This document shows, piece after piece, positions 1-64,000 of a stretch of DNA of 64,000 nt. The position numbers were made by a program, and so were the translations under genes. Origin of the DNA: an uncultured Planctomycetaceae bacterium. Lineage in GTDB: Bacteria; Planctomycetota; Planctomycetia; Planctomycetales; Planctomycetaceae. The notes beneath the pieces are model-generated. The model ran no database searches and was not told where the DNA came from. It saw only the letters and a list, made by a program, of their open reading frames with translations. The stretch covers positions 36,730 through 100,729 of the forward strand of contig CAWFAK010000010.1 of the NCBI GenBank assembly GCA_963813715.1. Direction: 5' to 3'. Each line of letters begins with the position of its first letter. Position 1 is the stretch's first letter.

Positions 1-1000
1 GGACAGGAGCGGCCGTGCCGTGATCGGTCCCCTCCGAGGCGTTTTCGTCAGCCCGTCGGCCGAATTCGCTGAACGTCATCACCACCACGCGATCGTCCAG
101 CTTCGCCTGCTTCAGTTCGTTCAGGAAGAAGCGGAGCCCGTCCGACAGTTCGCGCAAGAGTCGCTCGTGCGTCTCCCGCTGATAGACGTGCGTGTCGTAA
201 CCCGTCTGCACGGCGTAGTAGACCCTCGCTCCGAAATCGCTCTGGATCAAGCGCGAGATCGAGCGCCAAACGCTTGGGCAGTTCGCCGTAAGGCAAAGTG
301 GCGGAGTCGGGCCGCGGCTTGGCGGCCTGTTGCAGCCGGTCGGCCGTGGCGACGGCGTCGACCTCGCTTCGCCGCACGAAAGCCAGGAGCGATTCCTCCG
401 CTGCGCCGGAGACTGCCGGTTTCGATTTGTCGGCGAGCACCATGTCATCGAGATTCGACAGGGTGGCTGCGATGGATTTGCGTCCGCGAAGCGTGACGGG
501 GAGCGCTTCCGGCCCAACGAGCACCGAAGAGGGGCCCGCCGGCCTTGGGTGCGCGGCCTTCGTCGAGGGCCCTACCGATCCAACCGATACCGTTATGCTC
601 GGTCGGGTCGAAGCGGGCCGTCTCCCAGATCGAACGGCTCACGTCGTGCGACTTGTTCGGATTCGGGTAGCCAACACCCTGCACGATCGCCAGCCGCCCC
701 TCGTGAAACAGGTCTTGGGCGTCACGCATCACGGGATTGAGTCCCACCGCGTCGTTCAGCCGACGGACGCGACTCTTCTCGACCGCCAGCTTGGGACGCA
801 GCCGCTTGTAATTGTCGTCGGCGTAGGGGACGACGGTGTTCAGACCGTCGTTGCCGCCGTCGAGTTGGATCACCACGAGGATCCGATCGTCGAGTGACGG
901 TGCCCGCCGCGCGGGCCGTCTGCGCCAGGAAGGCAGGCACCGTCGGAGCCAACGAGATCAACGTGGCCTCTTTGACAAAATCGCGCCGAGTGAGCCGCAT
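1..1000 (-). CDS. DUF1501 domain-containing protein with Tat signal (frameshifted; runs off window start)
   Basis: Stitched ORFs 722-1018, 445-876 and 48-524. N-terminus MRLTRRDFVK...AQTARA (twin-arginine). Motifs VIQLDGGNDGLNTVVPY and QGVGYPNPNKSH are typical of DUF1501. ATG at 1000 follows AAGGAG. Confidence 0.85.
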
Positions 1001-1010
1001 AACGCTCTCC

Positions 1011-2415
1011 TTATCCAATTTGGGCTTCGGGGGAGGACAGCAAAATGGCGGCCGCTTGCCGCGCGCTCTCGGCCGTGAGCACCGAGCCGGTGCCGACCGA
1101 CTGCCTGTAGCGATTTCTGCACGGCCGCGGGGGGTTCAATTCCGAGGAGCGAGATGCGACAGGAACCGGATCCCCGGCCCCGCCTCACGTCCGCCTACCG
1201 TTCGTTCGACCAACTCGAGCACGCGGGCCGTCGCGGCGGGATAGCGGACCGCGCCATTCAGCAAGCGCCGCGGCGAAGTTGATCCTCGCGACGAGAGCCC
1301 GCGAGTTGAGCCAGCTCCGCCCGCCCGGCCAGCCGAACACGTTCGGCGGATAGAATAGGTCCTGTCCCATCCGCGCGATCCACTCGGCCAGAAAGCAGCG
1401 TGCTGGGGGGCGGCTCGAATTGTTCGAGCGCCCGCACTGCGCCGATCGTGAACTCGGGCGGAGTGACGATCCGCGAGCGAAGATTTGCCGCGGAGAAAAA
1501 TACCTGCGACCGCAGAATCCGCTCAACGCCCCAGCCAATGTCGAGTTGATGCTCGCGCAGGCCTTTTGCCAGATCCTGCACGAGCTCCGTCGTGAGCAGT
1601 CCCTCACCCAAAAATGTTTCGCAGAGCCGTTTCGCCAGCCGCACCGAAGTCGTCGGCTGCTCCAGCAGGAGCGCGACGAACTGGTCGCCGTTAAAGCGGG
1701 CTTTGCGGCCCAGGATCGTCTTTTCGCCATCGTCGTGGTGCTGCGAAAAGTCGTGAAACCCGTCCGGCTTGTACGACCAGCCGGTAAGCGCGCGAGCGGC
1801 GTCCTTGACGTCGGCCTCGGAGAAATTGCCGACGCCCATCGTGAAGAGCTCCATTGCTTCGCGGGCCAGGTTTTCGTTCGGATGCTCCTTGCGATTGGCC
1901 GGCGCGTCGAGCCAGTCGAGCGTCGCCGGCTCTTTGATCACGTGACGGAGCAGGTCGCCGAAGGGCGCGCGGGCAAACTGTCGCAAGACTTCGTTCTGCC
2001 GCCGCATGGCCGCCAGGTCGTTGACCTTGAGGTTGCTGGTGGCGAAGTGGTTGTGCCACAAGAGCGTGAGCCGCTCGCCCAAAGCGTCGGGCGAGAAGAG
2101 CATGCGAAATACCCACCAGGCCTTGAGCCGATCTGCCGACGCCGTCGACGCGGCCGCGTCGGCCAGCGCCGCGGAAACCGCCTCGAAGTCTTTCACGATG
2201 CCGTCGATCCGCGACTTGCCCTGCAGGACACGGGTGACGCTGGCCTCCGGCCCGTCGCGCAAGTCGCGCTCGATCTCGGCCCACGTTGCGGCAAACCCCG
2301 CGCGGCGATGCAGGTGCACGACGCGGGCGAGATCCCAGGGCACCCCAGTATCGGAAGCGTACGCGACCCAGGGATCCGGAACGTGATTCGGCTTTATCGC
2401 TGGTGCAGAGAACAT
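1011..2415 (-). CDS. DUF1800 domain-containing protein (frameshifted near C-terminus)
   Basis: HLHRRAGF, ERLTLLWHNHFATS and PNENLAREAMELFTMG, continuing in other frames with GQDLFYPPNVFGWPGGRSWL and ...LLSSPEAQIG*. Canonical upstream partner of DUF1501. Confidence 0.88.
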
Positions 2416-2593
2416 ATTCGTCCGGGCGATTGCTCACGCCGTTCAAAAATTGACTTCGACCCAATATGAACCGTGTGTCCAGGCTCGACTTCCGATCAAT
2501 CGATCGCCTTTCGGTGCGGCTCTGCTACTCGATCGACCCCGCTTCAGTTTGAAGTCCCCCACGTCGATCTCGAACGGGCTGTTCGTTCGCAAC

Positions 2594-5500
2594 TTACCGT
2601 GACGGTTTGACGCGTAAGACCCCCAGTTGTTTGACCTCGCCCGGCCCGGCAGTGACGTCCGTAAAGATCTGTCCGAAGATTGACCTGCTCATCTTTCCGA
2701 ACCCTTCCTGAGGAATTCGCACATCGGCGGAGTACTTCAACCCGGGAATGATGCCGGGAAGCTCGAAGCGGCCATCCTGGTCGGTCAGGACGTGCCGTCC
2801 GTTGAACTCCGTCAGGATCACACCCTGCTCTCGATCATGCGCAGCTTCGCCAGCGGGCGGAGGGTACCGCCTCCCGCGGCGACTGATGACGGCATTTTTG
2901 AGAGGCTGCCCGTCGTCGTCGATGAGCTGCCCGACAATTCTCGCCCCCGGATGAAGGGTGATTTCCAGTTTTTCCGGAGGTTCGCCGGACAGCCGATAAA
3001 CGCCCACGAGGTTCCTCGCCGGATGATAAAACATCAGCGTGCGAGTTTCCGTGGGGAAGTAACCCGCGAGCGTGAAGGTTTCCGCCTCGTGAAACCTCCA
3101 GGCGCCATTGGACCGTGAGGCCCCCACTGGTCCGCTCACCGTAGAAAAGAAGTAATAGCCGCTGAGCGGTTGACTCTCCGGAGTCAAGACGCGGCCGCTC
3201 ACGCTGACTCCGGACCGCAGGGTCAGCTTGACGGACAGCACGTCGGGCTGCGGCTCGAGATCGATGGGCACGGTGAGGTGCGCGTTTGATGTGAAAGTCA
3301 AATACGGAGACTGGCGGAACTCATCCGCGGGTGCCGCTCGCAAACCGTCGACATGGTCGGAAAACACGCCGCAGGGGGTAGTCATCAAAAGGGCCGCCCG
3401 TCACCTGGAAAAGCAGCACTCCCTTGCCGGGCAGCACGGGGATCTCGAACCCGCCTTCGTGGTCCGTTCTGTAGCGACCCCGACTGTACCAATTGATCTG
3501 GAGGTGATCCGGGTTCGTCCACGATGCCAGATACTCCAAGTTGCCCATGACCGGCTTGCCTGTCCGCGAGTCGGTGACCTGGCCACGGACAAGAATTCCC
3601 GCCGTGAGCTGCACGTTGGACGTGAGCGGCTGGGAGCCCGCGGTCGTCGTCACATCAAAATCTCGCTGCAGATGTCGCGTCCCAAGCGGCGGAACGGCGA
3701 TGAGCTTGCTTTTGCCCAGCGGCAGGCCCTCGAGACGGTAGCGCCCCTCAGAGTCAGTCAGCGTTTGCAGGTAGTCGGAGGCCAGACTGGAGGAAGGCCG
3801 CAGACCCGCATGCGGGTCCGTCGCAGTGTAACCGGTCTTCACGACGCAATCGGCGAGCGGCCGCCCCGTTTTGCGGTCGGTGATGCGACCTTCGACTGGA
3901 ATCGAGGGCCCCAGCAGGCCCGTGAACTCGTTCGGATAGAAAGACTCGGATTGAAGACTGGCGGCAGACGGCCGGTCGAACGCCAGCTTGATCGGCTCCC
4001 CTCGGCGAGACAGGACGTGCAGCAGCCGCATTTCCACGTTCGGTGCGCTCACGAGAATGTCGGCGATTCGCTCGCGGCCAATCCCCCTGAGCGTGAACCG
4101 GCCGTCCGCGCCGGTCCGGACCACGGGCACAATGGCAGAGTTTGCGGTGTCTATTCGGCGTAGGCTCCGGCCAGCCGTATTCTGGTCGGCGCCGCGCTGC
4201 TTCGTGGCTGCGACCCAGGCATCCAGAGTGCCGTCCGTTCCGCTGTGAACGGAGAGCGTCCGCACGATTGCGTCGGCAATCGGTTGACCTTCGATGTTCA
4301 CCAGGCGACCACGAACCGGCACATCATCGGGGACCAGTTTGAGGACCGCCGGTTTAGCGGCAGTCTGCGTCTTGAGCCGACGCCGCTGCTCCTCGGTCAA
4401 TTCAGCCATCAGTCGGCCGCTCGTCTCGAATTGGCCCGAGGAGTCGAATGCGAAGCCAAGGCCGTCCTTCGTGGCGACGATCGTCGCATAGCGCCAGGCC
4501 GGAATCCCGCTCGGAACGGCGTCGGCGAACTCGCTTTTGCGGCGCGTGAACTGGAACTGTCCGTGTGCGTCCGTTACGGCCAACGTCGCCGCTTGACGCT
4601 CCGGAGGACCCTCTCGCCAGTATTGCAACATCAGCTGCGCACCGGCGACCGGCAGTCCGACGTCATCGAGGACTTTTCCCTCATAGGAAAACGCGACATC
4701 AGCCACGACCGGCGTCTTAGGCGCGGAGGTCGGGGCTTGCGCGTCGGAAGAACTGACAGCGTCGCTTCCGTCCCGCTTGATCTTGATCTCGCCCAGATCG
4801 ATCGTCTTTCCCGGTGCGAAAGAGACTTTCTCGGCGACGGTCACGAAGTCGAGTTTGGGATCCAAGGCGCGAATCTTGTAGCTGTCGCAGCCCGCCGCCA
4901 GGTTTTCAATCGCGAAGTGTCCGTCGGCATCGGTCATGGGACCGGAGGTATACAGACTGAACCATGCGTGGCCGTACCGCATAGCCTCGGCGAACACCTG
5001 CACGTTCTTGAGAGGGCTTCCTTCCTCGTCCAGGAGACGACCGCGCACGGTCGCGCAGGGCTCGAGTTTGACTGTCAATGTCTGCGAGGCTTTCTCGTCG
5101 TACTCGAAGGTGAAGACCTTGGCGATTTTTCGTTGCCATTGGGTGATCTGGTAGGTCCGTGATTCCTTCGGAGCCAGGCCCGCGAGCTCAAAGGTGGCAT
5201 CGCGTCGCCCCCAGGTCACGGCAAGCGCGAGTTCCAACTGGAGAAGGTAGCCATCCTCCACCGGCTTGCCTGCACCATCGACAAACGCGATCCGTAACTT
5301 TCCGCCTGGATCGAGCGCCAGGTCGCACGCCGCCGACTCGGTCCCCGGCGTCGGATTGATCTCCTTGAGCGCGTTCTCGAAGGATCCGAAGGCAGGTCCC
5401 AGCGTTTTTGGGAAACGGCCATTTTTCTCCATCCCGGGAATCTCCGAGGCTCCCACGCCCGTGAGATACAGCCCGCCCGCTGCTCTCACGCCCACGATGG

Positions 5501-7071
5501 CGCGCCAGGGCAATCCCACGATGCGATAGGTTCCGTCCGGCGACGTGACCCGATGGGACGCGTCCTTGACGCGCTCGATGGTCCGCCACTCTTCCACATT
5601 CACGAACGGATTCGACCCATACGGGAAATAATGGACGACCGCACTAACGGGTTTGCCGGTCACCTTGTCGGTCACGCGGCCGGTGATCCACAGCCCGCGC
5701 CTGAGTTTGATGTCTAGCGTGATCGGATCAAGCCCCGCAGTCTGCGGGATATCGACTTCTTTTCCAAAATACGGCTGGTCGAGGTTTGGCGCCACCACGA
5801 GCCGGTCGTGTTTCCAATCCTGATCGACGGGCGAGGTTTCTTTGGGCATGCCGATCAGTCGGAACTTCCCTTCCGCGTCAGTCTGGCGCAGATGAATTTA
5901 TGCTGGCTCAATTCGACACGGACCCCTGGGAGCGGCTTCCCGCTGGCCGCATCGCGGACGGTGCCGATAATCGGCTTGGTGAGAGCAGCCTGATATGTAA
6001 AGTCTCCGCCAAAAATCGGCGTCGGCCGGTTATCACCGTCGATCGCACGGTCCGCTGCACTGGGTGTGATCTGTCGAGTCACCACTTCGATTCTCGCCGT
6101 GGCAATCGTCTCTCCGCTGATTTGCAGGTCCACCACTCGTTCGGGCCCGACTCCCCGTACGACAAAGCGGCCATCCCGGTCGCTCACAATGTCTATGGAC
6201 GTAGCTTCCTCGTAACCCGGGAGTTGTGATCCGAGACGGGCGTTACTGTCCCCTTTCTTCATCGCGTCCACCCAGGCGCAACATCCTGACCTTCTCGCGG
6301 CACGCCTTGCGCCACCACGCGCACATGAACTCGGCTCAATGGCCTCCCTTCCAGGTCGACCACGCGGCCGTGAATGAGCGATTCGGGGATGAGCCGCAGC
6401 ACAACCGGCGAATTCGTTTCCTTCCCGGGAACAAAGGCGGGTGCGCGCGCCCACTCGACGCCAAAGCCGTCCGTCCGCGCAGCGAGCCCAAACAATCCCG
6501 TGCCGATCTCGTCGTACCAATAGGGAGGAATCCAAATCTCGAATTCGCCGTTTGCCGCGGCCTTTGTGGTCGCCAGCGGCTTCCAACTCACCCGATTGGA
6601 CCAATACCGTCGCAGCGCGAGGATCTCGGCCCCCGCAGCCGGCCGCCCATCGGGCAGCAACACAGTGCCGAGAATCTGCTGCGGTCCGTTTTCATTTTTC
6701 GCGGCGTTTGGCGGGGTCCTGTCCGATGCGGCTGAAACTTGCTTCGGCGCCGAAGCGCGCTCAGGCGCGCTCTCCGCCCGCGTGAGTTGTGTTGATGCGG
6801 GACGGCCGGCCTGGGTGTCGGCTGCGACCGGCAACGCTACAGCCGGTGAGATCTCGCCGCCGTCAGTTTTGGAAACGGGCGCGGGAGGAGTCGCCCCTTG
6901 CTGCGCGAAGCCGATGCCCGCGACGGCCGCAAGCGTGACGACGCACGCCCCGAGGATCCAGCGTCTGCCCACCCTGGGCGCGATGCGGGCTCCCGCCAGC
7001 ACGTGCTGCAGCCGACGTTTGAGCGAGTCGCCGCGATCACCGACGATCGGGAATAGTCCGGGCGTGTTCAT
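2594..7071 (-). CDS. Membrane-anchored/secreted protein with two large carboxypeptidase-regulatory-like beta-sandwich modules; protease-less paralogue of the upstream M56 protein (~1,490 aa if indels are errors)
   Basis: Stitched ORFs 6259-7071, 5855-6604, 3321-5849 and 2594-3388. N-terminus DSLKRRLQHVLAGARIAPRVGRRWILGACVVTLAAVAGIGFAQQG. Repeated GRxxDxxGxP / TDxxGRF motifs. Modules start near 6675 and 4686. Confidence 0.75.
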
Positions 7072-7072
7072 C

Positions 7073-10000
7073 TCACTTGGCGTCCTTCGCGGTGCCCGCG
7101 GCCAGTTCCTTGGTTCGTTTTTCCGTACCGCGGCGGTCGGACTTCCCAGCGTCGCCCGTTGCCCGATTGGGGCCCGACGGCGTTTCGACGGACGCCGTTG
7201 TCGCTTTGGCTGCGGCGGGCGGCTTCGTGCGTTTCACCGCCCCGCGATGGACTTTGGGAAACCCGCGATCCATTCGCCCGCGTTCGATCGTGATGGTGCC
7301 CAGATCGATCTGATCTCCCGGAGCGACTGTCAATTTGTCGGCGACTTGAGCGAGAGACGATAGATGTGCGTCCAGAATGAATGGCCCTCCCGCTGGAAGC
7401 TCAAGTCGCAAGTGTCCGTCTGCGTCGGTGATCGCAGTCGGATTCCGGACGAACGAAAAACATTCGATCTTGACGTTCGACAGGGGGGCTCCGTCTTCGG
7501 ACAGAAGCCGGCCCGTCACAACGGCCGGCGGTTCCAGCACGATCGTTCGTTGGGCTTCACCGGGTTGCGGCGTGAAGTCGAGCAGTTTCGTGAGCCCGCT
7601 GGCGCGATGTCGCAGCAGGACCGTCCTTTTGTCGCCCGGATAGGTTCCGTAAAGCGTTGCAGAATCGCTCTCGGTAAACGAGCGCGGCGGTAACATCCGC
7701 GGATCGAGGACCAGCCCGACGGCTTCGACCCCCGAAAGCGGCTTGCCGGACGCGTCCGTGAACTTCAGCACGACGTTCTGCCCCGGCTCAACCGGCAAGT
7801 CGACGTTCACCTCGGCGCAAGCGGGGCAACGTCGATCTCGCGCAGGGAGTGGAACATGCCAGGCTCGATCGGCGACAAGGTCGGCGAATTGATTCTCTTT
7901 CTTTTTGCGTCGACTAGTTCTTTGATCTCAGCCCATCCCAGGTTGAAGCGGTAAGTCCCTTGCGTGCATTGCAGGCCGACCACGCCGCGACCCGGGATGA
8001 CGGGGACCCGAAAGCGGCCGTCCGGGCCGAAAACGCCGGCGCTGGAATTCCTCGAGAAGTCGGGTTGACCGGCGAAATACTTCGCGGCGAACTCGTTCGA
8101 TCGGAACGGCGTGTAAAGAACCGAGCCGGAGACCGGTTTGCCGGTTGACCGATCGTAGGCGCGGCCCACGGCCCAGATCGCGCGCTTCAGCTTGATGTCG
8201 AGCCGAATCGGCTCCAGCGAGACGGAGGCGGGAATCGTCGCCTCGTTAGCAGACAGGTAGGGCAAATCTGGAATCAGGATCCGACACAGGTTGATTCGCC
8301 CAGTGTCGAGCCCTTCGAGGCGAAAGTGCCCCTTGGGGTCGGAGGTCGCCGACACGAACATGTTGCCCCCCACCAGGGTCGAGTCACCCCGCTTCACGCC
8401 ATAGGGACGGATCCCGACGCCCGGAATGGGCTGGCCCGTCTCTTCATCCGTGACGAAGCCTTCGACGAGGACGCTCGGCGACGCGACGTGCTCGAATTGA
8501 GAGCCAAGAGTCTCGTGAAATCTAAATGGGATCGGCTTGATCGGCCTCGTCACCACGCTGGCGACGAATGTGGCCATTCGTGGACCCGAGATTTTCAGAT
8601 AGACGTGTCGATCGCGTCCGATTCCCTGGATCTCGAATCGCCCGTCGGCATTTGTTTTCTGCGCCGGAATCAGCGCCTCCGAGACCGATGCAACCGCCTT
8701 GACACGGAAGACAGCCTCTTCGCGGCCCCCTCTGTTTTCATCGAGCGAACGATTGGGCAAGAACCAATGGATATACACGGGCTTGTCCTTCGCGGAGGCG
8801 ATAAACTGATCGACCCAGGCCGCGGTCGAGTCGTAGACGATGACGACCTCGACACGGACATCGCGCAACGGTCGCCCTTCTAAATCGATGATGTGGCCGC
8901 GAATCGGCTCGTCATCGACCAGGTTCATGACAATCGCGTCGGTCTTTTCCGCCGGAAGGACTGGATGCAACGCGAGGCCATAGCCGGCCAGCGTGGCCCA
9001 CAGATTGACGCTGTCCCGGCGATCCGTCATCGGACCAACATCGACGCTGCCCCGAAATTCACCCTTCGCATCCGCGGACAGCGTCGTCAGCACTGTGAAC
9101 TTTTCTGTAGCCGCCGGGTACGGCTGACCGACGGCCTTAATCACTCGCACGGTCGCGCCGACCGCCGGCTGACCGTTGGGCAACAGCACGCGGCCGCGGA
9201 GTTCACGCGTCGTCATCGCGGAAGGCGCGGGTTTCTTTTCGGTTGCCGCTGATGCCAGATGCACTTCCGGGCGAGGCGCCTGCACGGTTGACGCGTTTGC
9301 GACGCCGGGAGATTTGCTGCGTTTCAGCGATCCCCTCGTGATCCTTCTGATTCGTTGCTGCCGGGCGTCGAGTTCGATCGTGACGTCGCCGAAATCGATT
9401 TGCTCTCCCGCGGCAACCGTCAGGTTTTTCTCAAGTTGTTTGAGGGCGCCCGTGACGACAGACACGTAACGCCCGGCGGGGATCTCGCTGCGGAGACGTC
9501 CTTGGGCGTCGGAGGACGCCGCCCGCAAGCCTTCCGGCAGGTTGTAGGCGGGCGTGCAGGTGAGGCTCCAATTCGCGAGCGGCGTTCCCTCCGGAGTGAG
9601 GAAGTGCGCGGTGATCACGGCCGGAGCCTCGAGAACGATCGTCCGCTCGGTCTCCCCCTCCTTTGGCGTAAAGCGGAACAGCTTTGTGAGACCGCTGGCC
9701 CGGTGCTTGAGCCAGACCGTTCGCGTCTCGCCGGGGAACGTGGCATAGAGCGTCGCCGAGTCACTCTCAACAAAGGACCACCATGGCCGAGCCGAGTAAC
9801 CCTTGCCTGACTGATAACGCACATACCGCAACCCGTACGCTTCCACGCCGGCCAGCGGTTTGCCGGCCGGATCGGCGAACTTGAGAACGACGTTCTGCCC
9901 CGGGTCGGCGGCCAGATCGGCATGAGCCTCTTCGGCATCCGGCGGGACGTTGATTTCCCGCACCACCTGATAAGGCCCATACGGCGCGGACGTTAATCTC

Positions 10001-13000
10001 TCGAAGTCGGCGATCGCCTCCCGGCCAAGCTGGAGCCGGTAGTCCCCCTCGTCGCAGTAGAGAGTCAGCACGCCACGTCCCGGGACGACGAGGAGCCGGA
10101 AACGTCCGTCCGCTTCGACATTTCCGCCCGTGCCTTGAATCACGTGATACTTTCGCGCGACTTCATTGGAGCGAAACGGTGTGTACTGCACCCAACCGGA
10201 GACAGGCTTGCCCGTCACCCGATCGGACGCGCGGCCGACGGCCCAAATGCCGCGCTTGAGCTTGACGTCGCACCGAATCGGCCGAAGCGCCACGGCCGCG
10301 GGAACCTCAAAGCCGGCCCCGGTTTCCATTGGCTTGACGTACCAGGGGTGCAGATAAGGCAAATCGTGCGGTTCGACGCCGCAGACGTTGGGCTGCTGGG
10401 TGTTGAGTCCCTCGAGCAGGTAGTGGCCGCGAGCATCGGTTGTCGCGGAGGCTGACAGGCCGAGCTCGACCCTCCACCTGCCCCTGTCGGACCTGATATA
10501 GGGAAAGACGGTGGCGCCGGCGATCGGCTTGCCGCTCTCTTCGTCGGTGATGAATCCTTCGACGGGCACGCTCGGCGAAACGACGCGAGTAAACTCGGAA
10601 CCGTCAACTTCCCACTGGGGCAGGGGAATCGACTTGATCGGCCGCGTCAGAACGCTGGCGAAAATCGTGGCCGTTCGCGAGGCGGAAATTCTGAGGGCGA
10701 TAAGCCGATCGCGCCCCAGGCCCCGCATCTCGAACCGCCCGTCGGAATCCGTTTTGACCGTCGGAACGAGCGTTTCGGAAACGCGTTGAGGCGAGTCGAC
10801 GTGCAAATACGGTCCGCCCGGTGCGGACCGTCCTGCCGAATCGCCTTCGTCGTCGAGGAATGCGTTGATGGGCCGCGGCAGCTTGGAAATCGCGGCCAGC
10901 CATTGGTCGATCGAGTCGGTCGTCGTGTCGAAATAGCGAATGATTTCGACGCGGGCCTCGCGAACGGGCCGCCCCTCGAGGTCGACAATCCGCCCTCGGA
11001 TCGGCTCCTCTTGGGCCAGCTTCAACACGATCGGCTGCGCGTCGGAGATCGACGGGAGCGGCCGCACCACGAGGCCATAGCCTGGCAACGCGGCCCAGAC
11101 GCTAAGTGGACGACGATCCTTGAAGCCGGCGGCATCGATGTGGCCCTCGAAATCTCCGTTCGAATTCGCAGTGCGTTTCGCCAGCACTCGGAGTTCAACT
11201 TGCCCCGCGAGCACGTCGGCTCGAATCACGCGGACGGTCGCCCCGACGGCCGGCTGACCATTGGGCAACAACACGCGGCCGCGCAGTTGCGCGTCGGTGA
11301 CGTGTCAGTCCGAAGTGATTCTGTCTTCGCGATTTGCCCGGAGCGCGGAAGCGGGTGCCGACGCGATCGGCGGCTTCACTGCCGTCGCCTTTGTGCGTTT
11401 CGGTGGGCCGAACGTGGCTTTGACATCACGCGGACGCTTGCCGGTGCTTTCGAGCGTGATATCGCCGAGTTCGATTTGCTCTCCCGCCGCGACGGTCAGT
11501 TTGGGTAGTCGACAACGACCGGCAAAGAGGCCAATCGAGCCGCCTGCCGGCAGGTCGCGACGAAATCGTCCCTGGGCGTCGCTCATGACGGGGGGAAAGG
11601 CTTCCTCGAAACCCTCGCCGAAATCGCATCGAATTTCGATTCCGGAAAGAGGTTTCCCTTCGGCGCTGACCAGGCGGCCGGTAACGATGGCCGGCGGCTC
11701 CAGGACGAGCGGGCGCGGGCCTCCCCGGCCTGCGGAGAGAATTGCATCAGTTTTGTCAAACCCGTCGCGCGATGGCGGAGCCAGATGACGCGGTTTTCGC
11801 CCGGATAACCTGCATAGAGAGTCGTCGAATCGCCTTCGACAAACGACTGGCCGCGCTTCCGGCGCCGAACGGGGCCCGGCAAACCTCAGTCCGTTTGTCT
11901 CGACCCCGGCCAGCGGCTTGCCGGCGGCATCAGTGAACTTGAGGACGACATTCTCCCCCGGATCGACTGGCAGATCGATGCTGGCTTCGCGCGCCCGGCG
12001 CGAGATCGATCTCGCGCAACGAGTGGTACATTTCTCCAAAGATGAATCGGTAGAGAGGGGAAGCCAGAGCCGCGTTCCGATCGGTCAACGACTTGATTTG
12101 CGCCGGCCGAAGTCCAGGCGGTAGTCGTCCGAGTCGCAGCGCATGTAGATGATGCCGTGTCCGGGATAGACCAGGGCGCGAATATGCCCCTCGGGGTCGG
12201 CTTCTCCGCATTCGAGCAGTTCGTCCCAGAACCTGGGGATGTTTCGCAGCCACCTCACGGGCGGGTTTGCTCGTTTGAAACGGCGTGTAAAAGATCTTGC
12301 CCGAGACCGGCTTGCCGGTTGTCCGATCGTAGGCTCGACCAGTAGCCCAGATCCCGCGTGTGAGCTTCAGGTCCTTGCGGATCGGATCGAGCGACTTGAC
12401 GGGACCAACCCGCAGCCCCTGCATCAGGGAGAAGTAAGGCTGGCCGGGCACACGAACATTGCAGTTCAGCCCATAGGCCGGATCGATCCCCTCGAAGCGA
12501 TAGTGTCCGCGGGCATCGGTCGTTCTCATCCCGTATAGAGCTAGGATTGATCGCAGGCGCACACCCGGAATCGGTTTGCCGGTCTCCTCGTCCGTGATAT
12601 CTCCCTCGATTGTCACGCCCGGCGATAGGGCACGTTCGAATTGCGAGCCGGAGATCTCCATGGATTGCTTACGGATGGGCTGGATGGGCCGCGTCAGCAG
12701 GAACGCGAACGTCGTTGCCACGCGCGGACCGGAGATTCTGAGAGCGATAAAGTGATCGCGCCCGATACCTTGTATCTCGAAGCGGCCGTCGGCGTTGGAT
12801 TTCGCCTTCGCCAGCAACGACGCGGGTAACCACGCTTTCGACGTGGAAGGGATCAAGGACTTATTTTGGAATTCCGCATCCTTGCTTTGAATCGACGCGA
12901 TCCACGGGTCGATTGCGTCCGCCTTCGTGTCGAAGTATCGACGACTTCGATGTCGACGTCCCGAGCGGGTCGCCCCTCCAGGTCCATCAAGCGACCCCGG

Positions 13001-15406
13001 ATCGGCTCCTCGGCGACAAGATGCAGCACAATTGGCGTCTCTTTGTCGGGCAAATACGCAGCATGGGCCAGTCCATAGTTTGGCAGCGTGGCCCACAAGT
13101 CGACCGCGCATTCTTGCTCCGTGAGCAAGCCGACGTCAACCTTGCCCCCGAATTCACCCCTCACGTCGGTCGAGAACGTCGTCAAGAACGTGATCGTGTC
13201 GGGCGGCAGGACTGAGTACTCGAGGCCGACGCTCTTGCACACTCGCACGCTCGCACCGATCGCGGGTAGCCCGTTTGGCAACAGCACGCGGCCACGGATT
13301 TCGCGGATCGTTGCGGGCTTCTGCGAGTTTTCCTTTGGTCGCTGGGACGTTGCGGAAGCAGGCCGGATGTTGACGCTTGAATTGCGGCGGGCGGCTTTGT
13401 GCGTTTCTCCGGACCGCGATGGATCTTGGGTCGCAAAAGTCCTTTTTGGTCTCGATCGATCGCGATATCCCCCAGTTCGACGCGTTCACTCGCGACAACC
13501 GACAGCTTTTCGGCAAAGAATGCATAGGGGAATGGATTCGCATAGAGTTCAAACGGTCCCCCGGCTGGCAGCTCGCCGCGAAAACGCCCCTCGGCATCGG
13601 TGCTCACAAACGGGAGCCGGTCGGCCGAGTTGGATTCGAACACGCACTCGATCCGCAGGTCCGACAGCGGGGTCCCCTCGGGGGTGACCAGCCGTCCAGT
13701 CACAACGGCCGGCGGTTCAAGGACGACTGTTCTCTCCGTTTCGCCCACTTTGGGCGTGAAATGAAGCAGCTTCGTGAGGCCGCTCGATCGATGCTTGATC
13801 CAGATTGTCCGCGTTTCGTCCGGCGAAGAGGCATACAAGGTTGCCGAGTTACCTTCGATGGACGATCGACTTCGATTCATGCGGCTGTGCGGATCGAGTC
13901 GCAGCCCATACGTCTCCAAACCGGCGAGCGGGCTGCCGCCTGCATCGGTGAACTTGAGGACGACGTTCTGGCCCGGATCGACCGGCAGATCGACGTGAAT
14001 TTCATGCGTGTCCGGAGTGACATTGACTTGCGCACCGCATGGAATGGTTCCGACAAGAGACGTTCGTATGTCGGCCCGCGCATCGATTGCGCCATTTCGG
14101 AGCCCGCCAGCTCCTTAATCTCACTCCGACCGAGGTTGGGCCGATAATTGCCCTCCGAGCACTTCAAGCAGACGACTCCCCGGCCGGGTATGACCGGAAT
14201 CTTGAACCGTCCCTGGTCGTCGACGAACCCAAACGGGTAATTCGCCAAGAAGTCCGTGGGTGCGTTTCGATACCGCTCGTAATTTCGCGCGGCTGGATTC
14301 GATCGGAACGGCGTGTAATAGACCGATCCAGGGACGGGCTTTCCATTCGTCCGGTCGAAAGCCCGACCAATGGCCCATACGCCGCGTCTCAGCTTGATAT
14401 CGTGTCGGATCGGTTTAAGAGACTCGGAAACGGGGATCGATCCATTTTCGACGGGAGGGTAGGGCAAATCGGGGACGACGATCTTGTAATAGTTGGTGGT
14501 GCCCGTTTCGAGCCCTTGCAGGCGATAGTTTCCTTGAGCGTCGCTCGTTCGCGACAACAGGGCTGCGATGTGTGGATCGTTCAACAGGACGCCATTTTCG
14601 CGCTCGACGGCGGTGGGAATGATGCGAGCGCCGGGAACGGGCTTGCCGGTCTCTTCGTCGGCGACAACCCCTTCAACCGCAACACTCGGCGGCGCCACGC
14701 GATCGAATTGCGAGCCGAAAATCTCGTGATATTTGAAAGGAATCGGCCGGAGGGGCCGCGTCAAAATGCCCGCTTCGATCGTCGTGACTCGCGGCCCGCT
14801 GATTGCCAAATCGACGAGTCGATCCCGTCCAACCCCCTTGATCTCGAAGCGCCCTTCGGCATTTGTCTTCACCGCGGGCATCAGGACATCGGAGACGTTT
14901 TCAGCTGACTTGATGCGTAAAATCGGTTCACGTCGATCAGGCTTCGGCTCCTCGCGAGTGAAGTTGAAAAATGTCTGGCCGGGCGTGACTCGACGCGCTG
15001 AAGCGAGCCATTGTTCGACCCAGGGAGTGGTCGTGTCGAAGTACCGCACGATTTCGACGCGAGCATCGCGAACGGGCTGCCCTTGCAAATCGAGGATGCG
15101 TCCGCGAATCGGCTCTTCATCGACGAGGCTGATCTCGATCGGGCCACTCTTTTCCGCCGGGGCAAGGTGATACGGCGTCAGACCATAACCGGGAAGCGTG
15201 GCCCACAGGTTGACCTGGACTCCGGGTTCCTTCATCGAACCGATGTTGACGCTTCCCCGAAACTCTCCCTGTGAATCCGTGGAGAGCGCAGCGAGCACTC
15301 CGAACTCCTCAGCTCCGCCTTCGTAACGGGGATACTCAAATTTGATCGCGCGCACGGTCGCCCCGACGGCTGGCTGGCCATTCGGCAACAGAACCCGGCC
15401 ACGCAC
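7073..15406 (-). repeat. Four diverged intragenic tandem repeats of ~2.0-2.1 kb
   Basis: Each unit opens with (V/I/L)RGRVLLPNG(Q/L)PA(V/I)GA(T/S)VR at ~15406, ~13299, ~11286 and ~9201. Units also share EEPIRGRxxDLxGxP, YTPF(R/Q), PG(Q/E)NVVLKF(T/A)D and SGLTKL-like motifs. Confidence 0.85.
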
Positions 15407-16779
15407 GGCGACGACGCCGGGGGGAAGCGCGGCGCAGGATTCTGCGCGGGAGTCGGTTGTGGCGACGGGATTGCTGGTGGTGAAGCCGTTGGCGTCGCTG
15501 CGGGCGCGGGGGAAATCGGGGGTTTCGTTTCTTGAGCTGTTTCGAGTTGAGGCGCGGGTTCCGGAGACGGAGCCGCGGCGCGTTTGCCTTGCTGGGCGAA
15601 ACCGACGCCGGCAATGGCGGCTAGCGCGAGCAGCGTGGAGGCGAGCAACCAGTGGCGGCCGACTTTGGGGGTGATCCGCACGCCAGAAAGGACGTGTTCC
15701 AGCCGCCGCTTGAGCGACTCGCGGCTGCTGACGGCGGCCAAGGCGTGGGCCGGCGCGCCTTGTGGGACGAGTTGTAGCAACGAGTCGGCGTAGTCGGTCG
15801 CCTCGCCTCCGGTCGACAGCACCCAATCGTCGCAGGCTTGCTCGCGGAGGTAGGCGAGCCGGCGACGGCTGAGCCAGGTCAGCGGTTGCCAGGGCAGGGC
15901 GATGACCACGATTTCAGCCCACAAGGCGGTCCAGTGATCCCGGCGGATCGCGTGCGCCAGCTCGTGACAAAAGACGCTCCGCCAGAGGATCGGCCCCGCA
16001 TCGGTCGCTGAAGTCGGCAGCAACACGACGGGCCGTGCGCTCCAGCACCAGATCATCGGGCAGCGAATGTGCGGCGTGGGCGCAGGGACGGTGCGCCTCG
16101 CAAGCCCAGGCGCTCGCGTCGCCTCGCCAAGAGCGGCGACCAATTGCGGATCGGTCTCCTCGCGGGCAGTCCGCACAATTCGCGTCCCTGCCAGGAGAGA
16201 AATCGCCAGCCGGACCAACAACAGCAACGACGCGATCGACCACGCAGCGGCGAGCGCGGCGGTCACGCGCGAGGTCCAAGTGAACGGCGCGGGCGGCGGT
16301 TCGAGGGCAGTCTCGGTCGTCTCCGCGTCTTGCGGTTGCTCGCGTGCCGTAGGGTCGCTCGTGGCAACTTCCGGTTCGATCGAGCTGGTCGAGCGGCCCG
16401 GCATCGAGTCGAGTTCTGATTGTGCAAACTCATCCGGGGAATCGGCCCGCTCTCGAGGGAGCTGATCGTCCGGATGGTGGACCTCGGCCGCGGGTGCCGG
16501 TAGCTCGGTGCCAGTCACGACAACAGGCGGCGGTTCGGGAGGCGCAGGCAAGAATCCCCATTGCATGCGATGGACGATGACCGTGAGCAAAGGCGAGACG
16601 AAGGCCGCGCCCATCGCGAGCACGAGCAGCAGATGAGCCCGCCCCGCGCGGCGTCGCCACACGCGGGCCGCGAGCAGCCCCACAGCCAGCCACAGCGTCG
16701 ATTGCCAAACCAACAGCCACGCGAAGTCGCTGGTCCCGCCGGACGTCGACGGGAGCGCACCCATCAGTCGGTCAATCAT
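7073..16779 (-). CDS. Giant BlaR1-like M56 family metallopeptidase with four tandem ~690-aa extracytoplasmic modules (~3,200 aa if indels are errors)
   Basis: N-terminal TM helices, HELAH zinc motif (FCHELAHAIRRDHW, ~15952-15966), REQACDDWV and SLKRRL, then a TM helix. Stitched ORFs 15232-16779, 13877-15826, 13182-13919, 12853-13287, 11930-13111, 11305-12039, 7807-11274 and 7073-7810. Confidence 0.82.
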
Positions 16780-18391
16780 CGTTCAACTCCGCTCTTAGTC
16801 TTCGAGTGCACGGCGATATTCTGCGTGAGTTGTGTCGCCGTTTCTGGCACGTTCAATAGGGCAATCCCCTGGAACTGGGATTGCGGCATCGCGCTCGACC
16901 CGCCAATACCGGCAGCAATGACGAGGCTATCCTTGATTGGCCCCTTCATGTCGGCGCGGCCGTATCGGACGCCTTCGTGTTTAAAAAAGGCATCGGCGTC
17001 GACGCGTGCCGGCTCGAAGTCGTCACGCGCCGACATGCGAACAACGACGGCTCCCGGACCAGGCAAAATGCCTAAAGAGAACGTTCCGTCAGTGTTGGTG
17101 GGCGCCTGGCTAAATGGACCAATGCCAAACGCTGTGCTGGACATTCCCTTTTCGATGTGAGTACTAGGATAGAGCGGCCAATACATGACCTCGGCGGACA
17201 CTGGTTTGCTGTTCGACCGGTCGATCACGCGGCCAGAGAGCGGAATCGCCCGATAGACGTGCAGTTGCACTTCAAGAGGCCCCAACCCCGGCGTATCGAG
17301 GGCCGTCAGCGATCCGTCGATGTAGGACGATTGATTGGGTAAGCTCGCGCCGAGCTGGTACTTGTCTTCTTTGGCGCAGCCCCGCAATTCGAAGCGGCCC
17401 GACACGTCGGTGGTTGTCTCCGAGAATCCGTCGAAATGGTTGACACGCACTCCCTCAATCGGCCGCCCGGTCTTGGCATCGGTCACGGTGCCGACAACGG
17501 GACGCGACGGACGCACATAGTGCGTAAACCGTGCGCCGTAGGTGGCCTTCGTGAAGCGGGGCGGCGTGCCGTTAAGCATCCCATCGAATGGATCAGTCAA
17601 TACGTGGATCGTGGTGTCCGCGATCGCGTCGCCGGAAATCACAAGTACGGCGCGGCGGTGCCGCCCGATGCCGCTGAACCGGAAGCCTCCCCGCTCGTTG
17701 GTCAATGCAGCCGGCGCTTCGCGGCGTAGGGTGACCCTGCTCCCGAACATGAGCCATGAGGTGAATCGGTAGTTCGAGGCGCGCATGTCGTTTGTTTTCA
17801 GCACCCTGAGATACGGTTGCGGATCGTCGTTGGCAAACGTCTCAATGGCGACGATCCGGACGGCGGCCCCCACAACCGGGCGTCCTTCCAAGTTCACAAT
17901 GCGGCCTTCGATGGGCAGATCATCGGTGGCAAGCGTTAGTCTGAGTTCCGTGGACAGCTTCAACGTCTCCGGGTCGATCCAGGCCGGACCGAATCCCGAC
18001 TTTACGGCTTTGATCCGCAGCGAAGCTGCACCAAATCGGGCGTCAGAGCCGGGACCGAAAAATCAAAGTCGCCATCGCTGACGGTTGTTGCCTTCAAATC
18101 GATGAGATAGCCGGGACCCGATCGTATGAAAAACACTTGTGCGCCCGGGGCCGGCTTGCCATCAGGCTGCACAACTCGACCAGAAAACCGGCGGGTTTCG
18201 TCAGCTTCTCCGGAACGATCCTGTTTGCGTTGAGCAGATTTGTCCGCCGCAGAGCGTGCCGCGGATTGGTCTCTGGCTGGTCGCTGTTGAGCCGCGGCAG
18301 TATCCCCAAAACTCACCGCCAGCCAGACCGTCAATCGCGAGACAATTGCCCAGGCGAACCAAGCCGGCAGAGCTGACCGAGCTCTATTCAT
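16776..18391 (-). CDS. Secreted single-module carboxypeptidase-regulatory-like protein (frameshifted)
   Basis: ORFs 18002-18391 and 16776-17963. Signal-like N-terminus ending AAAQQ. FSGRVVQPDGKPAPGAQV, DDLPIEGRIVNLEGRPV and ILPGPGAVVV match the module of the M56 protein. Overlaps the blaI stop and the M56 start (ATGA). Confidence 0.75.
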
Positions 18392-18776
18392 GGGAAAGTT
18401 CCTTCCGCCGCTTGTCGATCATCTTCCGCAGCTCGGCCAGGTCGGCGGCACTCAGCTCCTGGTCATCGAGCAGGTGCTGAAACATGGCAATCGGGTCGCC
18501 GCCGCAAACGCGGTCGATGAATTGCCGCAGCGAGCTGCGTCCGGCTTCGGCGCGGGTGACCACCGGGCGGTAGACGTAGGCGCGGCCCTCTTCTCGATGC
18601 GTGAGCCAGCCTGCCTTGTCGAGCTTTTGCATGACGGAGAGCACCGTCGTGTAGGCGAGCTTGCGACGGGCGAGCTTCGTTTTCACCTGGTTGACGCTCG
18701 CCTCGCCGAGCGTCCAGACGATCTCCATCACGGTTTTCTGCAAGTCGCCCAAATCGTCGAGCGAACGACGGGACAT
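18384..18776 (-). CDS. blaI: BlaI/MecI/CopY family transcriptional repressor
   Basis: LGDLQKTVMEIVW...LAYTTVLSVMQKLDKAGWLTHREEGRAYVYRP...LSAADLAELRKMI. ATG at 18776 is preceded by GAAAGGAA. Confidence 0.93.
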   Translation of the reverse strand: MSRRSLDDLGDLQKTVMEIVWTLGEASVNQVKTKLARRKLAYTTVLSVMQKLDKAGWLTHREEGRAYVYRPVVTRAEAGRSSLRQFIDRVCGGDPIAMFQHLLDDQELSAADLAELRKMIDKRRKELSHE

Positions 18777-18828
18777 CCGGTTCCTTTCGGGTGAAACTTC
18801 GCGGGAGGCTGTGAAACTATCGCCACGA

Positions 18829-18872
18829 GTACTACGACAGATAGTAGTACCGCCGGGCCACCACACCGTCAA
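18829..18872 (-). promoter_or_regulatory. sigma70-like promoter overlapped by a palindromic putative BlaI operator
   Basis: Minus strand TTGACG-17 nt-TACTAC (18872-18844). Inverted repeat GTACTAC-N8-GTAGTAC at 18829-18850 covers the -10 element. Confidence 0.72.
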
Positions 18873-19085
18873 CAAAAAAGTGGCCGAAATGTGACGCCGT
18901 AGGGAAACGGGCGATCACTGCTTTAGCCGGCCTTAAGCGACGCGCTGCCCGCGCCAACACAGCGTGTCGGCCAAGCTGGGAAAGGCGTTCCGTCCGAATT
19001 CCCGAGCTCCGTGATGCAAGCGGCGCCGGCGATGATTAACCGCAGCAGGATCGCCGGCAGACGCACGAGTGCGCCGCGCGCGAAG

Positions 19086-19538
19086 TCAGCTCGCCTTCGG
19101 CGCCTGGCCGATGTCGATGGCGACTTCTTGCGTGCCCGTTTCGACTGATTGACGCAAGGGCGTTTTGTCGGGTCGGGCGTATTTGAGGGGCAGTCGGCTG
19201 TTAGGGACGTCCTTGCCCTCGGGCAGATCGTCGTCGTCTTTGCCTTTCCCCGAGGGGGCCTGTGCGGCATCGATCACGATCACGCGGTGTTGGCCGACGG
19301 CCGCCCCCACCGAGCCATTGGTGCAGCGGAGCTGAAAATGTCCTTCCGCGTCGGTCAGGCCCGTCGATTGCGGCAGTTTGCGATCCTCGGGAATGAAGGT
19401 GACCATTGCATCGGCGAGGGGTGCCCCGTCGACTCGCACGGTCCCCTCGACCTGCCCCATTGGGACTTTGCGCGCGCAACCACAGAGCGCGAAGAGGCTC
19501 AGGCCGAGGACAATACGGATCGACAACGAACGCGGCAT
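19086..19538 (-). CDS. Carboxypeptidase-regulatory-like lipoprotein (DUF1559 partner)
   Basis: Lipobox-like FALCGC, GQVEGTVRVDGAPL, TDAEGHFQL, GAAVGQHRV, LPLKYARPDKTPL; typical gene downstream of DUF1559. Confidence 0.8.
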   Translation of the reverse strand: MPRSLSIRIVLGLSLFALCGCARKVPMGQVEGTVRVDGAPLADAMVTFIPEDRKLPQSTGLTDAEGHFQLRCTNGSVGAAVGQHRVIVIDAAQAPSGKGKDDDDLPEGKDVPNSRLPLKYARPDKTPLRQSVETGTQEVAIDIGQAPKAS

Positions 19539-19572
19539 GGCGCGAAGGACTCTTCCTGGGGAACCGGGCCGC

Positions 19573-20574
19573 TCAGAACGAGGTGTCCGTGACAATTTCG
19601 TTGCCCGCGCGCGTGCTCAGCGCGACGAGCACCGTCTGGCTGATGTACTGGTTCACGGTTCGCGCCGAGCCATCCACCATCGCGAACTGGGCGGCGCCCG
19701 GATGCTGGCTGCCGAACGAGCACACCCGCAACGAGTCGTATGTGTTCGTGAAGGTGGCGTTGGTCATGCCTTGGGCGATCGCTTCCTGATAGGTGATGGG
19801 ACACACGTAATTGATCGGAGAGAAGGAGCTTTCCGTGACGTCGCTGACGCCGTACTGGCCGCCAGTGGAGGCCCACCAGCCCCAGGCGCCCATCGGATCG
19901 ATGCTCCAGCCTGGGGCGAAGAACGTATCGTAGTTGGCATCTGTGTGGTTGCGCTCGCCGAAAAAGAGCGTCGTCGAGGTGCCGTCGAGGACGTCGGCAA
20001 AGCCAATTTGCGGATTCTGCGGCGTCGCCGGTCCGGTCTGGAAGAAGATGCCGTCGGCCGTGGTCAGGGTCGGCGGGTACGAACGCGTGCCGCAGTTTCC
20101 GCCGTAGCTCGTAATGGCGTACCAGGTCGTGGTGTTCGACTGGTAGGGATTCTGAGGAATCTTGTCGGAGGGACAAACGTAAGTCGGAATGACCTTGGCG
20201 CTGTTGGAATCCGACGCGTCCGTCGCGGTGCCAATCGTGTTGTTGTCCGGATCGCCGATGAAGTCCCACTGCTGGTAGAGGGAGCCGGCTTCGATATAGG
20301 GGAGCAAATAGACGAACATCGTGTAGCCGCGGAACTTGGGCTTCACCGCGAAATTAAGCCGCATCTGCCCCGGGGGAAAGACCTGGTAAATGTCGCAATA
20401 GTTGTGCGCGGCGATGGCGAGCTGGTGGAGATTGTTGCGGCATTGCGTGCGGCGGGCCGCTTCCCGCGCTTCTTGCACGGCGGGAACCAGGAGGGCGATC
20501 AAGACGGCGATGATGGCGATCACCACGAGCAATTCAATCAGCGTGAAGCCGCGACGAACTCGATCCTGATTCAT
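19573..20574 (-). CDS. DUF1559 prepilin-type N-terminal cleavage/methylation domain protein
   Basis: RRGFTLIELLVVIAIIAVLIALLVPAVQEAREAARRTQCRNNL, DGTSTTLFFGE, and C-terminal H-X9-DG (SQHPGAAQFAMVDGS). Confidence 0.95.
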   Translation of the reverse strand: MNQDRVRRGFTLIELLVVIAIIAVLIALLVPAVQEAREAARRTQCRNNLHQLAIAAHNYCDIYQVFPPGQMRLNFAVKPKFRGYTMFVYLLPYIEAGSLYQQWDFIGDPDNNTIGTATDASDSNSAKVIPTYVCPSDKIPQNPYQSNTTTWYAITSYGGNCGTRSYPPTLTTADGIFFQTGPATPQNPQIGFADVLDGTSTTLFFGERNHTDANYDTFFAPGWSIDPMGAWGWWASTGGQYGVSDVTESSFSPINYVCPITYQEAIAQGMTNATFTNTYDSLRVCSFGSQHPGAAQFAMVDGSARTVNQYISQTVLVALSTRAGNEIVTDTSF

Positions 20575-20890
20575 GAAGGCCCTCTCACCGGTGCATTGAT
20601 TCGCATCTTGAAGTCGCGCACGATACGAACGTGCCATCTTAGTGACAGGATGATAGCAAATCCAGGAATGGACGCGATGTGAGGTAGAGCACAAACTGCT
20701 GAAGTTTTGCCAGTCCGACGAGCCGCCGGTTCAAGGGCCTGTCGAGCCTGTTCGGCGAACTTCAGAAAGTCCGCTTGCAACTGCGCTCCCCTTGTCAAAA
20801 TCATCGGCTTTCAGTCAAAGTCATCGCACGCGCATTCTTGATCGGTAGTCATCAATCAGAGCTCGCCAACCCCGAGAATTGGAACATCCA

Positions 20891-21442
20891 ATGCCACTGA
20901 TCCGCCCGTCTCGCTCGCAGCGTCAAATGGCCGCGTTCCTTGTCCTGCTCGCCGCGGTGGGCGCGAGCATTCACTCGAGCTCCGCCCGCGCCGCGGACCA
21001 GCCGCCCGAGGCCGTGTTGCTGCTGCAAGGGATGACGGGTGACCCAATTCGGATCACGGAGTCGGAGTTCAAGAAACTGCCGCACGTCGAGGTGGAGGCC
21101 GTCGATCATGGCGGGCACAAGGGACGCTACTCGGGCGTGCCGCTGCGAGCGCTCCTTGACAAGTTAGACGTGCCGCGGGGAGAAAAACTGCGTGGGCACT
21201 GGCTCGGCGCGTACGTCGCGGTCGACGCGCTCGACGACTACCGCGCGGTCTTCGCCCTGGCCGAGCTCGATCCGGGTCTCAGCGATCGCACGATCATTCT
21301 GGCTGACACGCGCGACGGCAAACCGCTCGACAAACGGCATGCACCGTTCCAGGTGATCGCCCCCGGCGAGAAACGGCCGGCGCGATGGGTGTATCAAGTC
21401 CACGAAATCCGGGTGATCGACAGCCGGGCCAAAGAGAAGTAA
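20891..21442 (+). CDS. Secreted molybdopterin-oxidoreductase-like (SUOX fold) protein lacking Cys
   Basis: Signal peptide ending SARAA; YSGVPLRALL, ALDDYRAVF, DGKPL...PFQVIAPGEKRPARWV. Confidence 0.7.
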   Translation: MPLIRPSRSQRQMAAFLVLLAAVGASIHSSSARAADQPPEAVLLLQGMTGDPIRITESEFKKLPHVEVEAVDHGGHKGRYSGVPLRALLDKLDVPRGEKLRGHWLGAYVAVDALDDYRAVFALAELDPGLSDRTIILADTRDGKPLDKRHAPFQVIAPGEKRPARWVYQVHEIRVIDSRAKEK

Positions 21443-21497
21443 TCGTGACGGCCTACGCGAGAACCGCTTACGGCGACTTCGACCTGAGACAGTCTGC

Positions 21498-22919
21498 TTA
21501 CGGCGATTTCGCGCCGAAGCAGTAAACCGTCCCATCCGGACCGTCGGTGCCGATCACCAAGCATTTCTCGCCGACTGCTGGCGATGCGGTGATCGAGCGG
21601 CCGGCCCGGAATTGCCACACTTTCTTCCCGTCCTTGAGCGAGAGGGCGTAGACGTTACCGTCGCCCGAGCCAAAGAAGACCCGTTCGCCCACGACCACCG
21701 GCGAACTTTCGACGTGGCCGCGCGTCGCAAAATTCCAGACTTCCGTCCCCTTGGCCTTGTCGATGCAGTGGACCTTCTTGTCGTATCCGCCCAGGATCAC
21801 GAACTTGTCGGTGACCGCGGCGGACGAGCGATATTCGAGCGGGTGGGCCTCGTCGATGAAGGTCCAGACCACGCGCTGGGCTTTCCAGTCGACGCCCACC
21901 ACCCGGCTGTCGTGAGTGCCGACGTAGAGCATGTTCCCTTCGACGGCCGGCGAGGCAATCAGGTACGCCCCCTCCCCCAATGGCACCTCGTGCACCTGTC
22001 TACCTTCGCGGATGTCGATCACGCGAATCTTGGTGTCGCAGCCGGCAATGAACGTATAGTTCCCTTCGATGGCCGTCGAGCAGTTGACGAAATTCTCCGT
22101 CTGAAACTTCCAGACGACCGAGTGGTCGGCAGCCTTGAGACAGTACAAGAAGCTGTCGTGCGAGCCGAAGATGATGTTCTCGCCGACGAGCGCAACCGAG
22201 CCGGCAATCTCATTCCCCGTGACGAATTTCCATTTGACCTTGCCGTTCCGGCGATCGACGGCGTGGAGCGTCCCTTCTTCGTCGCCCACATAAACCGTGT
22301 CGAGGCTAACGGTCGGGGCCGCTTTGAAACCCGGCGCGAAGTCGTTGGGGTTCGTGCTCTCGATGGAGCGGTACGACCACTGCTGTTTGCCCGTCACGCG
22401 ATCGACGCTCAGGAGCTGGCCGTTGAGGCACGGCAAATAGACCTGGCCGCCCACGACAGCCCCGCAGCCCACCATTCCTTCGGACGTCTTCAAATGCCAG
22501 ATGGGCTGAGGGTCATCGGGCAGGGTGGTCGCCGCGATGCCGAGCTGCCCGTAGCCGTTGCGGAACGTCGCCCAGCTTTCGGGTCCCGGAGGCGACGGGA
22601 CCACGGTCACGCTGGGAGCCGGAGCGGCCGCGACCGCTTTTGGCGCGTCGGCGGCAGGTGCAGCGGCGGGCGTCTGACCGGCGCTGGCGAGGTCGGCCGC
22701 CTGCTTTCGTTCGAGCACAGATCGGCCGCCCAGCGCGTCGCTGGGGCGGGCGCCGGGCAGCGGCGAACCGGGCGCCAGTTTCCAATCGGTCCCCTCGGGA
22801 GACCCGTTGACCGCTTTGGCCAGCGGGGCGGACCGAGGAATAAAACTCTGGGCCGCGACCAGGACGCCGCAAAGAACGACGACGATCGCACAGACCCAAA
22901 CGTAGCGGGGGATTTTCAT
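21498..22919 (-). CDS. PQQ-binding-like (BamB-like) beta-propeller protein
   Basis: N-terminal TM/signal, Ala/Pro linker, WATFRNG and repeated GKxxWxF / SSP-V blades. Confidence 0.88.
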   Translation of the reverse strand: MKIPRYVWVCAIVVVLCGVLVAAQSFIPRSAPLAKAVNGSPEGTDWKLAPGSPLPGARPSDALGGRSVLERKQAADLASAGQTPAAAPAADAPKAVAAAPAPSVTVVPSPPGPESWATFRNGYGQLGIAATTLPDDPQPIWHLKTSEGMVGCGAVVGGQVYLPCLNGQLLSVDRVTGKQQWSYRSIESTNPNDFAPGFKAAPTVSLDTVYVGDEEGTLHAVDRRNGKVKWKFVTGNEIAGSVALVGENIIFGSHDSFLYCLKAADHSVVWKFQTENFVNCSTAIEGNYTFIAGCDTKIRVIDIREGRQVHEVPLGEGAYLIASPAVEGNMLYVGTHDSRVVGVDWKAQRVVWTFIDEAHPLEYRSSAAVTDKFVILGGYDKKVHCIDKAKGTEVWNFATRGHVESSPVVVGERVFFGSGDGNVYALSLKDGKKVWQFRAGRSITASPAVGEKCLVIGTDGPDGTVYCFGAKSP

Positions 22920-22940
22920 CGCGCTGATCCCTCCACCATT

Positions 22941-24167
22941 CTAGGCTTCAAAATCGTCGAACGCACGGCGATAAAGCTCCGCGAACTGCGGCCGGTCGAC
23001 GGGGCGCGGATTGAAGTTGGCCGTCCATTGCGTCGCCGCTTCCTCGGCCAACACCTCCACGAGCGACGGATCGGCCCCCGCCGCGGTGAGATTGGTCGGG
23101 CAGTCCGCCTCGGCAACCAGCGATGCCACGAATCGCGCGAGCAAGTCCACGCTCGCGGCGTCTCCTGTCGCGCAAAGGCCGGCGTCCACGGCAAACTCGC
23201 TGTAGAGCGGACCGACCACTTCCGAATTATAGTGGATCACGTGCGGCAGCATCACGCCGATGGCGATGCCGTGCGTGATGTTGAAATGAGCCGAGAGGGG
23301 ATTCGCCAGCGCATGCGTCGCGCCGAGCATGCTATTCTCGATGGCGCCGCCGGCCAGATGTGCTCCCAAGAGCATGGCCGCGCGCGCGTTGAGATCGTTC
23401 GGCTTCCGCAGGACGTTGCGAAATCCCTGCGCGAGAAGTCGCCAGGCGTTGCGACTGAAGAGGTTCGAGATGGCGTTGCGCGGCTTGGACACGAACGTTT
23501 CGAGCGCATGGCTAAGGGCGTCGATCCCCGTGGCGGCCGTCACCGACGGCGGCATGCTGATCGTGAGGTCGGGATCAAGCAGGGCGATGCGGCAGGCGGC
23601 CTTCTTGTCGCCGCAGGCCATCTTCATGTGCGTCTTCGCGTCGGCAATCAGAGCGAACGATTGGGCCTCGCTGCCGGTGCCGGCCGTCGTCGGCACGGCG
23701 ATCATCGGCAAAAACGGAAGTTTGGCTCGTCCGACTCCTTTATAGTCCTCCATTCGGCCGCCGTTGGTGAACAGAAAGTTCACCCCTTTGGCGCAATCGA
23801 GGCTGCTCCCGCCGCCCAATCCGACCAATAGATCGACCTTTTCGCGACGGGCAACCTCCAACGCGCGGTCGACGTCGTCGGTGGTGGGGTTCGGCGTGAC
23901 GTCGTCGAAGACGGCAACGGCAAGGTCCGCCGCGAGCAACGAATCGATCGCGGGCTTTGCATGACCGGCCCGCGTGAGGCCTTTATCGGTGACCAACAGG
24001 GCCCGCCGGCCGCCGACTTCCCACGCCAATTCGCCCAAGCGGCCAACCGTGCCTTGGCCAAAGATCACGCGGGTGCGGCTGTCATAGTCGAAGGGCTGCA
24101 GCAGGTCGAACCGCGGACCGGAGGTCGACTCGAGAGTCCGCAAGCTCGGCGGGGGATGTTCAGCCAT
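22941..24167 (-). CDS. Iron-containing alcohol dehydrogenase
   Basis: [35 protein letters not shown] and THG metal ligands. Confidence 0.93.
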
Positions 24168-24317
24168 GCGTGGTGCGTCGTCAGCGGCCCGGCCAGCGCG
24201 CGACCGAATCAGCCGAAATACCGGGTAAGCCGAAATGTTGAAGTGCAGACGCCTAACAGCCGCTCGATGGAAGAGTTGCCGGTCAGGGGCAACTCCGGTT
24301 TGCGAGCGGCCGAACCG

Positions 24318-26141
24318 CTACTTGCCTCCGTCGCTGATGGCGAACAGCGTCGAGCGATTGGCGATGTAGAGCACGTCGTTGGCGACGACGAGCGACGTCA
24401 ACACCGCGTTGCCGACGTTCACTTCCGACAGCACCTTCTTGGTCTTGCCGGTCTGAAACACGGTAATGTCCCCATCGGCGTCGCCGATGTACACCTTGTT
24501 CTCGACGATCACCGGCGAGCCCCACGATTCACTGAACTGGTCGTGAACCCAGTAACGCTCGCCCGTTTTGGCGTCGAGACAGTGGAAGAGTCCGCTGAAG
24601 TCGGAGATGTAGACCAGCCCGTCCTTCACCGCCGCCGTGCCGATCGTGCGGTGCATCTCCTCTTCAAATTGGATTTCCTTGTCGCCGTTGAAATCCTTCT
24701 TGGCGAAGTGCCAAACCGCGGCAGAGTTAGGATTGGGGATCGCCTTCTCGCCGGCCGTTGGATTGACGGCCTGGATTCGCCGCTCGGGCAGCGGCTTGCC
24801 GTCGTGGTCGACCGCCAGGTCGGGGCTCACGTCGCCGCGCTTGGTCGGATCGATGCACCAGAGATGCCCGTTACCCGGCCCATGCTCGGGGTCTTCGCCG
24901 ACGGCACAGTAGATCAGCCCATCATAGATCACCGGCGTAGCGATGATGTGATTGCGCGTCGAACGGCCGTCGATTGAGTACTTCGCGTCCTTGGGGTTGC
25001 AGTCGAACTTCCACAGCACTTTGCCGTGCCCCTGGCCGTCGCCGGCCGGATCGAAGCTATAGAGCCAGCCGTCGCCGCCGCCGAAGATCACCTGTGCCTG
25101 ACCGCCGAACACGCCGTATGTCGGCGACGACCACTGGCCGTGCAGGATGTTGAGTCCGGGGGATTTGTCGGTCCACAACACCTTGGCGGTGTTGCGGTCC
25201 ATTGCGAAGAAGCTCGGCGCGTTCGGAGCCGGAATGTTCAAGTGATCGAAATCGACGCCGTTGGAGGTGCAGACGAACAGCGTGTCGCCGACGCAGCAAA
25301 TCGAGCAGCTGCACATGTTGTGTTGGGCCACCCCCATCTGAGCCATCATGTCATAGCGCCAGATGACGTCCGCTTCGTCCTTGTTCTCGTTCGGCTCGGC
25401 CGTGTAGGGGCCGTCGTTCTTGCCGTCGTAAAAACCGTTGGCGTCCAGGCAGACGACTTCGCCCCGATTCGTGACGTACCACAGGCGATCGCCGTCGCAG
25501 TAGGGCGTGCTGCAGACGCCTTGCTGCGGCCAGTCGTTCACGCGGCCCTGGGGCAGCTTGGGATTGGAGTGCTGCCAGAGGAACTTGCCCGTCTTCTCGT
25601 CGAAGCACAACAGGCAGCCGAGATCGACCGACGGCGGATACCGCTTGATGTAACCGTTGCCATTATTCGTGCCGACGTAGACCTTGCCGTTCGCGACGAC
25701 GGGATTGCCGTATGTCTGCGAACCGAGCTTGGCGGTCCACTTGATATTGGTTTTCTTCTCAGCGTCCCACTTGATGGGGATGTTTTTGCCTTCCGGCGTG
25801 TTGTTGCGGGCGGTCCAACCACCCCACATCGGCCAGTCGTGAGGCTTGACCTTGTGACTGGCGATCTCGGCGAGGGCCAGCGCTGTCGGGTTGTAGTGTG
25901 GATCGCCGGCGGGGGCCGACGAGGCGGTCGCCGTAGCGGTTGCCGCCAGCGACTTGACGGTCTCGGGCACCGCGGCGGCATCCGATTTGGCACAGCCTGA
26001 GGCCAGCGAACAACAAAGCAAAGCCGCGCCGACGACGGCCGTCGCCGCCACGTCGGTCGCTCGCAAGCGGTTCGTCAAATTCGCAGCACCGGACCACAGC
26101 AGCCGCGGCCAGCGACCTTCGGCAGGACGTAAAGCTCTCAT
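24318..26141 (-). CDS. PQQ-binding-like beta-propeller lipoprotein
   Basis: LASGC lipobox-like, DWPMWGG, GSQTYGNPVVANGKVYVGTNN, GQWSSP and repeated Trp blades. Exact start uncertain. Confidence 0.85.
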   Translation of the reverse strand: MRALRPAEGRWPRLLWSGAANLTNRLRATDVAATAVVGAALLCCSLASGCAKSDAAAVPETVKSLAATATATASSAPAGDPHYNPTALALAEIASHKVKPHDWPMWGGWTARNNTPEGKNIPIKWDAEKKTNIKWTAKLGSQTYGNPVVANGKVYVGTNNGNGYIKRYPPSVDLGCLLCFDEKTGKFLWQHSNPKLPQGRVNDWPQQGVCSTPYCDGDRLWYVTNRGEVVCLDANGFYDGKNDGPYTAEPNENKDEADVIWRYDMMAQMGVAQHNMCSCSICCVGDTLFVCTSNGVDFDHLNIPAPNAPSFFAMDRNTAKVLWTDKSPGLNILHGQWSSPTYGVFGGQAQVIFGGGDGWLYSFDPAGDGQGHGKVLWKFDCNPKDAKYSIDGRSTRNHIIATPVIYDGLIYCAVGEDPEHGPGNGHLWCIDPTKRGDVSPDLAVDHDGKPLPERRIQAVNPTAGEKAIPNPNSAAVWHFAKKDFNGDKEIQFEEEMHRTIGTAAVKDGLVYISDFSGLFHCLDAKTGERYWVHDQFSESWGSPVIVENKVYIGDADGDITVFQTGKTKKVLSEVNVGNAVLTSLVVANDVLYIANRSTLFAISDGGK

Positions 26142-26147
26142 CGCGCG

Positions 26148-28729
26148 TTACCTCGCGTTCTTCGTCACCAGGATATTGTCGTAGAAGATTTCTGTAATTT
26201 GCGCGTCGCCGAATATGCCGGGGCTACCGGTCTCGTTCGGATGCGGACTGGGATCAGTGACTTCCACGGTCCACGCCGCAGGTTCTTTTTCGCCGCGCGG
26301 CCAGACCTTGCCGCGGAGAGTGACCTTGCTGTCCTTGTTGGAGGCCTCGAACTTCATCGTGTACCAGGTCTCGGGCTTCCAGGTGAAGGGAATACTCTTT
26401 CGCATGCGGTAATCGTGAGCGGGCCAGGTGCGGATTTCGACTTTCTGCGAATCTCCCATCAGCACCATCGAATAGCGCTGGCCGATCACGCCCACGTCGG
26501 GCAGACGACCGTTTCGAGTAGCACCGCAAACGTCGGACTGAATCGTGTAATCGTGCAGGTCGGTCTGCCCGAACCACGATTGGCTGCGGGCTCCGCGTGG
26601 GATGGTCGAGACCTTGAGCAGCACGCCATTGCCCGTAATCTTTCGCGGCCCCCGCTCGACCGTCAACTCGATTCCTTTCTTATTCGGCCAGCCAAACTTG
26701 CTGATGACCTTTTCGTCGACCAGGATTTTCAGAGCCGGATCGAGCTCGGCTTTGGCCTTTTCGGGCGAGGTGGCCTTTTCGATCAGGTCGAGATACCGCA
26801 GGAGTTCGGTCCACGTTTGCTGCGGCGTATTGTTGTCGTATTTGAGCGACGGCCGTCCCGCGGCGAACCCGGCCGACACGTAGATGTAAAGTTGCCGGGC
26901 GAGGTGGCTCTTCGCTTCGATCTTCTTGAGCAGGTCATAGTCGATGGGGATGTGCCGGGCGCGGACTCCGACCCAGGTCGCGGGGATCTGCCCGTCGTTG
27001 AAGTCGAACTTCCAATCAAGGTCCGGAATGACGCGGACTCGGGACGTCCCCTTCAGGCTGCCCACCTCGGCTTTGATCGTCACGGCAACCGGTTTTGTGC
27101 CGGACGGAGTGGTGTAGTCGCCTTTAGCGTCAATCGAGCCGCTGCCGGTCACGGAGAATTTCACCTCTTCAGGCTTTGCGTCGCGCAGATACTGACCGCG
27201 TGCGTTGTAAAGTCGCACGCCGAATTCCTGCTGATCACCGGGCCGCAGCAACGCCTCCGCCGGCACGATCTGCAATTGATCGGGCGTCGGCTGGGTATCG
27301 GTGGGCGTTTCCTGCGGCGGTGCAGGGCGAGGATCGGCCTGAGGGTCCAGGCCTTTGCGACCGATGCAGTAGAGGCAGTCGGGCAGGGTCTGGTAGATCC
27401 GTCCGTGCGAGATGATGGGCGAGGCGTTGGTCTCACCCTGCTCGGGACGTGTGAGCCGAAGCTTGTGATCATCGATCCCATGGTCGGTCACTTTGAGCGT
27501 GTGCCAAATGCCGCCGAGAGTGCAGAGGTAAATCATGCCGTCGGCATAGACAGGGCTGGCGGAGTTGGCGGTGTCGAGCTTCCTTTTGTCGCCGACGAGC
27601 TTGCCGGTCTTCGGATCGAAGAGCAGTCCGTACCCACCATTGTCGAGCACGAAGATTTTGCCGTCGACTGGAATCGCCGAGCACTTGTCGACCGGAATTT
27701 CCTTGTCCCGCCACAGTTCGCCGGAGGAGGTGAGGTCGCCGCGTTTGGTCGCATCGATCCCGAAAAAGGCGCCCATCGTACTGTCGTCGCGGTTTTCTTC
27801 CGCCTGCCCGATGAAGACGTCGCCTTTGACGACCAGCGGCGTTGCCTGGATGCCGCGCGCGGACGCGTTGTAGGACCAGAGTTGTTTCCCGGTGCGCGGC
27901 TGCAAACCGTAAATACTGCCGTCACCGGAAGCGAGCACGAGCTGTGCGGTGCCGTTGATCACGGTCGGCACGGGCATGCTGTAGGACACGTCTTCGGGGC
28001 GAGGCTTTGTGTCGCCGTACCAGACCATCTGGCCGTTGCGCTTATCGAACGCGATGATCCGCTGGGCCGGCAACGACTTGTCGCCCCAATCGACGAAGAC
28101 CGAGCTGATGTAGACGAGATTTCCCGAGACCACCGGAAACGCCGCGCGTCCGCCGAACGCGCTGATGATGCCATGCTCTTCGCAGAGCGAGTGTTCCCAG
28201 AGGACTTTGCCGGTGTTGCCGTCGAGGCAGAGGAAGTATCCGCACACACCCATCGCGAAGACATTGCCCGTCTGCGGATCGCCGACGACGCTTGACCAGC
28301 CGACGCGCGGCGAAGGAACGTCGGAAAGATAGACGTTGAAGACTTTTTGCCAAATATCCTTGCCGGTGGCCGCGTCGATACAGACAACTCGCTCGCCTTC
28401 AATATCGGTGTCCGGATTGGCCCGCAGGATGGTGTAGAGCTTGCCGCGGAAGCAGATAGGTGATGAGCGGCCGCCCAAGTCGTTGCGCTTCCACAGCACG
28501 TTAAGCCCGTGCGGGTCCCAGCGCTCGACGAGGCCCTTCTCGCGCGAAACGCCGTCCAGCTCGGGACCGCGCCAGTTGGGCCAGTCCATGGGATCGGCGT
28601 AATAGGCGTCGCCGCCCAGCTTGGCCGACGCTTTGTTCTGCGCGGGGCAGCCGAGGGAATTGCCAAGAATGTCGCAGTGATCAGACCGGCCAGAACGGGC
28701 AAAGGACGCAAGAGCAAATACGGCTTCAT
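26148..28729 (-). CDS. PQQ-binding-like beta-propeller protein with C-terminal Ig-like and beta-sandwich domains (N-terminal frameshift)
   Basis: Signal MKPYLLLRPLPVLAGLITATFLAIPSAA in another frame (ATG 28729), then DWPNWRGP and propeller blades. C-terminal WYTMKFEA...RGKVWPRGEKEP. Confidence 0.82.
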
Positions 28730-29131
28730 CGAAGGTGCTCGCTCGGGTGGAAAAGCTGGCGGGATAGCGCGACCAAAGCCTTCGGCCCGTCCGAATGTCG
28801 CGAATGGGCCGAGCTTGGAAGAGGCGTTCGGAGAGAAATCGCGGGTGACACAATCCAATCGATTGTCGAGTCACCGTCCGCGTTTTGCACTGACTGCATG
28901 GCCGACGCCAAGGATAGTCAATGCCGACAGCACCGACAAGGAATCGGAGACGAACCCGCAATTCGGAAGCGCACTGACGAACAGCCGCTCAAGCCCGTTT
29001 ATACGCTTCTCACTCCAGCGAGCGTCTTTATCTGCTTTCCCGACAAAGCGCGCAATCAGCAAGCCGCGGCAACCAGTGTTCTCGGCAGAGCCAGGCCCCG
29101 GCCGCACCGGGTCCAGGGGCACTCCCCTGGC

Positions 29132-30079
29132 TTAGTCGGCGGCGACGGGCGGTTCGGTCTCGACGTCGTACCACTTCATCGCGCGGTCCATTGGCTCGAT
29201 CCGCAGTACGACATGACCGTTTTGAAAGATTCGCACCGTACCCGTCGATTCGGACACAGCGATCGCAATGCATTGCGCGGCCTTCGAAATGGCGGCGGCC
29301 GCCCAGTGACGTGAGCCCAGCCCCTTCGAGAGCGTCAGCCCTTCGGCCGGCGCGTCGATGTTGCGTCCCGCGCCGCAGACGATGCCGTCAGACGAGATGA
29401 CGAAGGCCCCGTCGAGCTGCGCGATTTCCTTGATGCTTTCGCGGACTCGCGGGTTGCGGATCATCCGCTCTTTCTTGCTGTAACCGCGAAACGGGTCGTG
29501 CACCTGCTCGTGCGACATCTGCATCACTTTGCGGTGATTGCCGACTACGAACAGCGACCCCACGGGCTTGCCCTCGCGCCCATCGCGGCCGATCTCGACT
29601 GCCAGGTCGACGACGAGCCGCAGTGTCTCGAGCGGAACGGTTGTTTCGAGCCGCCGAAGATCCCGCGCGGTGAGTTTGGCCAGATGTTCCGACAGGCTGA
29701 CGAGGCTGATCGAGTCGATCACCGAGCGTTCGTAAACCGGATAAATGGCCACGATCCGATCGCCCGGCTGCAGGAGGTCGTCCGCGATCGCTTCGAGAAG
29801 GGCCTGGCTCAGCTGGAGCTGGCGGGTTTGCGGCTCGTGCAACAGGGGGACGAGGTCAATCTCGTCTTCCTTGGCCGCCTTCTGCACGTCGGCCTTATCG
29901 GTGGCGACGATCAGCCGCACCTTGCGGAGGTATTGCTTGATGGCGGCGAAGTCGAAGGGGACCTCGGCAAGGATCACCAGGGCCTGGGCGTCGTTTTCGA
30001 CGGCGATGCGCCGCGCGGAGATCAGCAGACTTCGCATCTGCTGCGAGATTTCGACGCGCTTCCGCTGGCCGTCCGTCAT
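29132..30079 (-). CDS. Diadenylate cyclase (DisA_N/DAC domain) with N-terminal regulatory domain, DacZ-like
   Basis: GREGKPVGSLFVVG, KEIAQLDGAFVI (DGA motif), GLGSRHWAAAAIS (RHR-like) and AVSESTGTVRIF. Confidence 0.88.
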   Translation of the reverse strand: MTDGQRKRVEISQQMRSLLISARRIAVENDAQALVILAEVPFDFAAIKQYLRKVRLIVATDKADVQKAAKEDEIDLVPLLHEPQTRQLQLSQALLEAIADDLLQPGDRIVAIYPVYERSVIDSISLVSLSEHLAKLTARDLRRLETTVPLETLRLVVDLAVEIGRDGREGKPVGSLFVVGNHRKVMQMSHEQVHDPFRGYSKKERMIRNPRVRESIKEIAQLDGAFVISSDGIVCGAGRNIDAPAEGLTLSKGLGSRHWAAAAISKAAQCIAIAVSESTGTVRIFQNGHVVLRIEPMDRAMKWYDVETEPPVAAD

Positions 30080-30263
30080 ACCATTCCCCGCCCGACTCCC
30101 CGGGCGTTCGATAAGGTGGTGAAAAGGGGTTCGCGGGCCTCCGCAGCACCGGTCGTTCGCGCTCTTTTATTGATGCCGTTCGTTTATTTATCGCGGCCCA
30201 TGCAACGTGTCGAGGAAGGCGTCGACCGGCCGCGAGTGAGAACGCCGACGGCTACGGCGGTCG

Positions 30264-31238
30264 CTAGCGAAGGCATCCTTTCCAGTGAGTCGTCGCGGCG
30301 ATTTGGCTGCCCTCACCCATCACGTCGTTTTCAGTGCGGGAGCAAGTCAGATCGCGGGAGACGGTCACTCCGCGGTCGAGATCGAACGTGATTTTTCCCT
30401 CGGGCGTTCGCTGCACCAGTTGCGCGCGGATCTGCGCATCCTGCACGGGCGTGATTTCCGAAGTCCGCAGACGAATCGTCGCGATCTTTCCGTCGACGGA
30501 CTCCAACGTGTACCGACGCCGCAGTGTAATCCTCTGGTTCAGGCTGCGGCTCACGGACACTTTGACTTTGAAGTCCTCGAACCATTCCTCGCCGACGTGG
30601 ATCGGCTTGGACGGCATGGGATCCAAGAAGCTTTCGCTCGGATCGGTCGCCGGGTCGTTCGGCAGGCCGGCCAGCGGCAGGACATTTCCCTGCGGGCTGA
30701 ACCGCACGCGACCGTGCATCCCAAGCGAGCGGTTCACTCCCTCGAATCCGCGCGGCGGAAGCTGCTTCTTGCTCGTGTCATAAGTGATCGGATTGCCATT
30801 GTTGAAGGCGTAGGTGAGTTTCACGTTGTCGATGAACAGCTCGACGATGGCCGATCCGTCCGGCTCGACCGAATCGACGTGATAATGGCGCTCGACGGTC
30901 GACTGATTCATCGTGTTGGTGATCGCCTGGTCTTTTTGCACTTGAATGTGCGAATCAACCGACAGCGGCATATGGACGTCCTGGTTTAACAGGAACTTAT
31001 ACACCAGGTGATACTCAGCCGGTTTCACCTCAACGGGCCGCGCCGCCGCAATCGGCTGACGCGCGGGGGCCGGAGTGGTCGCGGCCGGCGTGCTTGTGGA
31101 TTCCGCGAACGCGACTCGTCCGCTGCCCGGGCACAGGGTAGCGATGATGGCTGCGAGCGTGCCCGCGGCCAACACTCGCGTGTGGAATTCACTGGCTACT
31201 CCAAGACTGGAACGTCCCAAGAATGACGCGATCCGCAT
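30264..31238 (-). CDS. Secreted hypothetical protein (beta-rich)
   Basis: Signal-like segment ending VAFAE, Pro/Ala linker and LVYKF...GEEW...GKITFDLDRG. ATG at 31238. Confidence 0.65.
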   Translation of the reverse strand: MRIASFLGRSSLGVASEFHTRVLAAGTLAAIIATLCPGSGRVAFAESTSTPAATTPAPARQPIAAARPVEVKPAEYHLVYKFLLNQDVHMPLSVDSHIQVQKDQAITNTMNQSTVERHYHVDSVEPDGSAIVELFIDNVKLTYAFNNGNPITYDTSKKQLPPRGFEGVNRSLGMHGRVRFSPQGNVLPLAGLPNDPATDPSESFLDPMPSKPIHVGEEWFEDFKVKVSVSRSLNQRITLRRRYTLESVDGKIATIRLRTSEITPVQDAQIRAQLVQRTPEGKITFDLDRGVTVSRDLTCSRTENDVMGEGSQIAATTHWKGCLR

Positions 31239-31537
31239 GGGTCGGGTTCCCTGCGTAAAGGAGAGGTCGAATCGGTTGTGTTGTGTTGAGACGAGGCCCC
31301 GGCGGCGAATCAGTCGCGGGGTGTCGGAAATCGAGAGTGCCGAGCCGGTCCGGAGGCCCAGCAACAGCAACCCACGCGGTCGTGGGACCGGCAGGCGGGC
31401 GGAGTTTATCAGCCGACCCAAAATGCGGGGAGGGGACTTTAGCCGGAAAGCTGAAGAAAATGGGATAGGCGGGCTCTTTTTGGCCCAGTCCCTGTGAAGC
31501 CTGATCCCGCACCCGAGGCGCGAGCCCGCCGTCAACG

Positions 31538-31574
31538 AAAAAACCCGCTTCGTGATTGAGTCACGAAGCGGGTT
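31538..31574 (-). terminator. Rho-independent terminator
   Basis: Perfect 14-bp stem AACCCGCTTCGTGA/TCACGAAGCGGGTT with a 5-nt loop, followed on the minus strand by a T-run (A6 at 31538-31543). Confidence 0.85.
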
Positions 31575-31861
31575 GGCGGATTCGCGGGAATCCGAAATCG
31601 CAACGGAAAATCGCGTCAGTCGCCCCCCGGCGATTCTGCGCGTCATGAACCGGATCCGCAGTCTTCTTTGCGCAAGGCCTCGCCCCGCTCGTCGCCCTCA
31701 TTGATGACGGGCGTGGTCTCGTCTTCCCGAATCGGGCGAAGGTCTTCGTTTGCGTGTGACTCAAATCGCGGCGGACAAGTCGTCCTGCCATTGTCTTCGA
31801 CCAGCCGAGACGCGGGACTTCACGATGCCGACCGCGAGCGGACGCGTCGGGCCAGTCTGCC

Positions 31862-33697
31862 TCAACGAACTTTGGCTTTGAAGGTCACCCATCCCTTCGA
31901 CTTGCCGGGCAGCGCCTCATTTAACTTCCAGCTGACGATGACGCTTCCCTCGCCATTGTCGGCAATGCCGAACACGGCGGGGCGGCTCGACACGCCGCTG
32001 TCGGGAATATAGCCCAGGCGCGGCGTCAGGTTGTCGATGATGCTCACCTCGGTCAGTGGCAGATCGCCGATATTCTCGAACTCGATGCGGAAGGTGACCG
32101 TTTCACCGGGCTGCGCCGCCTGGCGATCGGCTAGCTTGACGATTTCGATGCGGCCCGGCTTGCGGTGATCGTCGATGCCCACGATTTCGCTGGCCACAAA
32201 CTTGACCGTCACTTGTTCGGCACCGGCAACCGTCGCGCGAATGACCGGGAACTCGTTGCGCGTCCAACGGAACGCATTCTGCCGCATCTTCGCGATCTTG
32301 GCCTGCAAGGTCTGCCGCATTTCCGGCGCCTTGAGGTTTTGCACGTCTTCGATGGTGCCGGCCAGGTCGAGGTTCTCGCTCAGCAGGGTCGACTGGTGTG
32401 CGCGCCGCCTCGCGTTGCTGATTTTCAAACCCGTCGGCTCGTGATCGTGTTCGCATACTCTCGAGCGGCATCCGTTGCTCGTGGTCGCTCACTGCGGTCC
32501 GGCCGCGTAAACCTTCGCCGCGCCGCGCATCGACGGCCGCGAGCGAACCGGTAACCGTGATCCCCGATTCCAGACCCGTCGCCGTGGCCACGTTGCCAAA
32601 GCGTGGCGAGTAAATTGCGACCCGGTTGGTCGGTACGATGTGGGCGTGACCAGTGCTGTCGACGTACTCAGCGACGGCATCTTCGGAGTCCAGCCCTTCG
32701 CGATGCGCGGGCGTTTCATGCACGGGCAGGGCGCGATCGCCGCCGTCCAACAGGTATTCGTCGGGCCAGAGTTCCCACGGCGGCATCGCCGGCTCGAGCG
32801 ATCCGTACGGACGCGGCAGCGTCGGACTTCCCAGTCCCCGACGCTGGGCCAGACGCAGCGCTATCCCTTCTTCGCTCTCGGAGCGGGGAACGGCAGGCGT
32901 GAAGACCGTCGCCTTGTCGATCAGCACGGCCCGACCGACGTCGGCCGCGCTGGTTCGCGGTGGGTGCTGTTCCATCGAAAGCGGCGCCGGCGGCAAAAAG
33001 AATCCCTCTTCGGGATGCTGCTCGTCCGGAATGCGGCCGCCCAGGCGAACCAGGATCATCGGCCGCCCGACTCGATCGGCTTCGATCAACAGATTGCGAT
33101 CGGGAGGCAACTGGCGATTAAGCACTGCCGGCGCCAAATCGCCGACGACCGCCATTTGCGGCTGCTCGAGATAGACCACCTTGGTGGTCATCCGGCCGTC
33201 GATCGCTTTTTGAATGTCGTCGGCGGATAGCGCGATGGGAACGGGAAATTCCCCTTCCCGTCCGACCGGCGGATGCAGCCGATCGAAAATCTCGATCGTC
33301 GGGTAGAGCTCGACGCCCGGAAATTCGGGCATTTCGCTGATCTTCAGACGGTAGGCATAGCCGACGCCAATGGTGAACTGTGCCGGAGCGGGCAGCAATA
33401 CGCCGGTCTGCGGTCCGCCGTTATACACGGTGACTTTGCCGGTGGTGGGCAGCGCGACTTGCACCGATTGAAAGGTGCCGCCGAGCCCTTTGCCGATGAT
33501 TCCCGTCCAGCGTCCAACCCGGCCGACCGGAGCGTACTGGTCGACCGGCACATAGCGGTTGTTGTCGACGTGGTCTTGAGCGAACGCGACGGTGACGGTG
33601 GCCAATTGTAGGACCGTGACCAATTGCAGGACTGCCACCGATTGCCACAGTAGGCTCGAGCCGAGATGCCGGCCCGTCTGGCAAGCCGCCCGTTCAT
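31862..33697 (-). CDS. Secreted DUF11-domain protein (frameshifted; start uncertain)
   Basis: ORFs 32103-33845 and 31862-32428. Signal ending VAFAQD. C-terminal IVKLADRQAAQPGETVTFRIEFENIGDLPLTEVSIIDNLTPRLGYIPDS is a DUF11 pattern. Confidence 0.78.
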
Positions 33698-33902
33698 TCC
33701 GCAGCGACCCGCGTTCCTTCGTGGAGCATCCGCGACCCACTCGTTCGCTCCTTCGTTGCGGTTGCCATCTGCGTGCGGTTGCTTCTGGCGGCAATCGGGG
33801 CTTGAAACCGTTTCCCGCGATCAGACCAAAACTCTTAGACGCCACTCGCGGAGCGATGTTGTGTGCATCGCTCCGCGATTTGTGGCGTCTAAGGACTCGG
33901 GC

Positions 33903-35120
33903 TTACTGTTGGGGTGCTCCCGGAGGCATCGGTGCTCCCGGCGGGCAAGCCGCACCACCGGGCGCTCCACCTTCAGGCAAGGCCCACTTCGGATACAGGA
34001 CTTCGCCTTCGCGATACACCGGGTGTTCCTCGGTGTATTCGATGTGCTTGACCGGAGGCGGCACACTGTATCCTGGGGTTTCCTTGACGTCGATCAGCAT
34101 GTGGTCGACGGGCTGAGGCAGATGATTTTCCGTAAGGTTCCGCATCGTGAACGAGGTCAGGCTGGCCGGGGCTCCGAAGGGCAAAGCCGGCGGTCCGGGC
34201 AGGCCAATCGGCGTGCCGCTGATCGGCATTCCCCAGACCGGCGTTCCGCCGACTCCCGCGATCGGACCCGGAGCGGCCATTCCGGGACGGCCATATCCCG
34301 CGACCACCATCGGGGCCGGCACGGCCGACAGACCCGCGTCCATCGGCGAGATCGGCATCGGGTCAGCGAACTCTTTCCGATCGCCATCCAGGTAGACCAC
34401 CTGGTTCACGCCGGCGGGGTCGTTGGCCGCAGCCTGGCCGTTGGGCATTTCCATATCCATATTGCCGATGCGGAAGACCGCCAGGATCGTGCCGCGGCGA
34501 TTCGCTTCGGCCACGGGGTCAACTCCGGGCTCCAACCGCGTGGAGACCAGGGTCTCGACGCCCGCAACAGCCAGGGCCTGGTAGCGGGGATCGGGCAGAT
34601 AGATGACCTTGGTGACAAAGTTATTGCTCTCGACCTGGTCGAGGTCTTCGTCGGTGATTTCGATCGGCACCGTGTCATGCGACAGGTACGCGTCGGTCAT
34701 CGGGGCCGCGGGGTAGACCTGCAACGTGGGGTACAGGGTCAAACCTTCGCGTCCGGGAACGTGCGACAGCTTGAGTCGGTAGGTGGCGCCCTGCGGGAAG
34801 TTCTTCCGGGCCGGGGCCGTCTTCTGATTCTCGGCGAAGCCGCCGGGAATCTGCCAACCGATCTGCATGCCCGCGGGTCCGGCAAACCGAACCTGCGTCA
34901 ACTTCAGCACCGAGCCGGGTCCGCCGACCGGAGCCGCCAGCATCGGCAACACGCCGGGGCCGGGGCCGTCAACCATCGGACCCGGACGATAGAGGCGTTC
35001 GGCTGGAGGAGCGTTGTAGACGCCCTTCTCGCAGCCGTTATCGAGGATCTGGCGGCCGTCCAATGAACAGCCGACACAGACCAGGATGAGTGTTCCCAAC
35101 GCCAGAAAGTAATACTTCAT
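33903..35120 (-). CDS. Hypothetical lipoprotein, Pro/Gly-rich C-terminus
   Basis: MKYYFLALGTLILVCVGC lipobox after GGAAGGGG; core domain paralogous to the downstream DUF11 protein. Confidence 0.78.
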   Translation of the reverse strand: MKYYFLALGTLILVCVGCSLDGRQILDNGCEKGVYNAPPAERLYRPGPMVDGPGPGVLPMLAAPVGGPGSVLKLTQVRFAGPAGMQIGWQIPGGFAENQKTAPARKNFPQGATYRLKLSHVPGREGLTLYPTLQVYPAAPMTDAYLSHDTVPIEITDEDLDQVESNNFVTKVIYLPDPRYQALAVAGVETLVSTRLEPGVDPVAEANRRGTILAVFRIGNMDMEMPNGQAAANDPAGVNQVVYLDGDRKEFADPMPISPMDAGLSAVPAPMVVAGYGRPGMAAPGPIAGVGGTPVWGMPISGTPIGLPGPPALPFGAPASLTSFTMRNLTENHLPQPVDHMLIDVKETPGYSVPPPVKHIEYTEEHPVYREGEVLYPKWALPEGGAPGGAACPPGAPMPPGAPQQ

Positions 35121-35366
35121 CACGACCCCTTCCCTGTACGTCGCGACCAATACTGCCGTCGACCTTCGTCCCGAATCGACTAGAATCCCCGCTCGTCGCG
35201 CATGTCGGTCGGCCGCGGAGCCGCCGTTATTTCCGCAGCCGCCTGGTTCATGCCCTTCAGGACTTGGTCCGTCGGGAACGTGCGCCTTCCCCGCGAACGG
35301 CGGACTATTGTGTTTTCGGACTGTTCGTGCCGGAATCTTTGGCAAATCCCATATTTTCCGAAAAAC

Positions 35367-36491
35367 ATGATTAGTCGCCCCAATCTGCCAGTCGTCCTTT
35401 TGCTGAGCGCGGCGCTTTGTTTCAGCCTGAAAAGCTGGGGAAAAGCCGACCCGCCGGCGGTCGGCGCAATGAAGAGCGTCTCCAACCGCACCCCAAAGCC
35501 GACACAAAAGCCCCTCACCTCGACCCCGGCATCGGCAACATCAGCCGGTTCTGCGAACTCAAGTAGCGGACAGACGGCGGGCGGCACGACGGCACCCGGC
35601 TCATCGGCCGCTGGGGCGAAACCGGGAGCAGCTTCGACGAGCGCTGCTTCCGCCGTAGTCTCCAAGACGCCAAGTCCCAACGGGGCCGCACGAACTCCCG
35701 CGACACCGGTACCAACCGACCCCGACGCAGTCTTACGCATGTCGCGCGAACGGCTGACCGGCAACCGCGAAAAGCAGTCCTCCACCGACGTCACGTCGAT
35801 CCGGGCGCGGCTTGTGGAACGCGTCTCAATCAGCGGCCGAAAGTTCCGGCTCGAAGGCACCTATCTGCAAGGGACCGACCTGCGACTGCGGCTCGACCTG
35901 AAGGTCATTCCGGAAAGCTCGCAAAGCCGGGTGGCCGGAGGGCTTCTGGAGGTCTGTAACGGCACGATCCTTTGGGCCAACTATACGGTCGGAAAAGAGA
36001 CTCGCATCACGCGCCGTGACGTTTCCCAAATTCTCAATGCCTCCAAAACAAACGGGGAAATCAATTTCTCCACGGTCGAACTGGGGCTGGGGGGCTTGCC
36101 CGCCCTGATGGCCTCGCTCGATCGCTGGATGAAGTTCGATTCGGTCAAACAGGAAGAAATTAGCGGCAAGAAATTCCTGGTGCTCAGCGGGAAGTGGAAA
36201 GACTCGTGCCTCAAGGATTTGCTCAGCAAAATGAGCAAGCAGCACCTTCCCGAGCACGTCCCAGACTCGGTCCGCATTTATCTCGATCCCGACTGGTTGC
36301 TTCCCAGGCGGATCGCCTTCCTCAAGACGAAAGGCACGCAGATCGAACCGCTCGTCGAACTCGATCTGCTCGAACCCGTGATCAACGCCCCGATCGACGA
36401 GCACCAGTTCGATTTCTCACCGCCGGACGGTGCACGACCCGTGGATGTGACCGCGGAGTACATTAAACAACTGCAAACCGCTGCCCCTTGA
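35367..36491 (+). CDS. Secreted LolA-like/outer-membrane lipoprotein-sorting-like protein
   Basis: Signal peptide and Ser/Thr/Ala linker. C-terminus VRIYLDPDWLLPRRI...INAPIDEHQFDFSPPDGA resembles LolA-fold proteins. Confidence 0.6.
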   Translation: MISRPNLPVVLLLSAALCFSLKSWGKADPPAVGAMKSVSNRTPKPTQKPLTSTPASATSAGSANSSSGQTAGGTTAPGSSAAGAKPGAASTSAASAVVSKTPSPNGAARTPATPVPTDPDAVLRMSRERLTGNREKQSSTDVTSIRARLVERVSISGRKFRLEGTYLQGTDLRLRLDLKVIPESSQSRVAGGLLEVCNGTILWANYTVGKETRITRRDVSQILNASKTNGEINFSTVELGLGGLPALMASLDRWMKFDSVKQEEISGKKFLVLSGKWKDSCLKDLLSKMSKQHLPEHVPDSVRIYLDPDWLLPRRIAFLKTKGTQIEPLVELDLLEPVINAPIDEHQFDFSPPDGARPVDVTAEYIKQLQTAAP

Positions 36492-36607
36492 CCGATCGTG
36501 ATGCCGTCGCGCTCGTGAAGCAGTTGTGAATTGCGATGCAGACCCGCTCGTGACGCACTCGTTGCGGGCGGCGGGTGAGGGCTTGCGAGCCCTGCCCCCA
36601 CCCGCGC

Positions 36608-39600
36608 TCAGTGCGTAACGCTGGCCGATTGCGGATTACTGCCCATCGGCGTCATCGGGAACGAATTCATCCACGGCGGCGTCACCATCGGCACGCCCAT
36701 CGGCGTCTGGTTGAACGCCTCCAGGAAGCGACGGAACGCGTCGTTCATTTGTGGCGCTCCGGTCGTCTTCGCTTGCGGCTGCTGTACCGTCCCCTTGACC
36801 CGCACGCCGATCCAACCCTGGCCGAACAGGTTGGCCAGCTCCTTGAAGTTCGAGCGCTGCCAGGCGCCGGCCGGCCGCGAATAGAAGTTGAGGTCGAGCG
36901 TGCCGTCGAATCGCGCATCCCCTTGCCCGCGCAGGCTGATGGCATCGCCGATCAGGTCGATCTGGCGAAAATTGAATTTCCGCTGCGCAATGTCGAAATT
37001 CGCCAGCGCGTAGTTGAAGGCCGTGTTGTCCGGCTGCGCCAGGCTAAAGGCCTTGAAGATCTGCACGAACAGGGGCAACTCGTAGAGCGCGGCCGGATGG
37101 ATCACCAGCTGCCCGCGGCCCGTCACGTCCTTGGGATTGGGACTGTTCGACGACAGGTCGACCCAGCCGTTCATCAAACCGCGAAGTGAGGCCTGGTTGG
37201 GAATGTAGAGATGCGCATATTCACCTAAGCTGGCGTCGCGCATCACGCCTTTGACGCGGTATCGCGTGCGGTCGGCGTCGAGATGCGCCAGCGCATCCAA
37301 GAGCACGGTCCCGCCGACAAAGCGCGCTGTCATGCGTTGCGATTCCGGAATCGGATCGGCCTGAGCGCCGGGAGCGAGCGGTTGAAACGCCTTGGCCGAC
37401 CCGACGACCAGGTCCTGATTTCGCAACGCGAAAGGCCCCTGCACGCGGGTGAACTGGTGCGTGAAAACGTACATCGAGTTGAGATCGACCGAGCCCTGGG
37501 TCTGAACATTGAGGCCGTCCCATAGTCCCCAGGACCTGACCCTGCCGTGCACGTTGGCCAGCTCAACGCCGGCCGCAATCGTCGCCCCGGAAACGATCGT
37601 CTCAAAGTTCCAAGCGGCCGTGACAGGATCGGTCGGTCGACGTGTTCCGCGAAGCTCGAGCATGCCGTCGAGCGACACGTTGCCCCGCGGGTTAAGTGTG
37701 TTAACCGTGTTCCGCACGACCAGCGGCAAGGCACGGCGCAGCGTTTGATCGGTATTGAGGCCGTTGACCAGCAGACGCTGCAGATGGATCCGCCACTCGC
37801 CGATCGGGTCGTCGGCTGGAGGACAGAGAATGAAGGAAGGCTGGCGCTCGTCGAGGCGAATCTTCGTTTCGTCGTGCCGCGCCTGAAAGCCGAGAATCAA
37901 AATTCGGTCTTTGTCGGAGTTGGGATCGCGACCGTAGGCGAATTGGGCCGCCACGTGATCGACCGGGTAGGGAAAGGAGCGGATTTCCATCGACCCGTCG
38001 GTGACGACCGCCACCGGGACATCGATCTCCGGCTTGGAGCCCGGATGCCACGTCAGCAAGACGTGCGTATTGAGCTTGCCGGTCGGATAGACCAGGTCCC
38101 AGAGCTTTTGCGTCGGCGCCGGGAATGCCAGCTCGAAGTCCCGCTCGATGGCCACGTCGTCGCCGATAATGTCGAGCTTGAGCGTGCCGCGATCGGCCGG
38201 ACCGTTCTTCACGAAGCTGCCGACGCCCCGCAATTGGGCCGGGCCGTGCCGGCCACGTAGATCTTCGAACGACCATGTTCCCAGCCGCGAATCGAACCCG
38301 AAGTGACCGGAAAAATCGGCGATGCGATAGGGAAAATACTGGTACTCCAACGACCCGTCCGCGAGCCGGGCGTCCATCCACCACACGGTTTTCTCACCCG
38401 GTCCGGCCGGGCGGTGGAAGTGGCAATGGACGTCGGCCAGGCCATGCAGCTTGAGCGAGGTGAGCGTGTGATGCAGCGGAGGCTGAGCTTTAGCCGCCGT
38501 AAGCGCGACGTCGTTGATCGGCAGAGACTTCACGTCGAACTCGAAATCGGACTTGGCTTCGGGACCGGGATGGACCACTACACCGCCCAAAGTCACCGGC
38601 CGGCTGCCCGCCTTGCCATTGAGGGCAATGACCAGCGAATTTCCTTTCTGAGTCGCCGTGCCGACGATGTCGGTGATCGGGTAAGGAAACTTCTCATGCA
38701 TGAGCGAGCAGTGTTTGGCCGCTAGCGCCCAACCGGTCGGCTCCCAACCTCCATCGGCGCCGCAAACCAGCGACCCGGCCGCATCCATTTGCCCTTCCGG
38801 CTGAACCATGTCGTACAGCCGTTGCAACGAGGCAGGCAGTCGCGATCGCAACCGGCTGTCGAGCGCCAGATCGGTGACTTTGACATCGACGCGGTTGCCC
38901 GCGGCCGGAACCGGCAGGCGGATTTCTCCATTGAGCCCCAGCCGCGTCGTTCCGTTTTGCGCCTCGAGGTCGCGCAGAATGAGCCGCGAGTTGTCGGCAA
39001 AAATCTTGCCCGCCACCGCCTGCAGGCCAAAGGGGAGCAGCGGATGGTCGATTTCTCCCTGGGCCAGGTCGGCCAGCACTTTGTAAACGAGGGGCTCGTG
39101 GTTTGAATCGCGTCGCAGCTCGAACTGAATCTTGGCCCGGCCTGAAACGTGCGGACCGGCCCCCTCGGCCAGCGGGGCGGGCTCCGTTTGCGGCGCGCTC
39201 GCGGCATCGTTCGACGCGGTGCGGACCGACGAATTAAGCGTTTTGTCGAACGCGGCCATACGTTCGCTGACTTCGGGAAAGGCGTGCACGGCCGAATCGA
39301 CAATATCACCGATATTCGTGCCTGCGGCCGTTCCGCCACTCAAGCGCCAGGTCCGCTTCTCGAGATCGAAACCCCCGTCGAGATGGAAGTCGCCCAGACT
39401 GGGCAGCCGAAAGTCGGCTTCGACCTGGAACACCTTGCGAGCCGATGGGACGAGCCGCACGCCCCCCTGTTGAATGTGAAACGAGGCCGTGGCGGCACTC
39501 GCGTGCGTCAGTTGCAGGCCGATCTGCAGATCGTCGAACGCGACCTCCGGGCACATCTCGTCCGGTTCGGGAAGCGGCAGGATTTTTTCCCAGTTCCAGT

Positions 39601-39967
39601 GGCCACTGGAATCCCGCACGATCCGCACGTCGGGTCGCACGACGTGCACAGCCCGCACGTCGATCCGCAGTTCGTCGGACAGCTGTTCTCCGTCGAGCGT
39701 GACAATGATCTCGGCACAGCGGGCGAGCGGTTGATCGAGCCCCTTTGCGGAGAGCATCACGTTCTGCAAATGGACCTTGTGGCCCCAGAACCACGCGCGG
39801 CCGATTTCGAGCCGGGCGTTCGGCAGCTTTTTGGCGACGAATTCGTAGATTTTCGCCCGCAGCTGCTCGTCGCTATGCGTGAAGAACCAATACGAGTAGC
39901 CGCCCCCTCCCACTCCAGCCAGGAGCAGAAGCGTCGCAATCCATTGCAACGTCTTGCGGACGACCAT
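36608..39967 (-). CDS. AsmA-like/TamB-like large envelope protein
   Basis: 1119 aa, N-terminal TM anchor, beta-rich; C-terminal IDLIGDAISLRGQG...LDLNF...VRVKGTVQQP. Confidence 0.78.
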   Translation of the reverse strand: MVVRKTLQWIATLLLLAGVGGGGYSYWFFTHSDEQLRAKIYEFVAKKLPNARLEIGRAWFWGHKVHLQNVMLSAKGLDQPLARCAEIIVTLDGEQLSDELRIDVRAVHVVRPDVRIVRDSSGHWNWEKILPLPEPDEMCPEVAFDDLQIGLQLTHASAATASFHIQQGGVRLVPSARKVFQVEADFRLPSLGDFHLDGGFDLEKRTWRLSGGTAAGTNIGDIVDSAVHAFPEVSERMAAFDKTLNSSVRTASNDAASAPQTEPAPLAEGAGPHVSGRAKIQFELRRDSNHEPLVYKVLADLAQGEIDHPLLPFGLQAVAGKIFADNSRLILRDLEAQNGTTRLGLNGEIRLPVPAAGNRVDVKVTDLALDSRLRSRLPASLQRLYDMVQPEGQMDAAGSLVCGADGGWEPTGWALAAKHCSLMHEKFPYPITDIVGTATQKGNSLVIALNGKAGSRPVTLGGVVVHPGPEAKSDFEFDVKSLPINDVALTAAKAQPPLHHTLTSLKLHGLADVHCHFHRPAGPGEKTVWWMDARLADGSLEYQYFPYRIADFSGHFGFDSRLGTWSFEDLRGRHGPAQLRGVGSFVKNGPADRGTLKLDIIGDDVAIERDFELAFPAPTQKLWDLVYPTGKLNTHVLLTWHPGSKPEIDVPVAVVTDGSMEIRSFPYPVDHVAAQFAYGRDPNSDKDRILILGFQARHDETKIRLDERQPSFILCPPADDPIGEWRIHLQRLLVNGLNTDQTLRRALPLVVRNTVNTLNPRGNVSLDGMLELRGTRRPTDPVTAAWNFETIVSGATIAAGVELANVHGRVRSWGLWDGLNVQTQGSVDLNSMYVFTHQFTRVQGPFALRNQDLVVGSAKAFQPLAPGAQADPIPESQRMTARFVGGTVLLDALAHLDADRTRYRVKGVMRDASLGEYAHLYIPNQASLRGLMNGWVDLSSNSPNPKDVTGRGQLVIHPAALYELPLFVQIFKAFSLAQPDNTAFNYALANFDIAQRKFNFRQIDLIGDAISLRGQGDARFDGTLDLNFYSRPAGAWQRSNFKELANLFGQGWIGVRVKGTVQQPQAKTTGAPQMNDAFRRFLEAFNQTPMGVPMVTPPWMNSFPMTPMGSNPQSASVTH

Positions 39968-40016
39968 GGTTCGAGGTCTTCAGGCGTCTCGACGGTCTTG
40001 GGCGGGCACAAACGGT

Positions 40017-41329
40017 TCAGGCGCTCGCCGGCGACGCGGGAGTCGTTCCCGCCGCTCGGTTCGGGCCGCGATTGAAATATCTCCAGGCCAGCTGCAGGCC
40101 GACAGCCGACGCGATGCACAGCGGGTATTCGGCCGGCAGCCGATACCTTAGCGATCCCAAAAACAGGGAGTGAATCGCGGCAAAGTACAGGATCGGACCC
40201 AACGTCAACGTCCAGGCCCACACGTTCCGTGGCCCGGCCAGCCAGCCGCCAACGGCGGCAAGCAGAAGGGGGATGAAATACGCCGCGATCGCGATTTTCG
40301 GCAAAACGCCGGCAAACTGCTTGGCGTTTGGCCACATCATCCAGTAGCGCTTGATCTTCTCGAGCGTGAGCCAGGCGGCGCGCCCCGGATGCTCGCGGAC
40401 GAATCGCCAGGCCTCGGTCCGATAATGCTGATCGACGTCGTATTCCGACATGCGTTCGGACAGCCGATCGTCGTCGACGAATTTGAGATCGCTGTCGCCC
40501 GTCGCATGCGGGTTGAAGCCGTCGTACAGGCTCGGCCCGACCCAGAGCGTGGTGAATACCCAATGTCCGGTCACGCGATGGTTGCGCTCAGCCCACGGCA
40601 CGAGCGCCCCGTAAGCGACGAGCACCACCGCCGCCGCGGGAACGAGCCCGCGCACTACCGAATGCTTTTTCGCCATCCACAGCGCGAACAGAACCGCACA
40701 ACCAGGGGCAGCCAGCAGCCAACTGGGCCGCACGTAAACGGCCAGCGCAATCGACAGCCCGGTGAGCGCGGCCCACGCGAGTAGGCGTGGCAGACCGCCG
40801 CCGGCGGCCGCGCTGCAGCGTCAGGCGAGGCCATCGACCACAGGCTGAGCAACAGCCCCGTGGCAAAGAGCGTTTCACTCAACAGGATCACGCTGAATCC
40901 AATCAAGGGCGGAGCGATCGCTGCGATCGCCGCGGCCAAATTCCCGGTGGGTTCGTCGAACAGTTCCCGGCCGAGTCGCGCGACCAGCCAACAATTCAAA
41001 GTTCCGACAACCGCCAACAGCAGGCGTGCGACGAAATACTGCCGCTCGGGCGAAATCCCCCATGCTTCCGACAGGCGAATCGAAGCAGCCACAAATGCGG
41101 GGTAACCGGGCATCCGTTCAACCCGTCGCGGCGGGTCATATAGTTGGTACGGCTCGCCTTGCGCGATCTCCCGTCCCAGTTCCCAATACCCTTCGGCGTC
41201 TCCGGTGATCAGGAAGTGACGCTGCTGCACATCCAGCACATGCTGCAACCAGACGGCGGCCGCCAGCCGCAGCACAAGCGCCCCCAACACAATCCACAAG
41301 AGCGGTCTCTGGGGCGCGATCAGCCGCAT
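40017..41329 (-). CDS. Glycosyltransferase family 39 (ArnT/PMT-like) membrane protein (frameshifted)
   Basis: GDAEGYWELG, RMPGYPAF, LLSETLF, VRPS and GSLRYRLP in ORFs 40655-41329 and 40017-40733. Confidence 0.8.
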
Positions 41330-41490
41330 GGCCGCTTCCCGAACGACCGAAAAATCGGCGGATCGTACGTGCCTTGTCGTGGCACGGTCAATATCAAGAG
41401 CGACGGGGCAGGAAAGGGGAAACGGGCCGCCGACACGAACTGCGGCAGACGGGCCGACCGGGCTGCTAATCGGTGATGAGACAAGATCGG

Positions 41491-42264
41491 CTATTCGATC
41501 ACGAGATAGGAGGGTGTCGGATTGTGCGGCGAACGGTGGAGCGCATAACGATCGAGCCCGAACGTCTCCCGCAGGGCAATCGTTTCACCCGGAAACGCCG
41601 CGAAGTTCAGCTCATCAAAGCCGAGCACGCTGCCGCGCGTCAGCCGATCGCGGATTAGCTCCAGGCACTTTTTCGTCGGCTCGTACAAGTCAAAGTCGAA
41701 ATAGGCCAGCGCGATGATCGTTTCAGGATGAGCGTCGAGATATTCGGCGAGCTTCACCGGTGCGTCGCCTCGAATTAGCTCGAACTTCTTGAGGTGGCCG
41801 ATGGGACTTTCCGACTCGTGGTAGGCGAGCAGCCTCTCGAGATAGTCCTGATAGTTTTCCGACACGTTGTACGCGTTGGCGACGACCGCCGGATCGCGGC
41901 CGTCCTGCGGCGACGGCGGGGGGAAGCCCGAGAACGTGTCGAAGCCGACGATCTTGCGCGTGTAGTTGTAGGGTTCGTACATCCCCCGAAACGATTCGAA
42001 CAGCGCCAGGTTTTGTCCCCAGCGGACCCCGAATTCCACGACGATTCCCGTCACCGGCAGGATCTTTTGATACAGCTCGTGCATCCACAAAATGCGCGAG
42101 AGGGCCTGCCGCTTGATGAACAGCCCCAGATTGTCGAGCCGTTCGGCCGCGGGGATAGGGCAGTTGCCGAACAGCTCGAACAGCGTCTGGCGCCGCGCAC
42201 CGTCCTCGGGCGTCGAGCCCGACTTGACGATGATCTCCGGTCGCGGCGGGGTCGAAGACGTCAT
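41491..42264 (-). CDS. TylF/MycF/NovP-related sugar O-methyltransferase
   Basis: GIVVEFGVRWG, IVGFDTFSGFP, YFDFDLYEPTK, GFDEL and FPGET. Confidence 0.85.
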   Translation of the reverse strand: MTSSTPPRPEIIVKSGSTPEDGARRQTLFELFGNCPIPAAERLDNLGLFIKRQALSRILWMHELYQKILPVTGIVVEFGVRWGQNLALFESFRGMYEPYNYTRKIVGFDTFSGFPPPSPQDGRDPAVVANAYNVSENYQDYLERLLAYHESESPIGHLKKFELIRGDAPVKLAEYLDAHPETIIALAYFDFDLYEPTKKCLELIRDRLTRGSVLGFDELNFAAFPGETIALRETFGLDRYALHRSPHNPTPSYLVIE

Positions 42265-42373
42265 ACGGAACTCTGGGAATACCTCGGACGGAGACTGATG
42301 ATCTGCCGAACGCTGTCGAGAAACGTCCGCGTGTGGCCTCAAGGCCACGCTTTCATCGTATCATGACGGAATC

Positions 42374-43497
42374 ATGAGCGAGGCACTGGAAAATCTCGAT
42401 TATTTGCCGCGGATGCCCCGGAATCCGGCCATCTCGATCGGCTGCATCGGCGCGGGCTTCATCATGGACGAGTGCCACCTTGTCGCGTATCGAGCCGCCG
42501 GGTGGCAACCCGATCGCCATCGCCTCCCGCACGCGGTCGCGCGCGGCCGACGTCGCGGCCCGCCGTGGAATCGAGACCGTCTACGAAGACTACCGCGAAT
42601 TGCTGGCCGACCCGCGCATCGCCGTGGTCGACATCGCCGTGCCGCCCGACGTGCAGCTCGAAGTGGTGCGCGAAGCCGTCCGGCATGCTGACCATGTGCG
42701 AGGCATCCTCGCGCAGAAGCCGCTCGGCGTCAGTTTCGCGCAAGCCCAAGAAATTGTCGCACTTTGCCGGCAGGCGGGCATCACGCTGGCGGTCAATCAG
42801 AACATGCGCTACGACCAGTCGATTCGCGCGTGCCGCGGCCTGCTCGAGCGCGGCGAGCTGGGCACGCCGGTCCTCGCCACGATCGAGATGCGGGCCATTC
42901 CGCACTGGATGCCCTGGCAGCAGCGGCAGGGTTGGGTGACGCTACGGATCATGAGCATCCATCATCTCGACGCGTTCCGCTTTCTGTTCGGCAACCCCGA
43001 GCGGGTCTTTGCCAGCGTGCGGCCCGACCCGCGGACGGCCCAAAATTTCCCGCACGAGGACGGCATCTGCCTCTACATCCTCGAATACGCCAACGGCCTG
43101 CGGGCCGCGGCCTGGGACGACGTGTGGGCCGGGCCCTCGGTCGAAGGGGCCGGCGAGCGACATCGGCATTCGCTGGCGCATCGAGGGAACTGAAGGGTTG
43201 GTCCGCGGCACGATTGGCTGGCCCGATTATCCAAAGCGCACACCCAGCACCCTCGAGTGGAGCAGTCTGCGTCATCCGGGCCGTTGGATTCGTCCGACCT
43301 GGAACGAAGCCTGGTTTCCCGATGCGTTCGCCGGCCCGATGGCCGAGCTGCTCTGCGCCCTGGAGGACGGCTGCGCGCCCGAGTTGAACGGCGAGGACAA
43401 CTTGCACACGATGGCTCTCGTCGACGCCTGCTACATCTCGGCACGCGAGAAACGGGCCGTCGCTCCGGCCGAAGTTTTCGCGGCTGCTTCGCGCTGA
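42374..43497 (+). CDS. Gfo/Idh/MocA family oxidoreductase (frameshifted)
   Basis: [24 protein letters not shown] and MSIHHLD, stitched from three ORFs. Confidence 0.85.
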
Positions 43498-43532
43498 GCG
43501 ATCTTGCGTCCTCGCTCGGACGAAGCCGCGCA

Positions 43533-44945
<1,413 letters not shown>

Positions 44946-45055
44946 GCGACGGCGATCCTCTTAGAGCGCGGCAGAGGGGTTCGAGCGACGGCTGGCGAGC
45001 GGGCAAAAACCGAAGGGCAGCGCCGGTGGCGGTCCGGAGACGGCGCCGATCGAGG

Positions 45056-45703
45056 TCAAACGTTTTTCAGGGTGATCCGGTGGACGACGCACGCCACGTC
45101 GTCGCAGTAGTCGATGGCTTCCTCCACGAGCTGATACAGCTCCTTCCACTTGATCACCTGAAACGCATCGAGCCCGCAGTCGAACAGCTCGGCCAGGAAG
45201 TGATGGTGGATGGCGTCCCCTTCCTCTTCCGCCTCGTGGACGGCGATGATCAATTGATCGAGGGACATTTTGCCGTTTTTCGGGCGTCGCAGCTCTTTCA
45301 TCCGCCGCAGGGCGGTGACCGCGTCGCCCATCAACCGGCTGGCTTTGACCAGCACTTCGCACTGATTGACGAAGTCCTGGCGCACCGATTCGATCTTGTA
45401 AAACATCATCCGCTGGGCGACGGCATCGATCATGTCGACCACGTCGTCGATCCGGGTGATCAAGCTGTAGACGTCTTCACGGTCGATGGGCGTGATATAG
45501 GTCTGTTCGAGCCGATCGAGCGTCTCGTGCGTTACGCGGTCGCCCGTGTGCTCCGCGTCCATAATCGCCGTCACCAGCTCGTTGCGGCGATAGTCCCCCA
45601 CCTTGGCGTATTCCAGGAGGAGGGTCGCGGAATGGACGGCGTTTTGTACGGCGCGATCGAAGCAGTCAAAGAACTCGAGATTCTTCGGCAAGAGGCCAAA
45701 CAT
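45056..45703 (-). CDS. DUF47 / PhoU-like phosphate transport regulator
   Basis: EHTGDRVTH...TYITPIDREDVYSL...DDVVD; EEEGD; IKWKELYQLVEEAID. Confidence 0.9.
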   Translation of the reverse strand: MFGLLPKNLEFFDCFDRAVQNAVHSATLLLEYAKVGDYRRNELVTAIMDAEHTGDRVTHETLDRLEQTYITPIDREDVYSLITRIDDVVDMIDAVAQRMMFYKIESVRQDFVNQCEVLVKASRLMGDAVTALRRMKELRRPKNGKMSLDQLIIAVHEAEEEGDAIHHHFLAELFDCGLDAFQVIKWKELYQLVEEAIDYCDDVACVVHRITLKNV

Positions 45704-45840
45704 GAAGTCCTCGTCGGCGATCGAAGCGCAATTCGCCCACTACGACAGAAATGCGCGTCCTTGAGGATATTGCGACAGCGACGGCTTCTCAAGCCGCTCC
45801 GCCGGTCCCTCGTGGGCGCTTCGGGCCGCGCGATGCCAAC

Positions 45841-47046
45841 TCAAGAATCGATTTGGTCAAACCATTGCGGCTCGAGCTCTTTGGTGTTGCGCTCGATGCC
45901 CAGCACAATGGTGCGTTGGTGGCAGCCGTTGCGGGTCGTCGCCACGGCGTCGATCACCTGCCGCCCCTCCGGAAGCGTGAACCGCTGCGAGAATGTCCCG
46001 TCGCGACTGACCGGAATCCGCTCGCCCAGCAGCTTCAGCTCGACGTGGGGATCGGTCGAGCCGTGCAGAATCAGCTCGGCGTGCAGCCGCAGCTCGACGG
46101 GCGGCTCCGACGGCGTTTCGGCCTCTCCGTCGTCGCTGCCGTTACTGCTCGACGAAACGCGGGGAATGGGCAGCTTGGAGGTCGGGAGGGCCCGCAGATC
46201 GTACGTGGGCCGTTTTTCCAGGTCGACGGCCATGTCCGTCGTGCCGTTCGTGCGGTTGCCAGCCTTCCGCAGCCGCGTTTGCAGCGAATGCGCGCCCGGC
46301 CGCGGCGTCTGCACGCGGTTCGAGTGGGCCATCACAAAGAAGAACCCGTTCGGCGCCCGGTAGCCGATCTGAATGCGATATTTGCGCGGCGCCGGATCGA
46401 CCGGCACATACCAGTGGTCGACGTCGCCATGAATATCGACGTCACCCACCCGAGTTTGGGTCGCCATGCCGGAGTCGTCGGCCGTCACGTCCAGGATCCG
46501 CAACACGGGGACGGCGTGATGCCACTGCACCCCCAGCGCCGCCTCAGCCCGGGTGAGCGTGTCACGGGAGAGGGTCCAGCGAACGTGTACCCAGCAGGGA
46601 TCGGTCCCCTCGGCGATTAGGGAATCACGCGCAGCTTCGGGCGTCGATGAGCCGATCGACGATTTCAACAGACGCCGGTCCCGCAGTGGACCGCCATGGA
46701 AGTATCGGCGATCGCTCTTGCCGTCGCGTTCGAGGTCGTGCCGTTGCCCATTGTGCGCCGAGCCATTGTGCACCGAGCCACTGTGGGTCGAGCCACTGCG
46801 CGTCGAACCGTTGTGCGATGCACCGTTGCTCGGCGAGCCGGTGCGGCTGCCGTTTCGCGAGCCGTTTGGAGTCGAACCGCTGTTGCTCGTTCCGTTGCGA
46901 TTGCGGTTGAGTTGGCGGCGATAGGAAGCGGCCAGCGCGACGACAAGTTCGTCTTTGGTCATCTCGTGCCAACCCGCGATCTGGTGCTTTTTGGCGCGGG
47001 CGGCCAGGGCCTTTCGGGTCAAAGCGCGAAGCGAAGTGACGGTCAT
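45841..47046 (-). CDS. DUF4912 domain protein with N-terminal Rho_N-like motif
   Basis: TRKALAARAKKHQIAGWHEMTKDELVVAL; DPCWVHVRW, LRILDVT, WYVPV, SNRVQTP; ELILHGSTDP...DGTFSQRF. Confidence 0.82.
   Translation of the reverse strand: MTVTSLRALTRKALAARAKKHQIAGWHEMTKDELVVALAASYRRQLNRNRNGTSNSGSTPNGSRNGSRTGSPSNGASHNGSTRSGSTHSGSVHNGSAHNGQRHDLERDGKSDRRYFHGGPLRDRRLLKSSIGSSTPEAARDSLIAEGTDPCWVHVRWTLSRDTLTRAEAALGVQWHHAVPVLRILDVTADDSGMATQTRVGDVDIHGDVDHWYVPVDPAPRKYRIQIGYRAPNGFFFVMAHSNRVQTPRPGAHSLQTRLRKAGNRTNGTTDMAVDLEKRPTYDLRALPTSKLPIPRVSSSSNGSDDGEAETPSEPPVELRLHAELILHGSTDPHVELKLLGERIPVSRDGTFSQRFTLPEGRQVIDAVATTRNGCHQRTIVLGIERNTKELEPQWFDQIDS
46745..46910 (-). repeat. Degenerate 12-15 bp coding tandem repeat (xxNGS/xxSGS peptides)
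   Basis: GAGCCATTGTGCACC / GAGCCACTGTGGGTC / GAGCCACTGCGCGTC / GAACCGTTGTGCGAT units encoding SHNGSTRSGSTHSGSVHNGSAHNG. Confidence 0.75.
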
Positions 47047-47949
47047 GTGGTGGAGTCTCCGTCCGAATAGGCCTGGTCTCGAACTGCGCACGGGGAGTGC
47101 GCCGGCCAAGCCCACTGGGTGCGCGGGGGAATAAAGGGGCGACCGCAGTCGATCGGACTCGTCCGACCGAACCGGGTCGAGCAAAGACAGGATCTGCGAA
47201 TCACCTTGCGGATTCCCGATCTTAGGAACGATCAAGCTGCTGCGGCAGCGCGGCTTACAGCAGCGGGGTCTCCGGCGGCGGTCCGTGCCTCGATTGTCCG
47301 AAACGAACGCTTCGGACCTTCGGATCACGCCCGCCGAGCCGCGACAAGCCGAGGTGGCCTGCGGCCCTGAAGGTTGATCCGCGTAAAGTCGTTTTTGTCG
47401 GGTCTGAAATCGGGTCCCAGCGACGAAGTTCGCTGAAATGGACAGTGGATATGACGAAATGGTCACCCGACACTTTTGTTGTATCAATCCGGAATTCAAA
47501 CTTTCAATTGCAGCTGCAAAAGAATGTCTCGCGCTGCCATGAAACTTGAAACGCAACTTGTTTGCGCATATGATATTACAACTTAATCCACGCACGAAGG
47601 GCATGTGGGGCGAACACTGGTTGAAACACTAATGAACATTTGGCCAAACACCGCGAAATGACTGTCTCAGTTACGAACGATCTCGCGCCGTGCAACGTGC
47701 TCCCGATCTCACCCGGTGGAGCGCCAGGCGAGCGGACCAACGACTCAATGTGCGCGCGGGTTTCAGGCTCGTAAGGGTCGAGCGATTGACCTCCCTTGAT
47801 CGACGACGTTGACTCGCCGACGACCAGCCACACTTCAGAATTGATTGAACTGCTCCGAGATCGAGGCACCGGTTTCAAATCGCGGATTCAGATCCCGCGA
47901 TTGCCGACCGTCGCCGATACCGTGTCAAGGGGACCGACGCCCCGGCTCG

Positions 47950-47978
47950 TTGACTCCATTACGCGTGACCGGTAACGT
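47950..47978 (+). promoter_or_regulatory. sigma70-like promoter (distal, atp side)
   Basis: TTGACT-17 nt-TAACGT. Confidence 0.5.
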
Positions 47979-48125
47979 CGCTTCGATTCGGTCTCGCGCC
48001 GAGTGACCGAATCGATGGGACCCGTTTGACGGGCCTCTTAAGTGTCTGCGGTTCGCGGCGTTCCCCGTGAATGGGAATCAGCCCCCCCACTCTTGGGAAA
48101 TCGCAATTCGTTTTCGCTCGCTGCT

Positions 48126-48154
48126 TTGACACTCCCCCCGGCTCGGAATAAACT
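48126..48154 (+). promoter_or_regulatory. sigma70-like promoter of the atp operon
   Basis: TTGACA-17 nt-TAAACT, ~170 nt upstream of the first atp gene. Confidence 0.7.
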
Positions 48155-48321
48155 TCTCGCGAAATAAGAAATTGAACTGACGAAGGAGAGCGTACAGGCC
48201 TGCCCCGATCACGTTCTCAACGCCCCGCTCCGTTTGCCGCGGGACAGTTTCTGACACCGTGGCGGCCGCGAACGCTCGCACGAATCTTGGGCCTCCTTCG
48301 GCGTCCGCCGGGAGGTTTCTT

Positions 48322-48576
48322 GTGCCCGATGAAAACGACGACCGACCGCCGATGGTTGTCGGGATGCATTGGGTTCAGCAGATCACGTCGATTGCACTTG
48401 AGATGGCATTGCCGGCAGCGTTAGGTGTTTACCTAGACAAACGCTGGGGCACTGGGCCGTGGCTGCTCGCTCTCGGAGCAGTATTCGGTTTTTTGGCGGC
48501 TTTGTGGCATTTGATGGCGCTGGCGAAGCGCGGAGGTCCGAAATCTTCCGGACCGAAGCAGGGAAAAGGCTCGTAA
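48322..48576 (+). CDS. AtpZ/AtpI family protein
   Basis: GTG after GGAGG; LPAALGVYLDKRWGTGPWLLALGAVFG. Confidence 0.82.
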   Translation: MPDENDDRPPMVVGMHWVQQITSIALEMALPAALGVYLDKRWGTGPWLLALGAVFGFLAALWHLMALAKRGGPKSSGPKQGKGS

Positions 48577-49014
48577 TGTTTTTGAGCCGATCGACGGCAC
48601 AAACGCCGATTCAAACGGCTTGGCTGCGCTGCGCGTGGCTCGGAATGGCGACGGCTCTATTATGGCTTGTTCTGCTGGGGCCGGCGTGGCTCATCGGCGG
48701 ACGCGACGGGCTGATCGGTGTGTCGGTGGCTGCCCTCTTGTGCGTCGTCCCCGGTTGGATCGTCTTCTGGCTGGCTGCCGCTTACGGCGCGGCCGGCGGG
48801 CACGTCCCGCTAGTCGTGCTTGGCGGCATGCTGCTGCGGATGGTCTTCGTGTTTTTGGGGATGGTGATCGTGCAGTCGGCCAACCACAACCTCGGCTTTC
48901 GCGAGTTTGTGGTTTGGCTGCTGGCGTTCTACGCCGTTCTGTTAGGCGTCGAGACGTTCCTGGCGTTGCCCTGCACCGAATCTGCGACCGGCCAACCGCG
49001 CAGGGGGAGTCTGA
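48576..49014 (+). CDS. ATP synthase subunit I-like membrane protein (3' end uncertain)
   Basis: Four hydrophobic helices and GGMLLRMVFV; coupled (TAATG) to the upstream gene and precedes atpB. Confidence 0.65.
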
Positions 49015-49020
49015 CCCCCG

Positions 49021-49969
49021 ATGGCAGTGCCCCACCCGGAACCGGATCTCTTCGACCACGTGCGGGATCACAGCTTCTTTCACCTGCCCGGCTTCTGGAC
49101 ATCCTCCGGGGAGACCAAGTTTGAGTTGTGGGACATCCCGCTGTGGCGTGATCGGCACTTTCAGCTCACGAAATACATGGTGCTGCAGGTCATTGCCGGC
49201 GCTCTTCGTGTTCTTCGTCTTCCGTGGCTTAGCCCGCCGAGTCGCTTCGGGTGCCCCTCCTCGGGGGCCCTGGTGGAATTTCTGGGAGACGCTGGCCCTC
49301 TACATCCGTGACAACGTCGTGCGCCCGACGATTGGCGTACCCCACGACGCACACGGGCACGATGAACATGGGCACGCTCACCACGGCCACGATGATCACG
49401 GTCACGGTGCGGCTAGCCACGCCGCTGTGGCGACCGTGGGACATCCGGCCGACCGGTTTTTGCCCTACATCTGGACCTGCTTTTTCTACGTGCTGATCTG
49501 CAATTTGCTCGGCGCGTTTCCGTGGATGGGCTCGCCCACGGCGAATATCAACGTGACCGGCGCCTTGGCGGTGATCACGATCTGCACGGTCATGTTTTAC
49601 GGAATGCAGCGCTCGGGCGTGGCCGGTTTCTGGGCTTCGCTCGCGCCCCCCATGGATCTTCCGCCGCTCATGAAGGTGGTGTTGGTCCCCGTGATCTGGG
49701 GGATTGAACTATTCGGCTTCATGATCAAGCACTTCGTGTTGGCCGTGCGTTTGTTTGCGAACATGATGGGCGGCCACACCGTGATTGCCGTGTTCTTGTT
49801 GTACATTGCCACGACGGCCACCTCGGCCCTTTGGTACCTCGTGCTTCCCTCGAGCATGTTCGGGCAGATCTTCGTGGGCACGCTCGAGATACTCGTGGCG
49901 TTTATCCAGGCGTACATTTTCGCGTTTCTGGCAACGTTGTTTATTTCGATGGCAGTGAACCCGCACTGA
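49021..49969 (+). CDS. atpB: F0F1 ATP synthase subunit a (frameshift ~49197)
   Basis: LTKYMVL, CNLLGAFPWMGSPTANINVT, KHFVLAVRLFANM (essential Arg), EILVAFIQAYIF. Confidence 0.93.
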
Positions 49970-50081
49970 TTTCCGCAGCAGAAATTTGCCCAGACGGGCG
50001 ATTCGTATTCCCGGTCCGGTCGCAGGCTCGCCGCTGGCGGGTCGGCGATGTCTGACACAGAAAGCTTTGAGGAGTCGTGAC

Positions 50082-50399
50082 GTGAAGCAAGCCGTTCAGA
50101 TTGGTGCGTTGGCGATCGCAGTCGTTCTGGCGCTCGCCGTCCCGGCGATGGCCGCCGGCGAAAACTACGGTTTCCATTTCTCGGGAGCGATCGGCGCGGG
50201 CGTGACGCTTTTGGGTGCCGGCTACGGCATCGGAAAGATCGGCGCCTCGGCCGTCGAGAGCATGGCTCGGCAGCCCGAAGTCGCCGGACAGATCCAGACG
50301 GCGATGCTCATCGCCGCCGCCCTGATCGAGGGTGCGACCTTCTTCGCACTGATCATTTGTATCGCCAGCGGAGCTCCGTGGCCGGCGGCCGCGCAGTAA
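50082..50399 (+). CDS. atpE: F0F1 ATP synthase subunit c
   Basis: GAGYGIGKIG...MARQPE...AAALIEGATFFAL; GTG after GAGGAG. Confidence 0.95.
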   Translation: MKQAVQIGALAIAVVLALAVPAMAAGENYGFHFSGAIGAGVTLLGAGYGIGKIGASAVESMARQPEVAGQIQTAMLIAAALIEGATFFALIICIASGAPWPAAAQ

Positions 50400-50446
50400 G
50401 TCGCGGGCAATTCAGCCAGCGATTCGCGGGTAAGCGAGGGGAACTC

Positions 50447-51101
50447 ATGCGCACGTCGATTGCCAGGCTCAGCGTCTGTGCGGCTCTGGGCCTGTCGGCA
50501 TGGCTGTTGCTTTGTAGTGCCGCGGGCCGTCGCTCCGCCGCAGGGGCCCGTCGGGCAAGCCGAAGCGGCGTGCGAAAGAAGCCGGTCGAGGAACTGCGCG
50601 AAGAGGGCGTGCCGATCAAGTTCAAAAAAGACCTGGCTCTCTGGTCGGCCGTCACCTTCCTGATTTTTCTCTTCTTGCTGGGCCGTTACGCCTGGAAGCC
50701 GCTGATCGCCGCGCTCGACGACGCGCGAGGGGAAGATTCGCGGCGATATCTCGGCTGCGGAGTCGGCCCGGCTGAAGGCCGAGCAAATGCTCGCCGAGCA
50801 CTCCAAGCGGATGGCCCAGGTGCAGGATGAGATTCGCGAAGTGCTGGCCCAGGGGCGGCGCGACGCCGAGAGTCTCAAGCAAGAGATCGTCGGCCAGGCC
50901 CAGAAGGAGGCCGTGGCCGCCAAGGACCGCGCGGTGCAGGAAATCTCGCGGGCTCGCGATTCGGCACTCAAGGACCTGTTCGACGTGATGGCGACCGAGG
51001 TCGCGCACGCCACCCAGCACGTGCTGGGCCGCAGCGTCAACTCGTCCGACCAGGACCGGTTGATCGAGGAGGCCCTGGCGCAGTTCCCGCGGCGCTCGTA
51101 A
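50447..51101 (+). CDS. atpF: F0F1 ATP synthase subunit b (frameshifted)
   Basis: DLALWSAVTFLIFLFLLGRYAWKPLIAALD followed by a coiled coil ending DQDRLIEEALAQF. Confidence 0.9.
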
Positions 51102-51138
51102 TTCTCCGTTTCTCGTTTGTCGGCATTTCGGCAACTCG

Positions 51139-53265
<2,127 letters not shown>

Positions 53266-53330
53266 GGACTCTGGGCGAGCGGCTGGTGTAAGCCAGCCGG
53301 TTCTCTGTAGGCGTTGGGACATTCGGCGAA

Positions 53331-55705
<2,375 letters not shown>

Positions 55706-55732
55706 TCGGCCAACATCGAAAGAATCAGCATA

Positions 55733-56141
55733 ATGGCTGCCGCATAGCCCCTTGAGACTGGTGCTGGTAACGCCGGAGACGACCCTCGTCGACGAGCCCG
55801 TCAGCGCGTTGCGTTTTCCGCTCTTCGATGGGCAGATCGGCATTCTCCCCGGCCGGGCACCCTTGATCGGCCGGCTGGGCTACGGCGAGCTGAACGTGAC
55901 CCACGTCGACGGATCGCACGCGTCGTACTTCGTCGACGGCGGCTTCGTGCAGGTGAAGCAGGGCATTGTTTCGCTGCTGACCGACCGAGCCCTGACCAGC
56001 GAACAAATCGACCCGGCCGCGGCCGAGGAAAAACTTCGCGAAGCCTCCGCCCGCAAGGCCCACAGCGACGCGGAGATCAATGCCCGCTTCCGCGATGAGG
56101 AACGGGCCCGGCAGATGCTGGCGCTGGCCGACCGAAGGTAA
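55733..56141 (+). CDS. atpC: F0F1 ATP synthase subunit epsilon (probable 5' indel)
   Basis: LVLVTPE, GQIGILPGRAPL and VDGGFVQV. Confidence 0.92.
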
Positions 56142-56574
56142 GCCGCCGATCGATCTCTGACCAACGATCCGCGCGCGACGTCCGCCAGCCGGATCACGTC
56201 GCAAGTTTCTTGACGTGAGGCGTCGAGTCCGCGCATCTTTTCCCGCTTGCTCCAGCTTATCACGTTTGGAGCAATTCCGAGCCAGCAAACTCTCGCAAAT
56301 CGCACTAGTCGTCCGCCTTCGATTCGCGCTGGGGACGTCGGTGCTTTCACTCAGCGCAAAGTGGCGGCCCATTTTCTTCATGACCGACAAGTCCTGCAGT
56401 CGAAAGGAAAATAGGCAAAAAGCGACACTTAACCGCCTTCGGCCTCACGACGAATCGTTCTTTGGCAACTGTCTCGGCAACTGCCGCCCCGCATTTGGTT
56501 CATCTGACATTTGGTAATGAGGAGTTCCCTTTGAGGAGCACAAACCGTTTCCGAACCCGCAGGAGGCCGGGTTA

Positions 56575-57400
56575 GTGGGGTCAGGCGGACCGGCTGCAAG
56601 CTTGGTGCTGGAAGTTGGCCGCGGTCGGACCGAGCAACGTCGGCGACCCGTGCAATCGTCGCGATTCCTCATTGGCTCGAGCCAACGCTGCGACTTGTGT
56701 CTGGGCGGCGGGGCCATTCCCCCGCTGCATTCCCTGATTTCGACCGACGGCGGCGAAGTCTGGCTCGAAGCGATCGCCGACGCGCCGGAACTGCTCGTCA
56801 ACGGCCGCGTCGAGAAGTGCGTGCGGCTCCAGGATCAGGATCGGCTGCGGATCGAACCGTTCGAGTTGATCGTGCATCTCGCCGGCAACCCGCGGCCGCA
56901 CTCGAAACGGAAAAAACTCCGGCTCCATCGCTACCCGAAGCAGCAGATCGAATCGTCGAACGTGAGCGACCTGTCGGCTCTCGAATTAGTCGAACGGATC
57001 GAAGCGGCCACGCAGCTCGTCAACGACTTCGAGCAGCGCAGCCGGCTCGGAATGGAATCGCTGTTGGCCGCCGCGAACGAACGCCGCGGCCGCATGGTCG
57101 CCGGGATCCCCAAGGCTCCGCGAGGCTCCGTCCTGCCGATGAGTAGCGCCTCGGCGGAGGCAGATCACCTGGAACTCGCGGATCCTGGAATCGCTCGTGG
57201 GCCATATTTCCGACGTCGTCGGCGAATTGGAAAAGCGAACGGGCCTGCAGTGGCAGCGCGAAGCCGGCTACCGCGACGCCGTCTCCAGCCTGTTCGAGAG
57301 CCAGGATCGCCTCTCGCGGCAGTTGGAAGTGCTGCTTCGGCGAGTCGCCTCGCTCAACACCGATCGCGGCACACCCGAGCGGGGCCGGGCCATCGCCTGA
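56575..57400 (+). CDS. FHA-domain protein with C-terminal coiled coil (frameshifted)
   Basis: FLIGSSQRCDLCL...PPLHSLI...LLVNG...LQDQDRLRI; C-terminus in ORF 57197-57400. Confidence 0.65.
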
Positions 57401-57434
57401 ACTCCACAGACGTCACACTGCCAGTCTTCGAGGA

Positions 57435-58265
57435 TCAGCCCGTCGGCGGTGTGGGCTTGAACGGGCGCTGTTCGATCTTGCCGTCGTGGAACGCGACGGC
57501 CGTATTCTGCGAAATTTCGTCCCACGATTCGGCGAGGTTGCCGATCGGCTCGGAGACGACCAGCCGTATCGGCTGGGGCGAAGCCATCCGCAGCGTCTTG
57601 TTCAACCGATAGAGATGTTCCGCGTCGGCGGTGTGGTACAGGGTCGGTGCATCGCTGTCGGATGCGTAGCGAACAGCGTACAAGTGCTGGCCGTCGGTGA
57701 CGCCCAACGTCATCCACAGGGCCTGGTCCACACCCTGAGCGGCGGCCGTCTTCTCCACGAAGCCCGCCATCCGCTCGAGCGCACCGATTGGATCGTCCTC
57801 CAACCCCAGCGTGAGCGCCAGGTAAAACATCAGCTCGGAGTCGGTCGTCCCCTGCACGTGGGGAAAGAATTGCGGCCCGACCGCAAACAGCAGGTCGCGG
57901 CGAAACTTTTCGATCTCGTCGATCTCGCCGTTGTGGACGAACAGCCAGTGGCCATAGCGGAACGGGTGGCAGTTGGTTTCCTGCACGCTGGCCTTGGACG
58001 TGGCTCGCACGTGGGCCAGAAACGATGGAGCCATCGTCTGGGCCGCCAGCTCGTGCAGGTTGAAATCGTTCCAGGCCGGCCGAATGCTGCGAAACAGGCC
58101 CGGCTTTTTGCGGCCGCCGTACCAGCCGACGCCGAACCCGTCCCCGTTGGTGGCCGTTTCCTTGGATTGCGAACTCAGGCTCTGGTCGATGAGCGAATGC
58201 TCGGCCTTGAACAGAATGTCTTCCAGCCAGATCGACGGACCATGATACGCCAGCCAGCGGCACAT
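57435..58265 (-). CDS. Class II glutamine amidotransferase (EgtC/YafJ-like)
   Basis: MCRWLAY (N-terminal Cys), NGDGFGVGWY, AHVRAT, NCHPF, HNG and GTTDSE. Confidence 0.92.
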   Translation of the reverse strand: MCRWLAYHGPSIWLEDILFKAEHSLIDQSLSSQSKETATNGDGFGVGWYGGRKKPGLFRSIRPAWNDFNLHELAAQTMAPSFLAHVRATSKASVQETNCHPFRYGHWLFVHNGEIDEIEKFRRDLLFAVGPQFFPHVQGTTDSELMFYLALTLGLEDDPIGALERMAGFVEKTAAAQGVDQALWMTLGVTDGQHLYAVRYASDSDAPTLYHTADAEHLYRLNKTLRMASPQPIRLVVSEPIGNLAESWDEISQNTAVAFHDGKIEQRPFKPTPPTG

Positions 58266-58358
58266 GATGTTGCGCCTCCACGTCCGGGGAGGGCTACGCT
58301 CCCGCTGAGCCCGCCCGATTTGAGTCGCACACAAAAGCTCGGCAGCAGCCCGGGCGGC

Positions 58359-59536
58359 TTAGTGCCGGAGCACTCTGCGCAAAGTGTACCACGCGACGGG
58401 CATGATCAGGGCGTTGGCCACCCACATCGCCCAGGCCGGGTTGACCACGTCGTTCTTCGACTGGTTCATCATCAAGAACACAATCGGGTAATAGGCGGTG
58501 AGGATCGGCACGAAGCACATAAAGAAGCTGGTCAGCACCTGCCGCCGCGCCTGCAGAATCGAAAAGGGCCCTCCCAGCAGCGTGAAGAAGAAACAGCTCG
58601 CGGAGAGGCGAAGCGGCCGTGGATTTCGGTGTGGTTCTGCACGATCTCTTCTTTCTTGACGATCAGGTCGGCGTCGTACCGCAGCATGTCGGGCTTGTCG
58701 AGGCGGTCGAAGTCGCCCGTCGCCAGCGCAAAGGCCGTCTCCACGTCGCGGCCCGGCGCAGTCCCTCCAGGTCGGTCGAGATGCCGCTTAAACTCTCCCG
58801 CAACTCGCTGATGCTGCGACTGCGGGCCTTGAGCTTTTTCGGCTCCTCGGGCAGAGGAAATTCCCAAGTCTCCTCGTGACCGCGAAAGCTCTCGTGGTCC
58901 GGCACGACTCCGTTGAGGTTCACCAGCGTCACGCGGACCACGCGCTTGGCCATGTCGAAGTGCAGCGTTGCCTCGTCGGCAAAGATGTGGATCGTCTGGC
59001 CGCCCCGCGGGGTGTAGTGGAACGTCGGCTTGATGAGTTTCCGCCCCTCGACGTTCTGCACCGAGATCGTCAAAGCCGGGTCGCGGCGCATGAAGATATG
59101 GTGCGTCCGCAGGATGTCGAGAAAGATGTTCTCGAGCATTTGGGCCACGCGGTTGTCGATGCTCGTCATCGCCCAGGGAATCACCTGGTCCGTGAGCAAG
59201 AGCGACGTCATACTGAGCACGATACCCATCACGAACGACGGCATGAGCAGCGAAAACGGCGCTGATGCCGGCCGCCTTGGCCGCGGTGACCTCGTGGTCC
59301 GCGGCGATCCGCCCGTAGACGAGCGTTACCGTCAACAGCATCGTCGCGGGAATCGTGAAGGGGAGCAGGCTCGGCACGAGGTAGGGCAGGATCTGCAGAA
59401 TCTCGCCGGGCCCCAGGCCGTCTTCACTGGCTTTGGTGAAGGCGCCGAGAAACACCAGCAAGATGGTGAGCACGCTGACCACGAGCAGAAAGACGCGGAT
59501 CAGCTCGCCCAAGACGTACTTCTGCAGCAACCGCAT
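58359..59536 (-). CDS. LptF/LptG family LPS export permease (frameshifted)
   Basis: LLQKYVLGELIRVF, LPFTIPATMLL...YGRIAADHEVTAAKAAGIS; C-terminal TM segments ending VLRH*. Confidence 0.85.
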
Positions 59537-60016
59537 CGACGAACCTTCCGGCCGAACGACTCGTCACGCGTGCGCACTAGCGACCACTCGCTTGGCCCGC
59601 CCCAAATCCCAGCCGCGCCGTAACTGTCAAACCGGCGCCCTAAATGCCCATCAGAGAATGACATAGGCGCGTCGATATATGCCAAACCGTGCGGACGGTC
59701 AATGCCAACTGTTCGCCGCTCCTTGCGCAGTTCCCCGAACTTCATCAGCCTCTCCAAGACTGGAAATCGGAGCGATCGAAGCGAGCACGAGAGTGGGGCT
59801 GCGTCCGCACAATTGCAGTCTTCGCGCGTGAATTGTCGGCCGAGACTCGGGCGCGACCAGCCGACGTGCAGCCATCGCCAAGCCCGGTCCGAAAAAGAAA
59901 GACGAGCCAGCCGAAAGACGATTTGTCGAGCGCGGCAGTAGTCGGCAACGAACTGCCGGCGGTAGGCAATCAAACAGACTTCATCTTACCAGAGGCCACC
60001 CACGCGAGGTCCGTTC

Positions 60017-60244
60017 ATGTTCGAGATCTTTAAGACTCTGTCGGACGATCAGATCGCTCTCGTCGGATGTGCGGCTGCCCTCACCGTCGCGGGGACGATC
60101 ATGTCCCTGAGCTACTACATTGGTCGCGGCCGCATGACGGGCGCCGGCCAAAAGACCAGCCAACCGCTGGTGCTGGCTGCGTCAATCGCCCGTCCTCAAC
60201 GGATGAATTCGGAAGTCGCCGCCGAGCGCCGCGAAGCGGCCTAG
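60017..60244 (+). CDS. Small single-TM hypothetical protein
   Basis: 75-aa ORF with GAGG RBS and a hydrophobic segment IALVGCAAALTVAGTIMSLSYYI. Confidence 0.6.
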   Translation: MFEIFKTLSDDQIALVGCAAALTVAGTIMSLSYYIGRGRMTGAGQKTSQPLVLAASIARPQRMNSEVAAERREAA

Positions 60245-61337
60245 GGCGGTGCCACGGGGGATAGGTCGCCCGGCGGACTGGGGTCCGGCTCCGCGCCTGG
60301 GTGGCCGCCAGCTGCGAGCGGCTCGACCGATCTCCCGCCGTGACGAGAAGTAGTAGACGGCGCCGACTGCGCAATCACCAGCGTGACGATCCGATAGGCC
60401 AGCGCCGTCGCCACTCCGGCTCCGGCTGCCGTCGCCGCCGGCACGGGCATTCCCGCCGCTTGATTGGCCAGCTCGTAGCAACTCGCGACGAGCTTCTCCA
60501 TCGTGCCGATCGCCCCCGGTACCGGAATAAAGACGGCAGCCAGCTCCGCGCCCGGAATGAGCAGCAGATGCTCCCAGTACCCCGGGGCTGCCGGCCCCGC
60601 TTTTACAGCCAGTGCGCAAAGTAGAATCCCGACAGCATGCCGATGTGGCCCACCACGCTGATCGCCACGCAAAAGACCAGCACGCGACCGCGAGCCTGGT
60701 AAAGTAGCACCGCGTTGACCAGGCTGCCGATCATCGGTCCGACTTTCGGCAAGGCCACCAGTTTCCGCATGGGGGCCGATCGCGGCACGGCCGGATGCAA
60801 CAGCACGGCCAAGCCGATGATCCCGCCGAACGTCCCGGCCCACAGCACGATCAGGTACGTCTGCACCACGGGTTGCTGTAACAGGGCCGGCGGTTGAAAG
60901 AACATGGTCATGGCACCGACCACAAAGAGTGCCTGCACTCCCAGAATGCGGTCTAAGAGCACGGTGGCCATGGCGATCCCCTTGCGGGATTTCTGTTCGG
61001 TCGCAATCAGCCCGGCCCGAATGATGTCGCCGCCGGTGGCCCCGGGGCCCAGATAATTGCAGGCATAGCCGATAAAGCTCAGCCGCACCGCATCCTTGAG
61101 GGTGAAGGGAAAGTCCTGCGCCCAGACGAGCAGGTACCAGCGATAGAAAGTCAGCGCAATGGACGCGGCGACCACCAGCAGGGCCAGGCCCAAATAAGAC
61201 CAGTCGGGCCGCTGGGCCAGCAAGCTCGCCAGCGGCCCCCAGTACGCGTAAAACAAGTAGCCCAGCACGGCGGCGGCGACCAGCCATCGCAGCCAGCCCC
61301 AGTTTCGCCTGACTGCCTGAATTGCCAGTTTGAGAAT
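60241..61337 (-). CDS. Lysylphosphatidylglycerol synthase TM-domain / flippase-like protein (frameshifted; ends approximate)
   Basis: RWYLLV, NYLGPGATGGDIIRA, LLDRILG, FIPVPGAIGTME and ALAYR. Confidence 0.8.
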
Positions 61338-61588
61338 GCGCAACGCCGGGGCCCTATCTTCCGAGTTTCGCAGCGTTTCTAGACGATCAGCCAAAGGCCT
61401 GCAATCGAGAAGCCTTGCCAAGCCAGGTAAGTGGAGGGTATCTTTCCGCTCCCGCCGGATGGGATCCGACGGCACGCGGCGGCAACGTCCCCCTCCGAGG
61501 AACGGTTGCCGACGCCCGCAAACGATTGACTCTCGCGATCGACCTCTCCACTGTTTGTGAAAGGGCTAAAGGATGAGCCGGCTCACGG

Positions 61589-61935
61589 CATGCGCACGTC
61601 CACGCCCGGTTTCGCGTCTTCCGTCCGGAAGGCGACGCCATCATTCTCCAGTTCCCCAGCCGCGAACGGCGCCCCGGCCTCGATGCGGAATGAACCCCGC
61701 TCGGCCGAAGGCACCGTCTCGCTGGCCGACTTCAAGTTGCACCCGGACGCGAAGCCGTGCTGGCTCGCGCTCTCGCGGTCACCGCAATCGCTGCTGCCCG
61801 CATTGCCACCGCGGCGGAGTCATTCCCGTCGACCTGGGCGACGGTGACAAGCGCCGCTGGGCGATGCCCGTCCCCGGCACGGCCACGCTCGTCGGCTTCT
61901 ACTGCGGCGCGTGCGGCGCCGAGTGGTCTGCCTAA
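61589..61935 (+). CDS. Small hypothetical zinc-ribbon protein (probable frameshift)
   Basis: CPHC...FYCGACGAEW at the C-terminus; N-terminus probably in ORF 61557-61847. Confidence 0.5.
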
Positions 61936-62234
61936 CGCAACGTCGACCGCTCCCTGTTTCGAGTGGCCGGGGCGGCCGCTTGCGGAAGCCCCGGAATTGC
62001 CACTCGTACTTGAGTTCCTTCCCTGAAGCGATTTCGCTCGGGGGCTTCCGCATTGCAGCGCCCCCCCCGCCACCCGGTCGTGATCCCTCAACCGGCTGGC
62101 GAACATTCAGCGTTGGAAACGGTCCTTCGGCAGCGCCGGATCTCAATTTATTTCCCACGGGCACGCCTCCATACTTGGGCGTCCGCTCCAGGCGACCTGG
62201 TGCCGGCGCGAGTCTCTAACCCGATGGCGAGCTC

Positions 62235-62673
62235 GTGGCGAAATCGCGACCCCCAGCCGAACAACCTCTGTCCAACGATGATCTGCCCGCGGCCCCGGAC
62301 GTGCGGAAAAAGAAGAAATCGGGCGAGGCGGAGGAAAAACTCACGCGGCCGATCTGGTATCGCTACGCGACCTGGGTCGTGATGATCCTGTTCACGGCCG
62401 GTGCGATCGTCGAATCCTCGCCCAATATAACTACAAGCATAATTTGCGGGTCGCTCAGGAGGGGCTCGAGCGGATCGAGGGCAGCCCGACCAAAGTGACC
62501 TACGACGACATCAAAGATCGCTTCTGGGGCACGCCCGAATCGAGCACCGGCACGTCCGACTTTGTGCCCAACGTCATCTATACGTGGTCCTGGCACGGTC
62601 TTCGCAAGTACGTCGTCCGTCTGTACGTCAGTCCGAAGGACGGCCAGTTCGCAAGGTCGAGTCGGAACCGTGA
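62235..62673 (+). CDS. Hypothetical membrane-anchored protein (frameshifted)
   Basis: TM segment WYRYATWVVMILFTAGAIV, then VTYDDIKDRFWG...YTWSWHGLRKYVVRLYV in another frame. Confidence 0.45.
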
Positions 62674-62767
62674 CACCCTGTCGATCCGGCACCGATCGGC
62701 CAGACTAACACCGATCAAAAAGCGGCCCAAACCCGCGGTACCCGCGGCCTGTCGCCGAAGGAACACA

Positions 62768-64000
62768 ATGCAATCGATCGTCGGCCTGGTGCTCGGCGGC
62801 GGCAAGGCACTCGCCTCTTCCGCTGACCAACTCCGCACCAAGCCGGCCGTGCCCGTCGCCGGCAAGTACCGCCTCATCGACATCCCCATCAGCAACTGCA
62901 TCAACAGCGGCATGAACCGCATCTACGTCCTGACGCAGTTCCTCGCGTCAGCCTGCACCGGCACATCGCCAACACCTACAAGTTCGATCCCTTCAGCCGC
63001 GGCTTCGTCGAAGTGCTCGCCGCCCAGCAGACCAACGAAGGCGACCGACTGGTACCAGGGCACCGCCGACGCCGTCCGCCAGCAACTCCGCTACGTCGAG
63101 GAGCCCTGGATCGAGGACGTGCTCATCCTCTCCGGCGACCAGCTCTACCGCATGGACTTCCGGCGACTGCTCGAAACGCACGCCGCGAAAAGGCCGACGT
63201 GACCATCGCCGTGCTGCCGGTCACCCGCGGAGGCGGCACGCCGCTTCGGCATCATGCGGCTCGACGAGGCCGGCCGCGTCATCGGCTTCGTGGAAAAGCC
63301 GAAGACCGACAGCGGAATCGCCCTCGTCCGCACGACCGGCGTGGATCGACGCGCACGGCATCGTCAGCCGCGGCCGCGACGTACCTGGCGAGCATGGGCA
63401 TCTACCTCTTCAACCGCCAAGCGCTCGTCGACTCGTCTGGACAAGCCGGACTACCACGACTTCGGCAAGGAAGTCTTCCCGCGCGATCCAGCGCCACCGC
63501 GTGCAGGCCCACCTGTTCGACGGCTACTGGGAGGACATCGGCACGATCAAGGCGTTCTTCGACGCCAACCTGGCCTGGCCGACGTCCGCCGCCTTTCGAC
63601 TTGTCGTGCCCGGGCCCGATCTACACGCAGGCCCGCTTCCTGCCGCCCTCGCGTCGACGGCGCCACCATCCGCGAGAGTCGCTCATGGCCGACGGCTGCG
63701 TGCATCGAGGCGGGCGCCGACGTGGAGCACAGCGTCGTCGGCGTCCGCTGCCGCATCGGCCGCAATGCGGTCATCCGCAACTCGATTATGATCGGCGCCG
63801 ACTTCGACGACTCCGACGAGCCCCACAACGGCACAGCTTCCGACCCTTGGGCGTCGGCGACGGCTCGGTGATCGAGCGGGCAATCCTCGACAAGGATTGC
63901 CGCATCGGCCGCAACGTGCAGATCGACAACCGCCAGAAGCCGACGCCGACGACGACAACCACGTCATCCGCGACGGCATCATCGTGGCCCACAAAGGGGC
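62768..64000 (+). CDS. glgC: Glucose-1-phosphate adenylyltransferase (heavily frameshifted; runs off window end)
   Basis: [64 protein letters not shown] and YWEDIGTI. Confidence 0.93.

Follow-up and report, generated by a model that had tools for sequence, protein, structure and literature searches.

A BlaI/BlaR-type cassette of a soil planctomycete with long chains of a 690-residue unit in the probable place of the penicillin sensor

The locus described here is, with a probability of about 0.7, a BlaI/BlaR-type regulated-proteolysis cassette in which copies of a 690-residue unit, strung into long chains, stand in for the penicillin sensor. It lies in a stretch of 64,000 nucleotides (the window) from a soil planctomycete, and four of its genes stand head to tail on the minus strand: blaI, a gene for an exported protein, an M56 protease gene and a gene for a protease-less protein. 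The blaI stop overlaps the start of the exported gene by 8 bp (ATGAATAG), an ATGA overlap forms the junction of the exported gene and the M56 gene, and TGA-G-ATG joins the M56 gene to the protease-less gene. An earlier note on this DNA had given the same gene order and the same three junction types, which were re-read as stated. The four-gene cluster is not self-contained: a DUF1800/DUF1501 pair (window 2415 to 1) is a conserved downstream partner. The search for the same synteny that the note had suggested found the gene order again in other genomes, with intact reading frames, and the BlaI-M56 cassette is a real, conserved signalling cassette, not a unique oddity. The features are as follows.

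18829 to 18850, minus strand: candidate operator of BlaI, a perfect palindrome (GTACTAC-N8-GTAGTAC) 53 nt before the blaI ATG
18384 to 18776, minus strand: blaI, winged-helix repressor of the BlaI/MecI/CopY family, 130 aa (Pfam PF03965, E 3.3e-31)
16776 to 18391, minus strand: exported protein whose single module is cut short, spanning profile positions 3-424 of 691 and thus some four of the six sub-domains
15523 to 16779, minus strand: zinc-protease part of the large protein, a membrane domain of the M56 type (Pfam PF05569, E 6.5e-19)
7073 to 15415, minus strand: four type-A modules, M1-M4, forming the M56 protein's ectodomain (stop at 7073-7075)
2594 to 7071, minus strand: protease-less anchored protein with M5 and M6 (profile and hydropathy)
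2416 to 2593, minus strand: conserved non-coding spacer from the arrays to DUF1800 (DNA alignment)
1014 to 2415, minus strand: DUF1800 gene, one frame change near 1400 (Pfam PF08811, E 4.9e-78)
1 to 1018, minus strand: DUF1501 gene, running beyond the window's left edge, several frame changes (Pfam and L011 orthologue)

Judged by its sequence, the M56 protein keeps a complete catalytic set and is a membrane zinc protease of four helices. The Peptidase_M56 match was scored on the piece 15232-16782. Four helices are hydrophobic by hydropathy, and the sequence has HELAH, REQACDD and SLKRRL, the last of these preceding the final membrane helix and GFAQQG. When aligned to BlaR1 (8exs), HELAH corresponds to H201/E202/H205, E..D to E242/D246 and LKRRL to 291-295; these residues are invariant across 6 orthologues, and both the Glu acting as third zinc ligand and the Asp pairing with Arg294 are present. 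The BlaR1 paper (PMC9834060) assigns roles to the aligned residues, and places Arg294 on a swapped helix, alpha9, and an autocleavage loop at 271-289. A 90-residue outer loop between helices 2 and 3 is hypervariable.

The Penicillinase_R (PF03965) match of blaI was scored on the piece 18384-18875, and the protein scores under the NCBIfam cut-offs of CopY, BlaI and MecI. Its orthologues at L017, L018 and L019 are 98%, 90% and 89% identical. The gene directly adjoins the M56 gene on its upstream side in L011, L012 and L016, and lies one gene upstream at the present locus. Where MecI and BlaI have the cleavage site N101/F102, the aligned residues here are H-L, and a Phe stands three positions before them; the P1' Phe of this site is called almost invariant in the BlaR1 paper (PMC9834060). 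The 7+7 repeat of the putative operator is the sole match in the window with up to two mismatches allowed (0.01 expected by chance), and among four genome-wide sites of the looser palindrome TAC.AC-N4-12-GT.GTA it alone has the 8-nt spacing. It recurs at the same position in L017, L018, L019 and L020, and with one- or two-base changes in L021 and L022; at orthologous loci the repeat is kept and the flanks differ. In L025, L026 and L074 the stretch from -35 to -10 holds a related ATACTATG..CATAGTA repeat. Such conservation is as expected of a BlaI operator, and self-regulation, proposed from the outset, is plausible with a unique perfect repeat upstream of blaI. A -35-like TTGACG is found at 18867-18872, with a T-run further upstream; a consensus scan gave no sigma-70-like promoter upstream of blaI, its two matches being intragenic and not above chance.

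Modules were mapped with a profile of 14 intact modules (length 691), and the intact copy window:9235-11304:- served as the query of a tblastn search against the whole genome. The profile placed the modules as follows.

18199-16995, minus strand: exported copy
15415-13365, minus strand: M1
13314-11377, minus strand: M2
11298-9241, minus strand: M3, intact
9213-7178, minus strand: M4
6687-4707, minus strand: M5
4679-2606, minus strand: M6

The tblastn search found seven copies in the window and one each on contigs C2 and C7, so that the seven homologous modules of the earlier note were all recovered by both routes. The scaffold motifs listed for them are invariant or nearly invariant alignment columns (GRV..P.G.P, PIRGR..D.EGRP, DGRF, G.G..R, Y.PF.SN, PGRG). 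Mutual identity is 45-54% among M1-M4, but only 24-32% when M5, M6 or the exported copy is compared with any other module. The description of the module as one large beta-sandwich did not survive: by the AlphaFold2 model (pLDDT 78.8, pTM 0.68) and by structure matches, each unit of ~690 aa is made of six small transthyretin-like beta-sandwich domains. Pfam PF13620 and PF13715 both match the modules. Structure searches were run with the sub-domains at 1-99, 245-353 and 560-665 (sub-domains 2, 4 and 5 not alone). Pfam and the model give these the seven-stranded beta-sandwich of the carboxypeptidase D regulatory domain. Their matches were 3e8v (Z 11.7), the transthyretin-like domain of carboxypeptidase D (1qmu, Z 10.8, rmsd 1.6, 81 aligned; 5aq0, Z 10.6), the N-terminal extension of SusC (9hfj, Z 9.9) and transthyretin (Z about 9). 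The likeness to Gram-positive pilin and Cna-B domains is at fold level alone. A surface location, ligand binding and a polymeric ligand of the modules are conjecture. The first modules evolve fast and the terminal module is conserved: M6 shares 88% identity with its terminal counterpart in L011 and 86% with that in L013.

The unit matches 7,196 cluster representatives at E<=1e-30, most of them fused to M56, and the fusion is present in 61 of 69 long homologues. One homologue, P0023 of 2901 aa, belongs to a cultured species, Posidoniimonas corsicana. Fusions to ECF sigma factors were also found (P0062, P0063, P0067), so that two unrelated kinds of transmembrane signalling head have the module as their outer part. 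The source genome does have an expanded family: for 18 of its 20 BlaI matches, an M56 match comes next on the downstream side. According to the accessible part of a survey of roughly 15,000 M56 proteins (Kurtz et al. 2026, PMC13492132), ~6% have a transpeptidase domain, 96% lie within five genes of a BlaI, and a CarbopepD_reg_2 (PF13715) C-terminus is one of nine architectures with at least 100 entries. The M56 plus CarbopepD_reg class is therefore already in print. That part of the survey, which gives domain names only, has no 690-aa six-domain unit, tandem arrays, protease-less partner or DUF1800/DUF1501 link.

Two of the proteins carry modules and lack a protease. The secreted one-module protein described earlier is present as an exported copy; its module, as mapped, is truncated. 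Its N-terminal hydrophobic stretch lies below the membrane-helix threshold, which speaks for a signal peptide of the cleavable kind. Only L017 has an orthologue at the matching place (82-83% identity), and no such gene separates blaI from the M56 gene in L011, L012 or L016. The protease-less protein comprises a helix MNTPGLFP..SLKRRL, one membrane helix (residues 38-56), GFAQQG and then M5 and M6. It begins within the equivalent of the BlaR1 autocleavage loop and retains the swapped helix and the last membrane helix, an N-terminus that recurs in L016:5626-, P0034 and P0144. By analogy, it resembles the C-terminal piece of a BlaR-type sensor after autocleavage.

Directly after the last array gene come DUF1800 and then DUF1501, in an arrangement shared with five relatives; it is seen in the window, L011, L016, L013 and L014, and by coordinates also in G005 and at G008:C13. 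The pair was not found at L015, L022 or the paralogous C7 and C2 arrays of the source genome (G000). DUF1800 is 84% identical to the gene at the corresponding place in L011, and is single-copy in G000, G003 and G005, always adjoining an array; the L011 DUF1501 orthologue bears a twin-arginine signal. The spacer before DUF1800 is well conserved at the DNA level in the window, G009 and G003 (mean column identity 64% in a five-locus alignment), with zero Rfam matches and a folding z-score of -0.74. Because this conserved spacer of 180 nt parts DUF1800 from the arrays in three of five loci, DUF1800 may have its own promoter.

Among known systems, BlaR1/BlaI and MecR1/MecI of Staphylococcus aureus and Bacillus licheniformis (8EXP-8EXT; PMC9834060) share with this locus a repressor gene directly upstream of a sensor-protease gene. 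Further shared traits are four membrane helices, HExxH, the equivalents of Glu242 and Asp246, an LKRRL helix with the Arg294 equivalent, and a palindromic operator, here putative, upstream of the repressor gene. In contrast to them, the present locus has no penicillin-binding sensor, beta-lactamase or PBP2a, its ectodomain consists of ~2,800 aa of tandem beta-sandwich modules versus about 250 aa, the aligned cleavage site is H-L versus N-F, and there are extra genes (the exported module, the protease-less partner and DUF1800/DUF1501). In the wide sense the locus belongs to the BlaIR family, having an M56 membrane protein with a BlaI gene within five genes. CenIR of Clostridioides difficile (PMC13492132), a non-canonical member, likewise pairs an M56 protease and BlaI without a transpeptidase domain, whereas the CenR tail is described there as short and disordered. 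In the PetR/PetP copper switch of Synechocystis (PMC7896320) a BlaI-like repressor of non-antibiotic genes is degraded via a BlaR1-like protease; PetP differs in having no large ectodomain, and its signal is copper, whereas the present locus gives no hint of a metal.

In the mechanism proposed, a BlaI dimer on the inverted repeat at 18829-18850 would repress the operon, as family knowledge and the conservation of the site suggest. The C-terminal ectodomain of the M56 protein, with its four six-domain modules, would be exported to the far side of the cytoplasmic membrane (fold from the model, location from BlaR1 topology). By analogy to BlaR1, a periplasmic or envelope cue would act on the arrays, and possibly also on the hypervariable outer loop. 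The last membrane helix and the LKRRL helix would then relay this cue and free the protease site, so that BlaI is cut and the operon turned on. The induced products would be more sensor, the exported truncated module, the protease-less two-module protein, which might join the protease as an extra sensor subunit (a speculative step), and, most likely, the Tat-exported DUF1800/DUF1501 pair. Synteny suggests that this pair is co-regulated with the cassette and would be its real output. Points counted against a BlaR-type mechanism were the H-L at the cleavage site, the missing promoter match upstream of blaI and the DUF1800 spacer, and also the in-frame TGA, the six frame changes of M2 and the RNA-library origin of the contigs that speak for expression.

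It is scarcely credible that the locus is a true beta-lactam-sensing BlaR1/BlaI system with an overlooked sensor or beta-lactamase, as database names of homologues ('beta-lactamase regulating signal transducer', 'Regulatory protein BlaR1') would have it. The M56 protein had no PF00905 match for an SxxK transpeptidase-like sensor domain, and Pfam gave zero transpeptidase or beta-lactamase matches on 15 pieces of the region and 104 flanking ORFs of at least 170 aa. NCBIfam blaR1_generic (NF000326) covers only positions 103-301 of 585, with 47.6 bits versus a cut-off of 400. Both searches thus agree with the earlier note, which had seen a BlaI/M56 pair lacking these domains. That note had also feared a decaying pseudogene cluster, in which the frame changes and the stop would be genuine and the array no longer made. 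There are indeed 14 frame changes and one in-frame TGA (11305-11307) in 16.2 kb, about 0.86 per kb: one between 18044 and 18023 in the exported gene, ten in the M56 ectodomain (near 15300, 14050, 13340, 12940, 12215, 12097, 11985, 11865, 11716 and 7822) and three in the protease-less gene (near 6290, 5895 and 3373). Six of them fall within 1.25 kb of M2, a density roughly fivefold above background, and contigs of four other metagenomes hardly cover this module; the TGA, if real, would end the M56 protein after M2. However, the breaks are assembly indels, because rpoB, split into 4 pieces, and rpoC, spread over at least 3 frames, are broken at an equal rate in the source genome, about 0.8 per kb, and glgC, lptF/G and DUF1800 within the window are likewise split. 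Contigs of 3 of 3 covering metagenome runs have a one-base deletion where the frame shifts at 3373, and a compensating indel pair at 16079/16109 is seen in contigs from 4 of 4 independent runs. Read in their correct frames, the seven modules contain no stops and every piece keeps the conserved motifs, and orthologues from short-read assemblies are uninterrupted (ORFs of 2559, 1731, 1462 and 4110 aa). A completeness of 82.6% in 18 contigs fits indels that hit marker genes too. Decay is therefore very improbable. Support for expression comes from contigs of RNA libraries alone, and such libraries can hold DNA.

An alternative with more weight, still unlikely, takes the arrays for envelope proteins with a structural or adhesive role, such as strings of beta-sandwich beads that build a scaffold in the periplasm or a fibre on the surface. 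The M56 part would then be mainly an anchor or a releasing maturation protease, and BlaI a feedback on amount, with no external ligand. The best Foldseek matches are bead arrays (pilins, TIE protein, S-layer protein, macroglobulin-type chains), but the TM-scores of just 0.08-0.15 limit the likeness to the single-domain level. One operon makes exported and anchor-only paralogues, module number shifts freely among relatives (1 to 5), and spontaneous self-cleavage of BlaR1 is described in PMC9834060. Against this, the ECF sigma factor fusions point to signalling rather than structure, BlaI pairing is near-general among the surveyed M56 proteins, and the catalytic and swapped-helix residues are invariant.

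Within the regulated-proteolysis cassette, a more elaborate arrangement is a rather doubtful possibility. Protease-less proteins would be stand-alone sensor subunits that imitate the autocleaved C-terminal piece of a BlaR-type receptor. They would dock on M56 through the alpha9 helix swap known from the BlaR1 dimer, which it holds together, and supply the active site of their partner with an invariant arginine; with the exported soluble partner they would form a combinatorial receptor of fast-evolving proximal modules and one conserved terminal module, governing DUF1800/DUF1501. If true, it would give the first regulatory handle on an orphan, Tat-exported DUF1800/DUF1501 enzyme pair.

Read on the minus strand, the gene cluster runs from blaI through a gene for an exported protein with a truncated module, an M56 protease gene with modules M1 to M4 and a protease-less gene with modules M5 and M6, to the DUF1800 and DUF1501 genes; a module is a repeated unit of about 690 aa. 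The Pfam search proposed in the earlier note found Penicillinase_R, Peptidase_M56 and CarboxypepD_reg-type domains, the last in nearly all remaining pieces of the region. The two regulatory domains are:

18384-18875, minus strand, Penicillinase_R (blaI), Pfam E 3.3e-31
15232-16782, minus strand, Peptidase_M56, Pfam E 6.5e-19

Direct reading of the sequence bore out the claimed head-to-tail junctions, namely an 8-bp overlap (ATGAATAG), an ATGA overlap and TGA-G-ATG. The penicillin-binding sensor and the beta-lactamase are absent as stated: Pfam gave no transpeptidase or beta-lactamase domain in the region or in 104 flanking ORFs of at least 170 aa, and the NCBIfam BlaR1 model matched by its protease part only (positions 103-301 of 585, 47.6 bits versus a cut-off of 400). 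The operon is probably a regulated-proteolysis cassette (probability about 0.7). The earlier observation holds in substance, and the proposal of a BlaI/M56 switch of a non-beta-lactam kind stands, whereas its extension to surface-sensing of a polymer overreaches. Two genes precede the operon on the same strand (window 19089-20730), one of the DUF1559/N-methyl kind (type II pseudopilin-like) and one for a small lipoprotein; their place next to it is conserved in the sister genome L017 alone (97-98%).

Between blaI and the last stop, the coding frame changes 14 times and contains one in-frame TGA (11305-11307), that is, about 0.86 changes per kb. These breaks could be the genuine stops of a decaying pseudogene cluster, or errors of the assembly. 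The rate is that of the housekeeping genes of the same genome (about 0.8 per kb), rpoB being split into four pieces and rpoC spread over at least three frames, and of the assembly as a whole (about 0.8 one-base indels per kb). The DUF1800, lptF/G and glgC genes of the window are broken as well (1188-2433, 58535-59563 and 62282-63999). When the frames are followed, all seven modules are free of stops and retain the conserved motifs of the family. Contigs from four other soil or rhizosphere runs (X1-X4) differ from the window by indels, among those listed a one-base deletion at 3373 in all three covering runs, within the last frame-change zone and next to five consecutive G, a compensating pair at 16079/16109 in the M56 domain in all four runs, and an insertion at 7814 in one run, adjoining the frame change at 7822. 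Orthologues from short-read assemblies are unbroken (L011, 2559 aa; L016, 1731 and 1462 aa; L014, 4110 aa). Because rpoB and rpoC are equally broken, the modules are stop-free, independent contigs differ by indels and orthologues are uninterrupted, the frame changes are assembly errors and the cluster is most unlikely to be in decay.

Two features are excepted from this conclusion. In module M2 (11716-12940), six frame changes fall within 1.25 kb, some five times the genome background, and the X1-X4 contigs barely cover the module, bins 11312-13539 being almost empty. The in-frame TGA at 11305-11307 sits in the M2-M3 linker, and contig cover falls sharply just upstream, at about 11312. Contig joints from 4847 to 8632, 6824 to 10506, 11580 to 15033 and 15118 to 13542 were out of module register or had unknown letters between them, and were left out of account. 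Indels hit the whole assembly, including rpoB and rpoC; a broken frame in one of its genes is no ground for calling a pseudogene, nor is a frame-broken cluster by itself a sign of decay.

That the seven modules are homologous was upheld by a profile built from 14 intact modules, which maps seven copies, the one in the exported protein ending at profile position 424 of 691. Their description as one large beta-sandwich had to be revised. The AlphaFold2 model of the intact copy (pLDDT 78.8, pTM 0.68) is all-beta, with six sandwiches in succession. Single sub-domains matched the transthyretin-like domain of carboxypeptidase D (1qmu, Z 10.8, rmsd 1.6 over 81 aligned residues; 5aq0, Z 10.6), and further the SusC N-terminal extension (Z 9.9), CnaB2, the teneurin TTR domain and transthyretin. 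A Foldseek search with the whole module did not find the six-domain arrangement among the ranked solved structures (TM 0.08-0.15). As the model shows six sandwiches and only single sub-domains match solved structures well, the module is predicted to be a hexad of small transthyretin-like domains. Variability is roughly even among them (44-48%), with 60-63% in sub-domain 5, and none of the six stands out as a single hypervariable sub-domain.

The protease was aligned with S. aureus BlaR1. Its HELAH motif corresponds to H201/E202/H205, REQACDD to E242 and D246, and SLKRRL to residues 289-295, and the equivalents of all three are invariant in six orthologues; an AlphaFold2 model of the M56 protein from 6 sequences (pLDDT 44.7) was too low in confidence for a fold search. 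At the position aligned to the MecI cleavage site, BlaI has H-L, as against N-F in MecI. According to its structural account (PMC9834060), BlaR1 is a domain-swapped dimer, in which an autocleavage loop (271-289, cut at S283/F284) occupies the active site, and the swapped helix alpha9 brings its Arg294 into the site of the partner, to pair there with Asp246. The protease-less protein starts about 16 residues before SLKRRL, that is, within the equivalent of this loop, and keeps an alpha9-type helix with the invariant arginine, as well as the final membrane helix and the exit motif GFAQQG. On account of this start and of these retained elements, it looks, from its sequence, like a ready-made C-terminal fragment of the sensor, and it offers a natural test case for the helix-swap and autocleavage model derived from BlaR1.

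Upstream of the blaI start (18776), positions 18829-18850 form a perfect inverted repeat, GTACTAC-N8-GTAGTAC. It is the sole match in the window (0.01 expected by chance) and is kept at the same place in orthologous loci despite differing surroundings; in more distant loci, a related repeat lies between the -35 and the -10. These features are consistent with a role as BlaI operator. No promoter was found upstream of blaI by a consensus promoter and terminator scan, in which counts were not above those of shuffled sequences. RNA libraries make up six of the 20 runs holding part of the stretch. Contigs of one metatranscriptome lie over 26 of 30 bins, and a 1187-nt metatranscriptome contig crosses from the exported gene into the M56 gene, differing in 5 letters. 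Because RNA libraries can contain DNA, these contigs give only a hint that the operon is expressed.

The gene-order search proposed in the earlier note gave comparable arrangements, blaI followed by an M56 gene with modules, in other genomes at loci L011, L012/L013, L014, L015 and L016. The sister genome L017 (BlaI 98%, M56 88%, first module 82-85% identical) also has the exported gene at the equivalent position (82-83%). Within about 240 nt of its first module, this locus already reads as the C-terminal part of DUF1501 (15370-16125); it lacks modules 2-6, DUF1800 and the first part of DUF1501, through a deletion or a collapsed assembly. In one X4 contig, blaI ends two letters before the M56 gene starts, and 1614 nt are skipped (window 16782-18397); therefore a close relative without the exported-module gene exists, as in the relatives' genomes G009 and G003. 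A protease-less gene also follows the M56 gene in L016, and its N-terminus is common to the homologues P0034 and P0144.

The last array gene is followed by DUF1800 and DUF1501 in the window and in L011, L016, L013 and L014 (59-87% identity). DUF1800 is single-copy in this genome (G000), in G003 and in G005, each time immediately downstream of an array; of the three copies in G009, two adjoin arrays. A non-coding spacer of about 180 nt (2416-2593) sets DUF1800 apart from the last array gene and is well conserved in DNA among G000, G009 and G003; on contig C168 of G009, the two genes abut with no spacer. A structured RNA in the spacer is not supported, with no Rfam match, no compensatory pair in 46 predicted pairs (3 sequences) and a folding z-score of -0.74.

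A careful tree search on 27 module rows gave three well-supported types. Type A (100/100) comprises M1-M4 and the first modules of G009 and G003, M6 clusters with the terminal modules of L011 and L013 (100/100; 88% and 86% identity), and M5 with a G003 module at 73%. Between species, type-A pairs are only 47-52% identical, whereas BlaI, M6 and DUF1800 of those same genomes are 84-90% identical; the M56 core is 66-70% identical, and its outer loop between helices 2 and 3, 16-29%. Type-A modules do not keep a collinear order: the first module of L011 pairs with M3 and the second with M2. The number of modules per M56 protein ranges from 1 (L017) to 5 (L014). The centre turns over fast between conserved flanks. 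The pattern is consistent with diversifying pressure on the proximal modules, without being proof of it.

Among 1.84 billion sequences, 7,196 cluster representatives matched the module profile at E<=1e-30, and the best 150 of these, mostly 1.4-4.8 thousand residues in length, hold 2 to 8 full-length copies. PF05569 was present in 61 of 69 long homologues; names in the sources are "beta-lactamase regulating signal transducer", "M56 family metallopeptidase" and "Regulatory protein BlaR1 [Posidoniimonas corsicana]". Carriers in culture include Posidoniimonas corsicana, with the 2901-aa homologue P0023, and Paludisphaera borealis, with P0064. In three homologues (P0062, P0063 and P0067) the modules are carried on N-terminal ECF sigma factor domains (sigma-70 regions 2 and 4, confirmed by Pfam), and four others (P0104, P0105, P0166 and P0180) have N-termini resembling such fusions, as judged by eye only. 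With their 1,400-1,700 aa, the fusions represent a one-chain sigma-factor/sensor design that shares the ectodomain of the M56 arrays. P0069 (2660 aa) combines modules with thioredoxin/AhpC-type domains in a precomputed Pfam list.

The module occurs in 15 of 41 relatives' genomes, including 10 of 11 of the same genus, and in at least 5 of 301 genomes of a phylum sample (E<=1e-30), a lower bound since three candidates were scored per genome. A single-module query gave no relative among the searched genome contigs, and the related loci were gathered with a BlaI query. Contigs C1-C18 of G000 hold 20 BlaI matches, 18 of them with an M56 match directly downstream; as only three of these M56 genes bear the module, the genome has many further unexplored M56 ectodomains. 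Downstream of a paralogous array on contig C7, which has a full M56 gene upstream, lies a short M56 match (34627-34896, profile positions 143-232).

The locus is thus one member of a large cassette family of BlaI, M56 with transthyretin-like arrays, DUF1800 and DUF1501, annotated in databases and experimentally untouched. The cassette is common in soil and marine Planctomycetota, and its ectodomains are by far the largest of the BlaIR family. Literature searches (BlaR1/M56 in Planctomycetes; M56 with CarboxypepD_reg; DUF1501 with DUF1800) found, as judged from the listings, no account of the cassette, the architecture class of which is already included in a 2026 survey (PMC13492132). BlaIR-type switches are presented there as a general route from envelope signal to transcription, with hardly any known cue or output beyond beta-lactam sensing. 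The present locus contributes the exported truncated module, the protease-less alpha9/TM4 partner and a clear view of module turnover. DUF1800 and DUF1501 are two very widespread families of unknown function, and the cassette is tied to the only such pair of the genome. For work in cultured carriers, regulator, operator and candidate output are thus all defined.

Follow-up and report, generated by a model that had tools for sequence, protein, structure and literature searches.

In an uncultured Planctomycetaceae bacterium, a gene for a BlaR1-type M56 protease (gene A) is followed by a second gene (gene B) that encodes the tail of such a receptor and no M56 protease domain. We show that gene B is a separate gene under selection, which stems from a duplicated M56 gene and carries a new, conserved N-terminal peptide. 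The A-B arrangement is a real, selected and lineage-restricted variation on the BlaIR architecture, and apparently a new one. With respect to function, we give an even chance to the reading that gene B encodes a protease-less accessory chain of the BlaI-M56 receptor, which would dock in trans, plug the active site and add a second extracellular array. The analysis concerns the window, i.e. the whole stretch of 64,000 nucleotides, which lies on contig C10 of a 7.49 Mb assembly in 18 contigs.

Along the minus strand, blaI is followed by the gene of a secreted repeat protein, then by gene A, which combines the M56 protease with repeats, and lastly by gene B and a DUF1800 gene (Table 1). Stop and start codons overlap between blaI and the repeat gene and between the repeat gene and gene A, and a single base separates the stop codon of gene A (TGA, 7075-7073) from the start codon of gene B (ATG, 7071-7069). 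The repeat gene is split here into two open reading frames by a frameshift. A BlaI-repressed operon is likely, because an inverted repeat and a TTGAC hexamer precede blaI here and a similar repeat was seen by eye 5' of blaI in eight of the eight relatives' loci inspected. A strict promoter scan did not call the operon promoter near 18872, and no promoter-like site was found near 7071, where gene B starts.

Table 1. Positions of the genes and sequence elements of the A-B locus in the window.
Feature	Position	Strand	Remarks
DUF1800 gene	1258..2415	-	PF08811, E 5e-78
Gene B, protease-less tail protein	2594..7071	-	Intact counterparts P0045, P0060, P0062, P0065
alpha10-equivalent TM helix ending GFA|QQ	6904..6960	-	Likely signal peptidase site, as after BlaR1 alpha10; cleavage presumed
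alpha9-equivalent helix SLKRRLQHVLA	6994..7026	-	R20 (7012-7014) corresponds to BlaR1 R294, invariant in 10/10
Five-residue linker	7027..7041	-	Sequence variable (26% B-B identity), length fixed in 9/10 N-termini
B-specific decapeptide MNTPGLFPIV	7042..7071	-	77% B-B vs 11% A-B identity; predicted active-site-binding strand
Gene A, BlaR1-type M56 membrane zinc protease with long beta-sandwich repeat array	7073..16779	-	PF05569, E 7e-19
Gene A loop end, alpha9 (15685-15717), last TM (15595-15651)	15595..15735	-	By sequence comparison
Gene A catalytic motifs HELAH (15952-15966), EQACD (15829-15843)	15829..15966	-	Aligned to BlaR1 HExxH, ExxxD
Secreted CarboxypepD_reg repeat protein, ordinary signal peptide	16776..18391	-	PF13620, E 1e-16; between blaI and gene A
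blaI/mecI-type repressor gene	18384..18776	-	PF03965, E 3e-31; full-length alignment to MecI in PDB, E 2e-7
Inverted repeat GTACTAC-N8-GTAGTAC	18829..18850	.	Just 3' of TTGAC hexamer at 18872; likely BlaI operator

The secreted repeat gene between blaI and the M56 gene was also found in G002, the closest relative, and not in the other relatives' loci inspected. In the G002 locus (L024, near 6889-7009) the first gene A modules are followed by a DUF1501-like gene; the remainder of gene A, gene B and the DUF1800 gene are missing there. A DUF1800 gene lies downstream of the M56 operon in loci L021, L022, L023, L026 and L027 of relatives too. The fragmented gene that follows DUF1800 in the window is presumably DUF1501-like, and the two together (window 1-2415) come after the M56 operon in several relatives, possibly as a BlaI-regulated output. 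The same strand carries, further upstream (19086-20694), a prepilin-like gene of the DUF1559 type together with a small CarboxypepD_reg gene, a pair that is ordinary in planctomycetes. The genome has 24 PF05569 matches at about 20 loci; in 14 other planctomycete genomes the number of matches lies between 4 and 39.

Gene A encodes a BlaR1-type M56 protease: its fold has the four TMs, the loop and alpha9, and it is linked to blaI and a putative operator. PF05569 scored 68.7 bits against a cut-off of 31. The intact protein has 3239 aa and is read as several pieces in the window through assembly errors, and the intact proteins P0076/P0079 map along it and share its stop. For a structural model of the gene A orthologue in the relative G009 (pLDDT 82), the six best Foldseek matches were all BlaR1 chains (E 5e-5 to 2e-3), and the TM-score to 8exr_A was 0.38 by query and 0.61 by target. 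No penicillin-binding domain was found in the pieces of gene A scanned, which matched CarboxypepD_reg-type families only. Self-cleavage, BlaI cleavage and a swapped dimer are assumed for gene A by analogy with BlaR1, as is a sensing role for the repeats. The repeat modules occupy 7197-15403 in gene A, with 64-77% DNA identity among them, and 2594-6732 in gene B. Modules have been exchanged between the A and B genes of relatives (L023, L024, L025), and the length of the M56 proteins varies between about 1050 and 3914 aa.

Gene B is frameshifted in the window by assembly errors; intact, it encodes 1492 aa with a loop, a helix alpha9 (LKRRL), the last TM and beta-sandwich repeats. The first-pass annotation had quoted its start, and the first 59 codons translate to exactly that sequence. 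It had also noted the lack of a protease domain there, and PF05569 indeed matched neither the open reading frame in the window, nor the 1492-aa protein P0045, nor the eight B-type proteins listed. The reported likeness to an internal segment of gene A was found for residues 15-59 (64% identity, E 3e-11), similarity starting at about residue 14-16; residues 1-10 (11% identity) are not a copy of the A loop. As judged by alignment, gene B has the KRRL helix with the R294 equivalent followed by a TM, which are the swapped-tail elements of BlaR1. One of its modules gave generic beta-sandwich chains only in a fold search (TM-score at most 0.14) and no clue to a ligand. In the 7.49 Mb genome there are two tail segments of this kind, those of genes A and B, and a six-frame scan of 104,045 open reading frames gave one stand-alone tail match.

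In BlaR1, as described in PMC9834060, a loop (residues 271-289) forms a strand that sits against beta3 in the active-site cleft; its cleavage falls between S283 and F284 (S283|F284), and R294 follows ten residues after the cut. Protomers swap alpha9 and alpha10, which brings R294' together with D246 of the partner, and G331|Q332 is a signal peptidase site after alpha10. The LKRRL segment aligns with the BlaR1 helix bearing R293-R294, by a weak sequence match (E 0.13-0.18). By this alignment the start of gene B lies 19 residues ahead of the residue that corresponds to R294, at about BlaR1 position 275, inside the loop and 8-9 residues before the cut; the equivalent of the P1' residue would be residue 10 by ungapped count and residue 9 in the model described below. 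Gene B is thus not the exact product of autocleavage, since its start precedes the equivalent cut. It had been proposed to be a "pre-cleaved" sensor fragment, a proposal that does not hold as worded because gene B keeps the unprimed side of the cleavage site, and this extra peptide is the most conserved part. Judged by sequence, the N-terminus corresponds to the loop in an uncut and untethered form.

The ten distinct B-type N-termini that were available share a start position and a motif, MN[AT]PG[LF]F[PS]xV. Among nine B rows (P0049, which has an insertion, was left out) the pairwise identity was 77% in residues 1-10, 26% in the linker, 77% in alpha9 and 49% in the TM, compared to 73, 71, 90 and 61% in the same regions of the A rows (the 23 of 31 that could be anchored). 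Column variability in eight B rows was 0.10 (residues 2-10), 0.40 (linker), 0.10 (alpha9) and 0.24 (TM), and in A-type rows 0.16, 0.14, 0.05 and 0.19. The bimodal pattern in B held after removal of two near-sister rows. Between the window and G009, codons 1-10 had four synonymous changes and one replacement, the linker one and eight, and alpha9 four and three, counts that come from two sequences and ten start-peptide codons. In all 21 full-length B pairs, the likeness in residues 1-26 (54-88%) exceeded that of the best match in the mature part (28-67%), though the modules are shuffled. The TM was present in all eight B rows long enough to contain it and was a helix in the model of P0047. This bimodal conservation supports a binding element, and is unlike what a signal peptide would be expected to show.

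The main alternative is that a deletion in a tandem M56 duplicate gave rise to B as a repeat protein that is secreted or anchored and whose tail serves as a signal peptide only; its N-terminal conservation would then reflect recent common ancestry, gene conversion or expression constraints. We consider this improbable, while several observations speak for it. In these loci M56 genes are commonly duplicated whole and in tandem, the operon already holds an ordinary secreted repeat gene, and as a Sec signal peptide gene B has an h-region and an AxA-like site, its TM ending in GFA|QQ as conserved among B proteins. B tails are also relaxed relative to A tails, evolving faster (alpha9 77% vs 90% identity) and with longer branches. 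TM-only versions exist as well (P0033/P0040, and G000:C11 near 3607). The latter, at about 3607-5268 on the plus strand of another contig of the window's genome, is an M56-less paralogue 5' of another blaI with tandem M56 genes; it has lost alpha9 and keeps the last TM only, which lies behind an AGGAG site and serves as a plain signal peptide. Such paralogues indicate that the signal-peptide route is available, that export can do without alpha9 and that alpha9 is dropped where export alone is kept. Export does not need an n-region of 37 residues with invariant positions, and in gene B this region is better conserved than the mature protein. Replacements saturate the linker while its flanks are nearly fixed, although synonymous sites differ. 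The decapeptide is not explained by inheritance or conversion from A, because it shares 11% identity with the A loop.

We modelled the complex of G009 A (residues 1-339) with zinc and B (residues 1-62). The model scored 0.83, compared to 0.30 for the best of three controls; of the solved pairs, 116 of 157 reached the score mark, and of the mismatched pairs, 2 of 215. Runs agreed in 93% of the contacts, with a partner pLDDT of at least 77. Residues 5-9 of B were placed against P231-C235, V259, H262, E263 and H266 of A, i.e. the edge strand and the HExxH motif, and R20 of B against E303, Q304 and D307. The model copies the BlaR1 geometry described in PMC9834060, with the loop in the zinc cleft, the R294'-D246 pair and residue 9 as P1'. 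The input A was cut before its own alpha9, to which alpha9 of B is 82% identical, and a BlaR1 structure exists; the pass therefore denotes a fit, possibly by likeness to the solved structure, rather than binding in the cell, and has no bearing on competition with A's own tail. The suggestion that the fragment could pair in trans with the neighbouring protease is to this extent structurally plausible, through a swapped alpha9-alpha10, with the same reserve that the pass may reflect likeness.

For B as an accessory chain, we propose the following. B would insert alpha9-alpha10, the elements that BlaR1 protomers swap (PMC9834060), into the protease core of A, replacing A's own tail, most easily after A has cleaved itself. 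It would supply an R294-type arginine to A and place its untethered peptide (G-L-F-P-x) in the zinc cleft so that a bulky residue, 9 or 10, points to S1'. A peptide in the cleft would block access of BlaI, so that B would most likely re-inhibit or reset A. As B would be produced when BlaI is cut, this may amount to negative feedback on A, and the different extracellular array tied to A may let a second input act on the same protease. Cutting of the peptide by A would turn B into the fragment proposed in the first-pass annotation. Against an accessory chain, B is optional, being found in one of nine genus relatives with gene A's M56 subfamily (several of these loci stop at contig edges), its tails evolve faster, and in G003 its modules belong to gene A itself. 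A more general version is tentative and somewhat doubtful: a modular BlaR1-type receptor, with one catalytic chain and one or more tail chains encoded apart from it, each with a pseudosubstrate peptide, an active-site arginine and its own shuffled array. If true, the cell could change what it senses, or switch the receptor off, by exchanging tails, and the locus would prove, by a natural example, that alpha9-alpha10 can function in trans as a swapped unit.

The same contacts allow B to be read as a regulated cargo, bound and cut by A in trans at its N-terminus, which would license release, anchoring or turnover of B. The B peptide is substrate-like in the model, bulky residues occupy positions 9 and 10 in all rows, which fits the S1' preference given in PMC9834060, and at position 8 two N-termini share the Ser found at P1 of BlaR1. 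The other 8 of 10 have Pro there, however, and the tail of A carries the same kind of array, so that gating B alone would lack a clear purpose. We regard this reading as quite unlikely. A resemblance between the B peptide and the BlaI cut region, with Phe three residues before a bulky residue, is too short to weigh.

The distribution of gene B was assessed in protein and genome collections. A two-sequence profile run against 1.84 billion representatives gave 27 matches, six of them from profile position 1, and a six-sequence profile gave 26 matches among 8000 candidates, eight without an M56 domain. The ten N-termini come from both profiles: seven belong to proteins of 729-1492 aa, two to fragments and one to a TM-less remnant. 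A-B pairs were observed directly in the window and in G009, and record data suggest two more (P0019 with P0048; P0018 with P0075). Among 301 genomes of the family, 12 matched the tail profile, and only that of the window (G000) and G009 did so from position 1. No stand-alone tails were found in 401 genomes of the class, where the listed loci checked were whole M56 genes or frame fragments, nor in 401 genomes of the phylum or 121 of a sister family; these wider results mean "not found" and not "absent", because part of the candidates per genome and the tail subfamily of gene B alone were scored. An upstream protease core was present at 43 of 45 loci examined, the other two being gene B and a weak 19-bit match. 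In the genomes searched, B-type N-termini were not found beyond this genus and its metagenomic kin, and the form, which some soil planctomycetes carry, is so far restricted to this one uncultured genus and that kin.

Other searches added little. A metagenome contig scan with a single 60-aa query returned one locus, rejected as a chance match across unrelated genes, and a word search at near lengths returned five proteins that were all whole M56. A genome contig scan gave two loci, the G009 region and an 18-residue match in a Bacteroidales record. With a degenerate DNA pattern for the start peptide, 12 genus genomes had many matches with one or two mismatches, and only G009 an exact one among the matches listed. 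In the ESM Atlas, unnamed 53-aa clusters at 0.91-0.93 resemble the B N-terminus and may be tail-only proteins elsewhere or contig-end fragments, a 112-aa cluster resembling it has PF05569 on 31% of its members, and a second query gave no usable match.

In G003, the repeat modules of gene B form the end of gene A, and the last modules of gene B have 84% DNA identity to the end of another M56 gene of G009; the arrays have therefore been shuffled among these genes. Elsewhere, in the class, phylum and sister-family samples, duplicates were whole M56 genes. In these planctomycetes a single blaI is often followed by whole M56 genes in tandem (L022, L063, L064 and further pairs), and heterodimers between them would be another route to mixed tails. 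A single origin of gene B was neither shown nor rejected (p-AU 0.31) in a tree of 44 tail columns that skipped 4 of 28 A rows.

The first-pass annotation had named uniqueness to this genome, with relaxed selection, as the sign of a simple deletion relic. The form is present in G009 and in ten distinct N-termini, under purifying selection (dN 0.27 vs dS 1.18 over codons 1-59). The presence of gene B is patchy, and a 69-residue TM-less product (the P0037 cluster) looks like a remnant, but seven lineages have open frames of 729-1492 aa and an RNA-library contig covers the junction of the two genes (DNA carry-over in the library is possible), which makes a decaying deletion relic very improbable. 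The 69-residue product (P0037, P0042, P0043, P0044) consists of the start peptide, alpha9 and, fused to these, the end of a module, and may be a deletion remnant or a small soluble plug; its records apparently match those of P0015 and P0039.

The A/B junction was examined because the assembly has single-base errors, a C being missing at 5885, 6278 and 7814 of the window. Contigs from four of four sequencing runs span 7069-7075 without an indel, while they correct those three other places; run X1 is possibly the source sample, and another is the RNA library. Furthermore, the stop of gene A is the end of three independent proteins, and the Met of gene B is the start of four full-length 1492-aa proteins. 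The locus in G009 is unbroken and reads blaI, A (1730 aa), B (1432 aa) and DUF1800, with the same start peptide and a different A/B gap of seven bases. That A and B are one protein, with the stop at 7073 an assembly error, was suggested by the many such errors in the region and can practically be dismissed: a fusion through a missed frameshift is ruled out by the run contigs and the independent full-length proteins. Neither of the refuting conditions set in the first-pass annotation thus held, a real stop, recurrence and purifying selection all pointing to a separate, selected gene for an M56 tail.

A natural gene that separates the loop and alpha9 from the protease makes the gating of BlaR1-type proteases by autocleavage loop and swapped alpha9, an open question in the discussion of PMC9834060, testable with two genes. 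The B peptide is also a natural template for a peptide that binds the M56 cleft. The reach of these findings is limited to one uncultured planctomycete genus and its metagenomic kin. Domain-based annotation misses receptor subunits of this type, because they are named for their repeats alone. No description of a tail-only M56/BlaR1 subunit gene was found in the open-access literature searched.

Among known regulators, propeptide and pseudosubstrate inhibitors of zinc proteases fill the cleft with a strand that resembles the substrate, and an active enzyme can also be regulated by a catalytically dead partner, its non-catalytic paralogue. The putative inhibitor B differs from these in that it derives from the fold of the receptor itself, is anchored in the membrane, would supply an active-site residue and would carry an extracellular array of 70-150 kDa. 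Non-canonical BlaIR systems, which are common, also combine an M56 protein with BlaI without a beta-lactam sensor, i.e. CenIR of C. difficile (PMC13492132), PvmSR of P. aeruginosa (10.64898/2026.08.03.742534) and mycobacterial BlaIR. These keep the protease while the sensor is varied or lost, and a protease-free tail gene is not described in the passages of these sources consulted. A survey of M56 proteins distinguished 254 architectures, one with CarbopepD_reg_2, the transpeptidase type making up about 6% (PMC13492132); a tail-only gene is invisible to a survey based on the M56 domain. The closest comparison is to BlaR1/MecR1-BlaI/MecI (M56; PDB 8EXP-8EXT; PMC9834060), where a repressor gene likewise precedes the gene of a membrane zinc protease of family M56 that has the HExxH and ExxxD motifs, the loop, the KRRL helix alpha9, a last TM followed by a site like that of signal peptidase, and a C-terminal part outside the cell. 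In BlaR1 two identical whole chains form the dimer, each with its loop tethered in cis and a sensor that binds penicillin, whereas the planctomycete system has a chain of beta-sandwich repeats in place of that sensor and a second gene for the loop, alpha9, TM and array alone, in which the loop peptide is untethered and different.
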